Shown piece by piece: positions 1 through 64,000 of a stretch of DNA of 64,000 nucleotides; position 1 is the first letter of the stretch; the number at the start of each line of letters is the position of its first letter. The notes below the pieces were generated by a model. That model did not search any database, was not told where the DNA came from, and was given only the letters and a program-made list of their open reading frames with translations. The translations under genes and the position numbers were made by a program. This DNA is from a bacterium (GTDB lineage: Bacteria > Krumholzibacteriota > Krumholzibacteriia > LZORAL124-64-63), in NCBI GenBank assembly GCA_024231905.1, contig JAAEQC010000102.1, forward strand, positions 234,974 to 298,973. The letters run 5' to 3'.

Positions 1-917
1 CGGACTCCCCGGCGGGAGCGGACGATGACGAGGCGGCCTCGGTTCTCGATGCGGCCGGCCGGCGGCAAGCACGGCGTCCCATCCCCGAGCCGCCGCTGCT
101 GGGCGAGGTGGACCGGGTGCGCGACGTGGTCCTGGAACAGGGGGTGGACCTGGTGGTCCTGACCCTGCCCTTCGACCAGCTGTCCCTGGTGCGGAAGGTG
201 GCCGCGGACCTGGCCAACCTCAATGTCGACCTGCAGTTCGTGCCGGACCTGTTTTCCCTCCACACCAGCCGCATGCGCCTGGAGGAGATTGCCGGCCTGC
301 CTTTCATCTCCGTGCGGGAGGAGGCCCTGGGCGGGGTCGACCGCGTGGTGAAGCGCACCTTCGACCTGGTGGCCACGGGTCTGGGACTGCTGCTGCTCTC
401 GCCGGCCCTGGCGGTGCTGGCCATGTTGGTGAAACTGTCCTCGCCAGGACCCGTCTTCTATCGCCAGGAGCGCATCGGGCGGGACGGTCACGAGTTCGCC
501 ATGGTCAAGTTCCGCACCATGCGCAGCGATGCCGAGGCGACCAGCGGTCCCGTGTGGACTGCCGAGGCCGACCCGCGTGTAACGGCGGTGGGGCGCGTGC
601 TGCGCCGGTACAGCCTGGACGAATTACCGCAGCTGTGGAACGTGCTGCGGGGGGACATGAGCCTGGTTGGGCCCCGGCCGGAGCGGCGGATCTTCGTGGA
701 GAAGTTCGCCCAGGAGATGCCGCGCTATTTCGAGCGCCACCGGGTACAGTCGGGCCTGACGGGCTGGGCGCAGGTCCACGGGTTGCGGGGCAACACCAGC
801 ATTGCCGAACGCACGTTGTACGACCTGCACTACATCGAGAACTGGTCATTGCTGCTGGACGTGAGGATCCTACTCATGACCATCCACCACGTGCTACGCG
901 GGGAGAACGCCTACTGA
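1..917 (+). CDS. Polyprenyl glycosylphosphotransferase (bacterial sugar transferase, WcaJ/Bac_transf family), 5'-truncated by window edge
   Basis: Frame is open from position 3 to the stop at 915-917. The translation contains a CoA-binding-like linker ([10 protein letters not shown]...), a TM helix ([14 protein letters not shown]), and the catalytic C-terminal domain with [10 protein letters not shown]..., FAMVKFRTM and [22 protein letters not shown]. The stop overlaps the next start (TGATG). Confidence 0.8.
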
Positions 918-1813
918 TGCCGACGCTGCGCGCATTCCTGGAGAACTTGCGTCCGCGCCAGTGGACCAAGAACCTGCTGCTCTTCGCGGGGGTCATCTTC
1001 GGCCAGCGGCTGGGGGAGGCCGGCTGCGTGGCGCGGGCGGCTGTGGGCGCGTTGGTCTTCTGCCTGGCCTCGGGCGCCATCTACGTCTTCAACGACATCG
1101 CCGACCGCGATCTGGACGCCCGGCATCCCTACAAGAAGCTGCGGCCGATCCCGTCGGGCCGTCTGCCCGTGGCCACGGCCGTACGGGCGGGGACGGCGCT
1201 GGTGGCGGTGGTGCTGGCGGCGGCCTTCTTGCTGGGCCCGCGCTTCGGCATGGTGGTGGCGGTCTTCTTCGCCTGGAACTGGCTGTACACTCAAGTGCTC
1301 AAGGGCATACCGATCCTGGACGTGACCGGCATCGGCATGAGCTTCGTGATCCGGGCCGTGGCCGGCGTCCTGGTGCTCGAGCCCACCTGTCCGGACGTGA
1401 CCATCTCGCCCTGGCTGTTGCTCTGCACCCTCTTCCTCAGTTTCTTTCTGGGGTTCGCCAAGCGCCGGGACGAGTTCCTGAAGATCCTGCCCGAAGGCGG
1501 CGATACGCGACCGGTCCTGCGCGGCTACACCGAGGCTATGCTGAACGCCCTGATCGGTATCAGTTTCGGTCTGACCTCCATGGCCTACGCCCTGTACACG
1601 GTCTGGCCCGACACGGTGGCCCACTTCGGCACCCGGGACCTGGTCTACACCCTACCCTTCGTGCTGGCGGGCATGGGCCGCTACCTGTACCTGGTCTACC
1701 ACGAGGGCCGGGGCGGGCGCCCCCACGAGATTCTCCTCAACGACTCGGTCCTGCAGGTGATCGTCCTCGGTTGGATCATCGCCGCGGTCCGCATCATCGG
1801 AGCCACGCCGTGA
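917..1813 (+). CDS. UbiA-family prenyltransferase, decaprenyl-phosphate phosphoribosyltransferase-like (Rv3806c-like)
   Basis: ATG at 917 overlaps the upstream stop. The protein is polytopic, with the UbiA Asp-rich motif NDIADRDLD (NDxxDxxxD) and a second motif KRRDEF. The long ORF 554..1813 begins in the upstream gene, so 917 is taken as the start. Confidence 0.75.
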   Translation: MPTLRAFLENLRPRQWTKNLLLFAGVIFGQRLGEAGCVARAAVGALVFCLASGAIYVFNDIADRDLDARHPYKKLRPIPSGRLPVATAVRAGTALVAVVLAAAFLLGPRFGMVVAVFFAWNWLYTQVLKGIPILDVTGIGMSFVIRAVAGVLVLEPTCPDVTISPWLLLCTLFLSFFLGFAKRRDEFLKILPEGGDTRPVLRGYTEAMLNALIGISFGLTSMAYALYTVWPDTVAHFGTRDLVYTLPFVLAGMGRYLYLVYHEGRGGRPHEILLNDSVLQVIVLGWIIAAVRIIGATP

Positions 1814-2811
1814 ATTCCCTGCGCAGCACAGTCGCCGTCGTCGAAGCCCGTCCCGAAACCGTCGCCGAGGATTATCGGCGCCTGCTGAAGTTGGCGGGCC
1901 TTGCCGCTGCTTCTCCGGACCGGAGGCTGGTGGCCGACGGGGCGCGCCCGGCGGGTTCCCGGGGCATCCCGGTCTCTCCGTCCCGGCAACTGTCGGCTGT
2001 CCTGGCCGGGGGCCAAGGTTGCGGCCCGGTCTTCGCCCTGGACGGATCCGGCCGCCCGGCGGGAACACCCGCCCCCTGGCGCGATGCCCTGGCGGCGGCG
2101 GGGACGGCCCTGGCCGACCCGGCGGCCTGGCAGTTGCGCCGCGCGGACGCGGGCGGATTGCGGGCCCTGACCGAAGCCCTGAAGGACGGACCACAATTGC
2201 CGCGGGACCTGGCCGGCGGACCGGTGCTGGTGACGGCCGGGCTCGGCGTCGGGGGCGGCTGGCCCGTCCTGGCGGGTGTGGAATTGCTGGCCCGCCTGGT
2301 GGCGCCGCCCCGGCTGCGCCGTCGCCGCTGCCGGGCCACCGGGGCGGAGGTAGTGGCGGAGTCCCTGGCTTTGGTGGCCCGTGAATGCCACATTGAGGGC
2401 ACGGTCATCGACGGTGTCCATTGGCACGTGCGCGCTGGCCGCTGGAAGCGCCGGACCCTGTTGGGCAACATCCTGCTGGCCGGCCGTGACCCGGTGGCCG
2501 TGGATGCAGTGGCCTGCCGGCTCGCCGGCGTGGACCCGCAACGGGTGCCCTGGCTCCGGTTCTGCGCCGAGCGCGGCCTGGGCCGGATCGATCCCGGACG
2601 CGTGGACGTGGTGGGTCGCTCGGACCTGCTCGAACCGGGCCTGGAACTGCCGCCGCGGCTGCTGGTGCCGGCGGGGGAGGGCCCCTGGCCAGGCGCCGGC
2701 GAGGGCGGCGGGTGGTGGCAACGGTTGCGGGTCCGGAGCGCCGCGCCGCGGGCTTCCGCCTGGGACGGCCTGGAGGTCGCTTCCGCTGCGGGCCGCAAGG
2801 AGGAACCATGA
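1810..2811 (+). CDS. DUF362 domain-containing protein
   Basis: GTG at 1810 overlaps the UbiA stop (GTGA). The N-terminus VNSLRSTVAVVEARPETVAEDYRRLLKLAGL is typical of DUF362. The stop at 2809-2811 overlaps the ispE ATG (ATGA). The upstream part of ORF 961..2811 is rejected as an alternate-frame overlap of UbiA. Confidence 0.55.
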   Translation: MNSLRSTVAVVEARPETVAEDYRRLLKLAGLAAASPDRRLVADGARPAGSRGIPVSPSRQLSAVLAGGQGCGPVFALDGSGRPAGTPAPWRDALAAAGTALADPAAWQLRRADAGGLRALTEALKDGPQLPRDLAGGPVLVTAGLGVGGGWPVLAGVELLARLVAPPRLRRRRCRATGAEVVAESLALVARECHIEGTVIDGVHWHVRAGRWKRRTLLGNILLAGRDPVAVDAVACRLAGVDPQRVPWLRFCAERGLGRIDPGRVDVVGRSDLLEPGLELPPRLLVPAGEGPWPGAGEGGGWWQRLRVRSAAPRASAWDGLEVASAAGRKEEP

Positions 2812-3746
2812 GCGACAAGAACTTCGTCAAGGGCCGTCGCCCCGCCGGGCGCCGGGTGACCCTGCGGGCCCCGGCCAAGGTGAACCTCCACCTGGAGGTG
2901 CTGCGGCAGCGCCACGACGGCTACCATGATATCGAGACCATCCTTCAGGCGGTGGGTCTTTTCGACCGGGTCACGGTCGAACTGGCCGAGGAGTACCAGG
3001 GCGGGGAGCCGGATCTGGCCCTCACGGTCTCCGGCGCCCGCGGTTCCGTGCCCACCGACGAGACCAACCTGGCCTGGCAAGCGGCCCGGCTTTTCTGCCG
3101 CGAGACGGGAGTTTCGGGCGCCCTGACCATCCACCTGGAGAAGGCGATTCCCGCCGCGGCGGGCCTGGGCGGAGGCAGCAGCGACGCGGCGGCGGTCCTG
3201 GTGGCGTGCGATCGCCTCTTCGGGACGGGACTCGAGGCGGACCGTCTGGAGCGCCTGGGGGCGGAGATCGGCTCGGACGTGCCATTCTTCGTCAAGGGCG
3301 GGACCGCCCTGGGTCGTGGACGCGGCACCATGCTGACCCAGCTGCCGTCGGTACGAACGGGACAATTCCTTATCGTTAAACCCGACTTGCAGTTGCAGAC
3401 TTCGGACGTATACGGCGCCCTGAAAATGGGATTGACAGTGAACAGCGCCACGGCTAACATCCAGGTGATCAGGCCGATGCTGTCCAGGTTCCCGCAGAAG
3501 ACGTGGCCCGGATTCAATCGGTTGGAGGATGTCGTGCTCCCGGCGCAGCCTGCCTTGCAGCGCCTGGTACTGGGATTACGCCAATTGGCACCGGTTGCCA
3601 TGCTGTCGGGGAGCGGAGCGGCGGTATTCGGCGTGTTTCCAGAGGGACGCGACCTCGCCGATCAAGCGGGGGAATTTGAGCAGACGGGGCTGTTCGTCCG
3701 AACAGTCGCGCCGCATCCGGGGGGAGTCGAGGTCCTGCAGGACTGA
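2808..3746 (+). CDS. ispE: 4-(cytidine 5'-diphospho)-2-C-methyl-D-erythritol kinase
   Basis: GHMP-kinase motifs: KVNLHLEV near the N-terminus and PAAAGLGGGSSDAAA as the ATP-binding loop. ATG at 2808 overlaps the upstream stop. Confidence 0.85.
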   Translation: MSDKNFVKGRRPAGRRVTLRAPAKVNLHLEVLRQRHDGYHDIETILQAVGLFDRVTVELAEEYQGGEPDLALTVSGARGSVPTDETNLAWQAARLFCRETGVSGALTIHLEKAIPAAAGLGGGSSDAAAVLVACDRLFGTGLEADRLERLGAEIGSDVPFFVKGGTALGRGRGTMLTQLPSVRTGQFLIVKPDLQLQTSDVYGALKMGLTVNSATANIQVIRPMLSRFPQKTWPGFNRLEDVVLPAQPALQRLVLGLRQLAPVAMLSGSGAAVFGVFPEGRDLADQAGEFEQTGLFVRTVAPHPGGVEVLQD

Positions 3747-3797
3747 GGCGGGCCCCATCGCGGCAGCCGTGTCCGGCTCGCAGCGAGAGGGAGAACC

Positions 3798-4133
3798 TTG
3801 GAACTCACCGAGATCAGGATCACGTTGCGTGACGACAACAAGCTGAAGGGGTTCGCCAGTATCACGCTCGAGAATGCGTTCGTGATCAGGGGACTCAAGA
3901 TCATCGAGGGCGCCTCCGGACTGTTCATCGCCATGCCGAGCCGCAAGCGACGGGACGGGACGTTCCAGGACATCGCCCACCCGATCAACATGGAGACCCG
4001 GGAGTGGATGGAAAGCCAAGTCATCACCGCCTACCGGCGGGAACTCCAGCGGGTCGAGAACGGGGAGATACCCGCCCCGTCCAACTCTCTTCCCGGAGAC
4101 AACGAGGGCTCCGTGATGGAGGAGAGCTACTAG
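3798..4133 (+). CDS. spoVG: Septation protein SpoVG
   Basis: MELTEIRITL...KGFASITLENAFVIRGLKIIEG...FIAMPSRKRRDGTFQDIAHPIN is a canonical SpoVG. TTG start, with a GGGAGAA RBS 7 nt upstream. Confidence 0.9.
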   Translation: MELTEIRITLRDDNKLKGFASITLENAFVIRGLKIIEGASGLFIAMPSRKRRDGTFQDIAHPINMETREWMESQVITAYRRELQRVENGEIPAPSNSLPGDNEGSVMEESY

Positions 4134-4141
4134 AAGTTGTT

Positions 4142-4218
4142 TGGGGCGTAGTCAAGTGGTCTAAGACACAAGGTTTTGGTCCTTGCATCCGCAGGTTCGA
4201 ATCCTGCCGCCCCAGCCA
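4142..4218 (+). tRNA. tRNA-Gln (anticodon TTG)
   Basis: Manual cloverleaf: acceptor tggggcg/cgcccca, 3-bp D stem gtc/gac, anticodon stem caagg/ccttg with loop ttTTGgt, T arm gcagg-ttcgaat-cctgc, discriminator G, encoded CCA. It lies between spoVG and prs, as in many genomes. Confidence 0.85.
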
Positions 4219-4340
4219 CGTTGCCATGAACCCCCAGCCCGGACCAGCCCGCCCCATGACCACCTTCGCCAGCGCAGTCGCTTTCCGTTCGCATGGCCGT
4301 ACGTCTCCTTGTACCACCGTCTCCGCGGAGGATTGACCCG

Positions 4341-5279
4341 ATGTACAATGCACTCGTGGTGATCGCCGGCACTGCCCACCCGACCATGGCCGAGGCCATC
4401 GCCCGGAACCTGGACATGGAACTGCTGGACGTGGAGGCGAGCCGTTTCTCCGACGGCGAGATCCAGATCAAGATCAAGGAGAACATCCGCGGCACAGACG
4501 TCTTCATCGTGCAGCCGACCATGCCGCCGGCGGAGCACATGATGGAGCTGCTGTTGCTGCTGGATGCGGTGCGGCGGGCGTCCTGTCGGCGGGTCACGGC
4601 GGTCATCCCGTACTTCGGTTACGCGCGGCAGGACCGCAAGGACCAGCCCCGGGTTCCCATCGGTGCGCGACTCATGGCCAATCTCATCACCAAGGCCGGC
4701 GCCGACCGCGTGCTGACCATCGACCTGCACGCGGCCCAGATCCAGGGCTTCTTCGACATCCCCCTGGACCACCTCTACTCGGCGCCCGTGCTGCTGAAGC
4801 ACTTCGAGGACCGTCCGCGGGAGAACCTGGCCGTGGTCGCCCCGGACGTGGGTTCCATCAAGATGACGCGCGCCTTCGCCAAGCGCCTGGACGCCAGCCT
4901 GGCCATCATCGACAAGAGGCGGCCCCGTCCCAACGAGGCGGTGGTCATGAACTTCATCGGCGACGTGGCCGGCAAGGACGTCATCATCTTCGACGACATG
5001 ATCGACACCGCCGGCACCTTGACCGATGCGGCCCGCGTCTGCGTCGAGGAACAGGGCGCCAACTCGGTGACCGCCTGCTGCACTCACCCGATTCTCTCGG
5101 GGCGGGCCCTGGAGAGGCTCAACGCCTCGCCCATCCAGGAAGTCGCCGTCAGTAACACGATTCCCTTCGATCGCTTCGACGAATGTCCGAAAATCACAGT
5201 CCTGGACATGGCGCCGCTGCTGGCCGAGGCCATCGAGCGGATCCACCTGGAGAAGACAGTCAGCGAGCTCTTCCGGTAG
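4341..5279 (+). CDS. prs: Ribose-phosphate pyrophosphokinase (PRPP synthetase)
   Basis: MYNALVVIAG...FSDGEIQIKI... is a canonical Prs, with the PRPP-binding loop DDMIDTAGT. GGAGGA RBS 10 nt upstream of ATG 4341. Confidence 0.9.
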   Translation: MYNALVVIAGTAHPTMAEAIARNLDMELLDVEASRFSDGEIQIKIKENIRGTDVFIVQPTMPPAEHMMELLLLLDAVRRASCRRVTAVIPYFGYARQDRKDQPRVPIGARLMANLITKAGADRVLTIDLHAAQIQGFFDIPLDHLYSAPVLLKHFEDRPRENLAVVAPDVGSIKMTRAFAKRLDASLAIIDKRRPRPNEAVVMNFIGDVAGKDVIIFDDMIDTAGTLTDAARVCVEEQGANSVTACCTHPILSGRALERLNASPIQEVAVSNTIPFDRFDECPKITVLDMAPLLAEAIERIHLEKTVSELFR

Positions 5280-5300
5280 CCGTCGCCCGCCCGCCCGCCT

Positions 5301-5329
5301 TGACACGGCGGTGGCCCGGTGCTTATTTG
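5301..5329 (+). promoter_or_regulatory. Putative sigma70-type promoter upstream of rplY (TTGACA-N17-TTATTT)
   Basis: TTGACA at 5301-5306, a 17-nt spacer, and an AT-rich -10-like hexamer at 5324-5329 inside otherwise GC-rich DNA. This is a sequence match only. Confidence 0.3.
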
Positions 5330-5495
5330 AGCCCTCAATTTGCGGAGTCCGCAGGTTCCCGCCCGGAGTAGCTCTCCCGTGTGGCGGCGGTGCCTCGCGC
5401 TCCATCAGGCCGTTGTGCCAGAAGGTTCCTTGCCACGGCGACGTGGCGAGCCCTTGCCCGGGCCGCTGGGCCCCTCGAAAGTGCGGAGGACAGTC

Positions 5496-6251
5496 ATGGG
5501 TCTCGTGAATCTGAACATCCATCCCCGGTCGACCACCGGCAAGAACGCCAATCGCCGCACCCGCGCCGCGGGTCGCGTGCCGGCCATCGTCTACGGCAAG
5601 GACCGTGAGACGGCCATGGTCGAGCTAGACACCCAGTCCTTCACGGTGGCGCTCAGCCACCTGGGTGGCCGCGCAGCCATCTTCAATCTCGAGCAGGAAG
5701 GCGTCGATGAAGAGCACATCGCCCTGATGCGCGAGGTCCAGCGGAACCCGGTGACCGACGAGATCCTCCACGTGGATCTGATGGAGATTCCCCGCGGCGT
5801 CGACGTTACCGTGGCCGTCTCGGTCGAGGTCGTCGGTGAGCCGCCGGCCGCCGTGAAGAACGGCGAGGGCTCGGTGGCCCTGTCCCTGGACGCCATCGAG
5901 ATCAGCTGCCGCCCCAGCCAGCTGCCCGAGTGCATCGAGGTCGACATCAGCGAACTCGAGCTCAACGACAAGATCTTCGTGCGTGACGTGACCACCCCCG
6001 TGGGTGAGATCATCACCGACGAGGACATGCTCGTGCTGAACATCAAGCCGGCAATCATCTACGTCGAGGAAGAGGAAGAGGAAGAGGGCATCGAGGGCGA
6101 AGAGGGTGCCGAGGGCGAGGAAGGTGCCGAGGGTACCGAGGGCGAAGACGGCGACGCCGCCAAGGGCGAGGACAAGGACAAGGACAAGAGCAAGGACAAG
6201 AGCAAGGACAAGAGCAAGGACAAGAGCAAGGACAAGAAGTCCGGCGACTGA
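5496..6251 (+). CDS. rplY: 50S ribosomal protein L25 / general stress protein Ctc, with a long acidic then KDKS-repeat C-terminal tail
   Basis: MGLVNLNIHPRSTTGKNANRRTRAAGRVPAIVYG... is an L25/Ctc fold. GGAGGA RBS 9 nt upstream of ATG 5496. About 60 C-terminal residues are low-complexity (EEEEEEEGIEGEEGAEG..., then KDKSKDKSKDKSKDK). Confidence 0.85.
   Translation: MGLVNLNIHPRSTTGKNANRRTRAAGRVPAIVYGKDRETAMVELDTQSFTVALSHLGGRAAIFNLEQEGVDEEHIALMREVQRNPVTDEILHVDLMEIPRGVDVTVAVSVEVVGEPPAAVKNGEGSVALSLDAIEISCRPSQLPECIEVDISELELNDKIFVRDVTTPVGEIITDEDMLVLNIKPAIIYVEEEEEEEGIEGEEGAEGEEGAEGTEGEDGDAAKGEDKDKDKSKDKSKDKSKDKSKDKKSGD
6171..6239 (+). repeat. In-frame tandem repeat: 12-nt unit AGCAAGGACAAG x4 flanked by GACAAG hexamers, encoding (KDKS)n
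   Basis: Direct perfect tandem copies are visible in the sequence, inside the rplY 3' end. Confidence 0.8.
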
Positions 6252-6336
6252 TCCTCGCACCCATGGCATGCCATCCGGACAGCCGGCCGCGCTCCGTGGC
6301 CGGCTGTCTGCGTAGGTGACGGAGAAGGCGAACGTG

Positions 6337-6993
6337 ATGACGCAGCTGAGGCTCGTGGTTGGACTGGGCAACCCGGGGGCGGAGTACGCCGCCCACCGCC
6401 ACAACGTGGGCTTCGGCGTGGTTGGCGAGGTCGCTCGCCGCCTGGGAGTGGACTTCACGGTCGGCGGCAGCGGGACCTGGGCCGTGGCGGCGGCCGAACC
6501 GCTGGTCCTGGTCAAACCCCTGACGTACATGAACCGCAGCGGCGAGGCGCTGACGGCCTGGGCCCGGGCGGCCGGGGTTCGGCTGGACGCTCGCCCGGAA
6601 ACACCTCCGGCAGATCCCCTGGACGAAGTCCCGCCGCCGGAGCCCGGTTTGCGTCCCCTGGTAGTGTGCGACGACCTGGCTCTGCCTCTGGGTTCGCTCC
6701 GCTTGCGGCCCCGCGGCAGCAGCGGCGGCCAGAACGGTCTGGGCGACATAATCGACGAACTGGGGGGCGAGGAATTCCCGCGCCTGAGACTGGGCATTGC
6801 TCCTCTTGCAGGTGACTTGGACCCGGCCGTATGGCCGGATTTCGTCCTGGAATCCTTCGCCCCGGAGGAACGGGAGGAAGCCGCGGACCTGGTAGTCCGG
6901 GCGGCCGACGCGGTGGAGAACTGGGCGGTCCAGGGCCTCTCCGACACGGTGAATCGCTACAACCGCCGGGTCCGCCGCCCGGCGGAAGACTGA
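6337..6993 (+). CDS. pth: Peptidyl-tRNA hydrolase
   Basis: MTQLRLVVGLGNPGAEYAAHRHNVGF and ...YMNRSGEA... are canonical Pth. GGAGAAGG RBS upstream of ATG 6337 (an alternative GTG lies at 6316). A Pro-rich insertion PETPPADPLDEVPPPEPGLRP is present relative to typical Pth. Confidence 0.85.
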   Translation: MTQLRLVVGLGNPGAEYAAHRHNVGFGVVGEVARRLGVDFTVGGSGTWAVAAAEPLVLVKPLTYMNRSGEALTAWARAAGVRLDARPETPPADPLDEVPPPEPGLRPLVVCDDLALPLGSLRLRPRGSSGGQNGLGDIIDELGGEEFPRLRLGIAPLAGDLDPAVWPDFVLESFAPEEREEAADLVVRAADAVENWAVQGLSDTVNRYNRRVRRPAED

Positions 6994-7002
6994 CGAATCG
7001 CC

Positions 7003-7031
7003 TTGCGCGGCCCCGTCCTGGGCGGTATATT
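7003..7031 (+). promoter_or_regulatory. Putative sigma70-type promoter of the rpsF-rpsR operon (TTGCGC-N17-TATATT)
   Basis: TTGCGC at 7003-7008, a 17-nt spacer, and TATATT at 7026-7031, about 200 nt upstream of rpsF. Confidence 0.35.
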
Positions 7032-7229
7032 GCCCCGTCGCAAGAGGAACGGCCGGCACCGGGCCCCGCGCCCTGTCCGACCGTCTAAAAAAAACGCCAT
7101 AAACCAGCGCAAGCTGGCGGCATACCATCCCTACCCGGGCTGACGCCGCGCACGGTTCCCCGCTCAGCGGAGCGAATCGTGACGACGAATAGGGACCCGG
7201 GTCGTTCTGTCCGGAGGGAGGTGTTACCA

Positions 7230-7586
7230 GTGAAGAAGTACGAACTTACCTTCATCCTCAAGGCCGACCGGTCCGAGGACGACATGGCGGCGCGCGTGGA
7301 GCGCGTCAAGGAGATCCTCGCCGCCCACGAGGGCGAGATCACCCTGGAGAACCACTGGGGCGTGCGTCGTCTCGCCTACGAGATCGATCACGAGTCCAAG
7401 GGCAACTACATGTTCCTGAAGTTCCGGAGCAAGGGTGCGGCCTGCAACGAACTCGACCGGTTCCTGCGTCTCGACGACCAGGTCCTGCGCCACCTCGTGG
7501 TGGTCGACGAGGAGTGGGACGAGCGCAATCGCGCGGCCATGGCCAAGCGCCGGGAGAAACAGTCCGAGAGCGCGGCACGCGACTAG
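7230..7586 (+). CDS. rpsF: 30S ribosomal protein S6
   Basis: KKYELTFILKAD...ENHWGVRRLAYEI is a canonical S6. GTG at 7230 is preceded by GGAGGGAGG; the ORF is also open from ATG 7179, so the start is uncertain. The C-terminus is acidic. Confidence 0.8.
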   Translation: MKKYELTFILKADRSEDDMAARVERVKEILAAHEGEITLENHWGVRRLAYEIDHESKGNYMFLKFRSKGAACNELDRFLRLDDQVLRHLVVVDEEWDERNRAAMAKRREKQSESAARD

Positions 7587-7655
7587 CATCGCAGGAACAT
7601 CGCCGGTGATGCGGCCGCTACGAGCGGCCCCCGGTGGACTCGAAAGGAAGACGAC

Positions 7656-7922
7656 ATGGCCCGCAAGAACATGCGGATCAAGAAGAAGAAGAAGAAGAGG
7701 CGGCACGGTAAACAGAAGGTCTGTTACTTCTCCAAGACCGGCATGATCACCGTGGATTACAAGGACGACGAGTTCCTGCGCCGTTTCGTGACCGAGCGAG
7801 GCAAGATCGCTCCGCGTCGCAACACGGGCACGAGCCCCAAGTACCAACGGCCGCTGGCGGTGGCGATCAAACGAGCACGCCACCTGGCCCTGCTGCCGTT
7901 CGTGAAGGAATACTACCGGTAG
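7656..7922 (+). CDS. rpsR: 30S ribosomal protein S18 (with an N-terminal poly-Lys tract)
   Basis: CYFSK...DYKD...[15 protein letters not shown]...K.QR.LA.AIKRAR is canonical S18. An (AAG)6 run encodes KKKKKK near the N-terminus. Confidence 0.9.
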
Positions 7923-7928
7923 GATGCC

Positions 7929-8936
7929 GTGACCAGGCCCTGGCCCGGATACCTGCCGCCCCTGGTGGCGGCTACGGCGACGCTGGCGATCTGCCTGCTC
8001 TTCGACGTGGTTTCCCGGGCGGCGACCGACTCGGGTGCGGTCGGTCTGGCGGCGGTCGTGCTATTGCCGCTGCCCTTGCTGGTGTCGGTTCTGTGGTGCG
8101 CCGTGGTAGTCGCGGCCCGTCCCCACTGGCTGGTTTTTCCGGCCCTGGGCGGCTGGCTGGCGGCTGGTTTGGTTCTGTCGTCCGGCGAGACGGTGTGGCC
8201 CCTGGCCTCCCACGCGGCGGCCGGCATGGTCGCGGGTTTTGCCCTGGGGGTGCGCTGGCGGCTGGACGCGGCCCTGGGCGGCATCGTCGTCATGCTCCTG
8301 CCGCTGATCCTGTGGAGCGTGCAGGAACTGCCGGTGGGTGAACAGTTGGACATGCTGGAGGCGGAATTGCTGCCCCAGCTGGAAAGCGCCCTGCCGGAAG
8401 CGGCGAATCCGGAACAGCGGCGGCGCGCTCTCGCCACGGAGCGGGAACGGCTGGGCAGCCTGCTCGACCTGGCGGGCCGGATCTACCCGTTCGTCCTGGC
8501 GGCGGGATTGCTCGGCCAGGCCTTGCTGGTGCTGGTGCTGGGCTGGGTGTCGGTGAGGATCTTCGGCTGGCGGTTGCCCCCGTGGCGGCCCCCGCCCTTC
8601 GCCCGCTGGCGTCTGCCTTTCTACCTTGTGTGGCTGTTGGCCGCGGGGGTAGGGCTGATGATCACGCGGCAGCCCACGGCCGCCGCGGTGGGACTGAACC
8701 TGGCACTGCTGGCGGCGACGGTACTGAGCATCCAGGGCATCGCCGTGCAGTTCCACATGACGGCGCGGTTCCTGTCGCCTCTGGGACGCGTGGTTTTCTG
8801 GACACTGGCCGGAGTGTTCGTGGCACCGATGATCATGGCCGGCGGAGTCCTGCTGGGACTGGCCGACCAGTGGTTGGATCTGCGGAACCTGGATCGCCCT
8901 CCGGGTGGCCCGGACAGCGCCGGGGAAAGCAAATAG
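7929..8936 (+). CDS. DUF2232/YybS-like polytopic membrane protein
   Basis: Multi-pass hydrophobic protein located between rpsR and rplI, where yybS sits in Firmicutes-type arrangements. GTG start, 6 nt after the rpsR stop. Confidence 0.5.
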   Translation: MTRPWPGYLPPLVAATATLAICLLFDVVSRAATDSGAVGLAAVVLLPLPLLVSVLWCAVVVAARPHWLVFPALGGWLAAGLVLSSGETVWPLASHAAAGMVAGFALGVRWRLDAALGGIVVMLLPLILWSVQELPVGEQLDMLEAELLPQLESALPEAANPEQRRRALATERERLGSLLDLAGRIYPFVLAAGLLGQALLVLVLGWVSVRIFGWRLPPWRPPPFARWRLPFYLVWLLAAGVGLMITRQPTAAAVGLNLALLAATVLSIQGIAVQFHMTARFLSPLGRVVFWTLAGVFVAPMIMAGGVLLGLADQWLDLRNLDRPPGGPDSAGESK

Positions 8937-9007
8937 TGAGCTGAGAGGGAGCGACGGGCTGCTCCCACCGCCCGCGGGCGGGAACCATAAAAAGGTGGTT
9001 GATCGAG

Positions 9008-9451
9008 ATGGACGTCATCCTGATGCAGAGCGTGGACAACCTGGGCGCCATGGGCGAGACCGTGGCCGTGGCCCGGGGCTACGCACGGAATTACCTGATC
9101 CCCCAGGGGCTGGCCGTGGAGGCCAGCGAGGGCTCCAAGAAGGTCGTCGAGGAGCACATGCGCCTCGAGGCCAAGCGCGACGGCGTGCGCAAGGCCGGCG
9201 CCGAGGTCCTGGCAGCCGGCATGGGCGAGCTCTCCTGCACCATCACCGTGCAGGCGGACGAAGAGGACAAGCTCTTCGGTTCCGTCACCGCCCGGGACAT
9301 CGCCGAGAACCTGAGCACCGACGCCGCGACCATCGAGCACCGCCAGGTGGAACTCGAGGAGCCCATCAAGCAGTTGGGCGTCTACACCGTGGACATCCGC
9401 CTGCACGCCGAGGTGGCCGTCCCGGCCAAGGTCTGGGTCGTCAAGACTTGA
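9008..9451 (+). CDS. rplI: 50S ribosomal protein L9
   Basis: MDVILMQSVDNLG..G..V.VA.GYARNYLIPQGLA is canonical L9. AAAAGGTGG RBS lies upstream; ATG 9008 is preferred over TTG 8999. Confidence 0.9.
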   Translation: MDVILMQSVDNLGAMGETVAVARGYARNYLIPQGLAVEASEGSKKVVEEHMRLEAKRDGVRKAGAEVLAAGMGELSCTITVQADEEDKLFGSVTARDIAENLSTDAATIEHRQVELEEPIKQLGVYTVDIRLHAEVAVPAKVWVVKT

Positions 9452-9464
9452 GCGGGGTGACGTC

Positions 9465-10565
9465 GTGACGTCCCCCACCGATTCTGTGTCCGCCCGTGTG
9501 CCCGGCGTGTGCGTCATCATGGCCGGTGGCCGTGGCACGCGCTTCTGGCCCCTGAGCCGTGCGGCCCTGCCCAAGCAGTTGCTGCCCCTGGCGACCGGGG
9601 CCAGCCTACTGCGGGACACCTACGACCGTGTGGCGCCCCTGGTGGGCCCCGACCGTATCCTCGTGATCACGGGCGCTGCCCTGGCCGACGACGTGCGCCG
9701 CGAGCTACCCGACCTGCCTGCTGCCCACGTCATCGGCGAACCGGTCGGACGCAACACCGCTCCCTGCGCCGTACTCGGTGCGGGCCTGGCCGGCAGGCTG
9801 GCGCCCGGCGAGCCGGTGGCCCTCTTGCCCGCTGACCACCTCATCCCCGAAAGCGAAATCTTCGCCTCCGAACTGGGTGCCGCCCTGGACCGGGCCGCCG
9901 GCCGGGAGACCGTGGTCACCCTGGGTATCCGCCCGGACCGGCCCGAGACGGGCTACGGCTACCTCCTGGCGGGGACCGAGCCCGACGCCGGCGGTTTCCT
10001 GCCGGGGGAGGCCTTCGTGGAGAAGCCGGACCGGGCCACGGCCGAGACCTACCTGGCCGGTGGCCGCCACTACTGGAACGGCGGCATTTTCGTCTGGAAC
10101 GCCTCCTGGTTCGCTGAGCAGGCGGCCGCGCATCTGCCGGCGGTCACCGACCGCATGGCCCCGGCGGTGGCGGCCTTCGGAACCGACGGCTTCCCTGCGG
10201 CGTTGGAGGATGCCTACGCCGACTGCCCGGCCGACTCCCTGGACTACGCGGTCATGGAGAAGCTCGCGGGCTTCGAGGTGCTGCCGGCCGGCTTCGGCTG
10301 GTCGGACCTGGGCAGCTGGGATGCCTGGGGCGATCTGGCGCCGGAGCTCACGGGAGGCAACCGTGGCCGGGCCCCGCTCGTAGCGGTCGACGCCACCGGC
10401 AACGTGGTGCGGACAGACGGAAAACTGGTGGCGCTGGTGGGCGTGGACGACCTGGTCGTGGTCGATACGCCGGACGCGCTGCTGGTCTGCCGCAAGGAGG
10501 ATGCCCAACGCATCAAGGCGGTCATCGAACACCTGGAAAAAGACAAGCGGCAGGATCTGCTCTGA
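9465..10565 (+). CDS. manC: Mannose-1-phosphate guanylyltransferase (GDP-mannose pyrophosphorylase, short form without a PMI domain)
   Basis: VIMAGGRGTRFWPLSRAALPKQLLPL and ...GEPVGRNTAPC... are nucleotidyltransferase motifs typical of ManC. GTG start. Confidence 0.75.
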   Translation: MTSPTDSVSARVPGVCVIMAGGRGTRFWPLSRAALPKQLLPLATGASLLRDTYDRVAPLVGPDRILVITGAALADDVRRELPDLPAAHVIGEPVGRNTAPCAVLGAGLAGRLAPGEPVALLPADHLIPESEIFASELGAALDRAAGRETVVTLGIRPDRPETGYGYLLAGTEPDAGGFLPGEAFVEKPDRATAETYLAGGRHYWNGGIFVWNASWFAEQAAAHLPAVTDRMAPAVAAFGTDGFPAALEDAYADCPADSLDYAVMEKLAGFEVLPAGFGWSDLGSWDAWGDLAPELTGGNRGRAPLVAVDATGNVVRTDGKLVALVGVDDLVVVDTPDALLVCRKEDAQRIKAVIEHLEKDKRQDLL

Positions 10566-10594
10566 GCCGGCCGCGCAACGTGAAGGAGAGATTC

Positions 10595-11815
10595 ATGTCC
10601 CGGATCCGTTCCATCCTCATCATCCTGGTTCTGCTGGCGAGCTCGCTGGCCCTGGTCGCCTGCCAGGGAGGCGGGTCGGACACGTTCGAATGGCAGCCGA
10701 TCTACGGCGACGGCGGTCAGGACGGAACCGAGGTCCTGGCACGGGTCGGAGACTTGGAGATCACCCAGAAGGATCTCGACCTGCGGTACGACGAACTGCC
10801 GACCCAGGCCCGGTCCCGCTACGATGGCGAGGAGGGGCAGCGCCTGCTGTTGCAGGAGATGACCAACGAGACGCTGCTGGTCCTGGGCGCGGTGGAGCAG
10901 GAGCTCTTCAATACGCGCGAGGTCCAGCGCACGCTCATCACCACCCGGCGCACGACTCTCGAGCGCGCCATGCGCGGCCTCCACATCGTCGGCGACAAGC
11001 AGCCCTCCGACGAGGAGGTCAAGGAGTTCTTCAACCTGAACCGTGCCGACTACCAGGTCATGGGACGGGTGAACCTGCGCCACATCGAGTGCCTGACGCG
11101 CGAAGATGCCGAGGCTGCCTACGAGCGCCTGCAGTCCACGGCCTGGGAAGACAACTTCGCCCACGTGTCCAACGACTTCAACGTCAACAAGCAGACGCGC
11201 GAGAACGAAGGTATCCTCGGCTGGGTGAACAAGGGTTCCTACGTGCCTTTCATCCCCGATTCGGTCGAGTTCACGACCAAGGCCTACGACCTGCCCATGG
11301 GTATCAACCCCCCCATCAGCGTCGGGGACCGCTGGCACGTCGTCCAGGTGGAGACTCGGGAAGAGGACCGCTCCATGACCTTCCAGGAGGCGCGGGACAC
11401 GGCGCGCGAGCACATGCGGGCCGGCTGGCAGGACCAGCTGGGCGCCGTGTGGCTGGACGAGGCCCGCGTGCGGACGGGCGTCACTTTCCACGGCCGTTTC
11501 GCCCCGGGTGGCGGCTTGACCGTCGACCAGATCTTCGCCCGTGCCATGCTGGTGCCGGACCACAAGCAGAAGTACGATCTCTTCCTGATGATCACCAAGG
11601 AGTTCCCCGATTCGGACCGGGCCGACGACGCCTATTATTGGGGCGCCCAGGCCGCCATGGACGCCTGGCAGGATCGGGTGATGGCCGTCGGCCTCCTGTC
11701 CGAGCTCGTCCAGAAATATCCGGACAGCGAATTCATTGAAGATGCGCGCTACATCGTCGACAATGCCTACGACGAAGCTGTCTGGAATCCGCCGGTTCCC
11801 GGGGGCGGCGAATAG
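10595..11815 (+). CDS. Parvulin-type peptidyl-prolyl cis-trans isomerase lipoprotein (SurA/PrsA-like)
   Basis: Signal peptide plus lipobox (LALVAC). PpiC rotamase signature GILGWVNKGSYVPFIPDSVEF...GDRWHVVQV. AAGGAGAG RBS before ATG 10595. Confidence 0.75.
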   Translation: MSRIRSILIILVLLASSLALVACQGGGSDTFEWQPIYGDGGQDGTEVLARVGDLEITQKDLDLRYDELPTQARSRYDGEEGQRLLLQEMTNETLLVLGAVEQELFNTREVQRTLITTRRTTLERAMRGLHIVGDKQPSDEEVKEFFNLNRADYQVMGRVNLRHIECLTREDAEAAYERLQSTAWEDNFAHVSNDFNVNKQTRENEGILGWVNKGSYVPFIPDSVEFTTKAYDLPMGINPPISVGDRWHVVQVETREEDRSMTFQEARDTAREHMRAGWQDQLGAVWLDEARVRTGVTFHGRFAPGGGLTVDQIFARAMLVPDHKQKYDLFLMITKEFPDSDRADDAYYWGAQAAMDAWQDRVMAVGLLSELVQKYPDSEFIEDARYIVDNAYDEAVWNPPVPGGGE

Positions 11816-11852
11816 CCCTCCCCCCGGGCGACCGGGACGAGGAGGGTAATCG

Positions 11853-12260
11853 ATGAGGAAGCCATTCTTGATGTGTGCCCTGGCGGTGCTCCTGGCGGCT
11901 CTCCCCTGCGGGAGCGCCGGGGCCGCCGAGGCGGACAGCGTGCGCGTGGACCTGGTCTTCGGCACGGACGTGGACCGCGAGACCCGCGACATCGTCGGCG
12001 AGGCTGTGTTCTTCGCCCCCGACGTGGAGCGGGTCTTCTGCATGACACGGGTGTGGGGTCTGGCGGGCGATACCAGCGTGACCCACGCCTGGTACCACGA
12101 AGGCGAGACCAAGGCCCGGGTGGATCTGCCCGTGTTCGGCGGGCACTGGCGGACTTGGTCGTCCAAGCTCATCCTGCCGGCCTGGACCGGGGCCTGGGAG
12201 GTCAAGGTGCTGGACGCCGACGGCTCGGTGCTCGCTTCCGCATCTTTCGAGATTCGCTGA
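11853..12260 (+). CDS. Small secreted hypothetical protein (signal peptide; possibly DUF2914-like)
   Basis: N-terminal MRKPFLMCALAVLLAALPCGSAGA signal, GGAGGG RBS, 135 aa, compact coding. Confidence 0.5.
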   Translation: MRKPFLMCALAVLLAALPCGSAGAAEADSVRVDLVFGTDVDRETRDIVGEAVFFAPDVERVFCMTRVWGLAGDTSVTHAWYHEGETKARVDLPVFGGHWRTWSSKLILPAWTGAWEVKVLDADGSVLASASFEIR

Positions 12261-12295
12261 ACCGACGGAATTCGTTGAACGAACCGGGAGACCAC

Positions 12296-14167
12296 ATGAC
12301 GAGGCGCGGGACGGGTCCCATGACGCGGTTTCTGCCGGCCATGCTGGCCGGCCTGGCGGTGTTTCTGGCCGCCGGTTGCGGCGGTACGGGCGGGACCGGG
12401 GCAGGGGGATCCACGACCGGCGCGGGACAGGCCGGGCGCCTGCACTCGCGGGTCGAGACCGCCTACTCTCTCCAACGTGACGGCGAGGTCCTCGACCTCA
12501 TCCGCACCCTGGCCGGACGCTATCCCGGCTACTCCCGCTGCGACGAGGTGCTGGTCATGGGCGTGGGCGCCGCCCGGCGCCTGGACGATACGGACGCGGC
12601 CCTGGCCCTGACCGACCGGCTGCTCCAGCGCCATCCCCACAGTTCGCTCGTGGACCCGGCCCTCCTGCAAGGCGCCGAATTGGCCGTGGCCGCCGGCGAC
12701 ACCCTGCGCGCCTGCAGCTTTCTGCTCGCCTACCATGACCGGGCGCCGAACGGCGGGACCGCTCCGCCGCGCCAGACGTCCTTTTTTCACGGCCTGGGCG
12801 CCGACGACTTGGCCGAACTCGGGACGCACCACGCGAACAGCGAACTCGCTCCCTGGCTGGGTTACCTACGGACCCGCGCCCTGCTCGTGCAGGCCCGTTA
12901 CCCGGCGGCTACGGACCAGGTGGCACGGTTGGAGGCTTCGGCGCCGGAGGCGGACTGGACCGTCCGTGCCCGCGCCCTGCTTTCGGCCCCGACCACGGCC
13001 CTGCGGCGTCCCCTGCCCACCGGTGGCGGCGCCGTGAGCGCCGGCCGCATCGGTGTCTTGGCTCCCCTGACCGGCCGCTATGCCCTCCTGGGCAATGCCT
13101 ACGTGGACGCCTGCATGCTGGCGGTGGTGGCGGCCAACGCCGAGGCCGACAGCGTCTTCGAGCTCCAGGTGGAGGACACGGCCGGTGATCCGGTGGTGGC
13201 GGCTCTGGCCGCACGCCGGCTCTGTGCCGAAGGGGGCAGCATCGCCCTGGTGGGGGCCATGCTGAGTTCCACCACCGCCACGGCCGCCGTGGTGGCCGAC
13301 CAGTGGCAGGTGCCGGTGGTCTCGCCCACGGCTACCAACGACCGGGTGTGGGAACTGGGCGGCGGTATCTACCAGCCGAACCTGACCAGCGTCTACGAGA
13401 TCCGGTTGCTGGCGGAACTGCTGGTGCCGGTTTTGCTGAAAGAGCGCGTGGCGATCCTCCATCCGGACGACCCGGAAGGCCGCCGGCACGCGGAGGTCTT
13501 CCGCACGGAGATCGAATCCGTCGGCGGCGAGATCGTCCACGTGGCCGCCTTCGCTCCCCGCTCGACCGATTTCCGGGCGCCGATCCTGGCCGTGCGCGAA
13601 ACGCGGCCGGAGGTCATCTTCGTGCCGGCCTCCGTGGACCAGATGGCCCTGGTAGCGCCCCAGCTCGACTTCTATCGCTGCGGCTCCCTGGTGGTGGGGT
13701 TGAGCGGCTTCAATAGCCCACGCCTGCTGGAACGGGCCGGCACGGTCCTGGAGGGACTCGTCTTCCCGGACGATCTGGCCCTCTTCCCGGCCAGCTGGAC
13801 CGCCGAATTCAACACGGTCTGGGCCGCGGACGAGCACCCGCAGGAGGCCACGGCCTTGGCCCTGAAGGTGTATCAGGCCACGCGTATGCTGCTGGATACC
13901 CTGCAGCGGAGCGGCGCCGCCGAGCGCTCCCAGTTGACGGCCGCCCTGGGCCTGCGCCTGGCCAACCGGGACGTGGACGCAGCGGGCCCGGAATCCTTCG
14001 CCGAGACCGTGCGCCTGGTGCGCAAGGGTGAGATCGCGCGCTTCCCGGCCGAGGTGTACCGAGAGAGCTGGGAACTCACCGAGGGTGCCCTGGCCGATTC
14101 CCTGGCGGCGGCCGCCGCCGATACGGTCGGGTCCGGATACGACGAGGATCTGTTCGAGGAGGAATGA
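12296..14167 (+). CDS. Lipoprotein with an N-terminal helical TPR-like domain and a C-terminal LivK-type periplasmic-binding fold (LpoA-like architecture)
   Basis: Lipobox LAAGC after the signal peptide, a Gly-rich linker, an alpha-helical repeat region, then a Peripla_BP_6-like domain (GRIGVLAPLTGRYA...VVSPTATNDRV...). The start is placed at ATG 12296; the upstream part of ORF 11873.. overlaps the previous gene. Confidence 0.6.
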   Translation: MTRRGTGPMTRFLPAMLAGLAVFLAAGCGGTGGTGAGGSTTGAGQAGRLHSRVETAYSLQRDGEVLDLIRTLAGRYPGYSRCDEVLVMGVGAARRLDDTDAALALTDRLLQRHPHSSLVDPALLQGAELAVAAGDTLRACSFLLAYHDRAPNGGTAPPRQTSFFHGLGADDLAELGTHHANSELAPWLGYLRTRALLVQARYPAATDQVARLEASAPEADWTVRARALLSAPTTALRRPLPTGGGAVSAGRIGVLAPLTGRYALLGNAYVDACMLAVVAANAEADSVFELQVEDTAGDPVVAALAARRLCAEGGSIALVGAMLSSTTATAAVVADQWQVPVVSPTATNDRVWELGGGIYQPNLTSVYEIRLLAELLVPVLLKERVAILHPDDPEGRRHAEVFRTEIESVGGEIVHVAAFAPRSTDFRAPILAVRETRPEVIFVPASVDQMALVAPQLDFYRCGSLVVGLSGFNSPRLLERAGTVLEGLVFPDDLALFPASWTAEFNTVWAADEHPQEATALALKVYQATRMLLDTLQRSGAAERSQLTAALGLRLANRDVDAAGPESFAETVRLVRKGEIARFPAEVYRESWELTEGALADSLAAAAADTVGSGYDEDLFEEE

Positions 14168-14173
14168 CGTCCG

Positions 14174-14890
14174 TCAGCGTTCGTAATAGGGGCTGCGAAA
14201 ATTCCAGGTCATCTCGATCCAACGCCCGGCCCCGGGATCTACTCGCCAGCCGAAAACCCACTGCCCGATGGCTTCCAGAACCGCCTGGCCGAAGACTTCG
14301 CTGCCGGTGGTGTTGGTGATCATGGCTTCCTGCACCTGGCCGTCGGGCCCCACGAAGACCGCCGCCCGCACCACGATGACCGGCTGGCGCCGCTCGAAGT
14401 CGCTGATGCCGAGGGGATACTCCGGTCGCACCTGGTGGAGGATGAACCAATCGGGATTGGACTGCCGGGGCAGGGCGAGTTCCACCTGGGTGCGCTCGGA
14501 GGTTTCGCCCTCGGCGTAGGTCTCCGAGGGATCGGATTCGCGGCTCTCGTCGGCGCGCTCGGGTGTGGGCTCGGTGGCGTCGGGGGATAGGTCCTCGGGC
14601 TCGATCTCCACCTCGGCCGGCGGCGGCGGAGCCTGCAGGGACTGGGGGAGCTGGTGGATCGCGTCGGAGCCGTCCTCGATGGAGATCTCCGGCATGATGC
14701 GCAGCTCGTCCGGGGCGCCGTAGTATTCGAAGCGCTTCTTGATTTCGTTCTCGTCCGGACCGAGCAGCACCAATCCCACCAGGGCCAGGATCGCTACGGC
14801 CACGGCGGCCAGCAGACGCTTGCCCCCGCCGCTCTTGAAGGCGGCCTGGGCCCGGGTGGTGAAGCTGCGGGGGTGCGACGAAGGGTCCAT
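14174..14890 (-). CDS. TonB-family energy transducer-like protein
   Basis: N-terminal TM anchor, Pro/Glu-rich spacer (PPPPAEVEIEPEDLSPD...), and a C-terminal TonB_C-like domain (VIVVRAAVFVGPDGQV...). The start is placed at MDPSS (ATG complement at 14888-14890). Upstream ORF extensions were rejected. Confidence 0.55.
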   Translation of the reverse strand: MDPSSHPRSFTTRAQAAFKSGGGKRLLAAVAVAILALVGLVLLGPDENEIKKRFEYYGAPDELRIMPEISIEDGSDAIHQLPQSLQAPPPPAEVEIEPEDLSPDATEPTPERADESRESDPSETYAEGETSERTQVELALPRQSNPDWFILHQVRPEYPLGISDFERRQPVIVVRAAVFVGPDGQVQEAMITNTTGSEVFGQAVLEAIGQWVFGWRVDPGAGRWIEMTWNFRSPYYER

Positions 14891-14898
14891 GGTTCCGA

Positions 14899-17265
14899 TC
14901 ACCTGCGCCGCGCCGGGCGTTTCCGGATTTCCACGTAGTCCCATGCGCTTCCGCTTCGTTGCAGTCGTCCCATGCTCCAGCCGTGTCCATCGTGGTATTC
15001 GAGGACGTGTCCGTCCCCGCCCAAGGGAAGTCCGGGCTCTCCCCATGAAACTAGGGCTTCGCCGGGACCGGGACCAACCGGCGCCAGGGGATACCAGGGC
15101 AATTGCCCGTCGATGGTGCCCCAGGTGCGGCCAGGATCGCCGCCATTTCGGGCAGTTAGGCGGTCCAGGACCGCGCTCTCGTAGTGCTTCAGGAGATCCG
15201 GAGTGACCGCGCCGACGATGCCGCGTAACAGGGCGCGGGCCTCGGCCGCCTGCCACGCCGGTCCAGCCAGGCGCAGGCCGTCTGACATGGTCGTTGCATG
15301 GGGCAGGTGGACCTCCAGGGCCGGGCAGGACGTGTGGCGCAGGAGATAGGCCCAGGACGGGCCGACGGTGGTCCGCACGCCGGCGGTCCACAGCAGGCTT
15401 AGGGCGCTGTCGGTGGCCGCGGCCCAGGGCTGGCCCATCCGGCTGCCCGGGTGGTGGAAGAGCCGGGCAGTGTCCGGGTGGGCGCTGCGTCCGATGGTGA
15501 GGAAGAAATCGGCTTCCACGCGCTCGGCCAGGGAGATCTTGGCGGTCCCGCCCAGGACTGCGCTCCCGTCCCTGGTCAGGACGGCCGTGGCCCCGAGCCC
15601 CTGGAGCAGGCGGACCAGCTGACGCGCCGTACCCAGATTCACTTCCGCTCCGCGCAGGCCGCCCGGTCCGGTCCGGTCGGCGTCAGCACCGCCGCCCGCC
15701 GGGTCGATCACGAAGGTGAGCCGTTCGAGGGACGGAGCCAGGGCGATCGTGACCGGAGGATCCGTACGGGAACCATCCCCGGCGGGTCCCCGGGCCAGGG
15801 CCTTGCGGCCTGCCGCGGTCCACAGGGCCGTTCCGCCGTCCCGGCGGGGTATGGCCACGCGGCCGGCCGGTGGCGATGGAGGCTGATCGTTCACGAGCCG
15901 GGCCCGCCAGGGCTCCGCCGGGGGCGGCCCGGCCACCGCGGTCCACTGCCAGCCGGCGGGCAGGGCCGCCGTGGCGATCTCGATGCTCACCGCCGTGCTG
16001 TCGGCGGCCAGGAACGCGGGCGCACCGGACAGGTCGTCGGCGGACAGGAGGGCTTCCGGCACGCCGTGGGGGTGCGCGGCCACGGTCGCTCCGCCGGGCC
16101 AGGTGATCCTGCCGGCCGGCGGCGGTGCGCCGGTGGGCGTCAGCCAGCTGACCAGGGCGAGGGATCCGTCCGTGCCGGGACCGTCGAGAGTCACCGTCAT
16201 TTGGAGCACGGTGGCGGCGGCGGGACGTAGCCAGGTGCGCTGTACGGGGGCCGCCCGGCCGGCCAGGTTGCTGCCGCGCAGGACGAGTTCGGCAGCGACG
16301 CCTCCCGCCTGGGGTGGCGCCGTCCACTGGACCGTGCCGCCGTCGAGGGACCGCCGGTGCGCCACCGTCCGGCCATCCAGTTCCAGGGAGAACGAGGCCG
16401 GGTCGCCGGCGGGAGAACCCTCGGCGCCGGCGCCCGGCCGCCGCTCCGGCGCGAATACCCACTTCAGGTCCGATCCGGCAGGCCCCACGGTCAGCGTGTC
16501 CGGCTGGAGCGCCTGCCAGCCCGGATCGCCGGCGGCGAAGTACTCCAGCAGGCCCAGGAAGTAGGCTTCGGCCTCCAGGCGCTGTTTGGCCGCCCGGGAG
16601 AGCAGGTCGGCAACGCCCGGGTGGGAGATCATGGCCGGTTCGCCCAGGACTGCCGGTACGGTGGCGTCCCGCAGCACCCGGAAATTGCCGGGCAGAATCC
16701 GGGCCGGAGCGATCTCCAGGTTCTTGACCAGGTGGCGGTGGATGGCCCGGGCCAGGTCCAGGGACGCTCCGTCCGCGCCCAGGGGGTGGTAGGTCTGGGT
16801 CTCGTTGATGGTGGGGTCGTACGAGGCATTGCTGTTGTGGTGAATCGAAAGAAAGACATCGGGTTGTATGGAGTCGGTGAAGGAAACCCTGAAGGCGAGG
16901 TCGCCGGCCAGAGTCGAGTCGGCCGGGGTCAGGAAGTCCCGATCGGCCGTGCGGGTGAGGTGGACGCCGGCGCCCGCCCACTCGAGCAGGCCGCGCAGGT
17001 GGAGGGCCACGCCCAGGTTCACCTCTGCTTCCGTCAGGCCGTTGGGACCCAGGGCGCCGCGGAAATGGCCGCCGTGGCCGGGATCCAGCACCACGATGCG
17101 CCCCTGGAGGGGGCCGAAGTCGGCGGGGCCGAAGGTCTCGCGCAGAGCTTCGTAACCCGGGGGAGCGCCCGGGGGGAGGTCCGGGGCGGGTGGTCCGCCG
17201 CAGCCGCCGCCCAGGGCGGCGAGGGCCAGGAGGCAGGTGGTGGCGGGGGCCATGCGTCGCGTCAT
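14899..17265 (-). CDS. Lipoprotein N-acetylmuramoyl-L-alanine amidase (Amidase_3) with a second, degenerate Amidase_3-like domain
   Basis: Start MTRRMAPATT... with lipobox LGGGCGG. Domain 1 is intact (RIVVLDPGHGG, FLSIHHNS, LGEPAMISHPG). The C-terminal domain is IDPAGGG / TIGRSAH and lacks the His ligands. The 1545-aa ORF 14899..19536 is truncated here because its upstream portion is antisense to selA. Confidence 0.8.
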   Translation of the reverse strand: MTRRMAPATTCLLALAALGGGCGGPPAPDLPPGAPPGYEALRETFGPADFGPLQGRIVVLDPGHGGHFRGALGPNGLTEAEVNLGVALHLRGLLEWAGAGVHLTRTADRDFLTPADSTLAGDLAFRVSFTDSIQPDVFLSIHHNSNASYDPTINETQTYHPLGADGASLDLARAIHRHLVKNLEIAPARILPGNFRVLRDATVPAVLGEPAMISHPGVADLLSRAAKQRLEAEAYFLGLLEYFAAGDPGWQALQPDTLTVGPAGSDLKWVFAPERRPGAGAEGSPAGDPASFSLELDGRTVAHRRSLDGGTVQWTAPPQAGGVAAELVLRGSNLAGRAAPVQRTWLRPAAATVLQMTVTLDGPGTDGSLALVSWLTPTGAPPPAGRITWPGGATVAAHPHGVPEALLSADDLSGAPAFLAADSTAVSIEIATAALPAGWQWTAVAGPPPAEPWRARLVNDQPPSPPAGRVAIPRRDGGTALWTAAGRKALARGPAGDGSRTDPPVTIALAPSLERLTFVIDPAGGGADADRTGPGGLRGAEVNLGTARQLVRLLQGLGATAVLTRDGSAVLGGTAKISLAERVEADFFLTIGRSAHPDTARLFHHPGSRMGQPWAAATDSALSLLWTAGVRTTVGPSWAYLLRHTSCPALEVHLPHATTMSDGLRLAGPAWQAAEARALLRGIVGAVTPDLLKHYESAVLDRLTARNGGDPGRTWGTIDGQLPWYPLAPVGPGPGEALVSWGEPGLPLGGDGHVLEYHDGHGWSMGRLQRSGSAWDYVEIRKRPARRR

Positions 17266-17496
17266 GTTCCATCCTTTCGCGGCGTTGGGTCGTGGACCGA
17301 TCCTAGCGCAGGTCCGGGCCGCTGGAAACCGTCTTCCGCACAGGGCTCCCGCCCGGGGCTGGTGCCTGGACAACCCGTGTCCCGTCTGGTAACTTGGGCC
17401 CTTCGCGGAGGCTCGGCGACCGGGTGCTCCCTGGCCGCTGCGGCGGCCGTTTGTCGTAGGGGTCTGATCGCTCTGTCCGGCGACTCCGCTCGACCG

Positions 17497-17519
17497 TTCT
17501 GTCCGATCATTCTGTCCGA
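17497..17519 (+). promoter_or_regulatory. Direct repeat TTCTGTCCGA x2 (13-nt spacing; a third TCTGTCCG copy at 17472) upstream of selA
   Basis: Seen directly in the 276-bp divergent intergenic region between the amidase and selA. Function is unknown. Confidence 0.2.
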
Positions 17520-17541
17520 CCACTGGGGGCCAACCGGTTTC

Positions 17542-18966
17542 ATGAACGACCCTTCGTCCCGTCTGCGGGAGATCCCGCAGGTCAGCGCCCTGCTCGAGCA
17601 TCCGCGCCTGGCGGTCCTCCTGGAGGGTCGACGGCGTTCCTGGCTGCAGCGCGTGATCCAGGACGCCCTGTCGGATCTGCGCCGCGAATTGCTGGAGGAC
17701 GGCGGTACGGTCCGGAAGCGCGACGCCCTCGTGGACCAGGTCGTCGCCCGGGTGGAGGACTCCTACCGCGAACTCACGAATCCCGCCTGGACCCGGGTCC
17801 TGAACGGTACCGGCGTGGTGGTCCACACGAACCTGGGCCGGGCGAACCTGGCGCCGGACGCCGTGGCGGCCATGGCGGCAGTGGCCGGCCACAACACGGA
17901 CCTGGAGTACGATCTGGCGGCCGGGGCCCGCGGACACCGGGGTCGTCAGGTGGAGGCCAAGGCGGCCCTGTTGGCCGGGGCCGAGGACGCCCTGGTCATC
18001 AACAACAACGCCGCGGCCGTCTGGCTCGCCGTGCGCTTCACGGCCGGCGGCGGGCGGGTGGTCATCTCCCGGGGGGAGATCGTGGCCATCGGCGGTTCGT
18101 TCCGCATGAATGAGATCCTGGCCGAGGCGGGTTGCGAACTGGTGGAGGTCGGCACCACCAACCGCACGAGCCTGGCCGACTACGCCGCCGAGCTGGACGT
18201 GCCGGGCACCGCGGTCATCAAGGTGCATCGGAGCAATTTCTCGGTGGAAGGTTTCACCGAGGACGTGTCCCTGGCGGATCTGGCGCAGCTGTGCAGTGAG
18301 CGCGGCCGCCCGCTGGTGTACGACGCCGGCAGCGGTGCCCTCTTTCCCATGGCGGAACTGGGCTTGCCCGCCGGCGAGTTGACCCTGGACCAGGACGTGG
18401 CCTGCGGTCCGGACCTGGTGACCTGCAGCGGAGACAAGCTGCTCGGGGGGTGCCAGGCGGGTATCATCCTGGGCCGGGCCGACCTCATCGCGGGTTTGCG
18501 GAAGCACCCCATGCGCCGGGCCTTCCGCGTGGACAAGACGACCCTGGCAGCCCTGGACGCGGTGCTGAGCGCCTACCTGCGCGCGGTGGATCGTCCCCCG
18601 GTGCCGACCCTGGAGCAACTGGGCGCCGACCTGGAGTCGCTCCAGGACCGGGCCGAGAAACTGCTGGCCGGACTCGCCCCTCTGGCGCCCGCCGGTTGGC
18701 GGGGGGAAGTCGTGCCCGGGGTCTCGAGCGTGGGCGGCGGCTCCTTCAGCACCGCCGCCATCGAATCGCGCCTGGTCCTGTGGCAGGCGGAGAAGACGGA
18801 TCTCGAGGACGTTCACAGGCGATTGCGGACGGGTGACCCGGCCCTGGTGGGCCGGATGAACAACGATGGTTTGGCGGTGGACGTGCGGACCCTCGGGGAC
18901 GACGAATTGCCGCTGGTGATCGCGGCCTTCAGCGCAGCCTGGACCCAGGCCGCTAGGTCGGCATAA
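17542..18966 (+). CDS. selA: L-seryl-tRNA(Sec) selenium transferase
   Basis: SelA signature including the PLP-lysine region SGDKLLGG.QAGIILGR and VHRSNFSVEGFT. ATG at 17542. Confidence 0.8.
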   Translation: MNDPSSRLREIPQVSALLEHPRLAVLLEGRRRSWLQRVIQDALSDLRRELLEDGGTVRKRDALVDQVVARVEDSYRELTNPAWTRVLNGTGVVVHTNLGRANLAPDAVAAMAAVAGHNTDLEYDLAAGARGHRGRQVEAKAALLAGAEDALVINNNAAAVWLAVRFTAGGGRVVISRGEIVAIGGSFRMNEILAEAGCELVEVGTTNRTSLADYAAELDVPGTAVIKVHRSNFSVEGFTEDVSLADLAQLCSERGRPLVYDAGSGALFPMAELGLPAGELTLDQDVACGPDLVTCSGDKLLGGCQAGIILGRADLIAGLRKHPMRRAFRVDKTTLAALDAVLSAYLRAVDRPPVPTLEQLGADLESLQDRAEKLLAGLAPLAPAGWRGEVVPGVSSVGGGSFSTAAIESRLVLWQAEKTDLEDVHRRLRTGDPALVGRMNNDGLAVDVRTLGDDELPLVIAAFSAAWTQAARSA

Positions 18967-18990
18967 CGAAGGAAACGGGAGCGACCGCAC

Positions 18991-20619
18991 ATGAATGATC
19001 AACCCCGTGATCTGCCCGTCTTCATCGCCGGCCTGGAGGCTGCGGAGGCGAGTCTGCAGGGTGGCGAGGGATTCTGGCCCGACGTGGAACGCCTCACCGG
19101 CGGCGACCTTGCCCGTAGCCTGGACGACGCCCTGGCCGGGGCAGCCGCGCCCCGCGTGTGGCTCTTCGTGCACGAGCCCGGCCAGCCCCAACTCGGGGTC
19201 GTGGCGGCCCTGACCTACGCCCGCGTCCTCGGCGGACGGGACCAGGCGGCCATCGTGCTCGACGGGGACGACAGCACCACGGTCCTGTCCCGCTGGTCGG
19301 GGCGGGAGGATGCCGAAGGATGGATCGACATGGTGCGTTACGGCACCTCGGTGCTGACCTCCGGGGTCGCGTTGCCCTTCGCCGGGCGGACCGCCTATCT
19401 GCTGGGCGTAGGCTCCTATGCGCCCACGGACATCACCGCCGGCGAGGTGGACGAGTTCCTGGGACGCCTGCGTCGCCAGGCAGACGACGTGCTCATCGTG
19501 TGCCCGGTGCCGGTGGCCGGCCTGTGGGGCAAGCACGCGGACATCACGCTCATGTGCGTGGACCGCCAGGGGCGGTCCGCGGCGCGGATCGCCGAACTGG
19601 GTGACGAAATGGCTGCCGTCGGCGCGGCGCCGGACGGTCTGGTCGCTTATGGCGAGCCCATGGCAGAGCCTGTGATCGAACCCATGGCCGAGACCGAGGA
19701 CGAGTCGGCCGACGCCCCTGCGGAGGAGACCGTACTACCCCCGGTGGACGACCTCTTCGCCGAAGTGGATGCGGTCGTGGACGAGGAACCGGTGGACGAG
19801 CCGGCGGATGAGCCCGGTAACGAAGCGGAGAGCGAAACGGCCGGTACGGTCGCCGCTGCTCTCGACGCCGCCGAACCGGACGAGCCCTCCGACAGCTTCC
19901 AGGTGGAGGCTCCCACCCGGCGCAGCACCTCGGGCGTGTTCTGGCTCGCGGCCGCCGTCTCGGTGGCGCTTATCGCAGTAGTGTCCATCTACTATTTCAA
20001 GTTCGTGCGCACGGGCGACGACGGCCTGGGCGCTTCGCCTCCGGTGGTGGCCGAGGCGCCTTCGACCGTCGTGCCGGCGGGCGGCCAGGCGGAAGAAACC
20101 GGCGTCGTCCAGGATCAGGGGATCCCTGCGACCGCTGATTCCCAGGCCGTGCTTCCGGTCGGGGATGACCAGGGCACGACGGCGACGGAAGGGGAAACCG
20201 AGGTGCCGGTCCAGGAGACGGACTTGCCGCCGGCGGATCCCACGGCGACCGCGGGCACCGATCCGGCAGCCGGCCCGGCCGACACGACTCCGGAACCGGT
20301 TGCCGATTCCCTGGTGGAGGATCCGGTCTCGTCCGGCGATCCATTCACCGAGCCGGTCGGCCGCGACGGCTGGGCCCTGTGGGTGTACTCGTTCCCCGAG
20401 AGCGAAGACGCCGACCGCCAGGTGTCCGTCCTGCAACGACGGGGCGTCACCGCCACCGTGCGCACGGTCGAGATCGCCGACAAGGGACGCTGGCACCGGA
20501 TCTACATGGGCAACTTCGCATCCCGCGCCGACGCCCGCGACGCCATGCCGGCCCTGCTTGAGCGCCTGCGGACCGACTGGGCCCAGCCCGTGCGGTTCTA
20601 CGCCGCGACCGACGACTGA
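18991..20619 (+). CDS. SPOR-domain membrane protein with an N-terminal cytoplasmic domain and a long acidic/Pro-rich linker (cell-division-associated)
   Basis: One TM segment (VFWLAAAVSVALIAVVSIYYF). C-terminal SPOR-like domain (WALWVYSFPESEDADRQVSVLQRRGVTATVRTVEI...RIYMGNFASRADA). The N-terminal roughly 200 aa resembles a P-loop-less ParA/MinD-like fold. Confidence 0.7.
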   Translation: MNDQPRDLPVFIAGLEAAEASLQGGEGFWPDVERLTGGDLARSLDDALAGAAAPRVWLFVHEPGQPQLGVVAALTYARVLGGRDQAAIVLDGDDSTTVLSRWSGREDAEGWIDMVRYGTSVLTSGVALPFAGRTAYLLGVGSYAPTDITAGEVDEFLGRLRRQADDVLIVCPVPVAGLWGKHADITLMCVDRQGRSAARIAELGDEMAAVGAAPDGLVAYGEPMAEPVIEPMAETEDESADAPAEETVLPPVDDLFAEVDAVVDEEPVDEPADEPGNEAESETAGTVAAALDAAEPDEPSDSFQVEAPTRRSTSGVFWLAAAVSVALIAVVSIYYFKFVRTGDDGLGASPPVVAEAPSTVVPAGGQAEETGVVQDQGIPATADSQAVLPVGDDQGTTATEGETEVPVQETDLPPADPTATAGTDPAAGPADTTPEPVADSLVEDPVSSGDPFTEPVGRDGWALWVYSFPESEDADRQVSVLQRRGVTATVRTVEIADKGRWHRIYMGNFASRADARDAMPALLERLRTDWAQPVRFYAATDD

Positions 20620-20690
20620 ACGACCTGGCGCCCGGCGCCTGGACGGACCTGACACGACAGCATCGAATCACGCAGCGGAAGGTTCCTGGT

Positions 20691-23600
20691 TTGCGTCTGA
20701 AATCCATTGAACTGCAGGGCTTCAAGTCCTTCGTCGAGCGCACGCGCCTCGATTTCGACCACGGCATCACCGCCATTCTCGGCCCCAACGGCTGCGGCAA
20801 GTCCAACGTGGTGGACGCCGTGCGCTGGGTCCTGGGCGAGCAGTCGGCCAAGCAGCTCCGCGGCGGCAAGATGGACGACATCATCTTCAAGGGTTCGACC
20901 AAGCGCCGCCCCGTGGGCATGGCCGAGGTCACCCTGGTCTTCGACAACGAGGACCGGGGGCTGCCCATCGAGTTCTCCGAGGTGGCCATCAAGCGACGGG
21001 TCACCCGCGACGGGGGCAGCGACTACTTCCTCAACGGCTCCCCCTGCCGGCTCAAGGATCTGCGCGACCTCTTCTACGACAGCGGCGTGAACAACACGTC
21101 CTACTCGATCATCGAGGAATCGATGATCAAGCAGATCCTCAACGAGAACAACACGGAGCTGCGCAACCTCCTGGAAGAGGGCTCGGGCATCACCAAGTAC
21201 AAGGCCCGGCGCAAGGAGACCCAGCGCAAGCTCGACCGCACCCGCGCCGACCTGACGCGTCTCTACGACATCGTCGAGGAGATCGGGCGGGAGGTGCGCT
21301 CCCTTCAGCGCCAGGTGGGCAAGGCCCGCCGGCACCAGAAGCTCTTCAAGGAGATCCGTGCCCTGGACCTGCTCCTGGCCGGCCGCAGACGCGGCGAACT
21401 GGACCGGGAAGAAACGGCTGCCCGCGAACGCCTCGAGGAATTCCGCACCCAGGCCGAGGCCGGGGTGGGCGAGCTTGCCGAGTTGCAGGCCAATACCGCC
21501 GCCGCCCGTCCCCAGGTGGACGAGCGCGAGGCCGAGAGACGTCAGCTGGAGGAAGCGCTGCAGGCCTTCGAGGAGGAGCTTCAGGAGACCGAGCGCCAGG
21601 TCCTCCTGCTGCAGACGCGCAGCGAGGAACATGCCCGGCGGGTTCAGGACAACGAGAGCTCGGCCGAGGAAACTCTCACGCGACAGCAGGAGCTGGAAGG
21701 CCGCATCCGGCGCCTGGACGAGCATCTGCTTCAGGTGGGCCAGGAAAAGGACGCGGCCGAGCGGCAGTTGGCCGAGCGCAGCGAGAGTCTGCGGGTCCTG
21801 GAGGACCGTCTCGAGCACGACCGGGCCGCCCTGGACGAGGCCACGCGCCTGAACCTGGAAGTCATCGAGAGCGACGCCTCCAGCCGCAGCCAGCTCCGGG
21901 AGCTGCAGGTCAAGCAGGAGAATCGCCGCGAACGCATCTCGATCCTGGAGACCGAACGCGAAGAGTTGCTGCAAGCCGGTCGCGAAGCCGACGAGCAGGC
22001 GACCACCCTGCGCGCCGAACGCGAGGAGTCCCTGGTCCGGCGGCGCGGCATGCTGGAAGCCCTGGCCGGCCACGAGCGCGAGGAGACCGAGCTGGAGGCG
22101 TCGTCGGTGGCGCTCCAGGACGATCTGGCCGGCGCCCGGGCCAAGGCCGAAGCGGCCCGTTCCACCCGCGACCTGCTGCGGGGCCTGCAGGAGGATTACG
22201 AAGGCTACGGCCAGGGTCCACGCGAGATGCTCAAGCGCCATGGCGGCGAGGACCGGATTACCGGCGGCGTGGTCGACCAGATCAACGTTCCCGCCGCGGA
22301 CCGGGTCGCCCTGGAGGCCCTGCTGGCGGACCTGCTGGACGCGGTGGTGGTGGACGGCCCCGATACGGCGTTGCAACTGGTGGACGAGCTCCGCGGCGAA
22401 CGGCTGGGCCAGGCGAGTTTCCTCTGTGGCGATGGTTTCGCCGCCGCCGGCGAGATTCCCGATCTGGCGGCGACCGGCGGCCGGCCGGCGGACGAAGTCA
22501 TCACCGGGCCGGGCGCCCGGTTGCCGGCCCTGCGCCGCCTGCTGGTGGGTACGGTCATCTTCGAAGACGACACAGCCGCGGTGGCCGCCGCCCGCGGCTG
22601 GAACGGCGCCGGCGTGTTGACCTGTGTCAGCCGCGGTGGCCTGCTCGTACGCAGCGACGGCACCATGCGCGGCGGCGCGGCCGACGCCGGAGAGAATGGC
22701 GACAGCGGCCTGCTGGGCCGCAAGGAACAGCTCGAACGGCTGGAGCAGGAGATCTCCGGCCTGGAGCGGCGGGAGACCACCGCCCAGGAGAAGCTGGTGG
22801 CCAACCGTGACCGGCGTGAGACCGTACGCGAGGCCCTCATCGCCGGCCGCGGCGACCTGTCCACCCTGGACGAGGAACTGGGCCGCCAGGAGGTCGTCCT
22901 GGCCCGGGCCGAGCACACCCGCGGCACCGCTGCCCAGCGGGCCGGCCAGATGGAGGAGGAGCGCACGCGCCTGACGGCCGAGGTCCAGACCCTGGCGGTC
23001 GAGGAGGAGACCCTCACGGACGTGCTCTCGGCCAGCGGCCGAGAACGGCAGGACACGACCACCCGCCGGGACGACCTGCGCAAGCAGGTCCAGGAGGCGG
23101 AACTGGTCCGGGACGAGGCGCGGGCCGGCGTGGAGGAACTGCGCCTGACCGAGCAGAAGAAACAGAGCGAGCAGCGGGAGGGCGACGCGGCACTCCAGCA
23201 CCTGCGCGACAACGTGGCCGAGCTCTTCGCCCGCCGGGAACGGCTGGCCGAGGAGAGCGAGATGGCCCGGGAGTCCATCACGGTGCTCGAGGAGGAGCTC
23301 GCGGCCAAGCGCGAGATCCTCGGCAAGGCCATGGAGGAGCGGACCCGGCGCCGGCAGGTGGTGCACGCGGCGGCCGAGGGCATTCACACCCTCCACGACC
23401 AGATGAACGGCTGGAACGATCGCATCCAGCTCATCGAGAAGCAGCGCGGCGGCTTCCGCGACCAGGCCCACGAGATGGAGACCCTGCTGGCGACCCTGGA
23501 CGTGCGCCGTAACAACCTGGAGGAACGGGTCGAGGAGCAGCACAAGGGCAGCTTCCAGGACCTGATCGACTCGGTGAAGGAAGAGGACCTGCCCCGGGAA

Positions 23601-24539
23601 CTGGAGATGGACGAAGGCGTCTTCCAGACCGACCAGGCGGAGAACCTGCTCGAGCTGAAACGCGGCAAGCTGGGCTCCCTCGGTCCCATCAATCACCTGG
23701 CCCTCGAGGAATTCGAGACCAAGAAGGAGCGCCTGGATTTCCTGGAGCAGCAGCGGGACGACGTGGAGAAGGCCCGGGACGACCTGGAAAAGGCCATCAC
23801 CGAGATCAACCGCACCGCCCGCAAGCGCTTCGTCCAGACCTTCGAGGAGGTCAGGAGGAACTACGTGGCGGTCTTCCAGACCCTCTTCAAGGGCGGACGC
23901 GCGGACCTGGAACTCATCCGCACCGACGACCCCCTGGAGAGCCACATCCACGTAAAGGCCCAGCCCACGGGCAAGGTCGTCGACCACGTGTCGCTGCTGT
24001 CGGGCGGCGAGCGCTGCCTGACGGCCCTGTCGCTGCTGTTCGCCGTGTACCTGGTGAAGCCCTCACCCTTCTGCATGCTGGACGAGGCCGACGCGCCCCT
24101 GGACGACGCCAACATCCAGCGCTTCGTCAACATGCTCCGGGAGTTCAGCCGTAACACCCAGTTCCTGGTCATCACCCACAACAAGCTGACCATGGAGACG
24201 GCGAATCACCTGTACGGCGTGACCATGATGGAGCCCGGGTGCTCGTCCATCGTGTCGGTGAGCTTCCACGACGTGGCCGAAACCCAGTCCGATACGGAAC
24301 TGGCCGGGGCCATCGCAGCCCGGCGCCGGAAGATCGACAAGCGGGAGGAGACCCGCGCTCTGGACCTGGCCCTGGAGGTGAAGGAGGAGGTCGTCGAGAC
24401 GGTGGACGCCGACGACCCAGCTGCCGCCGATGACCCCGCCGCTGATGACCCCGCCGACGGTCAGGACGCCGATGCGGACGACACCAGCGCCGACGACGCC
24501 GACCGGGCCACCGCCGGCGAACTGGAGGCCAGCGAATGA
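20691..24539 (+). CDS. smc: Chromosome segregation protein SMC
   Basis: N-terminal Walker A (GPNGCGKSNVVDAVRWVLGEQS), long coiled coils, C-terminal signature LSGGERCLTALSLLFA and Walker B CMLDEADAPLDD. TTG start with a GGAAGG RBS. Acidic D/A-rich tail. Confidence 0.9.
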   Translation: MRLKSIELQGFKSFVERTRLDFDHGITAILGPNGCGKSNVVDAVRWVLGEQSAKQLRGGKMDDIIFKGSTKRRPVGMAEVTLVFDNEDRGLPIEFSEVAIKRRVTRDGGSDYFLNGSPCRLKDLRDLFYDSGVNNTSYSIIEESMIKQILNENNTELRNLLEEGSGITKYKARRKETQRKLDRTRADLTRLYDIVEEIGREVRSLQRQVGKARRHQKLFKEIRALDLLLAGRRRGELDREETAARERLEEFRTQAEAGVGELAELQANTAAARPQVDEREAERRQLEEALQAFEEELQETERQVLLLQTRSEEHARRVQDNESSAEETLTRQQELEGRIRRLDEHLLQVGQEKDAAERQLAERSESLRVLEDRLEHDRAALDEATRLNLEVIESDASSRSQLRELQVKQENRRERISILETEREELLQAGREADEQATTLRAEREESLVRRRGMLEALAGHEREETELEASSVALQDDLAGARAKAEAARSTRDLLRGLQEDYEGYGQGPREMLKRHGGEDRITGGVVDQINVPAADRVALEALLADLLDAVVVDGPDTALQLVDELRGERLGQASFLCGDGFAAAGEIPDLAATGGRPADEVITGPGARLPALRRLLVGTVIFEDDTAAVAAARGWNGAGVLTCVSRGGLLVRSDGTMRGGAADAGENGDSGLLGRKEQLERLEQEISGLERRETTAQEKLVANRDRRETVREALIAGRGDLSTLDEELGRQEVVLARAEHTRGTAAQRAGQMEEERTRLTAEVQTLAVEEETLTDVLSASGRERQDTTTRRDDLRKQVQEAELVRDEARAGVEELRLTEQKKQSEQREGDAALQHLRDNVAELFARRERLAEESEMARESITVLEEELAAKREILGKAMEERTRRRQVVHAAAEGIHTLHDQMNGWNDRIQLIEKQRGGFRDQAHEMETLLATLDVRRNNLEERVEEQHKGSFQDLIDSVKEEDLPRELEMDEGVFQTDQAENLLELKRGKLGSLGPINHLALEEFETKKERLDFLEQQRDDVEKARDDLEKAITEINRTARKRFVQTFEEVRRNYVAVFQTLFKGGRADLELIRTDDPLESHIHVKAQPTGKVVDHVSLLSGGERCLTALSLLFAVYLVKPSPFCMLDEADAPLDDANIQRFVNMLREFSRNTQFLVITHNKLTMETANHLYGVTMMEPGCSSIVSVSFHDVAETQSDTELAGAIAARRRKIDKREETRALDLALEVKEEVVETVDADDPAAADDPAADDPADGQDADADDTSADDADRATAGELEASE

Positions 24540-25576
24540 TCCGCGGCGCCCTGGCGAATCTGCGGCGCGGCCTGAGCCGGACGCGCGAGAGCGTGGTCGG
24601 CAGCCTGCGCGGCATCCTGGGCCGGCGCGTGCGTCTGGACCAGGACACTCTCGACCGCATCGAGGAACTCCTCATCTCCGCGGACATGGGCGTCCAATCG
24701 GCGGTGGCCATTACCGGCAGCATCGAGAAGCGGCTCAAGGAGGAGGGCGGCGAGGCCTCCCTCGAGTCGGTCCTCGAGGTCATCCGCGGCGACGTCACCG
24801 AAATCCTCACCAGCGCCACGCCCCGGGTCCGGCCCCTGACCTGGGACGAGGAGGACGGCGGCCGGAAGAAGAAAAAGAAGAAGAAGGGGAAGCCTGCTCC
24901 GGAGCCGGAGACCGCCGAGGCGACAACCGCCGGTCCCCGGGTGATCTTCGTGGTGGGGGTCAACGGGACGGGCAAGACCACGACCATCGCCAAGCTCGCG
25001 CACCTGTTCAAGGCCGAGGGCGAACAGGTCCTCCTGGCCGCCGGCGACACCTTCCGCGCCGCGGCCGTGGCCCAGCTCAGCGTGTGGGCCGAGCGCGTCG
25101 AAGTGGACTGCGTGCAGCAGGGCCAGGGCGCCGACCCGGCGGCGGTGGTCTTCGACGCCCTGCAGGCGGCGGCGGCCCGCGAGTCCGACGTGGTCATCGT
25201 CGATACGGCCGGCCGCCTCCACACCAGATCCAACCTCATGGACGAACTGGGCAAGGTGGCGCGGGTGATCCGCAAGCAGACCGGGCGCGACCCGGAGACC
25301 TTGTTGGTGGTGGACGCCAACACGGGCCAGAACGGCCTGGCCCAGGCCAAGGTCTTCGCTGAGACCATCCCCGTGGAGGGCCTCGTGCTCACCAAACTCG
25401 ACGGCACGGCCAAGGGCGGCATCGTCGTGGCCATCGCTGAAACCCTGGGCCTGCCCGTGCGCTACGTGGGCACGGGCGAACAGGTGGAGGACCTGGCAAT
25501 CTTCGATCCCCTGACCTTCGTGGACGCCCTCTTCGCCGATTGGACCGATGGTGCCGAAGCGCAAGAGGGGGACTAG
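24536..25576 (+). CDS. ftsY: Signal recognition particle receptor FtsY
   Basis: SRP-GTPase motifs: GVNGTGKTTTIAKLA, DTAGR and TKLDGTAKGG. ATG overlaps the smc stop (ATGA). Contains a KKKKKKK insertion. Confidence 0.9.
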   Translation: MIRGALANLRRGLSRTRESVVGSLRGILGRRVRLDQDTLDRIEELLISADMGVQSAVAITGSIEKRLKEEGGEASLESVLEVIRGDVTEILTSATPRVRPLTWDEEDGGRKKKKKKKGKPAPEPETAEATTAGPRVIFVVGVNGTGKTTTIAKLAHLFKAEGEQVLLAAGDTFRAAAVAQLSVWAERVEVDCVQQGQGADPAAVVFDALQAAAARESDVVIVDTAGRLHTRSNLMDELGKVARVIRKQTGRDPETLLVVDANTGQNGLAQAKVFAETIPVEGLVLTKLDGTAKGGIVVAIAETLGLPVRYVGTGEQVEDLAIFDPLTFVDALFADWTDGAEAQEGD

Positions 25577-26933
25577 GCGCCCCGCAGCCCGACCGGGCCC
25601 GCGGCGGGGTTCCACGCGACCCCGTAATCGCCGCGGCCGCCGCCGCGCTGCCGCCGACCGGGTGCAGGCCCTCCTGTCCAGTTCCCAGGGTCGGTCCGAC
25701 GACTCCCGCGACCACCGACGTCCCGAACAGCGCTGGGCCGGTTTCCGCTCCCTCGACGTGCAACGGGACCGCGAACTCTTCGCCGGCCTGGTGGCCCTGG
25801 ACTTCGACTACCTCCTGGGACTGCGCTTCGCCGCCGGTCCGCGCACCCTCATGGACCTGCTGCCCCAGTCGGTGGTGGGCCGGGCCCAGAACGGCCACGG
25901 CTGGTTCAGCGACGAGTACGGCACGGCCCTCCGCTTTCCCGACGCCACCTTCGAGCGCGTGCTGTCGGTCCTGGAGAAATCCGATCCCAATCTGCGCCCC
26001 GCCGCGGTCCGCAAGCGCCGCACGTCCATGCTCCACAACTTCGGCGCCTGGCTGTTCGAGCGTCTGGAGGCGCCGGAACTGGACCTGGTCTTTGCCGACG
26101 GTCCCCTGCTGGGCGTGGACTTCCTGGCCGACCGGACCTGGGACACGCGGGCCTTCCTGAAGGGCATGGTGCTGGCTGGCCACATGGACGACTGGTCCTT
26201 CCGCGCCACCTCCATGCTCCAGTACAAGCGAACCTTCGGCGGCTTCCCCTACCAGATCGGCGGGGGGGAGATCATGGTGGTGGACCCGGATCGCCTGGCG
26301 CTTCTCGGCCTGGGGGACACGGGGCAGTCGGTCTTCACGGACGACCACCTGCGGCAACTGCGCGACTTGGGCGCCATCGTCGATGACCCCGCCGGCGAAC
26401 ACCGCTTCCCGGACCGGGACCAGGCCTTCTTCCGTCGCCGCCTGGGCGACGGCGTGTGCGACGACATGGCCATGGTCCTGGTGGGGGCGCGCCACGGTCT
26501 GGACGCCATGATGGGCGCCTTCGTCATGGACGCGGCCGACACCTACGACAAGTACCTGCTGGAGATGACCTGGGGCGGCTACGACGGCTGGCTGGCCGGC
26601 GGTATCCAGTCGCGGATCCTCGAGCGGGAGGGCAGCCCCCTGGTGGGCGACGAGGAGATTCTCGATCTCATCCACTTCGCGGCCAAGCGCAACGACCCGC
26701 CCGTTCCCTTCAGTTCGTCCCACCGGCGGCTCATCCAGTACGAAAAGAACGCGACCACGCCCACGTTCCTGAACCACTGGCGTTTCCTGCAGGGGGACCC
26801 CCTGGACGACATCAAGCTCGGTTTCAACCGCGTGCCCGCCCGGGATTTCTACACAGCGGCGCGGGACCGGCTCGCGGCGGTGGGTATCAACGTACCCGTC
26901 CCGACCTACCTGGCGCTCCGCCGCGGGCGTTGA
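25548..26933 (+). CDS. Hypothetical protein with an Arg/Lys-rich N-terminus (start uncertain)
   Basis: 461-codon ORF with coding-like codon usage and no motifs I recognise. ATG 25548 overlaps the ftsY 3' end by 29 nt; in-frame GTGs at 25656 and 25746 are alternative starts. The 3' end is convergent with the histidine kinase gene. Confidence 0.45.
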   Translation: MVPKRKRGTRRPAARPGPRRGSTRPRNRRGRRRAAADRVQALLSSSQGRSDDSRDHRRPEQRWAGFRSLDVQRDRELFAGLVALDFDYLLGLRFAAGPRTLMDLLPQSVVGRAQNGHGWFSDEYGTALRFPDATFERVLSVLEKSDPNLRPAAVRKRRTSMLHNFGAWLFERLEAPELDLVFADGPLLGVDFLADRTWDTRAFLKGMVLAGHMDDWSFRATSMLQYKRTFGGFPYQIGGGEIMVVDPDRLALLGLGDTGQSVFTDDHLRQLRDLGAIVDDPAGEHRFPDRDQAFFRRRLGDGVCDDMAMVLVGARHGLDAMMGAFVMDAADTYDKYLLEMTWGGYDGWLAGGIQSRILEREGSPLVGDEEILDLIHFAAKRNDPPVPFSSSHRRLIQYEKNATTPTFLNHWRFLQGDPLDDIKLGFNRVPARDFYTAARDRLAAVGINVPVPTYLALRRGR

Positions 26934-26939
26934 ATCTTC

Positions 26940-29900
26940 TTAGCTGAGGACATGATCCAGGGTGGCCAGGAGCTGGGCGCCGGTGAAGGGCTTCCGGACC
27001 GCCGCGGCGAAGCCGTGGGCGCCGGGATCGCTCAGGTGCGGTCCGTCGCTGTAGCCGCTGATCACGACGGCGCGCACGTCCGGATCGATGGTGCGCAGGT
27101 GGGCCAGGGTGTCGGCACCGCCCATGCCGCCGGGCACGATCAGGTCCAGGAGCACCGCGTCGAAGGGTTCGCCGCGGTCGCGGGCGCCGGTGAAGGACTC
27201 GACGGCGGTCCGGCCGTCCGCCACGCATTCGCACACATAGCCCCGGTCCACGAGCACACGTTCGATGATCTCGCGTACCCCGGCCTCGTCGTCGAGGACG
27301 AGGATTCGTCCCGACCGGCGGCGGGGCGGACGCGGCGCCGCCGCCACGGGCACGGCCTGGCGTTCGCTGGCCGGGAGCAGGACCGTGAAACGGGCGCCGC
27401 CGCCGGGCGCCTCGTCCACAGTCAGGCGTCCATCGTGACGGTGGATCACCGAATGGGCCACGGCCAGCCCCAAACCCGTGCGGGCGTCCTTGGTGCTGTA
27501 GTAGGGTTCGAAAACGCGCTCCCGGTCCTCCACGGGTACGCCGGGGCCTTCGTCGCCGATCTCGATGGCCAGATCGTCGGCTACGGGTGTTTGCCGGTGG
27601 GTGACGCGCACGGTGACCAAACCGCCGCGGGGCATGGCCTGGCGCGCATTGATCAGGATGTTGCTCAGGACCTGTTCGATCTGTCCTACATCGATCTCCG
27701 TGTGGGGCAGGTCCGCCGGCAGGTGCAGGTCCGCCGAGACGTTGGTACCGCTGAGCACGAGATTCGTAACGCTGCGCACCAGGGCACCCAGGTCGGATAG
27801 TTCCTTCCGGGGGGCGCCGCCGCGGGCGAAAGTGAGGAGTTGGTCCGTGAGGTTGCGCGCCCGGACGGAAGCCTCGTTGATGGCCACCAGGTAGTGCTCG
27901 GCGTCCGGACCGTCACGGTCGTCGGCGGCGAGGGAGGCATTGCCCATGATGATCATCAGCAGGTTGTTGAAGTCGTGGGCGATTCCGCCGGCGAGCAGGC
28001 CCAGGGACTCGAGACGCTGGGCGCGGCGTCTTTCCTCGGCCAGTTCGTTGCGGTCGGTCACGTCGTCGAACACCAGGAAACGAGCGCCGGTCGTCATACC
28101 AGGCGCTTCGTAGGTGGCGGTCCGGACTTCCAGGCAGCGGCGGGCCCCGTTGCCGTCGGCGGACCGGTCGATGACGAGTTCGTGGGGTTGGGGGGAGTCG
28201 TGCTCCGCCGGAACGAATTCGGGGAGGATATCCGGGAGCGAGCGCCCTTCGAGCCGGGTCCGGCCCGTGCCCAGGACCCGTGATGCGCCGGGATTCGCCT
28301 GCAGGATGCACCCGTTGCCGTCCACGACGAGCACGCCGTCGGTGATGCCGTCGAGGACCGCCGTCAAGCGGGCGGACTCGGTCCGGTACCGCAACTCGGA
28401 GGCGCGCAACTCCGCCGTCCGGTCGGCCACCTCGCGGCCGAGCCGTTCGGCGAAACGGCGGTTGGCCACGGCGAAGACGAGCAGGGCCAGCAGGGCGAGC
28501 ACAGCCAGGACCACGCCGGCGACGAACCAGGGGGTCCGCCACACCGGTGGGCGGAGGCGCAGGTCGGGTGAGACCAACACTTCGCTCACGTTGCCCTCCA
28601 CGTCCACCGCCTGCAGGTGCAGCCGGTGCAGGCCCGGCGGCAGGTTGGTGTAGCGGAGGGAATGGTCCGGGATGATCCGGGCCGGGGTCCAAGCGGACTG
28701 CAGGGGTTCGAACCGGGTGCGGAAGCGCAGGTGTTGCTCGTCCCGGAAGGCGTAGGCGGTGAAGCGGAAGACGACCTCGTGGGTGTTGGCGGGCAACTCC
28801 AGGAGGCCGGCGGGGGGGACCTCGCGGCCGTCCACCTCGACGCTCGTGAAACGGACAGGCAGGTCCACGGTCGGCTGCGCGTCGTGGAGGGGATCGAAGA
28901 CCGACACGCCGCGGTCAGTGCCGATCCAGATCCGGCCCGAGGCATCCTCGGCCAGGGCGTCCCGGTTGGTCTCGTTGCCGGCCAAACCGTCCGTGGTCCG
29001 CCAGGCGCGCAGCTTGCCGTCCTGCCAGCAGCGCACGCCGCGATCGGTGCCGAACCAGACACGGCCTGCCCGGTCGGCCAGCATGCCGAAGATCATGTCG
29101 TTGATGCGGGGGGCCGTCTCTGCGACCAGGCTGTCCCCCTCGATCCGGGCCAGTCCTCCGGCGGTTCCCACCCACACGCGGTCGTCCCGTTCGAGGACCG
29201 CGTAGGCCTGGCCGAGACGGGAGGACGACGGACCGCCGTACCATTCCTGCTCGTCGCCGCGTATGCGCAGCACCCCCAACCGGGGGGTGGTCACCCAGAT
29301 GCCTCCCCCGACTGCCGGTTCGATGCGGCGTACCGAGATTTTCTCGACCACGAGTTCGAAGGTGGCCGTGCCGGCCACGATGGCGTCGCGATCGACCCGG
29401 AAAAGGCCCCGCACCGTGCCCACCCAGAGTTTGCCCGCGTCGTCGGCGTGGAGGGCGAAGATGGGTAAGGGGGGAGTGCTCGGATTACCGTGCCAGGTGA
29501 GGCGGCCGTTGTTCTGGTAGCGGGCGATGCCCACGCGCTCGGCGGCCACCCAGTACCCGCCCTCCGGGTCAGGAGCGATATCCATGGTCCGGCACCGTCC
29601 GGTGCCGACATCCGTGTCGATAACCTGCTGGACTTCGTCGCCCACGAAGCGGGTCAGTCCATGGGGGTGGCCCAGCAGAACTCCGCCGTCCGGCAGGGGT
29701 TGCACCGCGCAGACCTCGTCGTCGGGGAAGCCGCTGTCGGCGTCGAAGTTGGTGAAACGGCGGGACACGATCTTGGTGACCCCGCGTAGGCCGGCGATCC
29801 ACACCAGCCCCTCACGATCGACGAGGATGTCGTAGGCGCCGGGGGCGGCGAAGTCCCGGGTGTCCAGGATTTCCCAGCCACGCCGGGGGTGCCGGTAGCG

Positions 29901-30773
29901 AATGCCGTCGGCGTCGCCGAGGTAGATGCCGCCCACGTGATCGGTGGCCACGGTCACCTCGTGGGACAGCTGTTTGACGCGGATCATCTCGTCGCGCTCC
30001 AGCACCTGGCAACCGGTCCGGTCGAGGCGACTCAGCCAGTGCTCGCCGGCCACGAGCACGGCGCCGTCGGTCCCGTCGGGCACCATGCCGTAGGCCGGTC
30101 CCGGCGGCATTCCCGGGACGGCCGCTACCGTCGGCAGAGGGGTTCCGGTCCTGATGCGCAGGAGGCCGGCCGAGGTGGCCACCAGGAAGCCGTCCGCCAG
30201 CGGGTGGGCAGAGTAGATGATGAAGCGTTGCCCGGCCGTAGCGACCAATTGCCAGCGTTCTTCGTCGAAGAGGTACAGGTGGTTGGCCGGAGTCCAGGCC
30301 AGGACCGCGGGAGCACCCTCGGAACCGCCCACGGCGAAACCGCGGGCCGTCCAATCCGCGCCGGATTGCCGGCACGGCGGGAGCAGGCGCCAGGCGCCGT
30401 CCACGCGGACCGAAACGCTGAGCGGGGTCTTGCCGTGCAGAATCCACAGACGCCCGTCCGCGCCCACCTCCACGTCGGCCACTCCCGGCAGCATGGTCGC
30501 GGGTACGGCCTCGGGCAGCCAACGGAATCCGTCATACCGGACCAGTCCATTGCGGGTGGCCATCCAGATGGCGCCGTCGCCGTCCTGGGCGATCCCGCTG
30601 ACGGAGCTGCTGGGCAACCCGTCGGTTTCGTCGTAGGTATGGAAGTGGTAGGATTGCCCGCGGACCGCCCCGGCGACCAGGGTGGCCAAGAGCAGAGTTC
30701 CCAGGAAGGCTGACCTCACGCGACGCGCCCCCGGATTCCTGGCACCCGATGCAGTTGTTTGAGCCGGGTCCAT
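26940..30773 (-). CDS. Hybrid sensor histidine kinase/response regulator with a periplasmic two-component-regulator-propeller (Reg_prop/Y_Y_Y) sensor
   Basis: Signal peptide, roughly 700 aa of beta-propeller repeats (GLPSSSV..I.QD.DG.IW..T..GL..), TM helix, PAS-like region, HisKA (GGIAHDFNNLLMII), HATPase_c (GLGLAVAHSVIHRHDG), and a C-terminal REC domain (ILVLDDE...LLDLIVPGGMGG). Start placed at MDPAQ (30771-30773). Confidence 0.8.
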   Translation of the reverse strand: MDPAQTTASGARNPGARRVRSAFLGTLLLATLVAGAVRGQSYHFHTYDETDGLPSSSVSGIAQDGDGAIWMATRNGLVRYDGFRWLPEAVPATMLPGVADVEVGADGRLWILHGKTPLSVSVRVDGAWRLLPPCRQSGADWTARGFAVGGSEGAPAVLAWTPANHLYLFDEERWQLVATAGQRFIIYSAHPLADGFLVATSAGLLRIRTGTPLPTVAAVPGMPPGPAYGMVPDGTDGAVLVAGEHWLSRLDRTGCQVLERDEMIRVKQLSHEVTVATDHVGGIYLGDADGIRYRHPRRGWEILDTRDFAAPGAYDILVDREGLVWIAGLRGVTKIVSRRFTNFDADSGFPDDEVCAVQPLPDGGVLLGHPHGLTRFVGDEVQQVIDTDVGTGRCRTMDIAPDPEGGYWVAAERVGIARYQNNGRLTWHGNPSTPPLPIFALHADDAGKLWVGTVRGLFRVDRDAIVAGTATFELVVEKISVRRIEPAVGGGIWVTTPRLGVLRIRGDEQEWYGGPSSSRLGQAYAVLERDDRVWVGTAGGLARIEGDSLVAETAPRINDMIFGMLADRAGRVWFGTDRGVRCWQDGKLRAWRTTDGLAGNETNRDALAEDASGRIWIGTDRGVSVFDPLHDAQPTVDLPVRFTSVEVDGREVPPAGLLELPANTHEVVFRFTAYAFRDEQHLRFRTRFEPLQSAWTPARIIPDHSLRYTNLPPGLHRLHLQAVDVEGNVSEVLVSPDLRLRPPVWRTPWFVAGVVLAVLALLALLVFAVANRRFAERLGREVADRTAELRASELRYRTESARLTAVLDGITDGVLVVDGNGCILQANPGASRVLGTGRTRLEGRSLPDILPEFVPAEHDSPQPHELVIDRSADGNGARRCLEVRTATYEAPGMTTGARFLVFDDVTDRNELAEERRRAQRLESLGLLAGGIAHDFNNLLMIIMGNASLAADDRDGPDAEHYLVAINEASVRARNLTDQLLTFARGGAPRKELSDLGALVRSVTNLVLSGTNVSADLHLPADLPHTEIDVGQIEQVLSNILINARQAMPRGGLVTVRVTHRQTPVADDLAIEIGDEGPGVPVEDRERVFEPYYSTKDARTGLGLAVAHSVIHRHDGRLTVDEAPGGGARFTVLLPASERQAVPVAAAPRPPRRRSGRILVLDDEAGVREIIERVLVDRGYVCECVADGRTAVESFTGARDRGEPFDAVLLDLIVPGGMGGADTLAHLRTIDPDVRAVVISGYSDGPHLSDPGAHGFAAAVRKPFTGAQLLATLDHVLS

Positions 30774-30846
30774 TATGCGTGACCGCGGGCCGTGCGGCAA
30801 GACGGTTTCGCGGACCGGCAAGCCGGAATCGGAAGGATGCAAGATC

Positions 30847-31188
30847 ATGTCCAGGATGACGATCCCCGAGTTCCTGAAAGCGAATCCCGAGATCGACCTG
30901 CCCCTGCCGGGCGTGACCGGCTGGCTGCTCCAGGGTGAACGGCAGCAAGCGGTGGTCGTGGAATTCAACGAGACGGTGGAGGTGGCCGAGCACGATCACG
31001 CCGACCAATGGGAGATTGCGTTGTCCGGCCAGGTGGAATTGCATCGGGCGGGCGGCACCGAGGTCTACGAGGCGGGCGAGAACTTCCACATCCCGGCTGG
31101 ACAGCCCCACGGCGCCACGGTCCACGCCGGCTACAAGGCGCTCATCTTCTTTGACGAACCGGATCGATATCAGCCCAAGAAGGGTTGA
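30847..31188 (+). CDS. Cupin domain protein
   Basis: Small beta-barrel cupin motif (EHDHADQWEIALSGQVEL...GENFHIPAGQPHG). GGAAGGA RBS before ATG 30847. Confidence 0.6.
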   Translation: MSRMTIPEFLKANPEIDLPLPGVTGWLLQGERQQAVVVEFNETVEVAEHDHADQWEIALSGQVELHRAGGTEVYEAGENFHIPAGQPHGATVHAGYKALIFFDEPDRYQPKKG

Positions 31189-31219
31189 TAACGGCCATCC
31201 CCGACCCCGGAGGTGGACC

Positions 31220-31624
31220 ATGGCCCGCGTACTGGGTCTCGGCGGCGTATTCTTCAAGGTGGCGGATCCCGAGGCCCTGGGCGCCTGGTATCGCCGGTGG
31301 CTCGACGTGCCGGTCCAAGTGCCCTACGGCGCCAGTTTCCTGCCCATGGGCATGCCTCCCGGCGGTTACCAGATCTGGTCGCCCTTCGCGGCCGACACGG
31401 ACTACTTCGCCCCGTCCGGGAGCGATTTCATGTTCAACCTGGTGGTGGACGATCTGGAAGGCTGCCTGGCCCGGGTGGCCGAGGGTGGGGCGGAGATCCT
31501 GCCCGACCGGCAGGACGGTGACTACGGCCGCTTCGGGTGGTTCCTGGACCCGGCCGGCCACAAGGTCGAGCTGTGGCAGCCGCCGGCCGTATTGCCCTCC
31601 GACGTGGCTCCGGAAGGCTCCTGA
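31220..31624 (+). CDS. VOC/glyoxalase-family protein
   Basis: MARVLGLGGVFFKVADPEALGAWY...GHKVELWQ is a VOC-fold signature. GGAGGTGG RBS. Confidence 0.6.
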   Translation: MARVLGLGGVFFKVADPEALGAWYRRWLDVPVQVPYGASFLPMGMPPGGYQIWSPFAADTDYFAPSGSDFMFNLVVDDLEGCLARVAEGGAEILPDRQDGDYGRFGWFLDPAGHKVELWQPPAVLPSDVAPEGS

Positions 31625-31834
31625 AACGTTTTTAACGACCGTTTTCATCTTTTATGTGTCTCGGTGCCAACGGCTTGATGCAGCACCCGGTCCAAGGGGG
31701 TCCTGCGGGCTGGCGCGGGGGTAGGGCGTTCCGTACCGTTCACGCGGATGACGTGTCGGGTGGAGACGGAGAGAGCCCTGTCACGTCCGCGCCTACCGGG
31801 CGGTGCGGATGCGCCATATGCCCAAGGATTCCTC

Positions 31835-32179
31835 ATGAAGCGTTTTCTGATCCTCCTGTTGATGTTGGCTGCCGGCGACCTCGCGGCCCAGACCCTGCCT
31901 CCCCAGCGATTCGCCTGGACCCGGCCCACCGCGGGCGAGCCGGCGGTGAGTTATGTGGTGCAGACCCGTGAGAACAGTGGCCCCTGGGTCACGGCTGGCG
32001 CCGCGACCGACACCTTCTATGTCTTCGACGACCTGCTGGCCGCCAGTTCCTGGGAGATCCGGGTGGCGGGCGTCGACGGCCAGGGACGCCAGGGCGTCTA
32101 CTCCTTGCCGTCCCTGCCTATCGTGGGCGACGAGGGACCTCCGGGACCGCCGGGCGTGCCCGAACTCCAGACCCCTTAA
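31835..32179 (+). CDS. Small secreted protein with an FN3-like domain and a collagen-like GPPGPPG tail
   Basis: Signal peptide MKRFLILLLMLAAGDLAAQ, FN3-like core (VSYVVQTRENSGPW...SWEIRVAGVDGQG), AAGGA RBS. Confidence 0.5.
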   Translation: MKRFLILLLMLAAGDLAAQTLPPQRFAWTRPTAGEPAVSYVVQTRENSGPWVTAGAATDTFYVFDDLLAASSWEIRVAGVDGQGRQGVYSLPSLPIVGDEGPPGPPGVPELQTP

Positions 32180-32271
32180 GACAGCACGCGTGGGGGCCGT
32201 CCTTGACCGGTACGGCGCCACCGGCTAACTTTGGCGGGACATTCCAACGGGTCCGGCTCGGCCGGACCCGC

Positions 32272-32414
32272 GACCTCAACTTCAGGGCGGGGTGAAATTC
32301 CCCACCGGCGGTGAAAGCCCGCGAGCTACCGCCACCGACGGCCCGGCCGTCCGGCGGATGCTGACCCGGTGAAATTCCGGGGCCGACGGTGAAAGTCCGG
32401 ATGGGAGAAGTTGG
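32272..32414 (+). ncRNA. FMN riboswitch (RFN element) upstream of the rib operon
   Basis: Conserved RFN core TTCAGGGCGGGGTGAAATTCCCCACCGGCGGTGAAAGCCCGCGAGC ... GGTGAAATTCCGGGGCCGACGGTGAAAGTCCGGATGGGAGAAG immediately 5' of ribD. The boundaries are approximate. Confidence 0.8.
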
Positions 32415-32420
32415 CGGTTC

Positions 32421-33644
32421 ATGCCGCGGTGTCCGCATGCCCGTTCGGGTGCGGCGGACCGTTCTTCTCCCTATGACATGCCCTGCCGGGATTCCATGGC
32501 CGACCCGTTCGCCAGCGACACCCGCGACGAAGCCCCCATGGCCGAGGCCCTTGCTCTGGCCCGGGCCACCGCGCGCCGTACGTGGCCCAACCCGCCGGTG
32601 GGCGCGGTGGTCGTGCGCGACGGGGAAGTAGTCGGCCGGGGCGCCCACGCCGGAGCCGGTTCGCCCCATGCCGAACCCTTGGCCCTGGCCGACGCCGGCG
32701 CGGCCGCTCGCGGCGCCACCCTCTACGTCACCCTCGAGCCCTGCAACCACCAGGGGCGCACGCCGCCCTGTGCCGCGGCCGTCTATGAAGCGGGCATAGC
32801 CCGCGTGGTCGTGGCCATGCGGGATCCGAATCCCCAGGTGACCGGCGGCGGTTGCCGTTGGCTGCGGGACCGAGGCCTGGCCGTGGACGTGGGCGTGGGA
32901 GCCGCCGAAGCACTCGAACTGGTGTGGCCTTTCGCCGCCGGCGGAGGATTCCCGCGGCCCTGGATCGAACTCAAGACGGCCACGACCCTGGACGGGCGCT
33001 TCGCCCCGCCGGACACGACCCGGGACGCGGCGGCGCCCTTCTTCCTCACCGGCCCCGACGCACGCCGCGACGTGCACCGGCGCCGGCGCCGGGTGGATGT
33101 GGTGCTGGTGGGCGAGGGCACCGTCCGCGCCGACCGGCCCCGGCTGGATGGCCGTGGCGCCGCCGGCCAGAACGACGTGCCGCAAGCAGAACCGCTGGCC
33201 GCCTACTGCGATACGGACCTCAGCTGGACCGGCGGTTTCGCCCGGGAGACATACCTGGTCCTGGCCGGGGAACAAGCCGCCGCGGATGCCGCCCGGGTGG
33301 CGGCCATCACCGCCGACGGCGGCAAAGTCGTGGCCTGCCGCACCTCCGACGGGCGCCTGGACCTGCCGGACGTGCTACGGAAATTCGCGGCGCGGGACCT
33401 GGTGACGGTCATGGTCGAGGGCGGGCCGCGCCTGGCCGCGTCCTTCCTGGGGGCCGGGCTGGTGGACCGCTGGCTGCGCTACGAGGCGCCGCGGGTCCTG
33501 GGTGCGGGTATCGGCTGGCCGGCGGATCTGGCGCCGGGTGCGGAGGACTTCCACGTCACCCGCATCGAACGCCACGGCGATGACCTTCTGACGATCCTGG
33601 ACCGCCGGGACTTCCGGTCCCTGCTGACGGAGGTGACGGCCTGA
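32421..33644 (+). CDS. ribD: Bifunctional diaminohydroxyphosphoribosylaminopyrimidine deaminase / 5-amino-6-(5-phosphoribosylamino)uracil reductase
   Basis: CMP/dCMP deaminase zinc motifs (HAEPLAL...LEPCNHQGRTPPC) plus a RibD_C reductase domain. ATG 32421 sits 9 nt after GGGAGAAG of the riboswitch 3' end. ATG 32496 (MADPF...) is an alternative start that would remove a 25-aa extension. Confidence 0.8.
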   Translation: MPRCPHARSGAADRSSPYDMPCRDSMADPFASDTRDEAPMAEALALARATARRTWPNPPVGAVVVRDGEVVGRGAHAGAGSPHAEPLALADAGAAARGATLYVTLEPCNHQGRTPPCAAAVYEAGIARVVVAMRDPNPQVTGGGCRWLRDRGLAVDVGVGAAEALELVWPFAAGGGFPRPWIELKTATTLDGRFAPPDTTRDAAAPFFLTGPDARRDVHRRRRRVDVVLVGEGTVRADRPRLDGRGAAGQNDVPQAEPLAAYCDTDLSWTGGFARETYLVLAGEQAAADAARVAAITADGGKVVACRTSDGRLDLPDVLRKFAARDLVTVMVEGGPRLAASFLGAGLVDRWLRYEAPRVLGAGIGWPADLAPGAEDFHVTRIERHGDDLLTILDRRDFRSLLTEVTA

Positions 33645-34342
33645 TGTTTACCGGCATGATCAAGGAGATCGGACGCCTCAGGGGCCTGGTCCCAGCCGGC
33701 GGTGTGGTGCGCGTGGATATCGACGGTCCGCAGACCGCCCGGGCCGCGTCCCTCGGGGACAGCATCGCCGTGGACGGCATCTGCCTCACGGTGACCGCGG
33801 TCCGGGGACGGTCCTTCTCGGCGGAAGCCGCCACCGAAACCCGCCGCCTGACCACCTTGCGCGATTGGCGCCCGGGCCGCCGCCTGCACCTGGAGCCCGC
33901 CCTGCGCGCGGGTGATCCCCTGGACGGCCACCTGGTGCAGGGTCATGTGGACGGCGTGGGCCGCGTGGTCAAGGTGGCCCGCGCGGGCCGCGACCTGCTG
34001 GTGACCGTGGGCCTGGACCGTAAAATGGCCCGCTACCTCACGCCCAAGGGCTCGGTGGCCGTGGACGGCGTGAGCCTCACGGTGGACCAGGGACCCCACA
34101 CCGACCGCTTCACCGTCAACTTCATTCCCCACACCCTGGCCTGGACCCACTTCGACGGCATCCGTTCCGGACGCCGCGTGAACCTGGAGATGGACGTGCT
34201 GGTGAAAGCCGCCCGGGCCGGCGGTTTCGCCGACCTGCCTGCGGTGGACGCCGCGCCGGCGCCGGACGCCGGGACACCCCTCACCCTGGAGCGTCTGCTG
34301 GGGGCGGGCTTCCGCCGCCGCGGCACGAAAGGATCGACATGA
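33644..34342 (+). CDS. ribE: Riboflavin synthase (alpha subunit)
   Basis: MFTGMIKEIG...GDSIAVDGICLTV... and the duplicated lumazine-binding half GSVAVDGVSLTV. ATG overlaps the ribD stop. Confidence 0.9.
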   Translation: MFTGMIKEIGRLRGLVPAGGVVRVDIDGPQTARAASLGDSIAVDGICLTVTAVRGRSFSAEAATETRRLTTLRDWRPGRRLHLEPALRAGDPLDGHLVQGHVDGVGRVVKVARAGRDLLVTVGLDRKMARYLTPKGSVAVDGVSLTVDQGPHTDRFTVNFIPHTLAWTHFDGIRSGRRVNLEMDVLVKAARAGGFADLPAVDAAPAPDAGTPLTLERLLGAGFRRRGTKGST

Positions 34343-35553
34343 GCGAGCAACCCCGCATCGACACCATCGACGAGGCCCTGGACGCTCTGCGCGCCGGGGA
34401 GATCGTCGTCGTCGTGGACGACGAGGACCGGGAAAACGAGGGCGACTTCATCGTCGCCGCCGAGAAGGTCACGCCCCAGATCGTGAACTTCATCGCCAAG
34501 CACGGCCGCGGCCTCATCTGCCTCTCGGCCACGGGCGAGCGTCTGCAGGAACTGGACATCGAGCCCATGGTGGCCCGCAACACCGCCAGTCTGGGCACGG
34601 CCTTCACCGTGAGCATCGACGCCGCCACCGGCGTCACCACGGGCATCTCGGCCGCCGACCGGTCCCGCACGGTCGAGGTCTTCATCGATCCGAAGACCCG
34701 GCCCCGCGACCTCTCCCGGCCCGGTCACATCTTCCCCCTGGAAGCCATGCCCGGCGGCGTGCTCAAGCGGGCCGGCCACACGGAAGCCGTGGTGGACATG
34801 TGCGAGGCCGCCGGCCTGTACCCGGCAGGCCTGCTCTGCGAGATCATGGACGAGGACGGGGAAATGGCGCGGTTGCCCCGCCTCGGGGAAATCGCTCGGG
34901 AGCACGGACTCAAGCTGGTGACCATCGCCGACCTCATCAAGTGGCGCCGCGGCCACGAGCGCCTGGTGGACCGGGAGGCCGAAGTGCCCCTGCCCACGTC
35001 CTTCGGCGAGTTCCGCATGGTGGCCTACTCCACCAAGGTGGACGCGGCCACCCACGTGGCCCTGATCAAGGGCGACATCAGCCCCGACGAGCCCACCCTG
35101 GTGCGCGTCCACAGCGAGTGCATGACCGGCGACCTCTTCCACAGCATGCGCTGCGACTGCGGCCAGCAGATGGAGGCCGCCCTGTCCATAATCGAGGCCG
35201 AGGGCAAGGGTGTCTTCCTGTACATGCGCCAGGAGGGACGCGGCATCGGCCTGGTGAACAAGATGAAGGCCTACGTGCTCCAGGATGAGGGCGCCGACAC
35301 GGTGGAGGCCAACGAGAAGCTGGGCTTCCCGCCGGACCTCAGGGAGTACGGCATCGGCGCGCAGATCCTCAGGGATTTGGGCGTCAAGCGCATGCGCCTG
35401 ATGACGAACAACCCCCGCAAGATCGTGGGGTTGGAGAGCTACAAGCTGGAGATCGTCGACCGGGTGGCGGTCGAGGTCGAACCGAACGTGAAGAACGCCA
35501 GATACCTGCAGACCAAGAAGGCCCGCATGGGGCACCTGCTCGACCACCTCTAG
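34339..35553 (+). CDS. ribBA: Bifunctional 3,4-dihydroxy-2-butanone-4-phosphate synthase / GTP cyclohydrolase II
   Basis: DHBP synthase motifs (DDEDRENEGDF, RGHTEA) and GTP cyclohydrolase II zinc Cys motif (CMTGDLFHSMRCDCG). ATGA overlap with ribE. Confidence 0.9.
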   Translation: MSEQPRIDTIDEALDALRAGEIVVVVDDEDRENEGDFIVAAEKVTPQIVNFIAKHGRGLICLSATGERLQELDIEPMVARNTASLGTAFTVSIDAATGVTTGISAADRSRTVEVFIDPKTRPRDLSRPGHIFPLEAMPGGVLKRAGHTEAVVDMCEAAGLYPAGLLCEIMDEDGEMARLPRLGEIAREHGLKLVTIADLIKWRRGHERLVDREAEVPLPTSFGEFRMVAYSTKVDAATHVALIKGDISPDEPTLVRVHSECMTGDLFHSMRCDCGQQMEAALSIIEAEGKGVFLYMRQEGRGIGLVNKMKAYVLQDEGADTVEANEKLGFPPDLREYGIGAQILRDLGVKRMRLMTNNPRKIVGLESYKLEIVDRVAVEVEPNVKNARYLQTKKARMGHLLDHL

Positions 35554-35565
35554 GAGGAACGTACG

Positions 35566-36039
35566 ATGGGTAAGAAATTCGAGGGCAAGTTCGACGCGCG
35601 GGGCAAGCGGATCGCCGTCGTCGGCAGCCGCTTCAACGACTTCTTCACCAGCGAGCTCATGGACGGGGCCCTGGACTGCCTGGCCCGCCACGGCGTGGAG
35701 GATGACCAGATCGACACGGCCTGGGTCCCCGGCGGTTTCGAGATCCCCATCGCCGCCAAGCGCTTCGTGGCCACCGGCCGTTACGCCGCCGTCATCTGTG
35801 TGGGCTGCATCATCCAGGGCGACACGCCCCACTTCCACTACGTGTCCAGCGAGGTCACCAAGGGCATCGCCCAGGTTTCCCTGGACTCGGACATTCCCGT
35901 GGTGTACGGCATCGTCACCGCTGAGACCCTGGACCAGGCCATCGAACGGTCCGGCACCAAGGCCGGCAACAAGGGCTTCGACGCGGCGCTCACTGCGCTG
36001 GAGATGATCGACCTCTGCGCCGAGATCGACGCGGGCTGA
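35566..36039 (+). CDS. ribH: 6,7-dimethyl-8-ribityllumazine synthase
   Basis: GKRIAVVGSRFNDF...WVPGGFEIP...GCIIQGDTPHFHYV is a canonical lumazine synthase. Confidence 0.9.
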   Translation: MGKKFEGKFDARGKRIAVVGSRFNDFFTSELMDGALDCLARHGVEDDQIDTAWVPGGFEIPIAAKRFVATGRYAAVICVGCIIQGDTPHFHYVSSEVTKGIAQVSLDSDIPVVYGIVTAETLDQAIERSGTKAGNKGFDAALTALEMIDLCAEIDAG

Positions 36040-36062
36040 CGACACCGCCGAGGAGGACAACC

Positions 36063-36593
36063 ATGACCGAGTTCGCGCGTCCGGCGCCGGACGAGTATGC
36101 GCCCTACTTCCAGACCTACCTGGACAAGGTGCCCTCCGGCGTGACCGACATCCTGGGCCACCTGAAGAGCCAGGGGTTGATCTGGCTGAACCTGCTGCGC
36201 ACCCTGGACGATGCCGGAGCCGAGTACCGGTACGCCGAGGGCAAGTGGTCGGTGAAGGAAATGGTCGGGCATCTCATAGACACCGAGCGCACCTTCACCT
36301 TCCGCGCCCTGTGGATCGGCCGTGGGGCGCCCGAGGACCAGCCGGGCATGGACCAGGATCTGTGGGTCGAGAGAGCAGGCTCCCACGACCGGCCCCTGGC
36401 CGCCCTCTGGCGGGAGCAGCACGTGTGCCGCACGGACCACGTCTACCTCTTCCGCAGCCTGGACCAGACGGCGATCGAACGCCGGGGCACGGCCGACAAC
36501 AAGGCCCTCAGCGTGCGCGCCATCCCCTGGGTCATCGCCGGGCACGAGAAGCACCATCTGGACGTGCTGAAGGAGCGGTACGGGCTCGGCTGA
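36063..36593 (+). CDS. DinB/YfiT-family (DinB_2) metal-dependent hydrolase-like protein
   Basis: 176 aa with a DinB_2-type His pattern (MVGHLIDTER...AGHEKHHLDVL). GAGGAGGA RBS before ATG 36063. Confidence 0.6.
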   Translation: MTEFARPAPDEYAPYFQTYLDKVPSGVTDILGHLKSQGLIWLNLLRTLDDAGAEYRYAEGKWSVKEMVGHLIDTERTFTFRALWIGRGAPEDQPGMDQDLWVERAGSHDRPLAALWREQHVCRTDHVYLFRSLDQTAIERRGTADNKALSVRAIPWVIAGHEKHHLDVLKERYGLG

Positions 36594-36624
36594 GCCCGCG
36601 GTTTTTCGTATGGTAGTTCGTAGA

Positions 36625-36648
36625 CCGGCGGCCCATTGCGGCCGCCGG
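36625..36648 (+). terminator. GC-rich hairpin (CCGGCGGCC-cattgc-GGCCGCCGG) downstream of the DinB-family gene; weak intrinsic-terminator or attenuator candidate
   Basis: A perfect 9-bp inverted repeat is visible. Only TT follows, so the rho-independent call is weak. Confidence 0.25.
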
Positions 36649-36767
36649 TTGCCTTCCATCCCCGGGTGGTTTACAATTGTGTCCGGGGTACGGCACTGCC
36701 GTCCCCCTTTGTGCAAACGCGCCGCGCGCACCCCGCGCCGGCCTCGTTCTTTGACAGGAGCATAGAC

Positions 36768-37202
36768 GTGGGCAAACGCAGAAAGGGCCGTGAGATCGTT
36801 CTCCAGTCCCTGTACGCCTCGCTGATCAACGGCGGGCCGCTGAGGGACGTGCTGGACGACCAGCTCCGGCAGCGTGAATCCGCCACCGACACGGTGGAAT
36901 TCGCCCGCGATCTGGCCCTGAAGATCTCCACCCACAAGACGGAACTCGAGACCTGGCTGGGGCAGCTCGTCAGCGGCGGCTGGAGCCCCGAGCGCGTGGG
37001 CATGGTCGAGAAGATCGTCATCACCATGGGGCTGGCGGAACTCCGATACAGCCCGGACGTTCCCTGGCGCGCGGTCATCAACGAAGCCCTCGAACTGGCT
37101 CGCCGTTTCTGCGACGAGGACGCGGTGGGGTTCGTCAACGGCGTCCTGGACAAGGCCGCCGCCCAGACCTACCCCGAGATCCGCGGCAAGGAGACCACGT
37201 GA
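36768..37202 (+). CDS. nusB: Transcription antitermination factor NusB
   Basis: GKRRKGREIVLQSLYA... is a NusB fold. GTG at 36768 with an AGGAG RBS 7 nt upstream. Sits downstream of ribH, as is common. Confidence 0.85.
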   Translation: MGKRRKGREIVLQSLYASLINGGPLRDVLDDQLRQRESATDTVEFARDLALKISTHKTELETWLGQLVSGGWSPERVGMVEKIVITMGLAELRYSPDVPWRAVINEALELARRFCDEDAVGFVNGVLDKAAAQTYPEIRGKETT

Positions 37203-37987
37203 GGGCCTCGACCCCCGGGCACTGGCAGCGCTTCTGGGAGCAGGCCGACGGCCTGGAACTGGAGGACGTCTACGGGACCGACGGCCGCATGGTACGCGAG
37301 GTCCTGAATCTGGGCGACCCGGCGGGCAAGCGCATCCTCGAGGTGGGGGCGGGCACGGGCCGCGACGCGGTGACCCTGGCCGCAGCCGGGGCCGAGGTCC
37401 TGACCCTGGACTACGTGGCCGGTTCGCTCCACCTGACCGCCAAGGCCGCCGCGGGCGCCGGCGTCACCGTGGCCACGGTCTGCGGCGACGCCCTGGATTC
37501 GCCTTTCGCCGACGGCACCTTCGACGTGGTCTTCCACCAGGGGCTCCTGGAACATTTTCGGGACACGACACCCTTGCTGACGGACAACGCCCGCCTGCTG
37601 GCGGCCGGTGGCCACCTCATCGTGGACGTACCCCAGACCTTCCACTACTACACCGTGGGCAAGAAGCTGCTCATCGCTCTGGACCGCTGGTTCGCCGGCT
37701 GGGAGACCCAGTTCACCATGGCCCAACTCGAGCAGCTGGCCGAGGCGCGCGGTCTGGAAGTCGTCCGCAGCTACGGCGACTGGATGGTGCCGGGCCTCTG
37801 GTACCGCGCCCTGCGCAAGCTCCTGCTGACCCGCCTGGGCTGGAAGCTGCCCATGCACCCGGAACCCGTGCCCGCCCTGGCGCGCCTGGGTGAACGGTGG
37901 CGCCGGTTGTTCGCCACCAAGAGACTCTCGCTGTACACCATGCCGACCATCGGGGTGGTGGCTCGCAAACCGGAGGCGAAGTCCTGA
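37199..37987 (+). CDS. Class I SAM-dependent methyltransferase
   Basis: SAM-binding motif I ILEVGAGTGRD and an acidic loop. GTG overlaps the nusB stop (GTGA). Confidence 0.7.
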   Translation: MRASTPGHWQRFWEQADGLELEDVYGTDGRMVREVLNLGDPAGKRILEVGAGTGRDAVTLAAAGAEVLTLDYVAGSLHLTAKAAAGAGVTVATVCGDALDSPFADGTFDVVFHQGLLEHFRDTTPLLTDNARLLAAGGHLIVDVPQTFHYYTVGKKLLIALDRWFAGWETQFTMAQLEQLAEARGLEVVRSYGDWMVPGLWYRALRKLLLTRLGWKLPMHPEPVPALARLGERWRRLFATKRLSLYTMPTIGVVARKPEAKS

Positions 37988-39108
37988 GACTGCTGGCCCT
38001 CAACTGGCGGGACATCAACGACCCCCTCGGCGGCGGGGCCGAGTTGCACCTGCACAAGATCCTCGCGGGGGCTGTCCAGGCGGGCTGGCACGTGGACCAG
38101 GTCTGCTGCACCTACGAAGGGGCGGAAGCGGCCGAGACGGTGGATGGGATCCACATCCACCGCCGGGGCCACTGGTCCGTGGCCAACTTCGTTCTGCCCG
38201 GGGTGGTGCGCGGCCTGCTCAAGGAGCACCGCTACGACCTGCTCCTGGAGGACATCAACAAGCTGCCCTTCTACACCCCCCTGTACAGTGGCGGCGTGCC
38301 CGTGCTGGCGGTGGTCCCGCACCTCTTCGGCACCACCGTGTACCGGGAGGCCAACGCGGTGCTGGCGTCCTACGTCTGGCTGGCCGAGCAGCTCATTCCA
38401 CCGGTCTACCGGAACGTGGACTTCGAGGTCATCAGTCCCTCCACCCGGGACGACCTGATCGCCCGCGGCCTGGACGGCGATCGCATCCGCACCGTCTACT
38501 GCGGCCTGGAGCACGAACGTTTCGCACTGGCGGACCCGCCGCCGCGTTCGGCGACGCCCCTCGTGGTTTGCTGGAGCCGCCTGCGCCGCTACAAGAGCAC
38601 CGACGTGGCCATCCGGGCCTTCGCGCGCATCCACCGGGAACTGGCCGACGCCCGTATGCTGGTCATGGGACGGGGGCCGGACGAGGAACGTTTGCGCAAG
38701 CTGGTGACCAAGCTCGGCCTGGACGACGTGGTGGACTTCCATGGCTTCATGCCCTGGGAAGAGCTCGTGGGCCATCTGCACCGGGCCCACGTCTTCCTCA
38801 ACCCGAGTCCCAAGGAGGGCTGGGGCCTGACCGTGGTCGAAGCCAACGCCTGCGGTCTGCCCGTGGTGGCCAGCGACCGGCCGGGGCTGAAGGACTCGGT
38901 GCGCGACGGGGAGACCGGCGACCTGGTGCCCTACGCCGACGACGCAGCCTTCGCCGCCAAGGCCCTCGAACTGCTGCGCGATCCGGAGCTGTGGCGGCGC
39001 CGCAGCGAGGCAGCCCGCGCCTGGGCCCGCACCTTCAGCTGGGAGCGTTGTGCCCAGGAATCCCTGGAGATCTTCGACCAGGTGGCAACCCGGGGGGCGC
39101 AGTCGTGA
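37897..39108 (+). CDS. Glycosyltransferase family 4 (retaining, GT-B)
   Basis: C-terminal EX7E-type motif (EGWGLTVVEANACGLPVVASD...GETG). The only canonical in-frame start is GTG 37897, which overlaps the methyltransferase 3' end by 91 nt, so the start is uncertain. Confidence 0.7.
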   Translation: MAPVVRHQETLAVHHADHRGGGSQTGGEVLRLLALNWRDINDPLGGGAELHLHKILAGAVQAGWHVDQVCCTYEGAEAAETVDGIHIHRRGHWSVANFVLPGVVRGLLKEHRYDLLLEDINKLPFYTPLYSGGVPVLAVVPHLFGTTVYREANAVLASYVWLAEQLIPPVYRNVDFEVISPSTRDDLIARGLDGDRIRTVYCGLEHERFALADPPPRSATPLVVCWSRLRRYKSTDVAIRAFARIHRELADARMLVMGRGPDEERLRKLVTKLGLDDVVDFHGFMPWEELVGHLHRAHVFLNPSPKEGWGLTVVEANACGLPVVASDRPGLKDSVRDGETGDLVPYADDAAFAAKALELLRDPELWRRRSEAARAWARTFSWERCAQESLEIFDQVATRGAQS

Positions 39109-40100
39109 AGCGGATCCTGGGCTTCCTGGCCAAGAGCGTGGTGAGCGGCGGTCTCATCTGGTACCTGCTCGCGCAAAGGCTCTCCCTCGACGACGTCACC
39201 GACGCGGTGGCCTCTCCCCGCTGGGGTTGGCTGGTGGCAGCCATGGTGGTCTACGGCCTGTCGGCCTTCGGGGGCGCCCTGCAGTGGTCCTGGCTGCTGC
39301 GGACGGCGGGGATCCGCGCCGCCGGCAGCGAGATCCGCCGTCTCTACTTCATCGGGCTCTTCATCAATAATTTCCTGCCGGCCAACGTGGGCGGGGACGC
39401 CTGGAAGATTGTCGATCTGGGCCGCCAGGAACAGCGCTCCTTGGGGGTCTTCTGCGCCACGCTCCTGGACCGCCTGCTCGGGTTGACGGCCCTGACCCTG
39501 CTGGCGGTGCTGGTCCTGCTGGGCGCCAGCGGCATCGGCGTACCCTTGCCGCGGACCGCCCTGTGGCTCGTGGCGGCATTGGGATTGTTGGGGGGCGGAC
39601 TGGCATTCCTGCTGTCCCGGCGTCTGGGACGCCTGTTGCCGGCCACCGCCCTGCGCTTCGGCTGGCAGAAGGGCGCGGCACGGCTGGCCCGGATCACGGG
39701 CGAATTCTCCCGCTATCGGGAGCGGGTCGCCTGGCTGAACGGCATCCTGGCCTTCAGCGTCGGCGTCCAGTTCATGCGCATGGCCACCCACGTGCTGGTG
39801 GCCTGGGGACTGGGTTTCGAACTGACCTTCGAGCAGGTGGTGCAGCTCTTCGTGCTGGTCCCGTTGCTGGCCATCAGCCTCACCCTGCCCATCGCCATCA
39901 ACGGCATCGGCCTGCGCGAATCCGTGTCGGCGAACCTGCTCACCTGGGCGGGCCTGGCCGCGCCCCAGGCCGTGGCCATGGAAGTGGCCGCCTTCCTGGT
40001 CCAGGTGATCTTCAGCCTGCAGGGCGGCGTGTTGCTCTGGCTGGGCCGGTGGCGTCGTCGAGACCCCGTAGCAGAGGAGTCGCGGAACTCCGCCGGGTGA
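39105..40100 (+). CDS. Flippase-like / lysylphosphatidylglycerol-synthase-TM-region-like membrane protein (UPF0104)
   Basis: Polytopic, roughly 8 TM helices, with motif FINNFLPANVGGDAWKI. GTG overlaps the GT4 stop (GTGA). The upstream part of ORF 37890..40100 is rejected as an alternate-frame run-on. Confidence 0.6.
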   Translation: MKRILGFLAKSVVSGGLIWYLLAQRLSLDDVTDAVASPRWGWLVAAMVVYGLSAFGGALQWSWLLRTAGIRAAGSEIRRLYFIGLFINNFLPANVGGDAWKIVDLGRQEQRSLGVFCATLLDRLLGLTALTLLAVLVLLGASGIGVPLPRTALWLVAALGLLGGGLAFLLSRRLGRLLPATALRFGWQKGAARLARITGEFSRYRERVAWLNGILAFSVGVQFMRMATHVLVAWGLGFELTFEQVVQLFVLVPLLAISLTLPIAINGIGLRESVSANLLTWAGLAAPQAVAMEVAAFLVQVIFSLQGGVLLWLGRWRRRDPVAEESRNSAG

Positions 40101-40181
40101 TTGTTGTTGCCCGGGAGGCCGTGTGTTAGCTTGGGCCGGTCCGAGGCCCTTTGGAGTCATCAGAGAGACGATCCGGGTACC

Positions 40182-42932
40182 ATGGAACCGCTGTTGAACC
40201 GGCTGCGCCGGCCCCACATCCTCATCGCCGCCGGCGTCTTCGCCCTCACCTTGGGCGTGTACGTCACCACTCTCGGACCCACCATGGAGTTCTGGGACTG
40301 TGGCGAATTCATCACCACCAGCCACATCGTCGGCATCCCGCACCAGCCGGGTACGCCCATGTACGTGCTCATGGGGCGCGTCTTCGACGTGATCTTCGGC
40401 AGTCCACAGATCGACGAACCCGCCTTCCGCACCGCCTGGGCCCTGAACTTCATGTCGGCCTTCTTCAGCGCGTTGGCGGTGACCTTCGTCTTCCTGCTCA
40501 TCCGCGACCTGGCCCGGCGGGCCGACCCGGACGTCAAGTGGCTGCCCGAACTGGGCGGCGTGGTGGGCGCCCTTTTTCTGGCCTTCAGCCAGACCTACTG
40601 GAACAACGCCATCGAGGCGGAGGTGTACGGCCTGTCGGCCTTCATGCTGGCGGTGCTCTCCTGGCTGGCCGTGCGCTGGTACGACCACCGAGACCACGAT
40701 TCCAGCAACCACCTGCTCTTCCTTATGATCTACTTGCTGGGCCTGGGCGTGGGCTTCCACCTGGGCAGCGTGCTGGTCTATCCCGGCGTCTTCCTCATGG
40801 TGCTGCTGGCCAGCCGCCGCCAGTTGCCGGTCCTGGACCTCTTCCTCATGAGCGCCGGCCTGTTCGTTTTCCTGCTCTCGACCACGACCCGGGACAACGG
40901 CCTGGTCCTGCTGCTGCTCCTGGCGTACGCGGTGGTCGTGGGCGTGCGCGCCATGCAGGGCCATCGCTTCGCCCTGGTGGGCAGCGCCCTGTTCTTCGTG
41001 GGTCTGACCGTGCACGTCATGATGCTCGTGCGCGCTGGCGCCAACCCGGAGCCCCTGATCAACCAGACCGATCCGGACAACTTCGCCGCTCTCATGACCG
41101 TGATCCGGCGCGAGCAGTACCCGCCCCTGAACCCTTTCCAGCGGCAGGCGGACCTGGGCTGGCAGTACGGCTACTACTACGGCTTCCTGTTCAAGCAATT
41201 CTACTTCCTGGGCCCGGGCCACGGCCTGCTGACCGTGGTGACGACGGTGCTGGGTCCCATCTTCCTGGCCCTGGTGGGGCTCTTCCACGGGGTGCGGCGT
41301 CTCTTCCCGCTGGTGCTGATCCCCCTGGCCGGCTACCTCTTCAACGGCGAGATCCTCACCCTCTACCTGAATTTCACAGACCACGAAGTGCGCGAGCGCG
41401 ACTACTTCTATTTCGCGGCTTTCCTGTTCATGGCGGTCTTCATCGGACTGGGTGCCGCGGCGCTCATGCGCTACGCCCAGGGCGGGGAGGGCAAGAGCGC
41501 GGACCAGGTTGAGCGGGACGACGCCGACTGGCGCCGGGTGGTGCGCGCGACTCCCAGGTGGTCCGTATGGCTGGTTGCCGGAGTGCTGTTGGTAGCGGCG
41601 TTGCTACCCATAGCGCCGGGTAGCGTCAAGTACTGGGAGCACGACCGCTCCGAGAACCATCTGGCCTACGACTACGCCTGGAACATCCTGGCCGGGCTGG
41701 ACGAGAACGCCATCATCTTCACCAACGGGGACAACGACACCTTCCCCATCTGGTATCTGCAGATGGTGGAGAAATTCCGTACGGACGTGACGGTGGTGAA
41801 CCTCTCCCTGGTGAACCTGCCCTGGTACATCAAACAGCTCCGCTACCATCACGGCCTCGAGTTTTCCCGCACGGACGAAGAGGTGGACCGCCTGCGCCAC
41901 CGCATGTTCGAGGACCCGGAAACCGGGCAACGCGAACTGGTCATGATCAAGGACTACGTCGTACACGACATCATCACCACCAACCTGAGCCAGGTCGGAC
42001 GGCCCCTCTTCTTCGCTGTGACCATCCCGCAGGACAACATGAAGCGCTACTTCGCCAACCTGCGCATGGAGGGCATGGCCTACCGGCTGGTGCGGGAGAC
42101 CGCCCCGGACAACCTGCCCACCACCAACGCCGATAAGGTCATGGAGAACATGCTGGGCGTGTACCGGCTGGATTCGGTGCAGTCCGGCGATTCCGAAGAG
42201 CGCCAGCGCCGCTACGCCGCCATGGCCGGCCGTGCCTCCGACGACGGCACGATCATTCTGGGCCGGCCGGGCAAGCGGCTGAGCGCCGCGGACATGGCCG
42301 ACCTGGCCGCCGGTCTGGGCCAGCGCCGCCGGGACACCTTCCGCAGCATCAACGCCCGCCACCTGCTGGGCAACTATCCCACGGCATTCAACCGGGCGGG
42401 CTTCGACTTCATCCAGCAGTCCGAGCTGGTGGCCGAGACCGACTCGGTGGCCTACCGGGAATTGCTGGCCAAGGCGGCGACGGCCTTCGAGGCGAGTCTG
42501 GCCTTGGAGCCGTTCAACGACCACGCCATGGACTTCTACCCCCTGTTGCTGGTGCAGCTCTATCGGGACGACGACGCCCGCGACTTCCTGATCTCCCTGC
42601 GCGGCAACGTGGACGAGGCGCTGGAGGAGCAGATCATCTTCCGCACCTTCCAGGGACTGATCCAGGGCGGGTTGTCGCCCATCGCCCTGGGCTGGGCCCG
42701 CCAGTGGCGGCAGGACGATCCCGGGCGGGGTTTCTATTACATGCTCGAGTTCCGTCTCTACGAAGCCATGGACGAGCTGGCGGCCGCCAGTGCTATCGCC
42801 GACGAGTGGGCGACCGTGGACGGCGCACGCAACGCAGAGATGGACCGGTCCCTGGCCGAGATGCAGCAGCGGGCTCGGGCGCGGGATCTGGAGAACGTAC
42901 CGGCAACCGGCGGAGGCACTGATGGACAGTAG
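40182..42932 (+). CDS. DUF2723-family GT-C fold membrane glycosyltransferase (protein-O-mannosyltransferase-like / TMEM260-like) with a C-terminal helical repeat domain
   Basis: N-terminal polytopic region with the conserved FWDCGEFITTSHIVGIPHQPGTPMY segment and about 11 TM helices, followed by a large soluble C-terminal domain. Start placed at MEPLL (40182). Confidence 0.65.
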   Translation: MEPLLNRLRRPHILIAAGVFALTLGVYVTTLGPTMEFWDCGEFITTSHIVGIPHQPGTPMYVLMGRVFDVIFGSPQIDEPAFRTAWALNFMSAFFSALAVTFVFLLIRDLARRADPDVKWLPELGGVVGALFLAFSQTYWNNAIEAEVYGLSAFMLAVLSWLAVRWYDHRDHDSSNHLLFLMIYLLGLGVGFHLGSVLVYPGVFLMVLLASRRQLPVLDLFLMSAGLFVFLLSTTTRDNGLVLLLLLAYAVVVGVRAMQGHRFALVGSALFFVGLTVHVMMLVRAGANPEPLINQTDPDNFAALMTVIRREQYPPLNPFQRQADLGWQYGYYYGFLFKQFYFLGPGHGLLTVVTTVLGPIFLALVGLFHGVRRLFPLVLIPLAGYLFNGEILTLYLNFTDHEVRERDYFYFAAFLFMAVFIGLGAAALMRYAQGGEGKSADQVERDDADWRRVVRATPRWSVWLVAGVLLVAALLPIAPGSVKYWEHDRSENHLAYDYAWNILAGLDENAIIFTNGDNDTFPIWYLQMVEKFRTDVTVVNLSLVNLPWYIKQLRYHHGLEFSRTDEEVDRLRHRMFEDPETGQRELVMIKDYVVHDIITTNLSQVGRPLFFAVTIPQDNMKRYFANLRMEGMAYRLVRETAPDNLPTTNADKVMENMLGVYRLDSVQSGDSEERQRRYAAMAGRASDDGTIILGRPGKRLSAADMADLAAGLGQRRRDTFRSINARHLLGNYPTAFNRAGFDFIQQSELVAETDSVAYRELLAKAATAFEASLALEPFNDHAMDFYPLLLVQLYRDDDARDFLISLRGNVDEALEEQIIFRTFQGLIQGGLSPIALGWARQWRQDDPGRGFYYMLEFRLYEAMDELAAASAIADEWATVDGARNAEMDRSLAEMQQRARARDLENVPATGGGTDGQ

Positions 42933-43968
42933 GGAACGGACGGAGATCGTCGCTGGGCTGCCCGACACGGTGCGGCGGATCCTGGCCCCGGGGACGCCGG
43001 TGGTGGTCACCGGTTGCGCCGGCTTCATCGGCAGTTCCCTGACCGAGGTCCTGCTGGAGGCGGGTTGTGCGGTCACGGGGGTCGACTGCCTCACCGACTA
43101 CTACGACCCGGCCCAGAAACTCGAGCACATGGCCGGTTTCGCCGACCATCCGGACTTTACCTTCGTGCGCAAGGACCTGAACGACCTGGATGCCGAGGAA
43201 CTCCTGCGCGGCAAACGCGCCGTCTTCCACCTGGCCGCCCAGGCCGGGGTGCGCGCCAGCTGGGGCCGGACCTTCGACGACTACGTGGCCTTCAACATCA
43301 CCGCCACCCAGCGCCTGCTCGAGGCCTGCAAGGCACCGGATGTGGCCGCCGACCTGGTGCGCTTCGTCTACTCGAGCAGCAGCTCCGTCTACGGCGATCA
43401 GCCGGAATTGCCGGTCACGGAGAAGGCGCTGCCCCAGCCGCGCTCCCCCTACGGCGTGACCAAGATGGCCGCCGAGCACCTGAGCGTGCTCTACGCCATG
43501 AACTACGGCGTGCCCACCAGCAGCCTGCGCTACTTCACGGTCTACGGTCCCCGCCAGAGGCCGGACATGGCCTTCCGCAAGTACATCGAGGCGGCCCTGG
43601 ACGGCCGCGTCTTCCAGGTGTACGGCGACGGTGGCCAGACCCGCGACTTCACCTACGTGGGCGACGCCGTGCGCTCCAACCTCCTGGCCGTGGCCTGCGA
43701 CGAGCCTTGGGGGGTCTTCAACACCGGCGGCGGCAGCCGGGTGGCCTTCGGCGAAACCCTGGACCTGCTGCAGGAGATCCTGCGCGAGCGCGTGCCGGGT
43801 CTGGAAGCTACCGTCGAATACACCGAGACCGCCCGTGGCGACGTCCGCGACACCTTCGCCGACCGGGCCCACGTGGAAGCGGCCATCGGCTACAAGCCCA
43901 CCGTGGGTATGGCCGAGGGTCTGGCCCGCGAAGTGGACTGGGCCATGGCCAGGAGGCGTCAGGCATGA
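42922..43968 (+). CDS. NAD-dependent nucleotide-sugar epimerase/dehydratase (SDR family)
   Basis: Rossmann motif VVVTGCAGFIGSSL and catalytic YGVTK (YxxxK). Overlaps the upstream stop by 11 nt. Confidence 0.8.
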   Translation: MDSRERTEIVAGLPDTVRRILAPGTPVVVTGCAGFIGSSLTEVLLEAGCAVTGVDCLTDYYDPAQKLEHMAGFADHPDFTFVRKDLNDLDAEELLRGKRAVFHLAAQAGVRASWGRTFDDYVAFNITATQRLLEACKAPDVAADLVRFVYSSSSSVYGDQPELPVTEKALPQPRSPYGVTKMAAEHLSVLYAMNYGVPTSSLRYFTVYGPRQRPDMAFRKYIEAALDGRVFQVYGDGGQTRDFTYVGDAVRSNLLAVACDEPWGVFNTGGGSRVAFGETLDLLQEILRERVPGLEATVEYTETARGDVRDTFADRAHVEAAIGYKPTVGMAEGLAREVDWAMARRRQA

Positions 43969-44915
43969 GCGAGGGCGCAGGAAACACCGTACGCAGCGAC
44001 ATCGCCGTGGTGGTGCCCGCCTTCGACGAAGCCGAGTCCCTGCCCGAACTGGTGGAGCGCATCGCCGCGGCCATCGACGCCATGGGCCGGACCTGGGAGG
44101 TGTGGATCGTCGACGACGGTTCCGCTGACGGGACCTTCGCCGTGGTGGAGCGCTTGGCCCAGGATCGTCCGCAGGTCCACGGCCTCAGCTTCGGTCGCAA
44201 CTTCGGCAAGGCGGCGGCCCTGGCCGCGGGCTTCGAGGCCGCGTCGGCTGAACTCGTCGTCACCATGGACGCCGACCTCCAGGACGACCCGGCGGAGATC
44301 CCCCACCTGGTGGCCAAGCTGGAGGAGGGCTGGGACCTGGTCTCCGGCTGGAAGCAGGACCGCCAGGACAGTTTCATCAAGAACAACACCAGCAAGATCT
44401 TCAACTGGTTCACCAGCCGCATGTGCGGGCTCAAGCTCCACGACTTCAACTGCGGCCTGAAGATCTATCGCCGCCAGGTGACTGAACGGGTCAAGCTGTA
44501 CGGCGAGATGCACCGCTACGTGCCGGCCCTGGCCCACCTGGACGGCTTCCGGGTAGCCGAACTGCCGGTGAGGCACGCGGCCCGCAAGTACGGCTCCACC
44601 AAGTACGGCATGGCCCGCTTCATTAACGGTTTCCTGGATCTGCTGACGGTGTATTTCCTGCACGCGCGCCGCACCTCGCCCCTGCATTTCTTCGGGCGCG
44701 GAGGCATGACCTTCCTGGGTGCCGGCGGGGCGATCAGTCTCTATTTCCTGGCCTGGTGGCTCATGGGCCACGGCCTGCGCGTGCGTCCGGTCCTCGTGCT
44801 CGGACTGGTGTTCATCATCGTGGGTTTCCAGTTCATCAGCCTGGGCCTCATCGCCGAACTGGTGGTATCCGGGCGCCATCCCGAAACCGCCTACCGCATA
44901 GCCCGGCGTGTCTGA
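43965..44915 (+). CDS. GT2 polyprenol-phosphate glycosyltransferase (GtrB/ArnC/CsbB-like, membrane-anchored)
   Basis: VVVPAFDEAESL...VDDGSADGT...DADLQDDP are DXD motifs. Two C-terminal TM helices. ATGA overlap with the epimerase; AGGAGG RBS. Confidence 0.8.
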   Translation: MSEGAGNTVRSDIAVVVPAFDEAESLPELVERIAAAIDAMGRTWEVWIVDDGSADGTFAVVERLAQDRPQVHGLSFGRNFGKAAALAAGFEAASAELVVTMDADLQDDPAEIPHLVAKLEEGWDLVSGWKQDRQDSFIKNNTSKIFNWFTSRMCGLKLHDFNCGLKIYRRQVTERVKLYGEMHRYVPALAHLDGFRVAELPVRHAARKYGSTKYGMARFINGFLDLLTVYFLHARRTSPLHFFGRGGMTFLGAGGAISLYFLAWWLMGHGLRVRPVLVLGLVFIIVGFQFISLGLIAELVVSGRHPETAYRIARRV

Positions 44916-45840
44916 ACGGCGCTGCATCCCCGACCGCCGCCAGGGTTTGCCCCCCCTGGTGGCCCTGGTCGTCAACTGGAATGGACGCGACGTCCTGCCC
45001 GAATGCCTGGCCTCCCTCCAGGACGGAGGCTATCCCGGTCTCAGGGTGCTGGTGGTGGACAACGGCTCCGTCGACGACTCGGTGGCCTGGACCCGCGAAC
45101 ACCACCCGGAATGCGAGATTCTCGAGACCGGCCGCAACCTGCGCTGGGCCGGCGGCAACAACGCGGGACTCCGTTACCTGGCTGATGGGGGATACGAGGG
45201 CCACGTCCTGCTCCTGAACAATGACACGGTAGTCCCCGAGGGTAGCCTGCGGCGCCTGGTGGTGGCCCTGGACGCCAACGAGGAGGCCTGGGCGGCCACA
45301 CCACGCATCTGCTACGCCCACGACCCGGCCAGGGCCTGGTACGACGGCGGCACTGTGGGCCGGTGGAGCGGCTGGGTGCGCCATGCGGGGATCCGCAAAT
45401 TGACGGGCAAGCTGCGCATGGAAGAACGCTACGTGGACTGGGGGACCGGCTGCGCCCTGCTGCTGTCCCCGGGGGCCCTGGACGCAGTGGGCGAGTTGGA
45501 CGAGGAGTTCCACTTCTACGGCGAGGACACGGACTACTCCCTGCGCATCACCGCGGCCGGGGGCCGCATCCTGCACGTGCCGCGCTCCCTGGTCCTGCAC
45601 AAGGTGAGCGCCTCGGTGGGCGGGACCACTCCCCTGAAGCTGTGGCTGCGTAGCCGCAGCCATTTGCGCCTGCTGCGCAAGCACTGGCCCGCGCGCAGTT
45701 GGCCCGTGCTGATTCCCCTGCAGGTGGGCTACCTGGCGGGCCACGCGGGCTGGCAATTGTGGCACGGCCGGCCCGAGGCGGCCTGGGCTGTGTGGCAGGG
45801 GGTCCTGGACGAATTGAGGGGCCGGCCCTACGTGGGCTGA
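44908..45840 (+). CDS. Glycosyltransferase family 2
   Basis: LVALVVNWNGRDVL...VVDNGSVDDS...FYGEDTDYSLR is a GT2 rhamnosyltransferase-like fold. GTG start overlaps the upstream stop. Confidence 0.7.
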   Translation: MSERRCIPDRRQGLPPLVALVVNWNGRDVLPECLASLQDGGYPGLRVLVVDNGSVDDSVAWTREHHPECEILETGRNLRWAGGNNAGLRYLADGGYEGHVLLLNNDTVVPEGSLRRLVVALDANEEAWAATPRICYAHDPARAWYDGGTVGRWSGWVRHAGIRKLTGKLRMEERYVDWGTGCALLLSPGALDAVGELDEEFHFYGEDTDYSLRITAAGGRILHVPRSLVLHKVSASVGGTTPLKLWLRSRSHLRLLRKHWPARSWPVLIPLQVGYLAGHAGWQLWHGRPEAAWAVWQGVLDELRGRPYVG

Positions 45841-45895
45841 GGTTTACAGGTGCGCGCCGTCAGTGGTATCATGGTAGCTGAACAACGACAATGAC

Positions 45896-48532
45896 TTGAG
45901 CGCAATGGCGGCGCCTTCCGGGCGGCGTCCGTCGCGCCGTTGCGGATTCTGCCCGGGGGTGGATCCGGAACTTGCCCGCCGGGAGATCTCTTTGGCCAAA
46001 CGCCGCACGGACCAGGAGCGCAGCACCGCCGCGAAACCGGCGGTGCCAGCGTCCCAGTCGCCCAGGCTCCGTACCTGGCTCCTGGTGACGGGCGCCCTCC
46101 TGCTGACCCTGCTCCTGCTCTATCCCGGGGCCGCGTTCCGCGGCGAGATCTTTGGCAGCAGCGACGCGGCCAACTCCGACGCCTTCCGCCTGGCCGGCGA
46201 CCGGTCCCTGGCCGAGGGCTCATACCCCTTGTGGAATCCCTACCTCTTCGCGGGCATGCCCACCTTCGGCTCCCTGTCCTACGTACGATTCCTGTATCCG
46301 CCTTCCATCCTGCTGATGCTCCTGCAGGAAAGCCTGGGATTCCCGCCGTTGACCTGGCTGCTGGCCCACCTGCTCTTTGGCGGCCTGGGCATGGCCTGGT
46401 TCCTGTCCCGCTGGCGGTTGCCGGTGGCTACCCTCGTTCTGGGCGGCGTACTGTGGCTGTTGCTGCCCAAGGTCGTGGCTTGGGGCGTCCACGGTCACGG
46501 CACCAAACTCGGCGCTGCCATGTACCTGCCCTGGATCGTGGGCTGGGCCTGGCGGGTCCTGGACGGTGGCGGCGCCCGGGCGGTGGGCATGACGGGGCTC
46601 CTGCTGGGCCTGCAACTGCTACGGGGCCACGTGCAAATCACCTACTACACCCTGCTGCTGGTGGGGTGGCTGGCCGTGTGGAACGGCCTGTGGCCCCTGG
46701 AGGCGGCGGTCCGCGCCAGGATGGCCGTCCGCTGGCGGCGCTGCGCCATGCTGGGGGGCGGTCTGGCTCTGGGCTTCCTGGTGGGCGCCCTGCTGCTGGT
46801 GCCCGTCCACGGCTACGCGGACCTGTCCATCCGCGGCCAGGATACCTCCGGCGGCGGGGGTGTGGGCATGGACTACGCCACGGGCTGGTCCCTGGCCCCG
46901 GCGGAACTGGGCACCTTCGTGCTGCCGGCGGCGGCGGGCTTCGGGCAGGCCACCTACATGGGCCTCATGCCGTTCACCGACTACCCCAACTATCTTGGCA
47001 TCCTGTTGCTCGCATTGGCGGCCGCCGGTTGGTGGCGCGGCGACCGCAGCCTGACCGTGGCCCTGGCCGTGGCGGCGCTGCTGGCGGTGTTCGTTTCCTT
47101 CGGACGGTACGGCTTCGGTTTCTATGAACTGCTCTACCGCCTGTTGCCCTACTTCAACAAGTTCCGCATCCCGTCGATGATCCTGGTGCTCACGGGATTC
47201 GTGGCCATCGTGCTGGCGGCGCGCGGGGTCGCGGCCTGGCGCGAGGGGACGACGCCCTGGAACCGTCCAGTGGTGCTGCCGGCGGTCCTGGGCCTGGCGG
47301 GGGTGGCCCTGCTCCTGGCGGGAGCTGCGGAATTGGCCAAGGGGACCTACGCCTCCGGTCTGGAGTCCCTGGCCGCCAGGGCTGGCCGTACGGCGGTCCC
47401 GGTGCTTCTGGACACGGCGTGGGATCTGCACAAGGCCAGCCTGGTACGCATCGGCCTGATTCTCATGGCCGCCGCCTCGGCCTTGTTCTACTCCACGCGC
47501 TCGGAGGCCTTCCGCCGCGGCGGTCTGGCCTGGGTGCTGCTCGGATTGCTGGCGGTGGATCTGGCGGGCGTCGATCGCCTCGTGATCCACCCGGAAAAGG
47601 GACTGTCCACGGTGGTCGCCGACGGCTCCGGCGGCGGGCGCCTGGTATCCGCGACCAAGCTCACGGGGCTGCCGACGCGCCAGTCCGCTGAGAGTTCCCC
47701 CTTGGCCCGGACCCTGCTCGCCGAGACGGGCCACGACCGCGTGTGGCCCCTGGGACGGCAGAGCGGCATGAACACCTGGATGGCCGACGGCGTGCATTCC
47801 CTGGGCGGCTACCACCCGGCCAAGCTTGCGGGCTACGAGCAGATCCGCCGCCGCCTCTTCGGCGCCGAGCCCGCCGGCCGCCTGGCCAACTGGCTGGGGG
47901 CACGCGTGGTGGCCTGGGAGGGGACCCTCTCCCCGGCGGACCTGGACTTTCTGGACGCCACGGGCCTGGACCTGGAACGCGCCTCCCGCGGCGACGGCCG
48001 CACAGCCTTGCACCGCAACCGCGCCGCCCTGCCGCGGGCGCGTCTCGTGACCGCCTGGCGCAGGGCATCCGCGTTGCCGGAAGGGGACGCCCTGGAGCCG
48101 TTCCTGGACGCGATCCAGGCCGGCCGCCTGGACGTGACATCCACCGTGACCCTGGACCGGGAGCCCGTGCCGGCCCCCGGCGAGACCGCGAATCCCTTGC
48201 CGGCGGTGGAGTTCCTGACCGACGGCCTCAACGAGGTCGTCCTGGAAACGACGGCCCCGGTCCCGGCCCTGCTCTTGCTTGCGGACATGATGGCTCCTGG
48301 TTGGCGCGTCGAGGTGGACGGCCGCCCGGCCGAGCTGCTGACGGCCGACCTGGTGCTGCGGGCGGTGGCCCTGGAGGCCGGCCGCCACACGGTGCGCTTC
48401 CATTACAGCGACCCGTCGGTGCGGACGGGCCTCCTGCTCAGTCTGACCGGACTCCTGGGAGTCGCGGTCCTGATCCTGTTCCCCTTCCTGCGCCGCCGGC
48501 TGGCGGCGTCCCCGGGTGGCGACCATGAGTGA
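45896..48532 (+). CDS. YfhO-family GT-C membrane glycosyltransferase
   Basis: About 13 TM helices followed by a large extracytoplasmic C-terminal domain, consistent with YfhO. TTG 45896; ATG 45905 is an alternative start. Confidence 0.65.
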   Translation: MSAMAAPSGRRPSRRCGFCPGVDPELARREISLAKRRTDQERSTAAKPAVPASQSPRLRTWLLVTGALLLTLLLLYPGAAFRGEIFGSSDAANSDAFRLAGDRSLAEGSYPLWNPYLFAGMPTFGSLSYVRFLYPPSILLMLLQESLGFPPLTWLLAHLLFGGLGMAWFLSRWRLPVATLVLGGVLWLLLPKVVAWGVHGHGTKLGAAMYLPWIVGWAWRVLDGGGARAVGMTGLLLGLQLLRGHVQITYYTLLLVGWLAVWNGLWPLEAAVRARMAVRWRRCAMLGGGLALGFLVGALLLVPVHGYADLSIRGQDTSGGGGVGMDYATGWSLAPAELGTFVLPAAAGFGQATYMGLMPFTDYPNYLGILLLALAAAGWWRGDRSLTVALAVAALLAVFVSFGRYGFGFYELLYRLLPYFNKFRIPSMILVLTGFVAIVLAARGVAAWREGTTPWNRPVVLPAVLGLAGVALLLAGAAELAKGTYASGLESLAARAGRTAVPVLLDTAWDLHKASLVRIGLILMAAASALFYSTRSEAFRRGGLAWVLLGLLAVDLAGVDRLVIHPEKGLSTVVADGSGGGRLVSATKLTGLPTRQSAESSPLARTLLAETGHDRVWPLGRQSGMNTWMADGVHSLGGYHPAKLAGYEQIRRRLFGAEPAGRLANWLGARVVAWEGTLSPADLDFLDATGLDLERASRGDGRTALHRNRAALPRARLVTAWRRASALPEGDALEPFLDAIQAGRLDVTSTVTLDREPVPAPGETANPLPAVEFLTDGLNEVVLETTAPVPALLLLADMMAPGWRVEVDGRPAELLTADLVLRAVALEAGRHTVRFHYSDPSVRTGLLLSLTGLLGVAVLILFPFLRRRLAASPGGDHE

Positions 48533-49250
48533 GCGTGTGGTGAACAAGGCCGTGGTGATCGTTCCGACCTACAACGAGGCGGAGAACGTGGGCCGCCTGC
48601 TGCCGGCCATCCTCGAGCGGGACGAGCGGCTGTCGGTGCTCGTGGTGGACGACAACTCCCCGGACGGCACGGCGGACGTGGTCAAGGCCCTGCCCGGGTT
48701 CGGCGACCGGATCATGATCCTCGAACGGCCCTGCAAGGCGGGCCTGGGCGCCGCCTACATCGCCGGCTTCCAGTGGGTGCTGGCCAATACGGAGGCCGAC
48801 GCCGTCTTCGAGATGGACGCGGACTTCAGCCACGCCCCCGACGCCCTGGACGAGTTTCTGGTGGAGATCGAAACCCACGACCTGGTCCTGGGCAGCCGCT
48901 ATCTGGGCGGCATCACCGTGGTGAACTGGCCCCTGTCCCGCCTCTTCCTCTCGGTGGGTGCGAACCTCTACGCCCGCGTCGTCACCGGCATGCCCATCCG
49001 CGATTGCACCGGCGGCTTCAAATGTTTCCGCCGCACGACCCTCGAACAACTCCCCCTGGGGGAGATCAAGAGCGACGGCTATTCCTTCCAGATCGAACTC
49101 AATTACCACTGCTGGCGCCGGGGGCTGACCATCAAGGAGATCCCCATCATCTTCACGGACCGTGTGGTGGGCGTCTCCAAGATGTCGCGCCGCATCATCG
49201 CCGAGGCCATGTGGATGGTGTGGGCCCTGCGCCTGAGGCGAATCCCTTGA
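48525..49250 (+). CDS. Polyprenol-monophosphomannose synthase-like GT2 (Ppm1/DPM1-like, soluble)
   Basis: VVIVPTYNEAENV...VVDDNSPDGT...EMDADFSHAP...GSRY is a DPM1-like catalytic domain without a TM anchor. Overlaps the YfhO stop by 8 nt. Confidence 0.8.
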   Translation: MSERVVNKAVVIVPTYNEAENVGRLLPAILERDERLSVLVVDDNSPDGTADVVKALPGFGDRIMILERPCKAGLGAAYIAGFQWVLANTEADAVFEMDADFSHAPDALDEFLVEIETHDLVLGSRYLGGITVVNWPLSRLFLSVGANLYARVVTGMPIRDCTGGFKCFRRTTLEQLPLGEIKSDGYSFQIELNYHCWRRGLTIKEIPIIFTDRVVGVSKMSRRIIAEAMWMVWALRLRRIP

Positions 49251-49270
49251 CCGGGGGCAACCTGTTTCCG

Positions 49271-51382
49271 GTGAAGCTGGCCGTGGTCATCGTCCACTAC
49301 AACACGAGCGACGACCTGGCCCGCTGTCTGGAATCCCTGAACGCCTACGGGCCGCCGGACGACTTCCGGATCGTGGTGGTGGACAACGCCTCCCGCGACG
49401 AGGGCCTGGCCGAGGTGCACCGCCGCTTCCCCGACTGTGAGTGGATCTTCAACGCGGACAACCAGGGCTACTCCCGCGGCTGCAACCGGGGCCTCGCCGC
49501 AGTGGAGGCCGAGTACTACCTGCTGCTCAACCCGGACGTGGTGGTCAAGCCCGGGGCCCTGGCCCGCCTGCTGGAATTCGCCGACGCCCACCCGCGGGCG
49601 GGCATCATCGGTCCCCAGTTGTTGAACGAGGACGGCACCATCCAGCATTCGTGCCGGCGCTTCTACACCTTCTGGACCCTGGTCCTGCGCCGCACCTTCC
49701 TGGGCAGGCTCTTCCCGGACAGCCGGCCGGTCCGGCGCCATCTCATGCAGGACTTCGACCACCGCTCGGCCCGTCCGGTGGACTGGCTCCTGGGCGGCTG
49801 CCTGCTTGTGCGCCGCAGCGCCGTCGATCGTACCGGCCCCATGGACGAGCGTTTCTTCCTCTACTTCGAGGACGTGGACTGGTGCTACCGCATGTGGCGC
49901 GCGGGCTGCGAGGTTCTCTACACCCCCGACGCGCGCTTCGTCCACCGACACAGGCGTTCCAGCGCCCAGGGCGCCACGAGCCGTTCCTTCTGGTTGCATC
50001 TGGGCTCCCTCATCTCCTTCTACGAGAAGTGGGGCGCGCTGGTGTGGCTGTTCAAGAAGTGGCGGGATCCCCTGCTGCTGTTCGTCATGTGGCTGCTGGA
50101 CATGACCGGCCTGGCGGCAGCCTTCGGACTGGCCTACGGGCTGCGAAATCTGGGGCACGACCTCTTCCCCGAGCAACTCTACCCCTTCGCCGAGTACCGG
50201 CCCCTGCTCCTGTTCGGGCTACTGCTGGCGACCCTCACCTTCGTCCTGGCGGGACGCTACCGCGGCGAGCATCTGCGCCGGCGGCGATCCGTGGTTGAAC
50301 ACCTGCAACAGACGGGCATCGTGGCGGTGCTCATGCTGGCCAGCACGTACCTGGGACACCTGGAGGTGGTCAGCCGGGCGGTGCTCCTGATGTTCGTGCC
50401 GCTGCTGGTGGTTTTCACGGCCCTGGGGGACGGTCTGGTGCGGCGCGTGCTGCGGCGGCTGGAACGCGGACACCTCTCCCTGGAACGCACGCTGCTGGTG
50501 GGACCGGCAGCGGTCTGGCGCACCTGGCTCGACCGGGCCGGGGACCTGGCGGCCCAGGGGGTCGACGTGGCCGGCTTCGTGGACGATCCGGGCGCCCTGG
50601 AATCGTTGCCGCCCCTGGCGGGTGGCACGGTGCCCTGGCTGGGCCGCCCGGCCGAGGCCGCGGACGTGGCCGAGCGGTACCGCATATCCCAGGTAGTGTT
50701 CCGGGATCTGCCGCCGCCGGGCGATCCCCTGTGGACGGCCGTGGGTGCCCTGCGCCGCATGCGAGTCCGCCTGCGCTGGCAGGGGGACGGCGTGTGGCTC
50801 CTGGCGGCTGCCACGCGCATGGAAGTCTTCGGAGGCGGGCTGAGCGCAGTTCAGGGCCAGGCGGGACGGCGAGCGGCCGGAGCCCTGGGGCGCCGTTTGT
50901 GCGGCGCGGTGGCGGGACTGCTGCTGGGCGTGGCGGCAGCGCTGCCCTGGGCCTGGTTGCGGCTGGTGGATGTTCGGCAAGGGCGTGCGCGGATCGACCG
51001 TGTGACCGCCTGGGACCGCTGGCGCGGGGGCACGCCCCTGGTACTCGCCTTGGCCACCGACGGCCAGGTGAAAGGTCTGGTCTGGCAGTGGCCGCTGGCC
51101 TGGTCCCTCCTGACCGGACGGGTGGCCATGTGGGGCGAACAAGCCCGGGCGGACGGGCCGCCGCCTCCGCCGCCGACCACCGGGGACCTCATGGATTTCT
51201 GGCGCGCCGAACCGGCGCCGCCGGGTTTGACGGGCGCCTGGGCGGCAGCCGGGGGAGGCGGCCGGCTGCGGGCGATCTGCGCTCGCCTGTGGCGCGATCC
51301 GGGCGGATTCGGTAACGTCGCGGAAACAGTACGAGCTAGGGAAGTCGTCGAGAAGGACCCTCCGGGCACCGAGGTGGAATGA
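49271..51382 (+). CDS. Fusion protein: N-terminal GT2 glycosyltransferase plus C-terminal multi-TM and CoA-binding-like module resembling the non-catalytic N-terminal half of WcaJ-type sugar transferases
   Basis: GT2 motifs (VVIVHYNTSDD, VVVDNASRDEG, FYFEDVDWCYR). Then 4-5 TM helices and LLVGPAAVWRTWLDRAGDLAAQGVDVAGFVDD...RISQVVF. No Bac_transf catalytic domain. GTG 49271; TTG 49247 is an alternative start. Confidence 0.65.
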   Translation: MKLAVVIVHYNTSDDLARCLESLNAYGPPDDFRIVVVDNASRDEGLAEVHRRFPDCEWIFNADNQGYSRGCNRGLAAVEAEYYLLLNPDVVVKPGALARLLEFADAHPRAGIIGPQLLNEDGTIQHSCRRFYTFWTLVLRRTFLGRLFPDSRPVRRHLMQDFDHRSARPVDWLLGGCLLVRRSAVDRTGPMDERFFLYFEDVDWCYRMWRAGCEVLYTPDARFVHRHRRSSAQGATSRSFWLHLGSLISFYEKWGALVWLFKKWRDPLLLFVMWLLDMTGLAAAFGLAYGLRNLGHDLFPEQLYPFAEYRPLLLFGLLLATLTFVLAGRYRGEHLRRRRSVVEHLQQTGIVAVLMLASTYLGHLEVVSRAVLLMFVPLLVVFTALGDGLVRRVLRRLERGHLSLERTLLVGPAAVWRTWLDRAGDLAAQGVDVAGFVDDPGALESLPPLAGGTVPWLGRPAEAADVAERYRISQVVFRDLPPPGDPLWTAVGALRRMRVRLRWQGDGVWLLAAATRMEVFGGGLSAVQGQAGRRAAGALGRRLCGAVAGLLLGVAAALPWAWLRLVDVRQGRARIDRVTAWDRWRGGTPLVLALATDGQVKGLVWQWPLAWSLLTGRVAMWGEQARADGPPPPPPTTGDLMDFWRAEPAPPGLTGAWAAAGGGGRLRAICARLWRDPGGFGNVAETVRAREVVEKDPPGTEVE

Positions 51383-53787
51383 GCATGCGGCACACAGGAA
51401 GCGGAAGACTCATGACGGCCTGCGCCCTGGCGTTGCTGGCGGTGGCGGCCGCCACGGCGGCAGCGGCGCCCGTATTCGAGCCCCTGACCCGGGCCCGCGA
51501 AGTAAGCACCCTGCTCGAACTGGACGGAAAGGTCTTCGGGGGCACGGGCGACGGCGGCGTGTTCGTATGGGACGCCGACGATCCCGGGCAGTTCGAACGC
51601 TGGACCGCCGGCACCCAACTGGGCAGCGCCCGGGTAGTGGATCTGGCCTGGACCGGACGCTACCTGTGGGTCGCCACCGACGACGGCGGCCTGACCCGGG
51701 TGGAGGACCCGGCCTCGGACGCACCGTCTTTCCGGCAGATCGGCTCGACCATGTCCACCTTCGCCACCACCGCCGTGGCCGGTCTATTGCGGGGCGACCA
51801 GGAACGGGTCTGGTACGGTCTGGGTGACGGCGGTCTGGGGGAGATCACCGACGGCTTCGACGGTTCGGTTTATACCACCAGCGACGGTCTGGTCAGCGAC
51901 ACGATCCGGGCGCTCCACATCCACGACGGTGAACTGTGGATCGGAACGCCCGCCGGCATCTCCCGTTTCGCCGACGGGGTCTTCCACGACGCCACCGCCG
52001 GCCTGGCCGGCCTGAACACCCGCGTCTTCGTCACCGACACCGCCGGCGATCTCTTCGCCGCCGGCAGCGGCGGTGTCCATCGCTGGGACTCCTCCGGGGA
52101 GGCCTGGGTATCCCTGGGCGGTATCGGCCGTACAGTGGTCGGCCTGGCGGTGGTGGCCGACGATCTCTACGCGCTGGGCGCCTACGCCGGCGGAACGGCG
52201 ACCCTGCACCGGTGGAACGGCACCGGATTCGACGACCTGGCTCTGCCCGAGCCCCGGACCCTGGCCACCGGCGGCGGCACGGCGGTCTGGCTGGGCGGCC
52301 GGATCGACGAACCCGGCATGCAGGTGAACCGTTCGGGACTGGCCTTCTACGCACGTCTGGACGCGGGCGGCGCGACCACGGTCTGGCAGCCGGCCCTGAC
52401 CCTGCCCGCCAACTGCGCGGGGGTGACTTTCGGCGCCGACGGCCGCCCGTGGCTCGGCTCCCGCTGGGGCGAGGCCTTCTCCGGTCGCCGGGATGACGGT
52501 ACCTGGGAAAACATCTACGAGATAGCCACGGTGGCCAACGACTCCTCCGGTCTCATCAACCAGATCGCACCCATTCTGGCCATGGCCACCGGCGCCGATG
52601 GCGTGGTCTGGGTGCCCCAGACCGGCTCCGGCGTGCTACGCCACGATCCGGCCACGGGCCGAACCGACCAGATCCGCCCCTTCAACAGCGGCCTGTCAGG
52701 GAATTCGCTGATCGGCGCCGTGGGGCATCCGGACGGCCCGGTTCTTTTCCTGCACGACTGGCTGGACACGGACGACAAGGTGGACGTGCTGGTGGACCCG
52801 GTCCACTGGCGCAATCCGGCGAACTGGCTCAGCCTGCCCCTGGGATCGGGCGGCCTGGGCGACGGTCCCAACGTATGGGACGCCCACGTGGCGCGGCGCG
52901 ACCAGATCTGGTTCGCTGTGGAGGGCACGGGTCTGGTGCGCTGGGACGTCAACGGCCTGAGCGCCGGACCCGACGATCCGCTGACCTGGCTCGATCAGTC
53001 CGACGACCACTGGACCGCACCCGTGAACGACTTCCCGAATACCTTCCTCGACCCGACCCAGGCGCGAGGCATCGACGACGGCCCAGGCGGTTCCCTGTGG
53101 GTGGGCGGCAACGGCGTGGTGCGCTTCCGCTACGACGGCGGCCTGATCACCACCCTGGACGACCTGGGCACGGCCGCCGGCGACGAGGGCGGCCTGAGCA
53201 ACAGCCGCGTGTACGACGTGGCCACCGACCGCCACGGGTACCTGTGGGTGGCGAACGCCTCGGGTCTGGACCGGGTCCGGCTCGGAGCGGGCGACCCTGT
53301 GGTGGACTCGTGGTTCGACGCCCTGACCTATGCCACGGACGGCGGCATCAACGGCCGCTACCTGTCCACCGCCATCGCCGACATGCCTGGCTCGAACTAC
53401 GACTTCGCGCGCCTGGCCCTGGATTCCGACCGCGGGCGCCTCCTGCACAGCGGCGACCGGGGTGTGTCCCTGGTCGACGTGGGCGGGCCGGTGGGTGCGG
53501 CGAGCGGCTCCGCATCGGCGCAACTCTATCCGAATCCCTGGCGCCCGGAACTGGGCGACGGTCTGCTCAGGATCGGCGGTCTGGGCGTGGAACCGGGGGA
53601 GACGGTCGAGGTGGGCATCTACACCGTCGAAGGCCAGCTGGTCTACCAGGATCCGACAGTGGCGCCGGACACGGGCTTCTGGCGAGGCGTCAACCGGGTG
53701 GGCAACCCGGTGGCGACGGGCCTGTACGTGGTGAAGGTGTCCTGGCGCGGAGAACACCTGATGCGGACCCTGGCGGTGGTCAGGTGA
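51379..53787 (+). CDS. Secreted beta-propeller (Reg_prop-like repeat) protein with a C-terminal T9SS-type / FlgD-Ig-like sorting domain
   Basis: Signal peptide (LALLAVAAATAAAAP). Repeated GG..R.D..G.LW.G. propeller-blade motifs. C-terminal roughly 90 aa LYPNPWRPELGDG...GLYVVKVSWRGEHLMRTLAVVR matches the Por/T9SS C-terminal-domain pattern. ATGA overlap upstream. Confidence 0.65.
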   Translation: MSMRHTGSGRLMTACALALLAVAAATAAAAPVFEPLTRAREVSTLLELDGKVFGGTGDGGVFVWDADDPGQFERWTAGTQLGSARVVDLAWTGRYLWVATDDGGLTRVEDPASDAPSFRQIGSTMSTFATTAVAGLLRGDQERVWYGLGDGGLGEITDGFDGSVYTTSDGLVSDTIRALHIHDGELWIGTPAGISRFADGVFHDATAGLAGLNTRVFVTDTAGDLFAAGSGGVHRWDSSGEAWVSLGGIGRTVVGLAVVADDLYALGAYAGGTATLHRWNGTGFDDLALPEPRTLATGGGTAVWLGGRIDEPGMQVNRSGLAFYARLDAGGATTVWQPALTLPANCAGVTFGADGRPWLGSRWGEAFSGRRDDGTWENIYEIATVANDSSGLINQIAPILAMATGADGVVWVPQTGSGVLRHDPATGRTDQIRPFNSGLSGNSLIGAVGHPDGPVLFLHDWLDTDDKVDVLVDPVHWRNPANWLSLPLGSGGLGDGPNVWDAHVARRDQIWFAVEGTGLVRWDVNGLSAGPDDPLTWLDQSDDHWTAPVNDFPNTFLDPTQARGIDDGPGGSLWVGGNGVVRFRYDGGLITTLDDLGTAAGDEGGLSNSRVYDVATDRHGYLWVANASGLDRVRLGAGDPVVDSWFDALTYATDGGINGRYLSTAIADMPGSNYDFARLALDSDRGRLLHSGDRGVSLVDVGGPVGAASGSASAQLYPNPWRPELGDGLLRIGGLGVEPGETVEVGIYTVEGQLVYQDPTVAPDTGFWRGVNRVGNPVATGLYVVKVSWRGEHLMRTLAVVR

Positions 53788-55226
53788 TGCCCCCGTCCCG
53801 CCTGCTCGTGGTCGGGGCGGGAGTGGCCGGCCAGACCCTGGTGCGCGAGATCCTGCGGGACCGCTTGCCCGCCGAACCGGTGGCTTTCCTGGACGACGAC
53901 GAAAGCCTGGCCGGACAGACCGTCTGCGGGTTGCCGGTGCTGGGCACCTCCGAGGACCTGGAGCGCGTGGCCAGCGAAGTGGACGCCCAGGAGGTCCTGC
54001 TGGCGATTCCCTCGTCGGGCGGACGCCTCGTTCGGCGCCTGGTCATCCTCTGCAAGCGTGCCGGACTGCCCTTCCGCATCGTGCCCGGCCTACGCGACAT
54101 CATTCTCGGCGACGTGAGCTTCGCCCAGGTGAGCCACGTGGAGCCGGAGCATCTGCTTGGCCGGGAGTCTGTGGACTTCAAGGACGAGGAGGCCAGCCGG
54201 GTGGTGGCTGGAAGGCGGGTCCTGGTGACCGGCGCCGGCGGTTCCATCGGCTCCGAACTGTGTCGGCACCTGCTGGACCTCGAACCGGCGGAGCTGATCC
54301 TGCTGGGCCGGGGGGAGAACAGCCTCTTCGACATCGGCACCGAGTTGGAGTCGCAGCGCGGCGAAACGCGCTTGCAGACGGTCATCGCCGACGTGCGGGA
54401 CCGGGCGCGGCTGAGGGTTCTCGCCGGCCGCCTGCAACCGGATCTCATCCTGCACGCGGCCGCCCACAAGCACGTTCCCTTCATGGAGGACAACCCGGAG
54501 GAGGCGGTGGCCGTCAATGTGGGGGGCACGGCCAACCTCATCGAGTTCGCCAGGACCGTGGGGGCAGAGCGCTTCGTGCTGATCAGCACCGACAAGGCGG
54601 TCATGCCCTCGAGCATCATGGGCGCCACCAAGAAGCTCGCCGAACAACTGGTGCGGCAGGCGGCGGCCGATGGCGATGGCACGCGCTTCATGACCGTGCG
54701 CTTCGGCAACGTCCTGGGCAGCCGCGGTTCGGTGGTCCCCTTCTTCATGAAGCGGATCGCCGCGGGTCAGCCCCTGCCCATCACCGACCCCCAGATGACC
54801 CGCTACTTCATGACCATCAAGGAGGCGGCGCTGCTGGTCATCGAGGCCATGGTGCTGGGGGAACGGGGTGCCACCTACATCCTGGAGATGGGCAACGCGG
54901 TCTCGATTCTGGAGCTCGCCCGGAACCTGCTCGTGCTGTCGGGCTACGATCCGGCGGGCGGCGACGACGGCCCCGGCATCGAGATCACCGGTCTCCGGCC
55001 CGGAGAACGCCTGCACGAAGTGCTCCACGAACCCGACGAGCAACTCCTGCCCAGCGAGAATCCCCTGATCCGGCGCGCGGTGGCCGGCGACACGGATCCG
55101 GCCCGGGTGGCCGCGGCCGTGGACGACCTGCTGGCCCTGGCCGTGGCCGGGGATACGGGCGGACTACGCCGCCTACTGGCCGATCTCACCGGGCGCGCCG
55201 TCCTCGTGGCGCCGCCACTCGAGTAG
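53787..55226 (+). CDS. Polysaccharide biosynthesis protein CapD / UDP-GlcNAc 4,6-dehydratase (PglF/WbpM-like, soluble form)
   Basis: Two Rossmann-like regions (LLVVGAGVAGQ, VLVTGAGGSIGSEL) and a catalytic region (FVLISTDKAV...MGATKKLAE). Start at ATG 53787 or GTG 53784, overlapping the upstream stop. Confidence 0.8.
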   Translation: MPPSRLLVVGAGVAGQTLVREILRDRLPAEPVAFLDDDESLAGQTVCGLPVLGTSEDLERVASEVDAQEVLLAIPSSGGRLVRRLVILCKRAGLPFRIVPGLRDIILGDVSFAQVSHVEPEHLLGRESVDFKDEEASRVVAGRRVLVTGAGGSIGSELCRHLLDLEPAELILLGRGENSLFDIGTELESQRGETRLQTVIADVRDRARLRVLAGRLQPDLILHAAAHKHVPFMEDNPEEAVAVNVGGTANLIEFARTVGAERFVLISTDKAVMPSSIMGATKKLAEQLVRQAAADGDGTRFMTVRFGNVLGSRGSVVPFFMKRIAAGQPLPITDPQMTRYFMTIKEAALLVIEAMVLGERGATYILEMGNAVSILELARNLLVLSGYDPAGGDDGPGIEITGLRPGERLHEVLHEPDEQLLPSENPLIRRAVAGDTDPARVAAAVDDLLALAVAGDTGGLRRLLADLTGRAVLVAPPLE

Positions 55227-55236
55227 GGGCGCGGCG

Positions 55237-56301
55237 GTGGAGGTCGGCATCCAGGCGACAACGCCCGCGGATTGGCCCGCCCTGGTGGCGGCCGATCCGG
55301 CGGCCGACTACTTCCATACCGCTGCCTGGAGTTCCATCGTCGCCCGTCACGTGCCCGGCGCCCGCGCCCTGTGGATCACCGTGCGCGACGCCGGCGAACT
55401 CGTGGGCGGCCTGGCTGCCGTTGCCCTGGGCGGTACGGTGCGACGCTGCCACTCGGGAGCCTTCGGTTGTGCCGGCGGACCCCTGGTGGCCGACGGCGAC
55501 GCCCGCCGCGGCCCGGTCATCGCCGGCCATCTCCTGGACGAACTGGTCGGTCGGCGGGGCGGTCTCCTGGCATCGGTCGGCGTCTCCCTCAATCCGGACC
55601 ACGAAGAACGCTGGGGCGGACGCCTCGCTGCCGACGCCCGTTTCCGGCGGGTCGACACTCCCGCGGCCGTGGTCTCCCTGGACGGCGGACCTGACGCCGT
55701 CGCCGCCCGCATGCGCAAGAGCAAGCGCAACGAACGCAACCGCGGCCTGCGGCGCGGTGCCGAATTCCTGGTGACCCGGGACCCGGATCACCTGGCGGCC
55801 TACCATCGCATCCACGTGCAGGCAGCCGGCGCCTGGGGCCAACCGGCGGTCCCTTTGGCCATGCTGCAGGACCTGCTCGACCAGGGGGCGGGCCCCGAGG
55901 GGGGCGAAGCCTACTTCGTAGCCGTGCGCTGCGAGGGACGGATCGTGGGCGGGCACCTGAACTTCCACCTGGGCGGGTCGGTCACCGCCTGGCATGGCGT
56001 CACCGATCCGGTCCTGGCCCGCACCCACTTCCCGTCCACCGTGGCCGTGTGGGGGGACGCGGTGGAGGCCTGCCGCCGCGGTGCGACCAGCCTGGATCTG
56101 GGGGGCAGCGGCGGCATCCCCTCCCTGGAGTCCTTCAAGCGGGGCTTCGGCGCCGAACGCCGGGAGCGTGGCTGGTACGTGGCGGAAACGGCGCCGCTGC
56201 GGCTGCTGCGGAGCCTGCGCGGCCTGGTCCGGCGCAAGGAAGGCAACGGGCGACGCTGGCACGACGGCGCCACCGGCGCGTCCGGTGGAGGTACGCCGTG
56301 A
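55237..56301 (+). CDS. FemAB-like / GNAT-fold (Acetyltransf_6) acyl- or aminoacyl-transferase
   Basis: Duplicated GNAT-like halves (YFHTAAWSSIV...; VTAWHGVTDP...LDLGGSG...SLESFKRGFGA), as in FemAB-family proteins. GTG start. Confidence 0.55.
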   Translation: MEVGIQATTPADWPALVAADPAADYFHTAAWSSIVARHVPGARALWITVRDAGELVGGLAAVALGGTVRRCHSGAFGCAGGPLVADGDARRGPVIAGHLLDELVGRRGGLLASVGVSLNPDHEERWGGRLAADARFRRVDTPAAVVSLDGGPDAVAARMRKSKRNERNRGLRRGAEFLVTRDPDHLAAYHRIHVQAAGAWGQPAVPLAMLQDLLDQGAGPEGGEAYFVAVRCEGRIVGGHLNFHLGGSVTAWHGVTDPVLARTHFPSTVAVWGDAVEACRRGATSLDLGGSGGIPSLESFKRGFGAERRERGWYVAETAPLRLLRSLRGLVRRKEGNGRRWHDGATGASGGGTP

Positions 56302-57611
56302 GACTCCTGGCCGCGGGCGCCCGCATCCTGTCCGGCCGCGTGGCCCAGATCCTGGCCAACGCCGCAGTGGTTTTCTGGGTGGCCAAGACCCTGGGACCCA
56401 CGGGGCAGGGCCACTACAGTCTCACCGTGGCCGTGGCCCAGCTCGCGGCTGCCCTCCTGGCCGGCGGCATGGGCCTGGCGGCGGTGCCACCCCTGCGCCG
56501 GGACCGCATCCCGGCGGCCCGCATGGTCTCGGTCCAGGCCGGCTGGGCCGGCGCTACGGGGCTGGTGCTGCTGGGCGTGGCCGCCCTGGCCGGCGGTGGG
56601 GCGGTGGGCGCCTTCTTCGCCCGGCATCTGGGCTGGTCGCCGGGGCTGGCCTTCGCCGTGGCCATCGGCGCCACCGGATTGCTCACCTTCGAGATCTTCT
56701 CCTACGACCTGCTGGCCCGTGGCAGGCTGGTCATCGGTTCGGCCATCAACGGCTGGCGCGCCGCCGGCCACCTGGTGATCGTCGGCACCGCGGGCCTGGC
56801 CGGGATGCTCGGCTTCGCCCAGGCGGTGGGGGCCTTCGCCCTGGCCCAGTGTGCGGGCGCGGCGGTCCTGGTGGGGGTCGTCCTGCGGGAGATCCGCCGG
56901 CCTTGGCCCCGGCCCGGCGCCAAGCCCGGTCCGCCCGCGCCCCTGCGCGACAAGGAGCTCCCGGCGGACCTGGCGTCCTACTCCCGCCTGCGGTTGGTCC
57001 TGTTCAACCTTCAGCGGGGTTGGCTGGGACAGCTCTCGGCCGTGGCCTACTTTCTGCTGCTGCGCCTGGACCAGGGACTGCTGGCCCGCTACCACGGTGC
57101 AGCGGAGGTGGGGGTGTACTCGGTGGCGGTGCATCTGGGCGAGATGCTGTGGTTGTTGCCCGGGGCCATGACGCCTCTGCTGGTCCATACCTCGGCGGCC
57201 GACGCCGGCGATCCGGACCGTAACCGCACGGCCGTGCGGGCCGTGGGCATCGGCATGGTCGTGACCCTGGCCGCGGCGGTACCCCTGGCCCTGGTGGCGG
57301 GTCCCCTGCTGTCCCTGTTGGCCGGCGGCGCCTATGCCGGCGCGGTTCCGGCCCTGCGGGCCCTGCTGCCCGGCATCGTGGCCTTCGCCCCGGGGGCGGT
57401 CCTGGCCGGCGACTTCATCGGTCGCGGTAAACCCCATTGGAACACCCAGGCCAGCCTGTTGACCGTGGTGGTGAACCTGGCAGCGGGCCTGTGGCTCATC
57501 CCCGAGCACGGGGCCGTGGGCGCGGCCTGGTCCAGCACGGTGGCCTATGCCTGCGGGTCGGCTCTGATGCTGATTCGCTTCCGGCAAGCGATCCGCCGCG
57601 ACCAGGCCTGA
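56298..57611 (+). CDS. MOP-superfamily polysaccharide flippase (Wzx-like)
   Basis: About 12-14 TM helices with Wzx-like topology. GTG overlaps the upstream stop (GTGA). Confidence 0.65.
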   Translation: MRLLAAGARILSGRVAQILANAAVVFWVAKTLGPTGQGHYSLTVAVAQLAAALLAGGMGLAAVPPLRRDRIPAARMVSVQAGWAGATGLVLLGVAALAGGGAVGAFFARHLGWSPGLAFAVAIGATGLLTFEIFSYDLLARGRLVIGSAINGWRAAGHLVIVGTAGLAGMLGFAQAVGAFALAQCAGAAVLVGVVLREIRRPWPRPGAKPGPPAPLRDKELPADLASYSRLRLVLFNLQRGWLGQLSAVAYFLLLRLDQGLLARYHGAAEVGVYSVAVHLGEMLWLLPGAMTPLLVHTSAADAGDPDRNRTAVRAVGIGMVVTLAAAVPLALVAGPLLSLLAGGAYAGAVPALRALLPGIVAFAPGAVLAGDFIGRGKPHWNTQASLLTVVVNLAAGLWLIPEHGAVGAAWSSTVAYACGSALMLIRFRQAIRRDQA

Positions 57612-57653
57612 TAGGCCTCTAATTCCCCTTTTTCGCACCTGCCTGTTTTTTTT
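57604..57653 (+). terminator. Palindromic hairpin AGGCCT-gat-AGGCCT followed 27 nt later by a T8 run; weak terminator candidate after the glycosylation operon
   Basis: The inverted repeat and the T tract are seen directly. Their geometry is non-canonical, so confidence is low. Confidence 0.2.
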
Positions 57654-57674
57654 CGACTTTCCTGGAAAAGGAGG

Positions 57675-57703
57675 TTGACACTCCTGTGGTGGCGTCCTAC
57701 AGT
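57675..57703 (+). promoter_or_regulatory. P_mra-like sigma70 promoter (TTGACA-N17-TACAGT), followed by GTGG-containing direct repeats that are candidate MraZ boxes
   Basis: Perfect -35 at 57675-57680, a 17-nt spacer, and a -10-like TACAGT at 57698-57703, about 125 nt upstream of mraZ. GTGG motifs at 57717, 57737 and 57746. Confidence 0.5.
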
Positions 57704-57827
57704 GCGGAGGTGATCAGTGGGGAAAAAGGGTTAGATGTGGTGAAAGTGGCGGGAGGCCGAAGGAGCGGCATAAAACTCAAAGGATTGAGCGTAACTCCCG
57801 CCACTAAAACCACTTGAACGGATTGAG

Positions 57828-58304
57828 ATGACCGACCAAACCCACAGCACGGACCAGGGCGCGGCCTTCACCTTTCATGGCTCCTACACGCGAGCGGTGG
57901 ATGTGAAAGGCCGTTTCAACCTGCCCTTCCGGTTCCGGCACCAGGGCGCCGACGACGAGAAATACGTGGTCTCCAAGGGACCTGACGGCAATCTGGCCGT
58001 CCATCCCCACAGCGCCTGGATTGCCGCCTACAACCGGATGATGAATGGTGCGCCCGGACCCGAGCTGCGGAGGAACCTGCGGCGCATGAGCCGGGACAGC
58101 TCCCCGGTCCAGCCCGACGCCCAGGGGCGGATCGCTGTGCCGGCGGAACTGCTGGCGGGCGTGGGGATCGGTCGCAAGGTGACCGTCATCGGAGTCGGCG
58201 CCTACATGGAACTCTGGGATCCGGAAGCCCTCGATACGGGCGACGCCGTGGCCGGCGAACCGGATACCGCGTTCAACGACCTCTTCTTCGGGGGAGGGAG
58301 CTGA
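57828..58304 (+). CDS. mraZ: Transcriptional regulator MraZ
   Basis: Duplicated MraZ halves (VDVKGRFNLP...; AQGRIAVPAELL...), first gene of the dcw cluster. Confidence 0.85.
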   Translation: MTDQTHSTDQGAAFTFHGSYTRAVDVKGRFNLPFRFRHQGADDEKYVVSKGPDGNLAVHPHSAWIAAYNRMMNGAPGPELRRNLRRMSRDSSPVQPDAQGRIAVPAELLAGVGIGRKVTVIGVGAYMELWDPEALDTGDAVAGEPDTAFNDLFFGGGS

Positions 58305-58450
58305 CGCACCACGATGTCCGGCGGCAAGGATGCCAAGCCGGGATCGGCCGGGCGGTGAACGCTGATGGAGCGGCGACCGCCCGGCCCGGGCAAACCAACG
58401 AGCAACGACATCCGCCCACGGAAGGGCGACACTTGGGAAGGAGCCCGCAA

Positions 58451-58864
58451 ATGCCGAGAGAGACGACCCGTCAGGCCGCGAGGCAGGAGGCCGCACGCAG
58501 CACGATGGAGATTCAGGTCCAGCACCAGGAACGGACTGTGCGGGTCTCTCTCTCGGGAATCCTCGATCGCGAAGGGGTCGCCGCACTGGCCGCCCGGGTG
58601 GCTCCCGGGCTGGCCGGCCGCGGTTGTCACGTCGTGCTCGATGGAACGGGCTTGACCCACATGGACTACCGTGCTACCCGCCCGTTCATAACCTGGCACC
58701 GCCGCCTGCGCACCTACGGCCACGAACTCTTCCTGCAGGGCTGGAGTGATTACCTCAAAGCCATCCTGGTCATGGAAGACTGGGACGTGGCTCCAGGCGA
58801 TCCGCCGGCCGGCTTGCCCACCCTCCGTCACCTGGGGAGCATCGCCGCCGTACGGATGCCATGA
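58451..58864 (+). CDS. STAS-domain protein (anti-sigma-factor-antagonist-like) inserted between mraZ and rsmH
   Basis: MEIQVQHQERTVRVSLSGILDREGVAALAARV...VVLDGTGLTHMDYRATRPFITW is a SpoIIAA-like STAS fold. GGAAGGA RBS 9 nt before ATG 58451; the stop overlaps the rsmH ATG (ATGA). The ORF is open from 58355, so the start is uncertain. Confidence 0.5.
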   Translation: MPRETTRQAARQEAARSTMEIQVQHQERTVRVSLSGILDREGVAALAARVAPGLAGRGCHVVLDGTGLTHMDYRATRPFITWHRRLRTYGHELFLQGWSDYLKAILVMEDWDVAPGDPPAGLPTLRHLGSIAAVRMP

Positions 58865-59781
58865 CCTCCGCGCCCCACGTCCCGGTGCTGCTGGAGGAGA
58901 CCATCGAGCTGCTCCAGCCCCGACCGGGCCGGCGCTACGTGGACGGTACTTTCGGATTCGGCGGCCACGCGACCGCCCTGCTGGACGCCGGAGCCGAGGT
59001 CCTGGGTCTCGACCTGGACGACCGGGCCCTGGCCACCTGCCGCGATCTGGCCGCCGCACGGCCGGAATGTCACTGCCACTACGGATCCTTCCGCGACCTG
59101 TCCGGGGCGCTGGCCGCCTGCGGCTGGCGCCGGGTGGACGGTGTCCTGCTCGATCTGGGCGTGAACTCCCTCCAGCTGGACGATCCGGAACTGGGCTTCA
59201 GCTATCGGGCCGACGGTCCCCTGGATCTACGATTCGACCGGGAGCAGGGGCGGCCCGCCGCCGCCCTGGTGGCCGAACTCGACGAGACGGCTCTGGCGGA
59301 CATCTTCTGGAAATGGGGCGAGGAAAGGGCCAGTCGGCGGTTGGCCAGGGCCGTGGTCCGGGCGCGGGCGGAGGAGCCAGTGGACACCACCGGCCGCCTG
59401 GCCGCGGTGATCACGGACACCCTGCCCCGGGGTGTGAAGCCCATGCCGACCCTGAGCCGGGTTTTCCAGGCCCTGCGCATCGCCGTCAACGAGGAACTGG
59501 AAGCGCTGGACGAGGCCGTCGAGAGTCTGCCTGGAGTGCTGAACGCCGGCGGGCGCTTCGTCGTCATCGCCTACCACTCCCTGGAGGACCGCCTGGTCAA
59601 GCGCTTCATCGACCGCGAGCGGAAGGACTGCCTGTGTCCGACCGAGCTTCCGGTGTGCGCCTGCAAACACGCCCGGAGCCTGCGCCGCCTGACCCGGGGC
59701 GCGGTGAAGGCCGGTCCCGACGAGGCCGCCCGCAATCCCCGTTCCCGCAGCGCGCGGCTGCGCGCCGCGGAACGTCTTTGA
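58861..59781 (+). CDS. rsmH: 16S rRNA (cytosine1402-N4)-methyltransferase
   Basis: HVPVLLEE...YVDGTFGFGGH...DLGVNSLQLDDPELGFS...ALRIAVNEEL is a canonical RsmH/MraW. Confidence 0.9.
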   Translation: MTSAPHVPVLLEETIELLQPRPGRRYVDGTFGFGGHATALLDAGAEVLGLDLDDRALATCRDLAAARPECHCHYGSFRDLSGALAACGWRRVDGVLLDLGVNSLQLDDPELGFSYRADGPLDLRFDREQGRPAAALVAELDETALADIFWKWGEERASRRLARAVVRARAEEPVDTTGRLAAVITDTLPRGVKPMPTLSRVFQALRIAVNEELEALDEAVESLPGVLNAGGRFVVIAYHSLEDRLVKRFIDRERKDCLCPTELPVCACKHARSLRRLTRGAVKAGPDEAARNPRSRSARLRAAERL

Positions 59782-59802
59782 CCGATTGCCCGAGGAGGGA
59801 CG

Positions 59803-60318
59803 ATGCACCGCCAAGACGCCAACGGCTGGACCATGGGTCCGGCGAACGTCCAGCGGGTAGGGGCCGCCATGGCCCACCGCCGCGGATTGCGCCACAGCCG
59901 CATCCTGCGCTGGCTGCTGGGAGGCAGCGCCCTGGCTTCGTCGCTGGCCGTGGCCCTGGTGGTGACCGTGCAGGTGACGGATCTGCGCGAGTCCGTGGCC
60001 ATCCTCACCGACCGCCAGGCCTGCCTGGCCGCTCGCAATGCGGGGCTCCAGGCCGACTGGGCCTGCTCCACTCGGCCAGAGGTGGTGCGTGAGCGCGCCT
60101 CGCGCGAGCTGGGCCTGATCGTACCCGCCGAACCGGAATTCGTACTCGTGGCCCGCCGTAGCGTCCCGGAAGCCGGACCGCGCCTGTGGCGGCGGGTCCT
60201 GGAAGGGTTAGGCGGCGGCACGTCGGCCCATGCGGCCACGGCGGTAGCTACGCCCCTGCGCACCGGCATGATCTCCGTCCTGCCCCTGGCCGCTCCGCGG
60301 GCCGGGAGCGGATCGTGA
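59803..60318 (+). CDS. ftsL: Cell division protein FtsL-like (single TM)
   Basis: Position between rsmH and ftsI, one TM helix (LASSLAVALVVTVQV), GGAGGGA RBS. There is essentially no sequence conservation, as is usual for FtsL. Confidence 0.55.
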   Translation: MHRQDANGWTMGPANVQRVGAAMAHRRGLRHSRILRWLLGGSALASSLAVALVVTVQVTDLRESVAILTDRQACLAARNAGLQADWACSTRPEVVRERASRELGLIVPAEPEFVLVARRSVPEAGPRLWRRVLEGLGGGTSAHAATAVATPLRTGMISVLPLAAPRAGSGS

Positions 60319-62423
60319 CGGCCGACGGCGGACGTTGGCGCTTCGCGGTCCTGCGGCTCGGCGTGGCGGTGCTGGCGGTGGTCCTGGCCGTGCGCGTGCT
60401 GCATATCCAGGTCTTCCGTCACGACGAATTCCACGCCATCGGACAGGGACAATGGTGGCAGGAAAGCGCCATTCCCGCCGTCCGCGGTGACCTGCTCGAC
60501 CGCCGGGGCCGGCCCCAGGCCATCTCGGTGATCACCTGGAGCGTGGGGGTGGCGGGCTCGTTGGTGGAGGACGCCGGTGAACTGGCCAGCACCCTCGGAC
60601 CGATCCTCGACTGCGACACGGGCCGCCTCGAACGGCGCCTGGTCCAGGCCGGTGACGCCCACGTGGTCCTGGACCGCGAAGTGGTACTCACCCGGGAACA
60701 GAAAACCACCCTGCGGCGCTTCAAGGCCGTGACCGTGGACACGGTGCGCTCGCGGGTCTACCCGGCCAACGGCGTGGGCGCGTCCTACATCGGTTTCTGC
60801 CGGCAGGGACCGGACACGACCATCTCTACCGGACTGGAACACAGCCTGCGCCACGTGCTGGCCGGCAAGCCGGGACGGTCCCAGGCAGTGGCCACGGCAA
60901 TTCCGGGCCGGGACCTGGGCCACGTGGTGGTCCGCGAGGCCGTCCATGGCCACGACGTGGTGCTCACCCTGGACGGGGAACTGCAGGCCATCGCCGAGCG
61001 CCGCCTGGCCGAAGCGGTGGAACGGTACGGGGCCAAAGGCGGCTCGGTGCTCGTCATGACACCCACCGGCGGCGACGTGCTCGCCGCCGCCAGCTGGCCG
61101 CTGGTGGCCGACCGGGACGCGCGCCAGGAGGACGGGGCGGTCTGGCAGAATCGCAACTTCAACTGGATGTTCGAGCCGGGCTCGGTGGCGAAGATCTTCA
61201 CCACCGCCTCGCTGCTCAGACACGCCGCCATCGACACGGGCTCGATCTTCGACTGCAGCGACCCCTGGATCGACGGCGTGAAGATCACCAATGACGGCGA
61301 TCACCAGTACGGCGACCTGGCCCTGCTGCCGGCTTTTGCCAAGTCCAGCAACATCTACTTCGCACGGGCCGTGGCCAACCTGGGAACCGAGGAATTCCAC
61401 CGGGACCTGCTGGACTTCGGCTTCGGCCAGCTCACGGGGGCGCCCTATCCAGGCCAACCCCGGGGTCTGTTGCGGGAGCCGTCCCGGTGGTCGGGACGCT
61501 CCAAGCCCACCCTGGCCATCGGCCAGGAACTGGCGGTCACGCCGCTGCAGTTGGGGTTGGCCGTGTGCGCCGTGGCCAACGGCGGCACGCTCTATGCGCC
61601 GCGCCTGGTACGCGAGATGCGCGACCCGGTTACCGGTCGGCTCGAACGGTGTCCCGAAGTGGCCTTGCGGCGGGTCATGGCCGAACCCCTGGCCGCCCTG
61701 CTCAGGCAGGCCATGGGCCGCGTCGTGGAGCAGGGGACCGGCATCGGCACGCGCCTGGACTGGATCGACATCGGCGGCAAGACCGGCACGGCCCAGAAGA
61801 GCTGCGACGGCCGGGGCTACACCCGGGGCGCCTACGTATCGAGCTTCGCGGCCATCGTGCCCTGGCAGGATCCGCGGCTGGTGGTGCTGACGGTGCTCGA
61901 CGAACCCCGTGGCGTCCACCATTACGCGGCCGAGAGCACCGTGCCCCTGTGCCGGGACATCCTGGAGGACGTGCGCCGCAGCACCGACTGGCTCACCGAC
62001 GCCCCCGGCGGCCGCACCATCATCAGGACCGACGACAGGTGGGCCCGGGCGGGCCGAGTGCCCGATGTGCTGCATCTCTCGTCGGCCCGGGCGGTCCAGC
62101 GGTTGGCCGCCGCCGGGCTGGCGGCCACCGGCGCCGAGCGCGAAGGAGTGGTCGTGGACCAGGTTCCGGCGGCGGGCACCCGTTGCTCCGAGGGCTCGTC
62201 CGTGGAGCTCGTGGTGGCCGGCCGTTCCGACCCGGGTACGGGCAACGCCCTGTGCCCCGACTTTTCCGGACTCAGCAACCGCCAGGTTCGCGGTCTCGCC
62301 GCGCGCCTGGGTATCCCGGTACGCATCGCGGGTGCCGGTTATGTCAAGAACCAGACCCCGCGCCCGGGGACCGTCCTGGACCGGGCTCCGGTGATCCTGC
62401 GGATGGAAGCGCCATGGCGGTGA
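60315..62423 (+). CDS. ftsI: Peptidoglycan D,D-transpeptidase FtsI (class B PBP) with a C-terminal PASTA domain
   Basis: N-terminal TM helix, dimerisation domain, transpeptidase motifs SVAK (SxxK), SSN and KTGTA, and a C-terminal PASTA-like segment (VPDVLHLSSARAVQRLAAAGL...VVDQVPAAG). GTG overlaps the ftsL stop. Confidence 0.85.
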   Translation: MTADGGRWRFAVLRLGVAVLAVVLAVRVLHIQVFRHDEFHAIGQGQWWQESAIPAVRGDLLDRRGRPQAISVITWSVGVAGSLVEDAGELASTLGPILDCDTGRLERRLVQAGDAHVVLDREVVLTREQKTTLRRFKAVTVDTVRSRVYPANGVGASYIGFCRQGPDTTISTGLEHSLRHVLAGKPGRSQAVATAIPGRDLGHVVVREAVHGHDVVLTLDGELQAIAERRLAEAVERYGAKGGSVLVMTPTGGDVLAAASWPLVADRDARQEDGAVWQNRNFNWMFEPGSVAKIFTTASLLRHAAIDTGSIFDCSDPWIDGVKITNDGDHQYGDLALLPAFAKSSNIYFARAVANLGTEEFHRDLLDFGFGQLTGAPYPGQPRGLLREPSRWSGRSKPTLAIGQELAVTPLQLGLAVCAVANGGTLYAPRLVREMRDPVTGRLERCPEVALRRVMAEPLAALLRQAMGRVVEQGTGIGTRLDWIDIGGKTGTAQKSCDGRGYTRGAYVSSFAAIVPWQDPRLVVLTVLDEPRGVHHYAAESTVPLCRDILEDVRRSTDWLTDAPGGRTIIRTDDRWARAGRVPDVLHLSSARAVQRLAAAGLAATGAEREGVVVDQVPAAGTRCSEGSSVELVVAGRSDPGTGNALCPDFSGLSNRQVRGLAARLGIPVRIAGAGYVKNQTPRPGTVLDRAPVILRMEAPWR

Positions 62424-63907
62424 GCCTCGCCGACCTGGCCGCCGTGTTTCCCGGGGCGAAGCTCCTGGGCGACGGCAAGGAGATCGTGACGGCGGTGACC
62501 GCCGATTCGCGGGAGGCCGGTCCCGGCGTACTCTTCGTGGCCGTGCGCGGCACCGGCGGCGACGGCCACGGTTTCCTGGACGCCGCCGTGGCTGCTGGAT
62601 GCGCCGCGGTGGCGGTCATGGACCCGCAGGCGGCGGACGGAATCCAGGACCGGGTGAACTGTCTGCTCCTGGACGATACGCGGCCGGCACCGGCTCTGGC
62701 GGCCCGCCGGCTCCACGGGGAGCCCGATACGAAACTGCGCACGGCGGCCGTGACCGGCACCAACGGCAAGACCACCGTGTCCTACCTTCTGCAGGCCATG
62801 CTGGGCATCCTGGACGGTCCTTGTGGTTTGCTGGGGACAATTCGTTACGACGACGGCGAGGTATGCGAGACCGCGCCGTTGACCACCCCGGGCGGGCCTG
62901 TCCTGCACGCCTGGCTCGCCCGGATGGTGGATACCGGCTGCCGCAGCGTGGCCATGGAACTGTCGTCCCACGCCCTGGCTCAGGACCGGGCCGCGGGGCT
63001 CGGCCTGGACGTGGCGATCATGACCAATCTGGGGCGGGACCACCTGGACTACCACGCCACTGCGGACGGATACCTGGCCGCCAAGGCGCGCATCCTGGAA
63101 CTGCTGCGGCCGGGCGGCGTCCTGGTGTTGAACGCCGCGGACCCGGTTCTGTCGACCCTGGCGACCGGCGACCACCCAGTTGTGCGGTTCGCTGCGGAGC
63201 GCGCTGCCGGTCCGGTGGACCTGCAGGTGACGGACGCCCGGCTAGGGCTGACGGGGACTCGTCTGGAACTGGATTGGCGCGACACGGCTTTGGAACTGGA
63301 CAGCCCCCTGGTGGGCCGCTTCAACGTGGAGAACCTGACGGCGGCCCTGGCGGCGGGGCTCGCCCTGGGCCACGACGCGGAGGCCTGTCTGCAGGCTTTG
63401 TCGCGACTGGACCAGGTGCCCGGGCGGCTGGAACGTTTCGACCTGCCGCGGGGCGGTCTGGCGGTGGTGGACTACGCCCACACCCATGACGCTCTGGGTG
63501 CGGTTCTCGCCGCCTGCGACGAATTGACCGACGGCGTCCTGTTGGCCGTCTTCGGCTGCGGCGGCGATCGGGACCGGGGCAAGCGGCCCCTCATGGGCCA
63601 GGTGGCCGCCCTCGGCGCCGATCGCGTGTGGATCACCAACGATAATCCCCGCGGGGAGGATCCGGAGGTCATCGCCGCCGCCGTTCTGGCCGGGCACGAT
63701 GGTGTGGCCTCGCCGCGCTCGACCGGTTGCCGCGTGGTGCTGGACCGGCCCGCGGCCATCGGTCAGGCCCTGGCTGCCGCGGGAAACGGCGACCTCGTGG
63801 TCGTCGCCGGCAAGGGACATGAGGACTATCAACTCGTAGGCGACGAGGTGCTCCACCTGGACGACCGCGAGATCATCCGCCATTGGATCGAGGAGAACGC
63901 CCCGTGA
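62414..63907 (+). CDS. murE: UDP-N-acetylmuramoyl-L-alanyl-D-glutamate--2,6-diaminopimelate ligase
   Basis: Mur ligase motifs: TGTNGKTTV, DNPR and GKGHEDYQ. Overlaps the ftsI stop by 10 nt. Confidence 0.9.
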   Translation: MAVSLADLAAVFPGAKLLGDGKEIVTAVTADSREAGPGVLFVAVRGTGGDGHGFLDAAVAAGCAAVAVMDPQAADGIQDRVNCLLLDDTRPAPALAARRLHGEPDTKLRTAAVTGTNGKTTVSYLLQAMLGILDGPCGLLGTIRYDDGEVCETAPLTTPGGPVLHAWLARMVDTGCRSVAMELSSHALAQDRAAGLGLDVAIMTNLGRDHLDYHATADGYLAAKARILELLRPGGVLVLNAADPVLSTLATGDHPVVRFAAERAAGPVDLQVTDARLGLTGTRLELDWRDTALELDSPLVGRFNVENLTAALAAGLALGHDAEACLQALSRLDQVPGRLERFDLPRGGLAVVDYAHTHDALGAVLAACDELTDGVLLAVFGCGGDRDRGKRPLMGQVAALGADRVWITNDNPRGEDPEVIAAAVLAGHDGVASPRSTGCRVVLDRPAAIGQALAAAGNGDLVVVAGKGHEDYQLVGDEVLHLDDREIIRHWIEENAP

Positions 63908-64000
63908 GCGCCGCCAGCTATCCGGCAGCCACCGCCGCGGTCGACATCCTCGGCGCCGGCCTGGACTGCACGGTCCTGGCCGCAGCCGGGGATCGCCTCG
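63904..64000 (+). CDS. murF: UDP-N-acetylmuramoyl-tripeptide--D-alanyl-D-alanine ligase, 5' fragment (3'-truncated by window edge)
   Basis: GTG at 63904 overlaps the murE stop (GTGA). The assignment rests on conserved dcw order; only 32 codons are visible. Confidence 0.4.
   Translation, partial: MSAASYPAATAAVDILGAGLDCTVLAAAGDRL

Follow-up and report, generated by a model that had tools for sequence, protein, structure and literature searches.

A predicted polyprenyl-phosphate phosphoribosyltransferase with a degenerate DUF362-family partner in a conserved housekeeping gene row of a Krumholzibacteriota bacterium

Introduction

The 64,000-nucleotide stretch of DNA analyzed here (the whole of it is called the window) opens with genes for a phosphoglycosyltransferase (PGT), a UbiA-superfamily protein, a DUF362-family protein and IspE, with prs a short distance downstream. 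The question raised by this locus is whether these genes together make a lipid-linked pentofuranose donor, as in the mycobacterial DPA route, or are merely neighbors. The explanation that we find best, and hold with moderate confidence, is that the UbiA protein is a polyprenyl-phosphate phosphoribosyltransferase (PPPRS) in a conserved gene row, that its DUF362-like partner has decayed, and that ispE and prs are present by synteny.

Results

Gene content and junctions of the row

The four co-oriented genes are real, and open reading frames and family matches on the forward strand bear out the gene set and order given in the initial annotation. The first (3..917; Pfam and TIGRFAM) is the 3′ part, 304 codons, of the gene for a large polyprenyl-phosphate PGT with CoA_binding_3 and Bac_transf domains; its 5′ end lies beyond the window edge, relatives being 505–512 aa long and the full-length orthologue in the closest relative (L001) 512 aa. 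This PGT matched Pfam Bac_transf with 234.9 bits, and scored above the cut-off of TIGR03025 EPS_sugtrans (387.7, cut-off 295.6) and below that of the WcaJ model TIGR03023 (378.9, cut-off 410.8). It is followed by a UbiA-superfamily membrane enzyme of 298 aa (917..1813; matches to NF008977 and to Rv3806c, 8j8j), a degenerate member of the DUF362 family (1810..2811; 333 aa, GTG start; Pfam DUF362, homologue alignment), and ispE, encoding a 4-diphosphocytidyl-2-C-methyl-D-erythritol kinase of 312 aa (2808..3746; TIGR00154, 201.3 bits, cut-off 138.7; Pfam GHMP_kinases_N). Third-position GC backs the reading frame of each gene, weakly for the DUF362-like gene (GC3 about 0.85, GC1 about 0.82), where composition taken by itself would suit an antisense ORF just as well; it was placed on the forward strand because homology decides against the antisense ORF.

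The four genes had been described as linked by 4-nt overlaps. Read from the sequence, the figure of 4 nt is right for GTGA at the UbiA/DUF362-like junction (1810..1813; GTG 1810–1812, TGA 1811–1813) and for ATGA at the DUF362-like/ispE junction (2798..2811; ATG 2808–2810, TGA 2809–2811, preceded by the Shine-Dalgarno motif AAGGAGG at 2798–2804), but TGATG at the PGT/UbiA junction (915..919; TGA 915–917, ATG 917–919) is an overlap of 1 nt. Mis-assigned starts are not the source of these overlaps, since the starts of the UbiA and DUF362-like genes agree with database entries that have the same length and sequence (P0001, 298 aa; P0121, 333 aa), and both N-termini are consistent with the homologue alignment. 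By our own GC-frame gene calls across the window, overlaps occur at about 12 of the roughly 40 junctions between same-strand genes, nine of them of 4 nt, so that one run of three is roughly as expected (about 0.5 per window) and the chaining is not noteworthy. The same overlaps, TGATG included, are present in L001, other relatives that keep the gene order (L004, L007) have gaps of about 7–80 nt instead, and no terminator-like site above chance level was found between the four genes. In a genome of 70% GC, such overlaps are a result of ordinary operon compaction.

The UbiA protein resembles Rv3806c

The UbiA protein scored 246.5 bits against NF008977, passing the cut-off of 234 by only 12 bits, while the models for haem O synthase, UbiA, MqnP, DGGGPS and chlorophyll synthase gave 16–48 bits (16–42 for haem and quinone enzymes). 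Given these low scores, a MenA, UbiA or haem-O-synthase type was rejected, and a place among the quinone or haem prenyltransferases, which would have told against the initial annotation, is not borne out. Its sole PDB match was Rv3806c (8j8j; E 2.9e-31), aligned end to end over residues 8–289 with about 30% identity.

The cryo-EM structures of Rv3806c (PMC10994848) gave thirteen contact residues for PRPP, Mg2+ or decaprenyl-P. Ten of them are identical in the window protein (R12, K18, Y56, N59, D63, K73, R76, Y124, K129 and K182), and two are conservatively replaced (Q135 of Rv3806c by N121, Y157 by F143); K208 of Rv3806c has become P, with the adjacent R207 kept. The ten identical residues are retained in 83–86 of 86 homologues, and the phosphoribose-binding residues of Rv3806c are not common to other UbiA enzymes (PMC10994848). 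The model score, the single structural match and the conserved PRPP and polyprenyl-phosphate contacts agree with the initial annotation of a DPPR-synthase-like protein, and the product of 917..1813 is predicted to be, most likely, a PRPP:polyprenyl-phosphate 5-phosphoribosyltransferase of the Rv3806c (PPPRS) type.

The DUF362-like gene has lost the conserved motifs of its family

DUF362 had been described as uncharacterised, which is true but overlooks that the copy in the window has lost the conserved motifs of the family. Pfam DUF362 matches the window protein with 27 bits at positions 129–200 and does not match three relatives; intact partners give 79–86 bits at positions 2–200. HMM scores in the comparison were bimodal (640–739 bits for intact and 23–130 bits for degenerate proteins), and hhalign aligned 328 columns with a probability of 100%. 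The window protein keeps 40 of the 152 columns invariant in intact DUF362, with none of the eight His and none of the three Lys, and every invariant Ser, Thr, Tyr and Cys position is lost as well. Intact DUF362 adjoins the same UbiA clade in L017 (at the same locus), in deep-branching Krumholzibacteriia and in Rokubacteria/Methylomirabilota. This comparison shows the window gene to descend from a DUF362 enzyme that was intact, strongly conserved and LarA-like in fold, and we infer that its product is a non-catalytic accessory protein or a relic.

The protein may nevertheless retain, or have gained, activity, because the gene is under purifying selection, its fold is kept and it is translationally coupled. 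It could then be a pathway enzyme that acts on the lipid-linked pentose, as the missing 5-phosphatase or as an epimerase, with a remodelled active site and made stoichiometrically with UbiA through that coupling. Consistent with this, more than 40 database clusters conserve the ORF, eight of its residues being invariant (R5, D21, R24, D201, W205, D227, D232 and W318), a LarA-like fold is predicted with confidence, both of its junctions overlap (GTGA and ATGA), intact relatives always adjoin the same UbiA, and dN/dS, at 0.31, is below 1. However, this value compares with 0.05–0.17 for the five neighboring genes, the protein evolves about twice as fast as its neighbors do, and the copies of some relatives carry internal deletions, several of them large. 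The gene is also absent from L057 and from eight Eisenbacteria-labelled loci, which retain UbiA-ispE without it. Together with the loss of all the invariant His, Lys, Ser, Thr, Tyr and Cys residues, these findings make an active enzyme unlikely in our view.

ispE and prs belong to an ancient housekeeping row

Downstream of ispE, the forward strand carries spoVG (3798..4133; Pfam SpoVG, 106.6 bits; NF009749, 108.7 bits, cut-off 108), tRNA-Gln(TTG) (4142..4218; ARAGORN; Rfam RF00005, 63.6 bits), prs for ribose-phosphate diphosphokinase (4341..5279; NF002320, 436.5 bits), the gene for ribosomal protein L25/Ctc (5496..6251; TIGR00731, 142.4 bits), whose translation has an acidic tail with KDKS repeats, and pth for peptidyl-tRNA hydrolase (6316..6993; TIGR00447, 139 bits). 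The start of prs, at about 4341, lies 595 bp past the ispE stop, close to the 600 bp first reported, although the intervening spoVG and tRNA-Gln had gone unmentioned.

Across Krumholzibacteriota-like genomes the row reads recA-recX-rmlD-gmhA-like-[GT4-PGT]-UbiA-DUF362-ispE-spoVG-tRNA-prs-ctc-pth-rpsF and runs on into ribosomal protein genes in relatives; the rmlD-type SDR is conserved upstream in these relatives, and the UbiA protein has counterparts of 66–87% identity in more than 100 database clusters. A fixed link between PGT and UbiA did not hold up, as many relatives have no GT4-PGT pair between gmhA and UbiA. Nor does the proximity of prs serve as evidence of a pathway, as had been proposed: the order ispE-spoVG-prs-ctc-pth is generic, E. 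coli K-12 has the row lolB-ispE-prs...pth-ychF without such a UbiA, and no prs occurs within 10 kb of the Chloroflexi homologues. Ancient synteny, and not PRPP channelling, accounts for ispE and prs near UbiA.

The UbiA clade is found directly upstream of an isoprenoid GHMP kinase both in MEP phyla (IspE, in Krumholzibacteriota-like and Eisenbacteria-labelled loci) and in MVA Chloroflexi (mevalonate kinase, in 25 loci, five of which were checked and showed 4-nt overlaps). This repeated position suggests co-expression with lipid-carrier supply. A glycan-donor role does not explain the tight coupling of UbiA to IspE or mevalonate kinase.

Alternatives to a phosphoribosyl-lipid enzyme

The PGT, UbiA, DUF362-like and ispE genes might form no functional unit at all, and be mere neighbors from unrelated processes in a compact conserved housekeeping array with overlaps as its default junction type. 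The frequency of overlaps in the window, their lack of conservation across the phylum, the optional GT4-PGT pair and the extension of the row into ribosomal protein genes all fit this reading. Against it, the UbiA-DUF362 pair recurs across unrelated phyla and genomic contexts, and the UbiA clade adjoins two kinds of initiating PGT that are not homologous (Bac_transf and a WecA/MraY-type fusion) as well as isoprenoid kinases of two pathways, so that we consider mere adjacency improbable.

A full mycobacterial-type DPA route would have UbiA make polyprenyl-P-ribose-5-P, which would be dephosphorylated and 2′-epimerised to polyprenyl-P-arabinofuranose for an arabinosyl-GT-C, with prs as the local source of PRPP. 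The likeness of UbiA to Rv3806c, the nearby prs and the Araf systems known outside actinobacteria (PMC11127046) would be in keeping with such a route. However, no DprE1-like (FAD_binding_4/ALO) or DprE2-like (adh_short, classical SDR) gene was found among the scanned genes of the window, and the 25 most frequent families in 114 neighbor ORFs of homologues at 19 loci in other phyla included neither, whereas DprE1/E2 share the locus in published Araf systems (PMC11127046). No Emb/Aft-type GT-C was detected, and the prs adjacency is generic and missing in Chloroflexi loci. The arabinose reading of the initial annotation is thus not supported and improbable, and the non-actinobacterial context is not new in itself, since lipid-linked pentofuranose donors outside actinobacteria have already been published (Kelly et al. 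2024, PMC11127046).

That UbiA is an isoprenoid-lipid enzyme (a quinone, haem or ether-lipid precursor prenyltransferase) and not a glycan-donor enzyme would account for its operons with IspE here and mevalonate kinase in Chloroflexi, but is very improbable given the scores of 16–48 against 246 bits and the conserved Rv3806c-specific ribose 5-phosphate residues and pyrophosphate K/R cluster. Co-expression with the kinase fits a PPPRS too, polyprenyl phosphate being one of the isoprenoid products.

Discussion

A possible pathway

For the favored PPPRS reading, the framework is that of published pentofuranose pathways (PMC11127046). UbiA would move ribose-5-phosphate from PRPP to polyprenyl phosphate, presumably undecaprenyl-P, at the cytoplasmic membrane face, and its predicted product would be polyprenyl-P-ribofuranose-5-P. 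After dephosphorylation and flipping, the lipid may act as donor for a GT-C glycosyltransferase, which would add a pentofuranose, ribofuranose in the simplest case, to an envelope glycan. The steps after UbiA are conjectural, because the genes beside UbiA in the window include neither a flippase nor a GT-C nor a phosphatase for phosphoribose (HAD-type PRP or PAP2).

A glycan cluster 36 kb away on the forward strand (38044..49250; Pfam) could consume lipid-linked donors. It comprises GT4, LPG_synthase_TM, a TMEM260-like GT-C (40182–42932), an SDR epimerase, two GT2, a YfhO-like membrane protein (45992–48532) and another GT2. The GT2 at 44007–44915 is 44% identical to the GT2 adjoining UbiA-DUF362 in L087. 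PMT/PMT_2 GT-C enzymes and GT2 adjoin the intact DUF362-UbiA pair in both L086 and L087, the latter also with LPG_synthase_TM, and a WecA-type PGT, GT4 and SDR epimerases lie near the intact pair in L088.

Comparison with known systems

The window has an order (ispE, spoVG, prs, L25/Ctc, pth, on one strand) like that of the E. coli ispE-prs-(ctc)-pth neighborhood; the row in B. subtilis is ispE-purR-yabJ-spoVG-glmU-prs-ctc-spoVC. Compared with this conserved bacterial row, UbiA and the DUF362-like gene are here inserted directly upstream of ispE, with overlaps. The DUF362 family shares Pfam clan CL0471 with the LarA superfamily (DUF2088) of nickel-pincer-nucleotide 2-hydroxyacid racemases/epimerases, to which the window protein has about 10% identity; unlike these, the window clade is without the invariant Lys/His to tether or coordinate the nickel-pincer cofactor.

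The decaprenyl-phosphate 5-phosphoribosyltransferase Rv3806c of Mycobacterium tuberculosis (8j8j, 8j8k; PMC10994848), an enzyme of cell-wall synthesis, and the window UbiA have the same UbiA-type fold, align end to end (302 and 298 aa), and share the N-D-x-x-D motif for Mg2+, the K/R cluster for pyrophosphate, the residues for the 5-phosphate and the lysine for the lipid phosphate. Unlike Rv3806c, the window UbiA lies outside an arabinan locus, with no Rv3807c-type PAP2 phosphatase, DprE1/DprE2 or Emb/Aft nearby, and its acceptor is presumably undecaprenyl-P, compared with decaprenyl-P for Rv3806c.

Three-component systems for pentofuranose glycosylation, such as those of Citrobacter youngae O1/O2, consist of PPPRS with PRP phosphatase, a MATE or SMR flippase and a GT136 GT-C, with SDR or DprE1/E2 epimerases optional (PMC11127046). 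Such systems and the window, both non-actinobacterial, have the same type of first enzyme, a PRPP-dependent polyprenyl-phosphoribose synthase. Resemblances also exist among homologues of the window UbiA: an ArnF-like SMR protein gene follows it in Paenibacillus-type loci, and GT-C and GT2 genes occur in intact-DUF362 loci. In contrast to the three-component systems, the window protein is a UbiA domain only, without a fused HAD phosphatase, no flippase or GT-C adjoins it, and it lies in a phylum-wide conserved housekeeping row instead of a variable O-antigen locus. Its DUF362-family partner is absent from the published systems. What is new here is this degenerate DUF362-like gene with its intact counterparts, and the position of the UbiA clade upstream of a GHMP kinase in both MEP and MVA lineages.

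A four-gene run at the start of the window

Four co-oriented genes occupy the first 3.75 kb of the window, which has a GC content of approximately 70%. The first (positions 3–917, + strand) is the 3′ part, 304 codons, of a gene encoding a large Bac_transf phosphoglycosyltransferase (PGT), with its 5′ end beyond the window edge. The encoded protein exceeded the cut-off of the EPS_sugtrans model TIGR03025 (387.7, cut-off 295.55) and, with its sequence cut by the window edge, stayed below that of the WcaJ equivalog TIGR03023 (378.9, cut-off 410.75). It is followed by the genes for a UbiA-family protein of 298 aa (917–1813, +; PF01040 and NF008977) and a DUF362-like protein of 333 aa with a GTG start (1810–2811, +), and then by ispE (2808–3746, +), whose assignment as CDP-ME kinase is based on the curated equivalog TIGR00154 (201.3 bits, cut-off 138.7). 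The frames of all four genes are backed by codon-position GC. For the DUF362-like gene, an antisense ORF (1696–2721) was equally allowed by composition alone, and it was rejected because homology and Pfam favour the gene on the + strand. The start codons of the UbiA and DUF362-like genes agree with those of database proteins of equal length.

The initial annotation described these four genes as linked by 4-nt overlaps. The gene calls and families were confirmed, but the PGT/UbiA junction is TGATG, an overlap of 1 nt; the UbiA/DUF362-like junction is GTGA and the DUF362-like/ispE junction ATGA, the latter preceded by a strong AAGGAGG. The same overlaps are found in the nearest relative (L001), and short gaps occur elsewhere in the clade with the gene order unchanged. 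Such overlaps are common in this DNA: according to our own GC-frame gene calls, approximately 12 of approximately 40 same-strand junctions in the window overlap, nine of them by 4 nt, so a run of three is statistically unremarkable.

A promoter and terminator scan yielded chance-level matches only. The sole sigma-70-like match in 7.2 kb (TTGACA-17-TAACAT, 3432–3460) lies within ispE, approximately 340 nt 5′ of spoVG, and could be an internal promoter, with a match count at chance level. The 3′ third of ispE (3330–3600) has a GC3 of approximately 0.77, compared with approximately 0.87 earlier in the gene.

The UbiA protein resembles a phosphoribosyltransferase

The UbiA protein matched PF01040 (82 bits) and passed NF008977, “decaprenyl-phosphate phosphoribosyltransferase” (246.5 bits, cut-off 234). 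It fell below the cut-offs of the sister models NF008978 (189 against 207) and NF008976 (137 against 474), and scored 16–48 bits with the models for haem O synthase, 4-hydroxybenzoate prenyltransferase, MqnP, DGGGPS and chlorophyll synthase. The sole PDB matches at E ≤ 0.01 were 8j8j and 8j8k, both of Rv3806c, the decaprenyl-phosphate 5-phosphoribosyltransferase of Mycobacterium tuberculosis (8j8j, E = 2.9e-31, residues 8–289 against 18–294). Judged by PDB matches and model scores, the protein appears nearer to Rv3806c than to the quinone, haem and ether-lipid prenyltransferases, and the clustering with quinone or haem enzymes that the initial annotation had named as the opposing outcome was not found.

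The residues of Rv3806c that contact Mg2+, ribose, the 5-phosphate, pyrophosphate and the lipid phosphate were taken from the cryo-EM paper (PMC10994848) and located in an alignment of 86 homologues plus Rv3806c. Among them, R22, K28, Y70, N73, D77, K87, R90, Y138, K143 and K191 (Rv3806c numbering) are identical in the window UbiA and in 83–86 of the 86 homologues. At the other three positions the window UbiA carries Asn for Q135, Phe for Y157 and Pro for K208; R207, adjacent to the last, is invariant, and Phe for Y157 also occurs in some mycobacteria (PMC10994848). Given that the phosphoribose-binding residues of Rv3806c are not common to other UbiA enzymes (PMC10994848), their conservation here argues specifically for the use of PRPP. 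The reading of this protein as DPPR-synthase-like was thus borne out by the NF008977 score, the PDB matches and the retained contact residues, and the NCBI pipeline name of the protein already matches this assignment. As predicted from its sequence, the enzyme would transfer ribose-5-phosphate from PRPP to polyprenyl phosphate.

Gene order around UbiA and the position of prs

Most relatives of the UbiA protein and of the DUF362-like protein carry the label Krumholzibacteria or Krumholzibacteriia. The genes of these relatives are arranged as recA-recX-rmlD-gmhA-like-[GT4-PGT]-UbiA-DUF362-ispE-spoVG-prs-L25-pth-rpsF-rpsR-DUF2232-rplI-manC, a row in which GT4-PGT is an optional pair; the window begins within the PGT gene. 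In the window, prs starts 595 bp past ispE, with spoVG and tRNA-Gln in between. The nearness of prs had been offered as evidence for the pathway. However, E. coli K-12 carries lolB-ispE-prs...pth-ychF without any UbiA of this type; prs near ispE is therefore generic synteny, uninformative on PRPP use, and in general should not be taken as pathway evidence.

Further along the row, the L25/Ctc protein ends (6080–6251) in a long acidic tail and then (KDKS)n repeats (EEEEEEEGIEGEEGAEGEE...KDKDKSKDKSKDKSKDKSKDKK). The peptidyl-tRNA hydrolase (6316–6993, 225 aa) is matched by its models in two stretches and has a Pro-rich insertion (about ...RPETPPADPLDEVPPPEPGLRP...).

In both Krumholzibacteriota-like and Eisenbacteria-labelled loci, an rmlD-type reductase is encoded 5′ of UbiA (L001, 1243–2756; L004, 7501–9081; L038, 9065–9907; TIGR01214, 260–278 bits), usually accompanied by a gmhA-like SIS_2 protein. 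This SDR and SIS pair was considered as an epimerase/isomerase of the lipid-linked pentose and was judged unlikely: RmlD passes its own equivalog cut-off, and aldose-ketose isomerisation is impossible for a ribose linked through C1. The simpler reading is that the two probably serve rhamnose and heptose synthesis. PgpA, encoded further upstream in relatives, is not specific evidence for a pathway phosphatase, because pgpA-cinA-recA is a common gene row.

An intact DUF362 protein accompanies UbiA, and the window copy is degenerate

An intact DUF362 gene follows the UbiA homologue in four deep-branching “Krumholzibacteriia” loci (L023, L025, L027, L030) and also follows it in two Rokubacteria/Methylomirabilota loci (L060, L065). 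In a further locus, L017 (10920–12029), it stands in the same PGT-UbiA-DUF362-ispE order as in the window. The intact proteins match Pfam positions 2–200 at 79–86 bits and have in common the motifs KLNLSWTKYFP, ENKTVVT, KTHGHS..KNAFGGLLKEVRHYAH..IHE and GDGAGP. Members of this subfamily are numerous and strongly conserved: 7372 matches were obtained at E ≤ 1e-10, and the best 120 of the 7372 share 77% identity or more with the L060 protein. Three more intact-DUF362 contexts (L086, L087, L088) were picked solely for the length of DNA available, and in each a UbiA gene adjoins the intact DUF362 gene or lies within 1.5 kb of it. PMT/PMT_2 GT-C enzymes and a GT2 are found near the pair in L086 and L087, with LPG_synthase_TM also present in L087; a WecA-type PGT, a GT4 and SDR epimerases are found near it in L088. 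DUF362 is a large family without an assigned function, and none emerged from a literature search. To our knowledge, UbiA may be its first consistent genomic partner, and the pairing suggests that intact DUF362 may act on the lipid-linked pentose, either as its phosphatase or by epimerising it.

The DUF362-like protein of the window belongs to a real family (41 sequences, with invariant R5, D21, R24, D201, W205, D227, D232 and W318), which diverges fast, at 33–67% identity compared with 66–87% for UbiA. It matched PF04015 at 27.2 bits (cut-off 24) over HMM positions 129–200 of 200 only. Homology to the intact family is full-length (hhalign probability 100%, E = 5e-40). Of the 152 invariant columns of the intact family, 40 are kept, with 0 of 8 His, 0 of 3 Lys, 0 of 8 Thr, 0 of 4 Ser, 0 of 5 Tyr and 0 of 1 Cys retained; the conserved polar motifs of intact DUF362 are absent from the window protein. 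Scores with the intact-family HMM are bimodal, 640–739 bits for intact proteins versus 23–130 bits in the window's clade. Some relatives have internal deletions in this protein, and eight Eisenbacteria-labelled loci carry rmlD-(gmhA)-UbiA-ispE without any DUF362. In comparison with L001, dN/dS is 0.31 for the DUF362-like gene, 0.17 for UbiA, 0.13 for PGT, 0.14 for IspE, 0.11 for Prs and 0.05 for SpoVG. The window gene is a decayed and probably catalytically inactive descendant of a conserved enzyme, still under some selection, and comparison of the loci indicates that the decay of the UbiA partner took place in the window's lineage. PDB searches with the DUF362-like sequence, the clade profile and the intact-family profile gave chance-level matches only. 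With intact and decayed copies at the same locus, nature supplies a contrast on which biochemical tests could be based.

UbiA lies next to isoprenoid-precursor kinases

At 25 Chloroflexi/Anaerolineae loci (within the range L048–L085), a member of the UbiA clade is directly followed by mevalonate kinase, with tlyA divergent and upstream. At L069 (9998–11793), for example, UbiA scored 285 bits with NF008977, and the kinase 260 bits with TIGR00549 (cut-off 163). The UbiA stop codon overlaps an in-frame kinase GTG/ATG by 4 nt in five of the six loci checked (L055, 10861–10870; L062; L069; L073, 10861–10870; L085), consistent with a GTGA/ATGA kinase start; no such overlap is present in L048. This order parallels UbiA-(DUF362)-ispE in the window's lineage. 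The UbiA clade is hence found immediately 5′ of an isoprenoid-precursor GHMP kinase, IspE in MEP organisms and mevalonate kinase in MVA organisms. It also adjoins two non-homologous initiating phosphoglycosyltransferases, Bac_transf and a WecA/MraY-type fusion, and an ArnF-like SMR protein in Paenibacillus-type loci. A literature search found nothing on the UbiA-mevalonate kinase pairing. We tentatively read the UbiA-kinase pairing as a consumer of polyprenyl phosphate co-expressed with lipid-carrier supply, and its translational coupling to IspE or mevalonate kinase hints at joint control of the supply and use of the carrier.

A ribofuranose donor is more likely than an arabinose donor

The initial annotation proposed an arabinose donor pathway similar to the mycobacterial DPA route, which needs the DprE1/DprE2 epimerase pair. 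Pfam scans of most window genes (the few others resemble, in synteny or N-terminal sequence, genes with ribosomal or housekeeping roles) returned no DprE1-like FAD oxidase, DprE2-like classical SDR, PAP2/HAD phosphatase or Emb/Aft-type GT-C. In a census of 114 ORFs within approximately 3.3 kb of a UbiA homologue at 19 loci of other phyla, EamA (7), SMR (5), extended-SDR epimerases (4), a divergent PAP2 family (3) and LPG_synthase_TM (2) were counted, and the DprE1 and DprE2 families were outside the 25 commonest. Since published arabinofuranose systems have DprE1/E2 within the locus and ribofuranose systems need none (PMC11127046), the genes covered here favour a ribofuranose donor, or an SDR-epimerised one, over an arabinose donor, and the DPA-type reading is left unsupported. 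Nor is a DPA-like route outside actinobacteria new, as it is already established by the published systems of Kelly et al., in which the synthase works alongside a phosphatase, a flippase, a GT-C enzyme and, optionally, epimerases (PMC11127046). By analogy, the lipid-linked ribose-5-phosphate would lose its phosphate, be flipped and then act as the donor for a GT-C enzyme.

A second glycan cluster, defined by Pfam matches, extends over 38044–51382. It comprises a GT4 gene, LPG_synthase_TM (39105–40100), a TMEM260-like/DUF2723 GT-C of 916 aa (40182–42932), an SDR epimerase/dehydratase gene overlapping the latter (42922–43968), two GT2 genes, a YfhO-like membrane protein of 846 aa (45992–48532), a DPM1-like GT2 (48537–49250) and a GT2 with a CoA_binding_3 domain (49247–51382). 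One GT2 of this cluster shares 44% identity with the GT2 that adjoins UbiA-DUF362 in L087. The cluster at 38–49 kb is a weak candidate for the consumer of the lipid-linked donor.

Other features of the window

Use of selenocysteine is indicated by a selA gene (17542–18966; L-seryl-tRNA(Sec) selenium transferase, 378 bits); the next gene (19084–20619) encodes a SPOR domain and is not selB. ARAGORN called a tRNA-Ser(GCT) at 22856–22944 (−), inside and antisense to a 1282-aa SMC-like ORF (20691–24539), and this call is probably a false positive, as Rfam did not report it at the gathering threshold. A 423-aa ORF (25662–26933) has good coding statistics and no Pfam match. Two large “two-component regulator propeller” proteins are encoded at 26940–30689 (−) and 51412–53787 (+), the former being a histidine kinase of the hybrid type that contains PAS, HisKA, HATPase and receiver domains. 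An ordinary FMN riboswitch (32274–32416; RF00050, 114.5 bits) lies 5′ of a ribD-ribE-ribBA-ribH operon (32478–36039), and a DinB-family gene and nusB come after the operon. The stretch 58861–63907 is the beginning of a dcw cluster, with rsmH/mraW (58861–59781), a PASTA-containing FtsI-like PBP (60315–62423) and murE (62414–63907).

Joint reading and comparison with known systems

The observation in the initial annotation was thus largely correct and its enzyme assignment right, with one junction mis-described and the arabinose and prs reasoning unsupported. Taking the results together, we tentatively propose, as a possible but doubtful reading, that intact DUF362, with its LarA-like fold, is an overlooked enzyme of polyprenyl-phosphate pentofuranose donor pathways, either the missing 5-phosphatase or a new epimerase acting on lipid-linked ribose; that its polyprenyl-phosphate phosphoribose synthase (PPPRS) belongs to the core housekeeping machinery of the envelope in several phyla with few cultured members (Krumholzibacteriota, Eisenbacteria, Methylomirabilota and Chloroflexi), co-expressed with an isoprenoid-precursor kinase; and that the window DUF362 is a pseudoenzyme kept as an accessory subunit of the synthase. 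If the inferred role of UbiA holds, lipid-linked phosphoribose donors would extend beyond a mycobacterial speciality or a device for O-antigen decoration and would belong to the conserved housekeeping side of envelope synthesis in several little-studied phyla. A literature search found nothing on Krumholzibacteriota envelopes. The general pathway concept is known; new here are the housekeeping context of UbiA, its pairing with DUF362 and the decay of that partner, and its coupling to isoprenoid kinases.

The window DUF362-like protein fits the two-domain fold of LarA. LarA nickel-pincer enzymes, however, have a cofactor-tethering Lys and a catalytic/Ni-binding His, and the 41-sequence alignment of the window's clade contains no invariant Lys or His. 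The DPA pathway has an Rv3807c-type PAP2 and Emb/Aft GT-C enzymes, whereas none matched in the window, where just the TMEM260-like GT-C and a weak YfhO-like protein were found 36–45 kb off. In the three-component pentofuranose glycosylation system (PMC11127046), a phosphoribose phosphatase (HAD-type PRP) is fused to the synthase or adjacent to it; the window UbiA is a UbiA domain only, to which the HAD-UbiA fusion model NF006088 aligns just over model positions 191–447, and no HAD gene is adjacent. In that system the locus also encodes its own flippase, along with a GT-C (GT136) (PMC11127046). Neither is within 1–7 kb of the window UbiA; LPG_synthase_TM, GT-C-like proteins and a Wzx/MurJ-like protein (56298–57611) are encoded at a distance. 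SMR, EamA or GT-C genes are present at homologous UbiA loci in other phyla.

Follow-up and report, generated by a model that had tools for sequence, protein, structure and literature searches.

A lipoprotein amidase combining an intact Amidase_3 domain with a second, degenerate Amidase_3 domain conserved in several bacterial phyla

We describe a lipoprotein amidase in which an intact Amidase_3 domain (domain 1) is joined, through a spacer of steady length, to a second domain of the same fold (domain 2) in which every catalytic position has been replaced. Several uncultured phyla have conserved this pairing of a live and a dead amidase domain, which makes the dead copy a probable built-in helper. 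Judging from residue conservation and the predicted structure, we tentatively favor a division of labor in which domain 1 would do the chemistry and domain 2 would most likely act as a non-catalytic module holding or positioning peptidoglycan, in a protein that would be anchored through its lipid. The gene lies in a window of 64,000 nucleotides, the whole stretch of DNA analyzed here, and its features and neighbors are listed in Table 1.

An intact and a degenerate Amidase_3 domain in one lipoprotein

Table 1. Features of the amidase lipoprotein gene and its neighbors, in window coordinates.
Feature	Position	Strand	Residues	Remarks
Amidase lipoprotein gene	14899..17265	-	788 aa	Active and dead Amidase_3 domains; translation and start region
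Signal peptide and lipobox	17200..17265	-	1-22	Cys22 is the lipidated residue, as read from the sequence
Domain 1, intact Amidase_3	16531..17100	-	56-245	CwlD/CwlV/LytH type
Domain 1 zinc ligand	17074-17076	-	H64	
Domain 1 zinc ligand	17029-17031	-	E79	
Domain 1 zinc ligand	16840-16842	-	H142	
Domain 1 catalytic residue	16639-16641	-	E209	
Spacer	15730..16530	-	246-512	Ig-like beta-sandwiches
Domain 2, Amidase_3 fold	15202..15729	-	513-688	Catalytic positions replaced
Domain 2, in place of first His	15697-15699	-	A523	
Domain 2, in place of Glu ligand	15649-15651	-	G539	
Domain 2, in place of second His	15490-15492	-	G592	
Domain 2, in place of catalytic E209	15307-15309	-	H653	
Tail	14902..15201	-	689-788	About 100 aa; two short helices, then some five strands in a small beta unit (AlphaFold)
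TonB_C-like protein gene	14174..14890	-	238 aa	Membrane-anchored; downstream and co-directional; ATG 8 nt past the amidase stop
SPOR-domain protein gene	18991..20619	+	SPOR at 459-522	E 2.5e-9 (Pfam); neighbor, given as context

The amidase gene is read from an ATG at position 17265 to a stop codon at 14899-14901, with an AGGA about 10 nt upstream of the start; its product is identical to protein GY838_08595 and has more than 120 full-length homologues. The N-terminus (MTRRMAPATTCLLALAALGGGC) has the makeup of a bacterial lipoprotein, with a signal peptide that reads ...LALAALGGGC22 and ends in a lipobox. Cys22 is conserved in at least 90% of 118 homologues, the lipobox is usually L-[AT]-[GA]-C in the N-termini of the 40 homologues listed, and AlphaFold predicts a helix at residues 5-20. 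The N-terminal TRR had suggested a Tat signal, which was rejected given that the motif is not conserved among homologues. In the full-length AlphaFold model the protein forms a single compact and confident body (pLDDT 88.6, pTM 0.90).

Pfam Amidase_3 (PF01520) scores 147.1 bits over the whole protein, against a gathering score of 27, and its best stretch, at residues 58-239, spans positions 1-172 of the 174 in the profile. The catalytic set of domain 1 (H64, E79, H142 and E209) aligns with the CwlV motif, is invariant in 120 close homologues and is present as HEHE in 302 of 311 two-domain proteins, the remaining nine being gapped or incomplete at these positions. The domain also has the three-dimensional fold of solved amidases. 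In sequence it matches CwlV, CwlD and LytH over its full length, and AmiA, AmiC and Bartonella AmiB over the N-terminal half only. H142 and E209 lie 67 residues apart, as in CwlV, and domain 1 lacks the long autoinhibitory insertion of the AmiA/B/C type, for which the insertion length in known structures serves as a yardstick. NCBIfam models for AmiA/B/C reach 45-70 bits against cut-offs of 400-700, and a Pfam scan of the whole protein yielded no AMIN domain and no match outside the two Amidase_3 stretches. We infer from sequence that domain 1 carries out all of the chemistry, predicted to be cleavage of the MurNAc-L-Ala bond.

Scanned alone, domain 2 scores 42.1 bits against Pfam Amidase_3 (E 1.3e-10, profile positions 2-172 of 174, gathering score 27), and its profile matches PDB 5emi at 1e-16. 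Profile-profile alignment of the two domains with hhalign gives a probability of 99.2% (E 9.4e-20, 27% identity), and the AlphaFold model has 12 helices and strands in the same order in both, with the highest pLDDT of the whole model (91-98) in domain 2. The fold match between the two domains is far beyond chance. Neither the zinc triad nor the catalytic glutamate is found in domain 2: its catalytic residues are absent throughout the 120 close homologues, and among the 311 two-domain proteins it retains none of the four in 268 and one in 43, never more. Domain 2 can almost certainly not bind the catalytic zinc, since neither this protein nor the family at large has kept the three ligands and the catalytic glutamate in their places. 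To judge by these replacements it is an Amidase_3 homologue by descent and not a functional amidase. A recent internal duplication as its source is unsupported, the distance between the domains (27% identity, 40-90 bits) being about that to unrelated amidases (about 60 bits).

These results agree in part with the initial annotation of the gene, which had proposed a lipoprotein amidase with two Amidase_3 domains, the one intact and the other degenerate; Pfam matches, residues and lipobox all bear this out, and the motifs that it quoted are found at residues 61-66 (DPGHGG), 140-145 (SIHHNS), 520-526 (IDPAGGG) and 590-596 (TIGRSAH). It had credited domain 1 with all zinc-binding signatures, correctly, with E79 as the glutamate ligand. 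For domain 2 it had claimed loss of the histidine ligands and probable catalytic death. Both histidines are indeed gone and the loss extends further, to the glutamate ligand (G539) and the catalytic glutamate (H653), and the replacement of all four positions here and family-wide supports the second claim. It had named two findings that would count against it, zinc ligands in domain 2 and a fold other than Amidase_3; the alignment shows the ligands to be absent, and the fold is Amidase_3.

The same annotation had placed about 300 residues of unknown fold between the domains. The separation is there, with a length of about 267 residues (246-512), and its fold is recognizable: two Ig-like beta-sandwiches of eight strands each (about 246-349 and 352-444), followed by a smaller beta unit with four strands (about 450-495). 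Spacer length is steady across 299 proteins (median 262 aa, 5-95% range 238-293 aa) despite just 21-37% identity, and a profile search of the spacer against PDB sequences returned only noise (best E 0.05, a collagen adhesin). The tail carries conserved residues (D719-G720, P747, H753 and W766); nothing in Pfam matched it at E <= 0.1, and among PDB sequences the best value was an insignificant E of 0.36. Pfam scans of 26 members each of spacer and tail found nothing at E <= 0.001, the best value being 0.004 in one member. The tail is present in the Krumholzibacteriota- and Eisenbacteria-type proteins of about 750-860 aa and missing from a form of 680-690 aa attributed to Hydrogenedentota.

Conservation of the degenerate domain

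The 311 two-domain proteins come, by the names of their source records, from Krumholzibacteriota, Eisenbacteria and Hydrogenedentota, with single records labeled 'FCB group' and 'Deltaproteobacteria'. All carriers are known from metagenomes only, and tests on them must therefore be heterologous. Literature on tandem or inactive Amidase_3 domains, pseudoenzyme amidases and Krumholzibacteriota amidases yielded no description of this architecture. A search with the domain 2 profile found no free-standing copy; short matches considered as stand-alone dead domains are gene fragments whose starts fall within domain 1 or the spacer and which lack a signal peptide.

Within domain 2, positions D521, G525, G536, R538, G558, R565, S608 and G611 are invariant or nearly so across phyla, and mean column conservation is 0.61, compared with 0.33-0.50 in the spacer. 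Conserved arginines (R538, in 88% of proteins, and R593) stand beside lost ligand positions, and these positions are themselves mostly occupied by glycine, alanine or serine (94% of proteins at 539, 80% at 592 and 57% at 523). The set of replacement residues varies between phyla (AGGR, AASQ, EAGS and others). Several of the conserved positions are also conserved in domain 1 (Y159/H160, A172 and P204/A205).

It is barely credible that domain 2 is a relic without function, left to drift after an old duplication or fusion. The loss of all catalytic residues and the lineage-specific replacements would suit such a relic, but the reading frame has been kept intact in 311 proteins from several phyla, the domain is more conserved than spacer and tail and includes several invariant positions, its model confidence is very high, and no sampled lineage retains the spacer without it. 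Since the design is conserved in 311 proteins with a steady spacer length and a confident, compact model, domain 2 is an old pseudoenzyme that selection has maintained in several phyla and not a decaying remnant.

Conservation could also signal a new active or metal-binding site, with S608, H604 and D521, or alternatively H604, H605, H644 and C647, as candidate residues. Across the 311 proteins S608 is conserved in 100%, G611 in 99%, H604 in 88% and C647 in 84%, and the Krumholzibacteriota subfamily also conserves H605 and H644. The surrounding motif, however, is not a known nucleophile elbow, and position 605 alternates between histidine and tyrosine, and 644 between histidine and glutamine, from phylum to phylum. 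Moreover, the domain 1 equivalents of H604/H605 and P648/A649 are Y159/H160 and P204/A205, respectively, and because these counterparts are conserved and non-catalytic in the active domain, the candidates look like core fold residues. We consider a surviving enzyme or metal site in domain 2 very improbable.

Candidate roles and known systems

The CwlD/CwlV/LytH-type Amidase_3 domains (PDB 7rag, 1jwq, 4rn7 and 7tj4) are among the closest known systems. They occur as single domains or with ordinary wall-binding modules and, unlike the present protein, none has a second, dead amidase domain; CwlD and LytH rely on separate partner proteins (GerS and ActH). E. coli AmiA, AmiB and AmiC with their degenerate-LytM activators EnvC and NlpD (PDB 8c0j, 8c2o and 4bin) resemble the present protein in combining an Amidase_3 enzyme with a dead wall-hydrolase fold in a diderm periplasm. 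Their dead partner differs from domain 2 in being a separate protein of Peptidase_M23 fold; it displaces an autoinhibitory helix, whereas domain 1 has no such helix and the protein no AMIN domain. No Peptidase_M23 match was found in the protein with Pfam, which sets it outside the degenerate LytM family (EnvC, NlpD and DipM); at most it could have the logic in common with them. A literal EnvC/NlpD mechanism is unlikely here, because domain 1 is without the long autoinhibitory insertion on which those factors act.

Amidase folds without catalysis are known elsewhere. Non-catalytic animal PGRPs have kept an amidase fold minus a zinc ligand as a reader of peptidoglycan; they differ from domain 2 in fold (Amidase_2), in being eukaryotic immune receptors and in having no active enzyme attached. 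Among pseudo-amidases of Amidase_3 fold, mycobacterial CwlM sets the clearest precedent; it is a homologue in which the zinc-coordinating histidines are degenerate (His/Arg) and whose essential role is regulatory and non-enzymatic (PMC4946905). CwlM is cytoplasmic, stands alone and activates MurA when phosphorylated, whereas domain 2 is exported as part of a chain with a live amidase and has none of the four catalytic residues. In the staphylococcal phage endolysins LysSA12 and LysSA97, a central amidase domain with no lytic activity of its own raises wall binding and overall activity (PMC6024855). This too is a silent amidase domain within a multidomain wall hydrolase, although it comes from phage lysins in which a CHAP peptidase is the active domain, the organisms are Gram-positive, and the silent domain is not known to have lost its metal ligands.

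By analogy with such systems, domain 2 may regulate domain 1 in cis, either as an allosteric activator or stabilizer, in the manner of GerS-CwlD and ActH-LytH, or as a gate occluding the cleft until a signal arrives; domain 2 would then be the amidase-fold counterpart of the degenerate LytM factors. By the same analogy it may be needed for septal localization. Pseudo-hydrolases are established regulators in EnvC/NlpD and DipM, CwlM extends the principle to Amidase_3, and the pTM of 0.90 implies fixed contacts between domains. Yet the catalytic set of domain 1 is complete and invariant, no autoinhibitory insertion of the AmiA/B/C kind is present for release, given the 67 residues from H142 to E209 and the full-length match to the CwlV/CwlD type, and a spacer of some 265 residues is a long detour for a simple lid. 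We regard regulation of this kind as possible but rather unlikely.

A role in binding or positioning peptidoglycan is at least as plausible as the EnvC/LytM-type regulation. On this positioning reading, which we prefer, domain 1 would cut stem peptides from glycan strands, and domain 2 would have retained the scaffold of an amidase along with the glycine-rich loops round the former metal site, where the ligand positions are now mostly tiny (Ala, Gly or Ser) and flanked by the conserved arginines R538 and R593. With its distance from the active site and its orientation both fixed, domain 2 would allow the enzyme to cut at one stem peptide or strand and read a different one at the same time, and the lipid would anchor the whole protein to a membrane that faces the wall. 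Fixed geometry, as indicated by the global model scores (pTM 0.90, pLDDT 88.6) and the narrow range of spacer lengths, counts in favor of positioning, as do the remodeled former pocket and the precedent of the silent endolysin domain, and a role in cis fits the family because domain 2 was not found free-standing. Against the positioning reading, conserved loops round the former active site are also expected from fold stability alone, and the conserved positions that domain 2 has in common with domain 1 may be structural. A single, strictly conserved ligand pocket is disfavored because the replaced positions differ between phyla.

Cell-wall amidases need tight control, and in every well-studied case that we know of this control is exerted by a separate protein. 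It is conceivable, if somewhat doubtful, that the proteins of Krumholzibacteriota, Eisenbacteria, Hydrogenedentota and their relatives constitute an undescribed multi-phylum family in which the amidase carries a fused, zinc-less reader or regulator at a fixed distance, replacing separate activators such as EnvC/NlpD, ActH and GerS. If so, domain 2 would be, to our knowledge, the first amidase-fold pseudoenzyme acting in cis in the periplasm, and the protein would offer a compact, single-polypeptide system in which to study the guidance or restraint of a wall hydrolase by a pseudo-hydrolase domain. The family would also flag many database entries, unnamed or named 'N-acetylmuramoyl-L-alanine amidase', whose second domain cannot be an amidase.

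Gene neighborhood

The amidase gene and the downstream gene for a TonB_C-like protein probably share a transcription unit, and a functional link between the two products is possible. Domain 2 and the tail might form a docking platform for an envelope protein (the TonB_C-like protein, the SPOR protein or a lipoprotein with TPR and Peripla_BP_6, encoded at 12296-14167) and in this way connect the amidase with a trans-envelope or division complex. The amidase-TonB_C pair is tightly spaced in the window and, judged by called genes, recurs in four Krumholzibacteriota loci (L001-L004), where the amidases are 40-51% identical, and in one Eisenbacteria locus (L046); it is absent from L045 and L047. 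In Krumholzibacteriota the gene order is constant (smc-SPOR-selA / amidase-TonB_C / Peripla_BP_6-DUF2914). The tail-less form of 680-690 aa has no TonB_C neighbor at the one locus examined (L045), a co-variation drawn from a handful of loci.

Set against this, domain 2 is equally degenerate and conserved in the Hydrogenedentota-type and 'Deltaproteobacteria' proteins, for which the one locus examined in each case has no TonB_C, SPOR or Peripla_BP_6 neighbor. Docking to such a partner thus fails as a general explanation of domain 2. The conserved order with housekeeping genes (smc, ftsY, selA and ribosomal proteins) may simply mark a stable core region, and the TonB_C match in the window, at 23.0 bits, falls slightly below the Pfam cut-off of 24.6. 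Docking as the role of domain 2 is improbable in our estimate.

The nearby SPOR protein noted in the initial annotation was confirmed (Table 1). Its gene was not seen in the 6-kb flanks of the Eisenbacteria locus, and its synteny is weak evidence of a functional link with the amidase. It lies on the strand opposite to the amidase gene, behind selA, and in the window as in L001-L004 it sits between selA and smc.

Architecture of the amidase and its intact domain

The mechanical ORF list gives a longer open reading frame (14899-19536), which was rejected: in DNA as rich in G+C as the window (approximately 70%), frames commonly stay open on the 5' side of the true start codon. The N-terminus of the 788-residue product, MTRRMAPATTCLLALAALGGGC, is a signal peptide with a terminal cysteine that is conserved in at least 90% of 118 homologues, most of which display the textbook L-[AT]-[GA]-C lipobox. 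Because the signal peptide ends in this conserved lipobox cysteine, the amidase is, as judged from its sequence, a lipoprotein.

Pfam Amidase_3 matches the protein twice. Domain 1 (aa 56-245) matches strongly and belongs to the family; alignment with CwlV and alignment of the two domains to each other identify H64, E79 and H142 as zinc ligands and E209 as the catalytic residue. Its conservation is extraordinary at the sequence level, with a mean identity of 77% to homologues sharing 40-65% overall and 109 of 190 columns conserved at 90% or above. When the two domains of each of 311 proteins with this layout were aligned to family HMMs, 302 showed the HEHE set and the remaining nine had a gap in at least one of its positions. 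Domain 1 also contains an extra loop (aa 106-122, ADRDFLTPADSTLAGDL), missing in CwlV, AmiC2 and domain 2, with a possible role in specificity or gating close to the active site; D108, L119, D122 and L123 are highly conserved in it, and pLDDT within domain 1 is lowest there.

Coordinates of the amidase gene, of two segments within it and of neighbouring genes (window numbering)
Feature	Position	Strand	Remarks
DUF2914 lipoprotein, small	11853-12260	+	E 4e-20
Lipoprotein, TPR-like N-terminal part and Peripla_BP_6 domain	12296-14167	+	Opposite strand to amidase
TonB_C-like protein, 238 aa	14174-14890	-	ATG 8 nt after amidase stop
Amidase gene, 788 aa	14899-17265	-	ATG 17265, stop 14899-14901; AGGA ~10 nt 5' of ATG
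His/Cys-rich set, aa 604-647	15325-15456	-	In domain 2
Extra loop, aa 106-122	16900-16950	-	In domain 1
selA, selenocysteine synthase	17542-18966	+	E 6.5e-113; divergent from amidase, adjoining
SPOR-domain protein	18991-20619	+	Between selA and smc

A second Amidase_3 domain without zinc ligands

Domain 2 (aa 513-688) alone matches Pfam Amidase_3 above the gathering score (42.1 bits, E 1.3e-10) over nearly the whole profile. Aligned to each other, the family profiles for domain 1 and domain 2 reach a probability of 99.2% (E 9.4e-20, identity 27%), the domain 2 profile finds solved amidases with E-values down to 1e-16, and in the AlphaFold model twelve helices and strands follow the same order in both domains. 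The initial annotation had proposed one intact and one degenerate Amidase_3 domain, an observation that Pfam, profile alignment, the AlphaFold model and residue alignment uphold, and which is correct because profile, fold and ligand alignments agree. The loss of His ligands that it reported is confirmed at A523 and G592 but understates the change, since all four catalytic positions are gone: the counterparts of H64, E79, H142 and E209 are A523, G539, G592 and H653. Neither result that it had named as contrary to its view was obtained, as domain 2 lacks the zinc ligands yet has the Amidase_3 fold. This fold also led us to reject domain 2 as a LytM factor.

No conserved His, Asp or Glu able to substitute was found near the lost ligands; E541 aligns with the non-ligand E81 of domain 1, and H596 is not conserved. 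Among the 311 proteins, domain 2 retains none of the four catalytic residues in 268, one in 43, and never two. Gly, Ala or Ser occupies position 539 in 94%, 592 in 80% and 523 in 57%, and D521, G525, G536, R538, G558, R565, H604, S608, G611, A615, T645, C647, P648 and A649 are near-universal. The spacer between the domains is poorly conserved in sequence and constrained in length (median 262 aa, 5-95% range 238-293 aa). From these residue, spacer-length and conservation statistics we conclude that domain 2, an Amidase_3 member by descent that fails on catalytic criteria, is an old pseudoenzyme under purifying selection rather than a remnant; that it is a relic without function can all but be dismissed. 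Members of the Krumholzibacteriota subfamily also conserve a His/Cys-rich set in domain 2 (H604, H605, H644, C647); across phyla H604 persists in 88% and C647 in 84%, while position 605 alternates between H and Y and position 644 between H and Q.

The roughly 100 residues after domain 2 form a tail in which helices precede a small beta unit; DG..W and H.LE motifs are conserved in it, and Pfam and PDB profile searches gave no significant match. The full-length AlphaFold model has a mean pLDDT of 88.6 and a pTM of 0.90, values which, for a five-part protein, imply confidence in the predicted relative placement of its parts.

Distribution and gene neighbourhood

Searching with the whole protein gave over 120 full-length homologues (approximately 750-860 aa), those named being from Candidatus Krumholzibacteriota. 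Scanning one genome per species for the motifs yielded 39 loci of the family, nearly all of them in records titled Krumholzibacteriota; wherever the contig permits, domain 2 has domain 1 some 1.4 kb upstream. One ordinary Lachnospiraceae amidase was also picked up. Against 1.84 billion representative proteins, the domain 2 profile matched 195 representatives below 1e-30, of which the best 150 are almost all 650-860 aa long with two Amidase_3 stretches; short matches were rejected as free-standing domains, being gene fragments. Source names point to subfamilies in Eisenbacteria/Eiseniibacteriota (e.g. UniRef A0A832MLY5) and Candidatus Hydrogenedentota (a form of ~686 aa without the tail), and further to the 'FCB group' and one 'Deltaproteobacteria' MAG. 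The carriers are known from metagenomes only, and their records read 'N-acetylmuramoyl-L-alanine amidase', 'MurNAc-LAA domain-containing protein', 'hypothetical protein' or nothing. Eleven MAGs titled 'uncultured Fibrobacteraceae' (L025, L026, L028, L030, L033-L035, L037-L039) also have this gene, their domain 2 being 40-50% identical to that of the Krumholzibacteriota; either the range of the family takes in Fibrobacterota or the titles are taxonomic placeholders. In a metagenome protein of 872 aa (P0171), three Amidase_3-like domains follow one another, two without catalytic residues (-ANE, REST) and then an intact one (HEHE); it is another live-plus-dead arrangement in reversed order.

The window holds no second Amidase_3 gene. 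On the far side of the amidase, on the other strand, lie selA, from which we presume that the organism uses selenocysteine, the SPOR-domain gene already remarked upon in the initial annotation, smc and ftsY. In the SPOR protein, ~330 N-terminal residues without a Pfam match are followed by a hydrophobic stretch and by a linker, acidic and Pro-rich, that leads to the SPOR domain; its gene also lies between selA and smc in all four Krumholzibacteriota loci examined (L001-L004), where neighbourhood order is identical and the amidases are 40-51% identical. The DUF2914 gene adjoins the Peripla_BP_6 gene in all related loci. A weak LppC (LpoA) match in the L002 homologue suggests that the Peripla_BP_6 lipoprotein, instead of binding solutes, may activate a synthase in the manner of LpoA; in an Eisenbacteria locus (L046), the Peripla_BP_6 gene lies instead within a Liv-type ABC operon.

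The TonB_C-like protein has a single transmembrane helix and a linker rich in Pro and Glu, and its TonB_C-like end scores 23.0 bits, just below the Pfam cut-off; its pairing with the amidase recurs at L001-L004 and at L046. A docking role for this neighbour, a rather improbable reading, could account for the tail, though not for domain 2 at the one Hydrogenedentota and one 'Deltaproteobacteria' locus examined, where TonB_C and SPOR neighbours are both absent.

Proposed role of the zinc-less domain

One exported, lipid-anchored chain carries an intact amidase together with an amidase fold devoid of zinc ligands; its spacer length is conserved and its arrangement confidently predicted. Domain 1 would remove stem peptides from glycan strands, a reaction that domain 2 is almost certainly unable to catalyse; tentatively, the likeliest role for the latter is that of a non-catalytic module holding or reading peptidoglycan at a set spacing from the active site. 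This is suggested by the retained scaffold and glycine-rich loops of the old cleft, by the small residues, flanked by conserved arginines, that stand in for the metal ligands, and by the fact that domain 2 was never found free-standing. Staphylococcal endolysins offer a precedent, in that a silent amidase domain there improves wall binding (PMC6024855).

Domain 2 might alternatively regulate domain 1 in cis, a doubtful possibility but the chief competing one, given that CwlD, LytH and AmiB, the closest relatives of domain 1, need partner proteins and that pseudo-hydrolase regulators (EnvC/NlpD, DipM and the amidase homologue CwlM) are well known. Against it, domain 1 lacks the autoinhibitory element targeted by EnvC-type factors, an absence for which we also rejected the amidase as an AmiA/B/C-type enzyme. 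A new catalytic or metal site in domain 2, at S608/H604 or H604/H605/H644/C647, is possible but very unlikely.

The literature searched yielded no account of live and dead Amidase_3 domains in tandem; the arrangement is real and well conserved, and would be moderately interesting to those who study how cell-wall hydrolases are controlled. Its nearest conceptual relatives are EnvC/NlpD, non-catalytic PGRPs and CwlM. EnvC/NlpD follow the same logic with a different fold and act in trans. Non-catalytic PGRPs have a different amidase fold and serve as immune receptors. CwlM has the fold and degenerate ligands of domain 2 but, unlike it, is cytoplasmic, stands alone and regulates MurA.

Follow-up and report, generated by a model that had tools for sequence, protein, structure and literature searches.

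A SPOR-domain membrane protein with a predicted BY-pseudokinase domain, encoded between selA and smc in Candidatus Krumholzibacteriota

Results

A conserved gene between selA and smc-ftsY

The window analysed here, a 64-kb stretch of bacterial DNA, carries on its + strand an open reading frame at 18991-20619, referred to below as gene X, which the ORF listing runs from an ATG to a stop codon and which encodes 542 aa plus stop. Its third-position GC content (GC3) is 0.84, in keeping with that of the other genes of the window, and its homologues share its start Met. GC3, conservation and synteny together rule out a spurious ORF in high-GC DNA, and gene X is confirmed as a genuine coding gene.

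The gene is closely flanked on both sides. Upstream, after a gap of 25 nt, lies selA (17542-18966, + strand; Pfam SelA, E = 7e-113), a conserved neighbour that directly precedes gene X in 32/32 loci and overlaps it by 4 nt in distant relatives. Downstream, the Pfam-matched smc (20691-24539, + strand) and, after it, ftsY (24536-25576, + strand) are likewise conserved, and wherever flanks are present the order selA-X-smc-ftsY is found on one strand and tightly packed. A scan of the + strand detected no terminator-like site between these four genes, and no informative promoter site either. Since selA has no obvious link, the adjacency is perhaps historical and not functional. We note that the genes around X (selA, smc, ftsY) do not form a divisome cluster, a point that we counted against a division role; the dcw-like genes, with the PBP at 60162-62423, are some 40 kb distant.

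Further upstream, on the opposite strand, a gene at 14899-17265 (- strand) encodes a divergent 788-aa lipoprotein with two Amidase_3 stretches (Pfam Amidase_3, E = 6.9e-43), which could be the supplier of the SPOR ligand. The amidase neighbour was seen in 22 of the 25 loci of the genome scan, and it is not at this position in the loci L027, L029 and L030. This adjacency is limited to the Krumholzibacteriia subclade, unlike the universal selA-X-smc-ftsY arrangement. An earlier reading made from the sequence alone (the sequence-only reading) had placed gene X near an amidase gene and upstream of smc-ftsY: the downstream part stands and an amidase is indeed nearby, but selA intervenes, the amidase gene is on the other strand, and its proximity is a subclade trait.

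We also looked for polysaccharide-export genes. A ManC-type nucleotidyl transferase is encoded about 9 kb upstream of gene X, and glycosyltransferases are encoded elsewhere in the window. A six-frame HMM scan of the whole 64-kb window revealed no second SPOR, N-domain, BY-kinase or Wzz-like gene, and none of Wza, Wzx and Wzy occurs within 8 kb in any annotated locus. Similarly, neither the family members nor the window contained a Wzz/GNVR domain, and the annotated loci showed none up to 8 kb away; P0097 and P0108, the BY-kinase-type outgroup sequences in our alignment, each have one.

Domain layout and predicted topology

The whole gene (18991-20619, + strand, as are all parts given below) is predicted to encode a bitopic membrane protein. 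In it a BY-pseudokinase domain is followed by an acidic linker, the TM helix, a second linker rich in Pro, Thr and Asp, and finally SPOR. Mean pLDDT is 79 for the full-length AF2 model, which shows three confident folded segments; it was built on an alignment of 86 sequences and replaced a first model from 7 sequences, in which pLDDT was 69.8 and residues 103-136 were unmodelled.

The N-terminal domain is followed by a disordered, acidic and Pro-rich cytoplasmic linker (residues ~223-312; 19657-19926) with a juxtamembrane RRSTSG at its end. Counted over residues 223-305, it comprises 34% Asp+Glu, 0% Lys+Arg and 13% Pro, and its pLDDT is 43-63; across the family the median length of this linker is 72 aa and its mean Asp+Glu content 21%. 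The single TM helix follows (residues ~313-339; 19927-20007), as seen both from a hydropathy peak at 315-333 (Kyte-Doolittle 2.45) and from an AF2 helix at 315-339, and one TM segment is found at the equivalent place in nearly all full-length family members. Counts of Lys+Arg flanking the helix (2.9 vs 1.8) give only a modest positive-inside bias. The second, periplasmic linker (residues ~340-455; 20008-20355) is again disordered (pLDDT about 46-57) and rich in Pro, Thr, Asp and Glu, with 19% acidic residues and 14% Pro when counted over ~337-455, and its family consensus contains no conserved motif and nothing like the FtsN E-domain. These compositions bear out the acidic, Pro-rich linker described in the sequence-only reading. 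Overall, the layout suggests an inner-membrane protein with its N-terminus inside and its C-terminus outside.

The N-terminal domain is closest to bacterial tyrosine kinases

The N-terminal ~220 aa (residues ~5-222; 19003-19656) were modelled with a pLDDT of 94-98 as a nucleotide-binding fold of the ParA/MinD superfamily that has no Walker A motif. The strings on which a ParA/MinD-like fold had originally been proposed are present in the protein (QAAIVLDGDDSTT at residues 85-97 and DDVLIVCPVPVAGLWGKHADITLMCVD at 165-191), and the structure prediction now supports that proposal at the level of the superfamily, with BY-kinases as the nearest relatives. BY-kinases (Wzc, Etk, CapB, BceF, VpsO) belong to the ParA/MinD-related SIMIBI class and are tyrosine autokinases with a P-loop. 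All of the best 50 Foldseek matches of the domain in the PDB are BY-kinases, and hhalign aligned it to BY-kinases with 98.8% probability (E = 7.7e-17). A profile of the distant clade matched BceF (8.9e-21), Wzc (3.9e-17) and CapAB (1e-14) in the PDB, as well as capsular exopolysaccharide family proteins in a 5.8-billion database (1e-14), and an exhaustive profile search of 1.8 billion proteins retrieved P0108, a true Wzc-like protein, at E = 1.2e-4. At the PDB level it took the distant-clade profile for homology to become significant: when the PDB was searched with the single sequence or with a 7-sequence close-clade profile, the result was noise (antibody light chains; CapA1B1 at E = 1.2), and the whole protein, scanned against Pfam and NCBIfam, gave no match to the N-domain even at E <= 10. 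By structure and by sequence, then, the domain is closest to bacterial tyrosine kinases of the Wzc/CapB type. An active MinD/ParA protein is ruled out, as Walker A is absent and the BY-kinases are nearer.

Most catalytic features of BY-kinases are lost

To follow individual motifs we used column counts over 84 family members (68 core and 16 distant). The Walker A remnant, located through the hhalign columns, is LFVHEPGQPQLGV (residues 58-70; 19162-19200), where HEPGQPQLG is aligned to the PDEGKTT of ...SALPDEGKTT... in true BY-kinases and both the Lys and the Ser/Thr are missing. None of the 84 members has GK[ST] at this site, and the 542-aa gene X protein contains it nowhere, which bears out the absence of Walker A noted originally. 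What is conserved at the former Walker A is an acidic His/Asp-Glu-Pro-Gly, in the form H/D-E-P-G in the core clade and T-D-x-E-E-D-P in distant members. The Walker A' remnant AIVLDGDDS (residues 87-95; 19249-19275), aligned to VVDCDDR, keeps its DxD, with D91 in 66/68 and D93 in 67/68 core-clade sequences and both in most distant-clade members; the Arg position at its end (95) is Ser in the gene X protein, variable in the core clade and Arg in 9/16 of the distant clade. At the Walker B remnant DVLIVCPVP (residues 166-174; 19486-19512), which hhalign pairs with MVILDTPP, the Pro is retained and the Asp is replaced by Cys in the gene X protein and by Ala in most relatives, and the family column counts show no Asp at positions 170/171. 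Finally, the C-terminal Tyr cluster is absent. A single Tyr (Y220) is followed by the acidic Tyr-free linker, and over the 45 aa that follow the domain the family averages 0.24 Tyr; the BY-kinase P0108 has 5 in 25 aa.

Among the catalytic features only the Walker A' DxD therefore survives in the 84 aligned members. The domain is otherwise strongly conserved in the motifs DxD, RW-GR-E-EGWID-RYG-S and GVGS-P. The BY-kinase oligomerisation motif EX2RX2R is present in 4/84, which is a weak test as the BY-kinase-type P0108 and P0097 failed the strict pattern too; as this motif is not conserved, ring formation is uncertain. With the Lys/Thr of Walker A, the Asp of Walker B and the Tyr cluster all lost, the domain is, as judged from its motifs, a putative BY pseudokinase or pseudo-ATPase.

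A SPOR domain with a variant glycan-contacting position

The C-terminal segment (residues 456-538; 20356-20604) is a SPOR domain: residues 459-522 match Pfam PF05036 with 37.8 bits (cut-off 21; E = 2.5e-9), so that the SPOR call of the sequence-only reading passes the curated profile threshold. AF2 predicts the topology beta-alpha-beta-beta-alpha-beta (strand 461-468, helix 471-483, strands 488-495 and 499-509, helix 512-526, strand 532-535) with a pLDDT of 94-98, and the domain is present in 83/86 aligned sequences. A Gln on strand 1 of SPOR domains (FtsN Q251, RlpA Q270) contacts MurNAc/GlcNAc (PMC6895207). This canonical position is W464 in the gene X protein, and of the family members 69/84 have His there, 10/84 Trp and 3/84 Gln, suggesting that ligand specificity could differ. 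The FtsN residues S254, W283 and R285 also matter for septal localisation (PMC6895207), and their presumed equivalents, matched through the motifs VQCGSF and GWNRV, are kept (S467 in 82/84, W501 in 71/84, R503 in 82/84). When compared with the ftsN equivalog TIGR02223 the protein scored 11.9 bits against a cut-off of 107.65, with only the SPOR part covered, and we ruled out an FtsN orthologue on this basis.

Family and taxonomic spread

The family comprises about 100 clusters at 50% identity. It was revealed by the exhaustive profile search; a word-indexed homologue search had returned 6 partial relatives only. All genomes bearing names belong to Candidatus Krumholzibacteriota, consistent with the lineage-specific protein envisaged from the sequence. 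The distant clade, with the assemblies GCA_041484665.1 and GCA_024276995.1, is tied to them by its synteny. Current labels are inconsistent ('hypothetical', 'RodZ', 'DedD', 'Mrp family ATPase' and 'non-specific protein-tyrosine kinase'). Of these, RodZ, a source annotation, is ruled out, there being no HTH and no support from Pfam. A literature search yielded no paper on SPOR combined with a tyrosine kinase or BY-kinase, and the combination of BY pseudokinase and SPOR appears to be undescribed. We suggest the annotation 'SPOR-domain protein with N-terminal BY-pseudokinase domain'.

Discussion

A candidate scaffold at the division site

The function that we consider likeliest, and favour by a little, is that of a cytoplasmic scaffold which SPOR brings to the division site and which works independently of nucleotide. 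The SPOR domain would bind septal peptidoglycan, most likely the 'denuded' glycan left by amidases, and thereby enrich the protein at the division site. On the other side of the membrane, a flexible, acidic stretch of about 90 aa would tether the BY-kinase-fold domain, which has presumably lost nucleotide binding and phosphotransfer. This domain, its conserved surface kept, may oligomerise and/or bind a cytoplasmic partner, and the state of the septal wall could in this way be coupled to a cytoplasmic process, either the divisome or, given the invariant place beside smc, chromosome clearance or segregation. Septal targeting, a role as scaffold and the choice of partner are inferred here, as is the topology, and we speak of a division protein on the strength of the SPOR domain and the protein architecture.

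A different role in the envelope would follow if the His/Trp-variant SPOR domain recognised another peptidoglycan feature or glycan all round the cell. The protein would then be a general accessory of envelope or peptidoglycan synthesis that modulates wall synthases or tethers the membrane to the wall, much as DamX and DedD have been proposed to stimulate class A PBPs. The replacement of the SPOR Gln across the family and the position of gene X outside any dcw/fts cluster fit this, as do the name DedD given to one relative by JGI and the finding that DamX and DedD act beyond septal targeting (PMC7642682). We nevertheless regard it as rather unlikely: of the four other residues involved in FtsN localisation, three are conserved, the TIGR02223 score is far below its cut-off and no E-domain-like periplasmic motif is seen, and such a role leaves unexplained why a large, highly conserved cytoplasmic domain of BY-kinase fold is retained. 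That fold is in turn an argument for a component of polysaccharide export, in which the pseudokinase, in the manner of EcpK or HfsB, would scaffold a PCP-2/Wzx-Wzy machine and SPOR would anchor that machine to the wall, since every characterised BY-kinase-fold protein, pseudokinases included, works with polysaccharide co-polymerases (PMC12004946). The ManC-type nucleotidyl transferase and the glycosyltransferases of the window could be read in the same sense. The protein has, however, no Wzz/GNVR domain in cis, the window contains no BY-kinase or Wzz-like gene, the annotated loci lack Wza, Wzx and Wzy within 8 kb, and the invariant neighbours are instead selA, smc and ftsY, which makes export an unlikely setting.

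It could also be asked if the domain is an NTPase or kinase that is still active through a non-canonical phosphate-binding loop. The near-invariant Walker A' DxD is Mg-binding and catalytic in BY-kinases, and after the degenerate loop comes a semi-conserved Arg (R69; 27/68 core, 12/16 distant). Yet the loop has no Lys-Ser/Thr and is acidic, so it should repel phosphate, the Walker B Asp is missing, and these losses are uniform over 84 members; we find activity of this kind highly improbable. The most far-reaching idea is that the family is a dedicated trans-envelope coupler specific to Krumholzibacteriota and relatives. SPOR would read the amidase-processed septum while the nucleotide-free domain would either form a ring like that of Wzc or bind a partner of ParB/SMC type, such that septum closure is coordinated with SMC-dependent chromosome clearance. 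This is quite doubtful. If true, it would show the BY-kinase fold put to a new use in cell-cycle control, one independent of phosphorylation.

To our knowledge, nearly all known proteins with a BY-kinase fold regulate polysaccharide co-polymerases, dead versions (EcpK, HfsB) having been recognised only recently, and we know of no cultured representative of Krumholzibacteriota and of no FtsN-type activator in them. What we describe is an apparently dead BY-kinase fold fused to SPOR and kept across a whole uncultured lineage at a fixed place by smc and ftsY. Should the proposed scaffold role be true, a BY-kinase scaffold would have been recruited outside polysaccharide export, and gene X would be a candidate lineage-specific divisome component.

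Comparison with known systems

Compared with BY-kinases, the gene X domain has no Walker A Lys/Thr, Walker B Asp or Tyr cluster, is N-terminal and precedes the TM helix whereas theirs follows TM2, and is joined to SPOR in place of a Wzz/GNVR periplasmic domain, outside any polysaccharide locus. MinD/ParA ATPases, and the pseudo-ATPase scaffolds of their family, clearly stand further from it than BY-kinases do, whether structures or sequences are compared; the gene X protein has neither their deviant Walker A KGGxxGK[ST] nor the C-terminal amphipathic membrane-targeting helix. In its overall plan the protein resembles FtsN, DamX and DedD of E. coli and RgsS of S. meliloti, which also have their N-terminus in the cytoplasm, cross the membrane once and carry SPOR at the C-terminus, after a long disordered linker in the periplasm, but its cytoplasmic part is a folded 220-aa domain of P-loop-NTPase type and theirs a short peptide. 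Unlike FtsN, it has no E-domain motif, and in its family the SPOR Gln is mostly His or Trp.

Closer to the N-terminal domain itself are EcpK of Myxococcus xanthus and HfsB of Caulobacter crescentus, BY pseudokinases that have been proposed to act as phosphorylation-independent scaffolds (PMC12004946). Going by their published description, they share with the gene X domain a BY-kinase fold that has lost the Walker motifs and the Tyr tail. They are, however, soluble stand-alone proteins at the cytoplasmic base of a PCP-2 co-polymerase, encoded in EPS and holdfast loci, whereas the gene X domain is covalently joined through a TM helix to SPOR and encoded between selA and smc. Finally, CpsD of Streptococcus pneumoniae is a BY-kinase at the division site that is linked to ParB and chromosome segregation (PMC4574921). 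It differs from the gene X domain in being an active autokinase of the capsule machinery, and it sets a precedent for a tie to the neighbouring smc, which for gene X is suggested by gene adjacency alone.

Gene X encodes a SPOR-domain membrane protein

The window is 70% GC and yields numerous spurious ORFs on either strand. Gene X (18991-20619, + strand, ATG to TGA, 542 aa) has a codon-position GC of 0.76/0.52/0.84, the same signature as the genuine genes of the window, and its homologues share its start Met. The SPOR-domain membrane protein described here in the sequence-only reading is confirmed by the ORF, a SPOR match, a hydrophobic segment, linkers and neighbours, and the strings quoted from it are found in the ORF. 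The single strongly hydrophobic segment covers residues 315-333. The linker that had been called acidic and Pro-rich (residues 223-305) is indeed 34% Asp+Glu and 13% Pro, with no Lys or Arg; a second linker (residues 337-455) is 19% acidic and 14% Pro. In a full-protein model built with 86 sequences, a TM helix spans residues 315-339 (pLDDT about 90), the SPOR domain is confident (pLDDT 94-98) and both linkers are disordered. Directly N-terminal to the TM helix lies the motif RRSTSGVF (residues 309-315, window about 19915-19935); a juxtamembrane motif S-S-P-x-F-R or similar recurs at this place in relatives P0088-P0117, in both the core and the distant clade of the family.

The N-terminal domain belongs to the bacterial tyrosine kinase branch

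Since direct profile searches gave no match for the N-domain, we first assembled the X family. A word-indexed search returned no more than six relatives, all partial, one of them under the label Candidatus Krumholzibacteria; the profile made from them (A2), scored against all 1.84 billion representative proteins, gave 114 matches, about 75 of them strong (430-670 aa, domain N-terminal). This search also matched genuine bacterial tyrosine kinases (BY-kinases, Wzc/CapB type): P0111 and, at E = 1.2e-4, P0108. The latter is a Wzc-like protein of 714 aa and has two TM helices; its Walker A reads SALPDEGKTT and its Walker B VILDTPP, and its tail is rich in Tyr. When A2 was aligned to four BY-kinase sequences with hhalign, the probability was 98.8% and E = 7.7e-17 over 167 columns. 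A5, the profile of a more divergent SPOR-linked clade, matched members of the 'capsular exopolysaccharide synthesis family' in the 5.8-billion database (E from 1e-14 to 1e-12), and in the PDB BceF (8.9e-21), Wzc (3.9e-17), CapAB (about 1e-14), VpsO (2e-14) and Etk (5e-12), versus 6e-9 for the best MinD and 1e-4 or worse for ParA and FleN. The structure prediction proposed earlier as a check gives a confident N-terminal fold (pLDDT 94-98, residues 10-225), and a Foldseek search of the PDB with the model has nothing but BY-kinases among its best 50 matches (Wzc, BceF, Etk, CapAB, VpsO). Because the structural matches agree with those of A2 and A5, we place the N-domain in the BY-kinase branch; the earlier ParA/MinD-like call was right at the superfamily level.

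In the hhalign register, Walker A of a true BY-kinase (PDEGKTT) corresponds to HEPGQPQLG in X, Walker A' (VVDCDDR) to VLDGDDS and Walker B (VILDTPP) to LIVCPVP. The reported absence of Walker A holds across the family: GK[ST] occurs at the P-loop in 0/84 aligned members, and the loop is acidic, reading H/D-E-P-G in core-clade members and T-D-x-E-E-D-P in those of the distant clade. The Walker B Asp is likewise present in 0/84, while the Walker A' Asp pair is almost invariant (66/68 and 67/68). No Tyr cluster follows the N-domain in the family (mean 0.24 Tyr per 45 residues; P0108, for comparison, has 5 among its last 25). By the criteria set out for the BY pseudokinases EcpK and HfsB (PMC12004946), the N-domain is, on its motifs, a catalytically dead BY pseudokinase. 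Conservation is highest in a family-specific stretch, L-x-R-W-x-G-R-x-E-x-E-G-W-I-D-x-x-R-Y-G-x-S ... G-V-G-S-x-x-P, and at W57 and W179, which argues for a conserved interaction surface and not a decaying relic.

The SPOR domain and its glycan-contacting position

The C-terminal SPOR domain that had been claimed is matched by the Pfam SPOR model at residues 459-522 with 37.8 bits (gathering score 21), and the predicted order is the expected beta-alpha-beta-beta-alpha-beta. Mutation of FtsN S254, W283 or R285 lowers septal localisation (PMC6895207); judged by the surrounding motifs, S467, W501 and R503 of X are the conserved equivalents. The strand-1 Gln (FtsN Q251, RlpA Q270) contacts glycan and is the single residue with high conservation among SPOR domains (PMC6895207). 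In the family alignment A3 this position is His in 69/84, Trp in 10/84, including W464 of X (codon 20380-20382), and Gln in only 3. Given the score and the retained Ser, Trp and Arg, glycan binding is likely, and with the Gln replaced its affinity or specificity may differ from the usual.

Family distribution and gene neighbourhood

A SPOR match is found in 83/86 aligned full-length sequences, the negatives including P0097 and P0108, BY-kinase-type outgroups with Wzz/GNVR domains; one TM helix separates the N-domain from SPOR in nearly all. Scanning one genome per GTDB species gave 25 X loci, a few of them with obviously automatic labels, and all those with phylum-level names are Candidatus Krumholzibacteriota or Krumholzibacteriia. 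In the distant clade, identity is about 29-31% for X, 40% for SMC and 51% for FtsY, with unchanged architecture; X evolves faster than its neighbours, yet is never missing from its slot in the loci examined. X is a conserved bitopic protein in which acidic, flexible tethers connect a BY-pseudokinase domain on the cytoplasmic side with a periplasmic SPOR domain, and we hold this structural and evolutionary description of the family with high confidence.

The neighbours named earlier, an amidase and downstream smc-ftsY, are in place: a lipoprotein of 788 aa (14899-17265, - strand; lipobox LAALGGGC) that contains two stretches of Amidase_3, divergent from selA (17542-18966), which lies between it and X, then smc (20691-24539) and ftsY (24536-25576, +). 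Within the window no terminator-like sites were found between selA, X, smc and ftsY, nor a second SPOR, N-domain or BY-kinase gene. The order amidase(-) | selA - X - smc - ftsY holds in every scan locus with enough flank, even with X at 34% identity, and metagenome locus L001 also has selA-X-smc-ftsY. The loci of the distant clade have a longer order in common, ManC - PpiC - DUF2914 - BFN - hexapeptide - LppC-like - TonB_C(-) - SelA - X - SMC - FtsY - RibD, with a 4-nt selA/X overlap; no amidase was found beside selA in its loci, whereas Krumholzibacteriia loci keep it. The two most divergent members examined both have selA upstream; X is followed by smc-ftsY in L032 and by an incomplete 674-aa product without Pfam entry in L031.

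In L001 (ENA ERZ21831251, long-read metagenome contig) the X orthologue (8001-9713) is frameshifted: past about residue 280 it runs on as an Arg-rich out-of-frame tail, and SPOR is encoded in another frame (9453-9713); smc and L9 are also split there, which indicates assembly indel errors and not a pseudogene. A 461-aa ORF overlapping the ftsY end (25548-26933, +; GC3 0.89, coding-like; no Pfam match) is kept, with 43-62% identity, in the same place in L001, L005 and L016, all loci of Krumholzibacteriia; the distant clade has ribD in its place. FtsY carries an eight-lysine run (GGRKKKKKKKKGKP) in its N-terminal region that may substitute for a membrane-binding A-domain. Between a periplasmic-binding-protein gene and the amidase, ORF 14177-14935 (-) occupies the position of the distant-clade TonB_C gene and has no Pfam match at E <= 1e-4. 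About 40 kb from X, a PBP (60162-62423, +) has a transpeptidase domain and then two PASTA stretches, domains better known in Gram-positive PBP2x and PknB-type proteins; it may start a dcw-like cluster. Unrelated to X are a 1351-aa hybrid histidine kinase (26943-30995, -; Reg_prop propeller repeats, PAS, HisKA, HATPase, receiver) and a second Reg_prop protein (51340-53787, +).

A candidate division-site scaffold

A P-loop-type fold without signal peptide, the action of SPOR on peptidoglycan and a modest positive-inside bias point to an N-in/C-out topology. SPOR would then enrich X at the septum on amidase-processed glycan, possibly made in Krumholzibacteriia by the neighbouring double-amidase lipoprotein, and the cytoplasmic domain would serve as a nucleotide-independent scaffold, by analogy with EcpK and HfsB. 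We lean towards such a division-site scaffold. A general wall-synthesis accessory like DamX or DedD, its SPOR specificity altered, seems rather unlikely to us, and a wall-anchored pseudokinase of polysaccharide export quite improbable, as Wzz, Wza, Wzx and Wzy were found near no locus. That the N-domain is still an active enzyme with an unconventional loop we regard as most improbable, the loop being acidic and Walker B missing. For the favoured scaffold, a link to chromosome segregation is worth considering because X keeps a fixed slot beside smc and because there is a precedent in the pneumococcus, where CpsD and ParB work together at the site of division (PMC4574921); adjacency to selA means that a shared operon here need not imply shared function.

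Relatives of X carry inconsistent public labels (hypothetical, RodZ, DedD, Mrp family ATPase, non-specific protein-tyrosine kinase). X settles no long-standing question and, for a phylum without cultures, is a clean and testable candidate for a factor of the divisome or of segregation. Full-text literature searches turned up no publication in which SPOR is combined with a BY-kinase or tyrosine kinase. The SPOR domain, the BY-kinase fold and the BY-pseudokinase concept are all known already; X joins them in a domain architecture that is new and lineage-wide and takes a dead BY-kinase fold beyond polysaccharide export.
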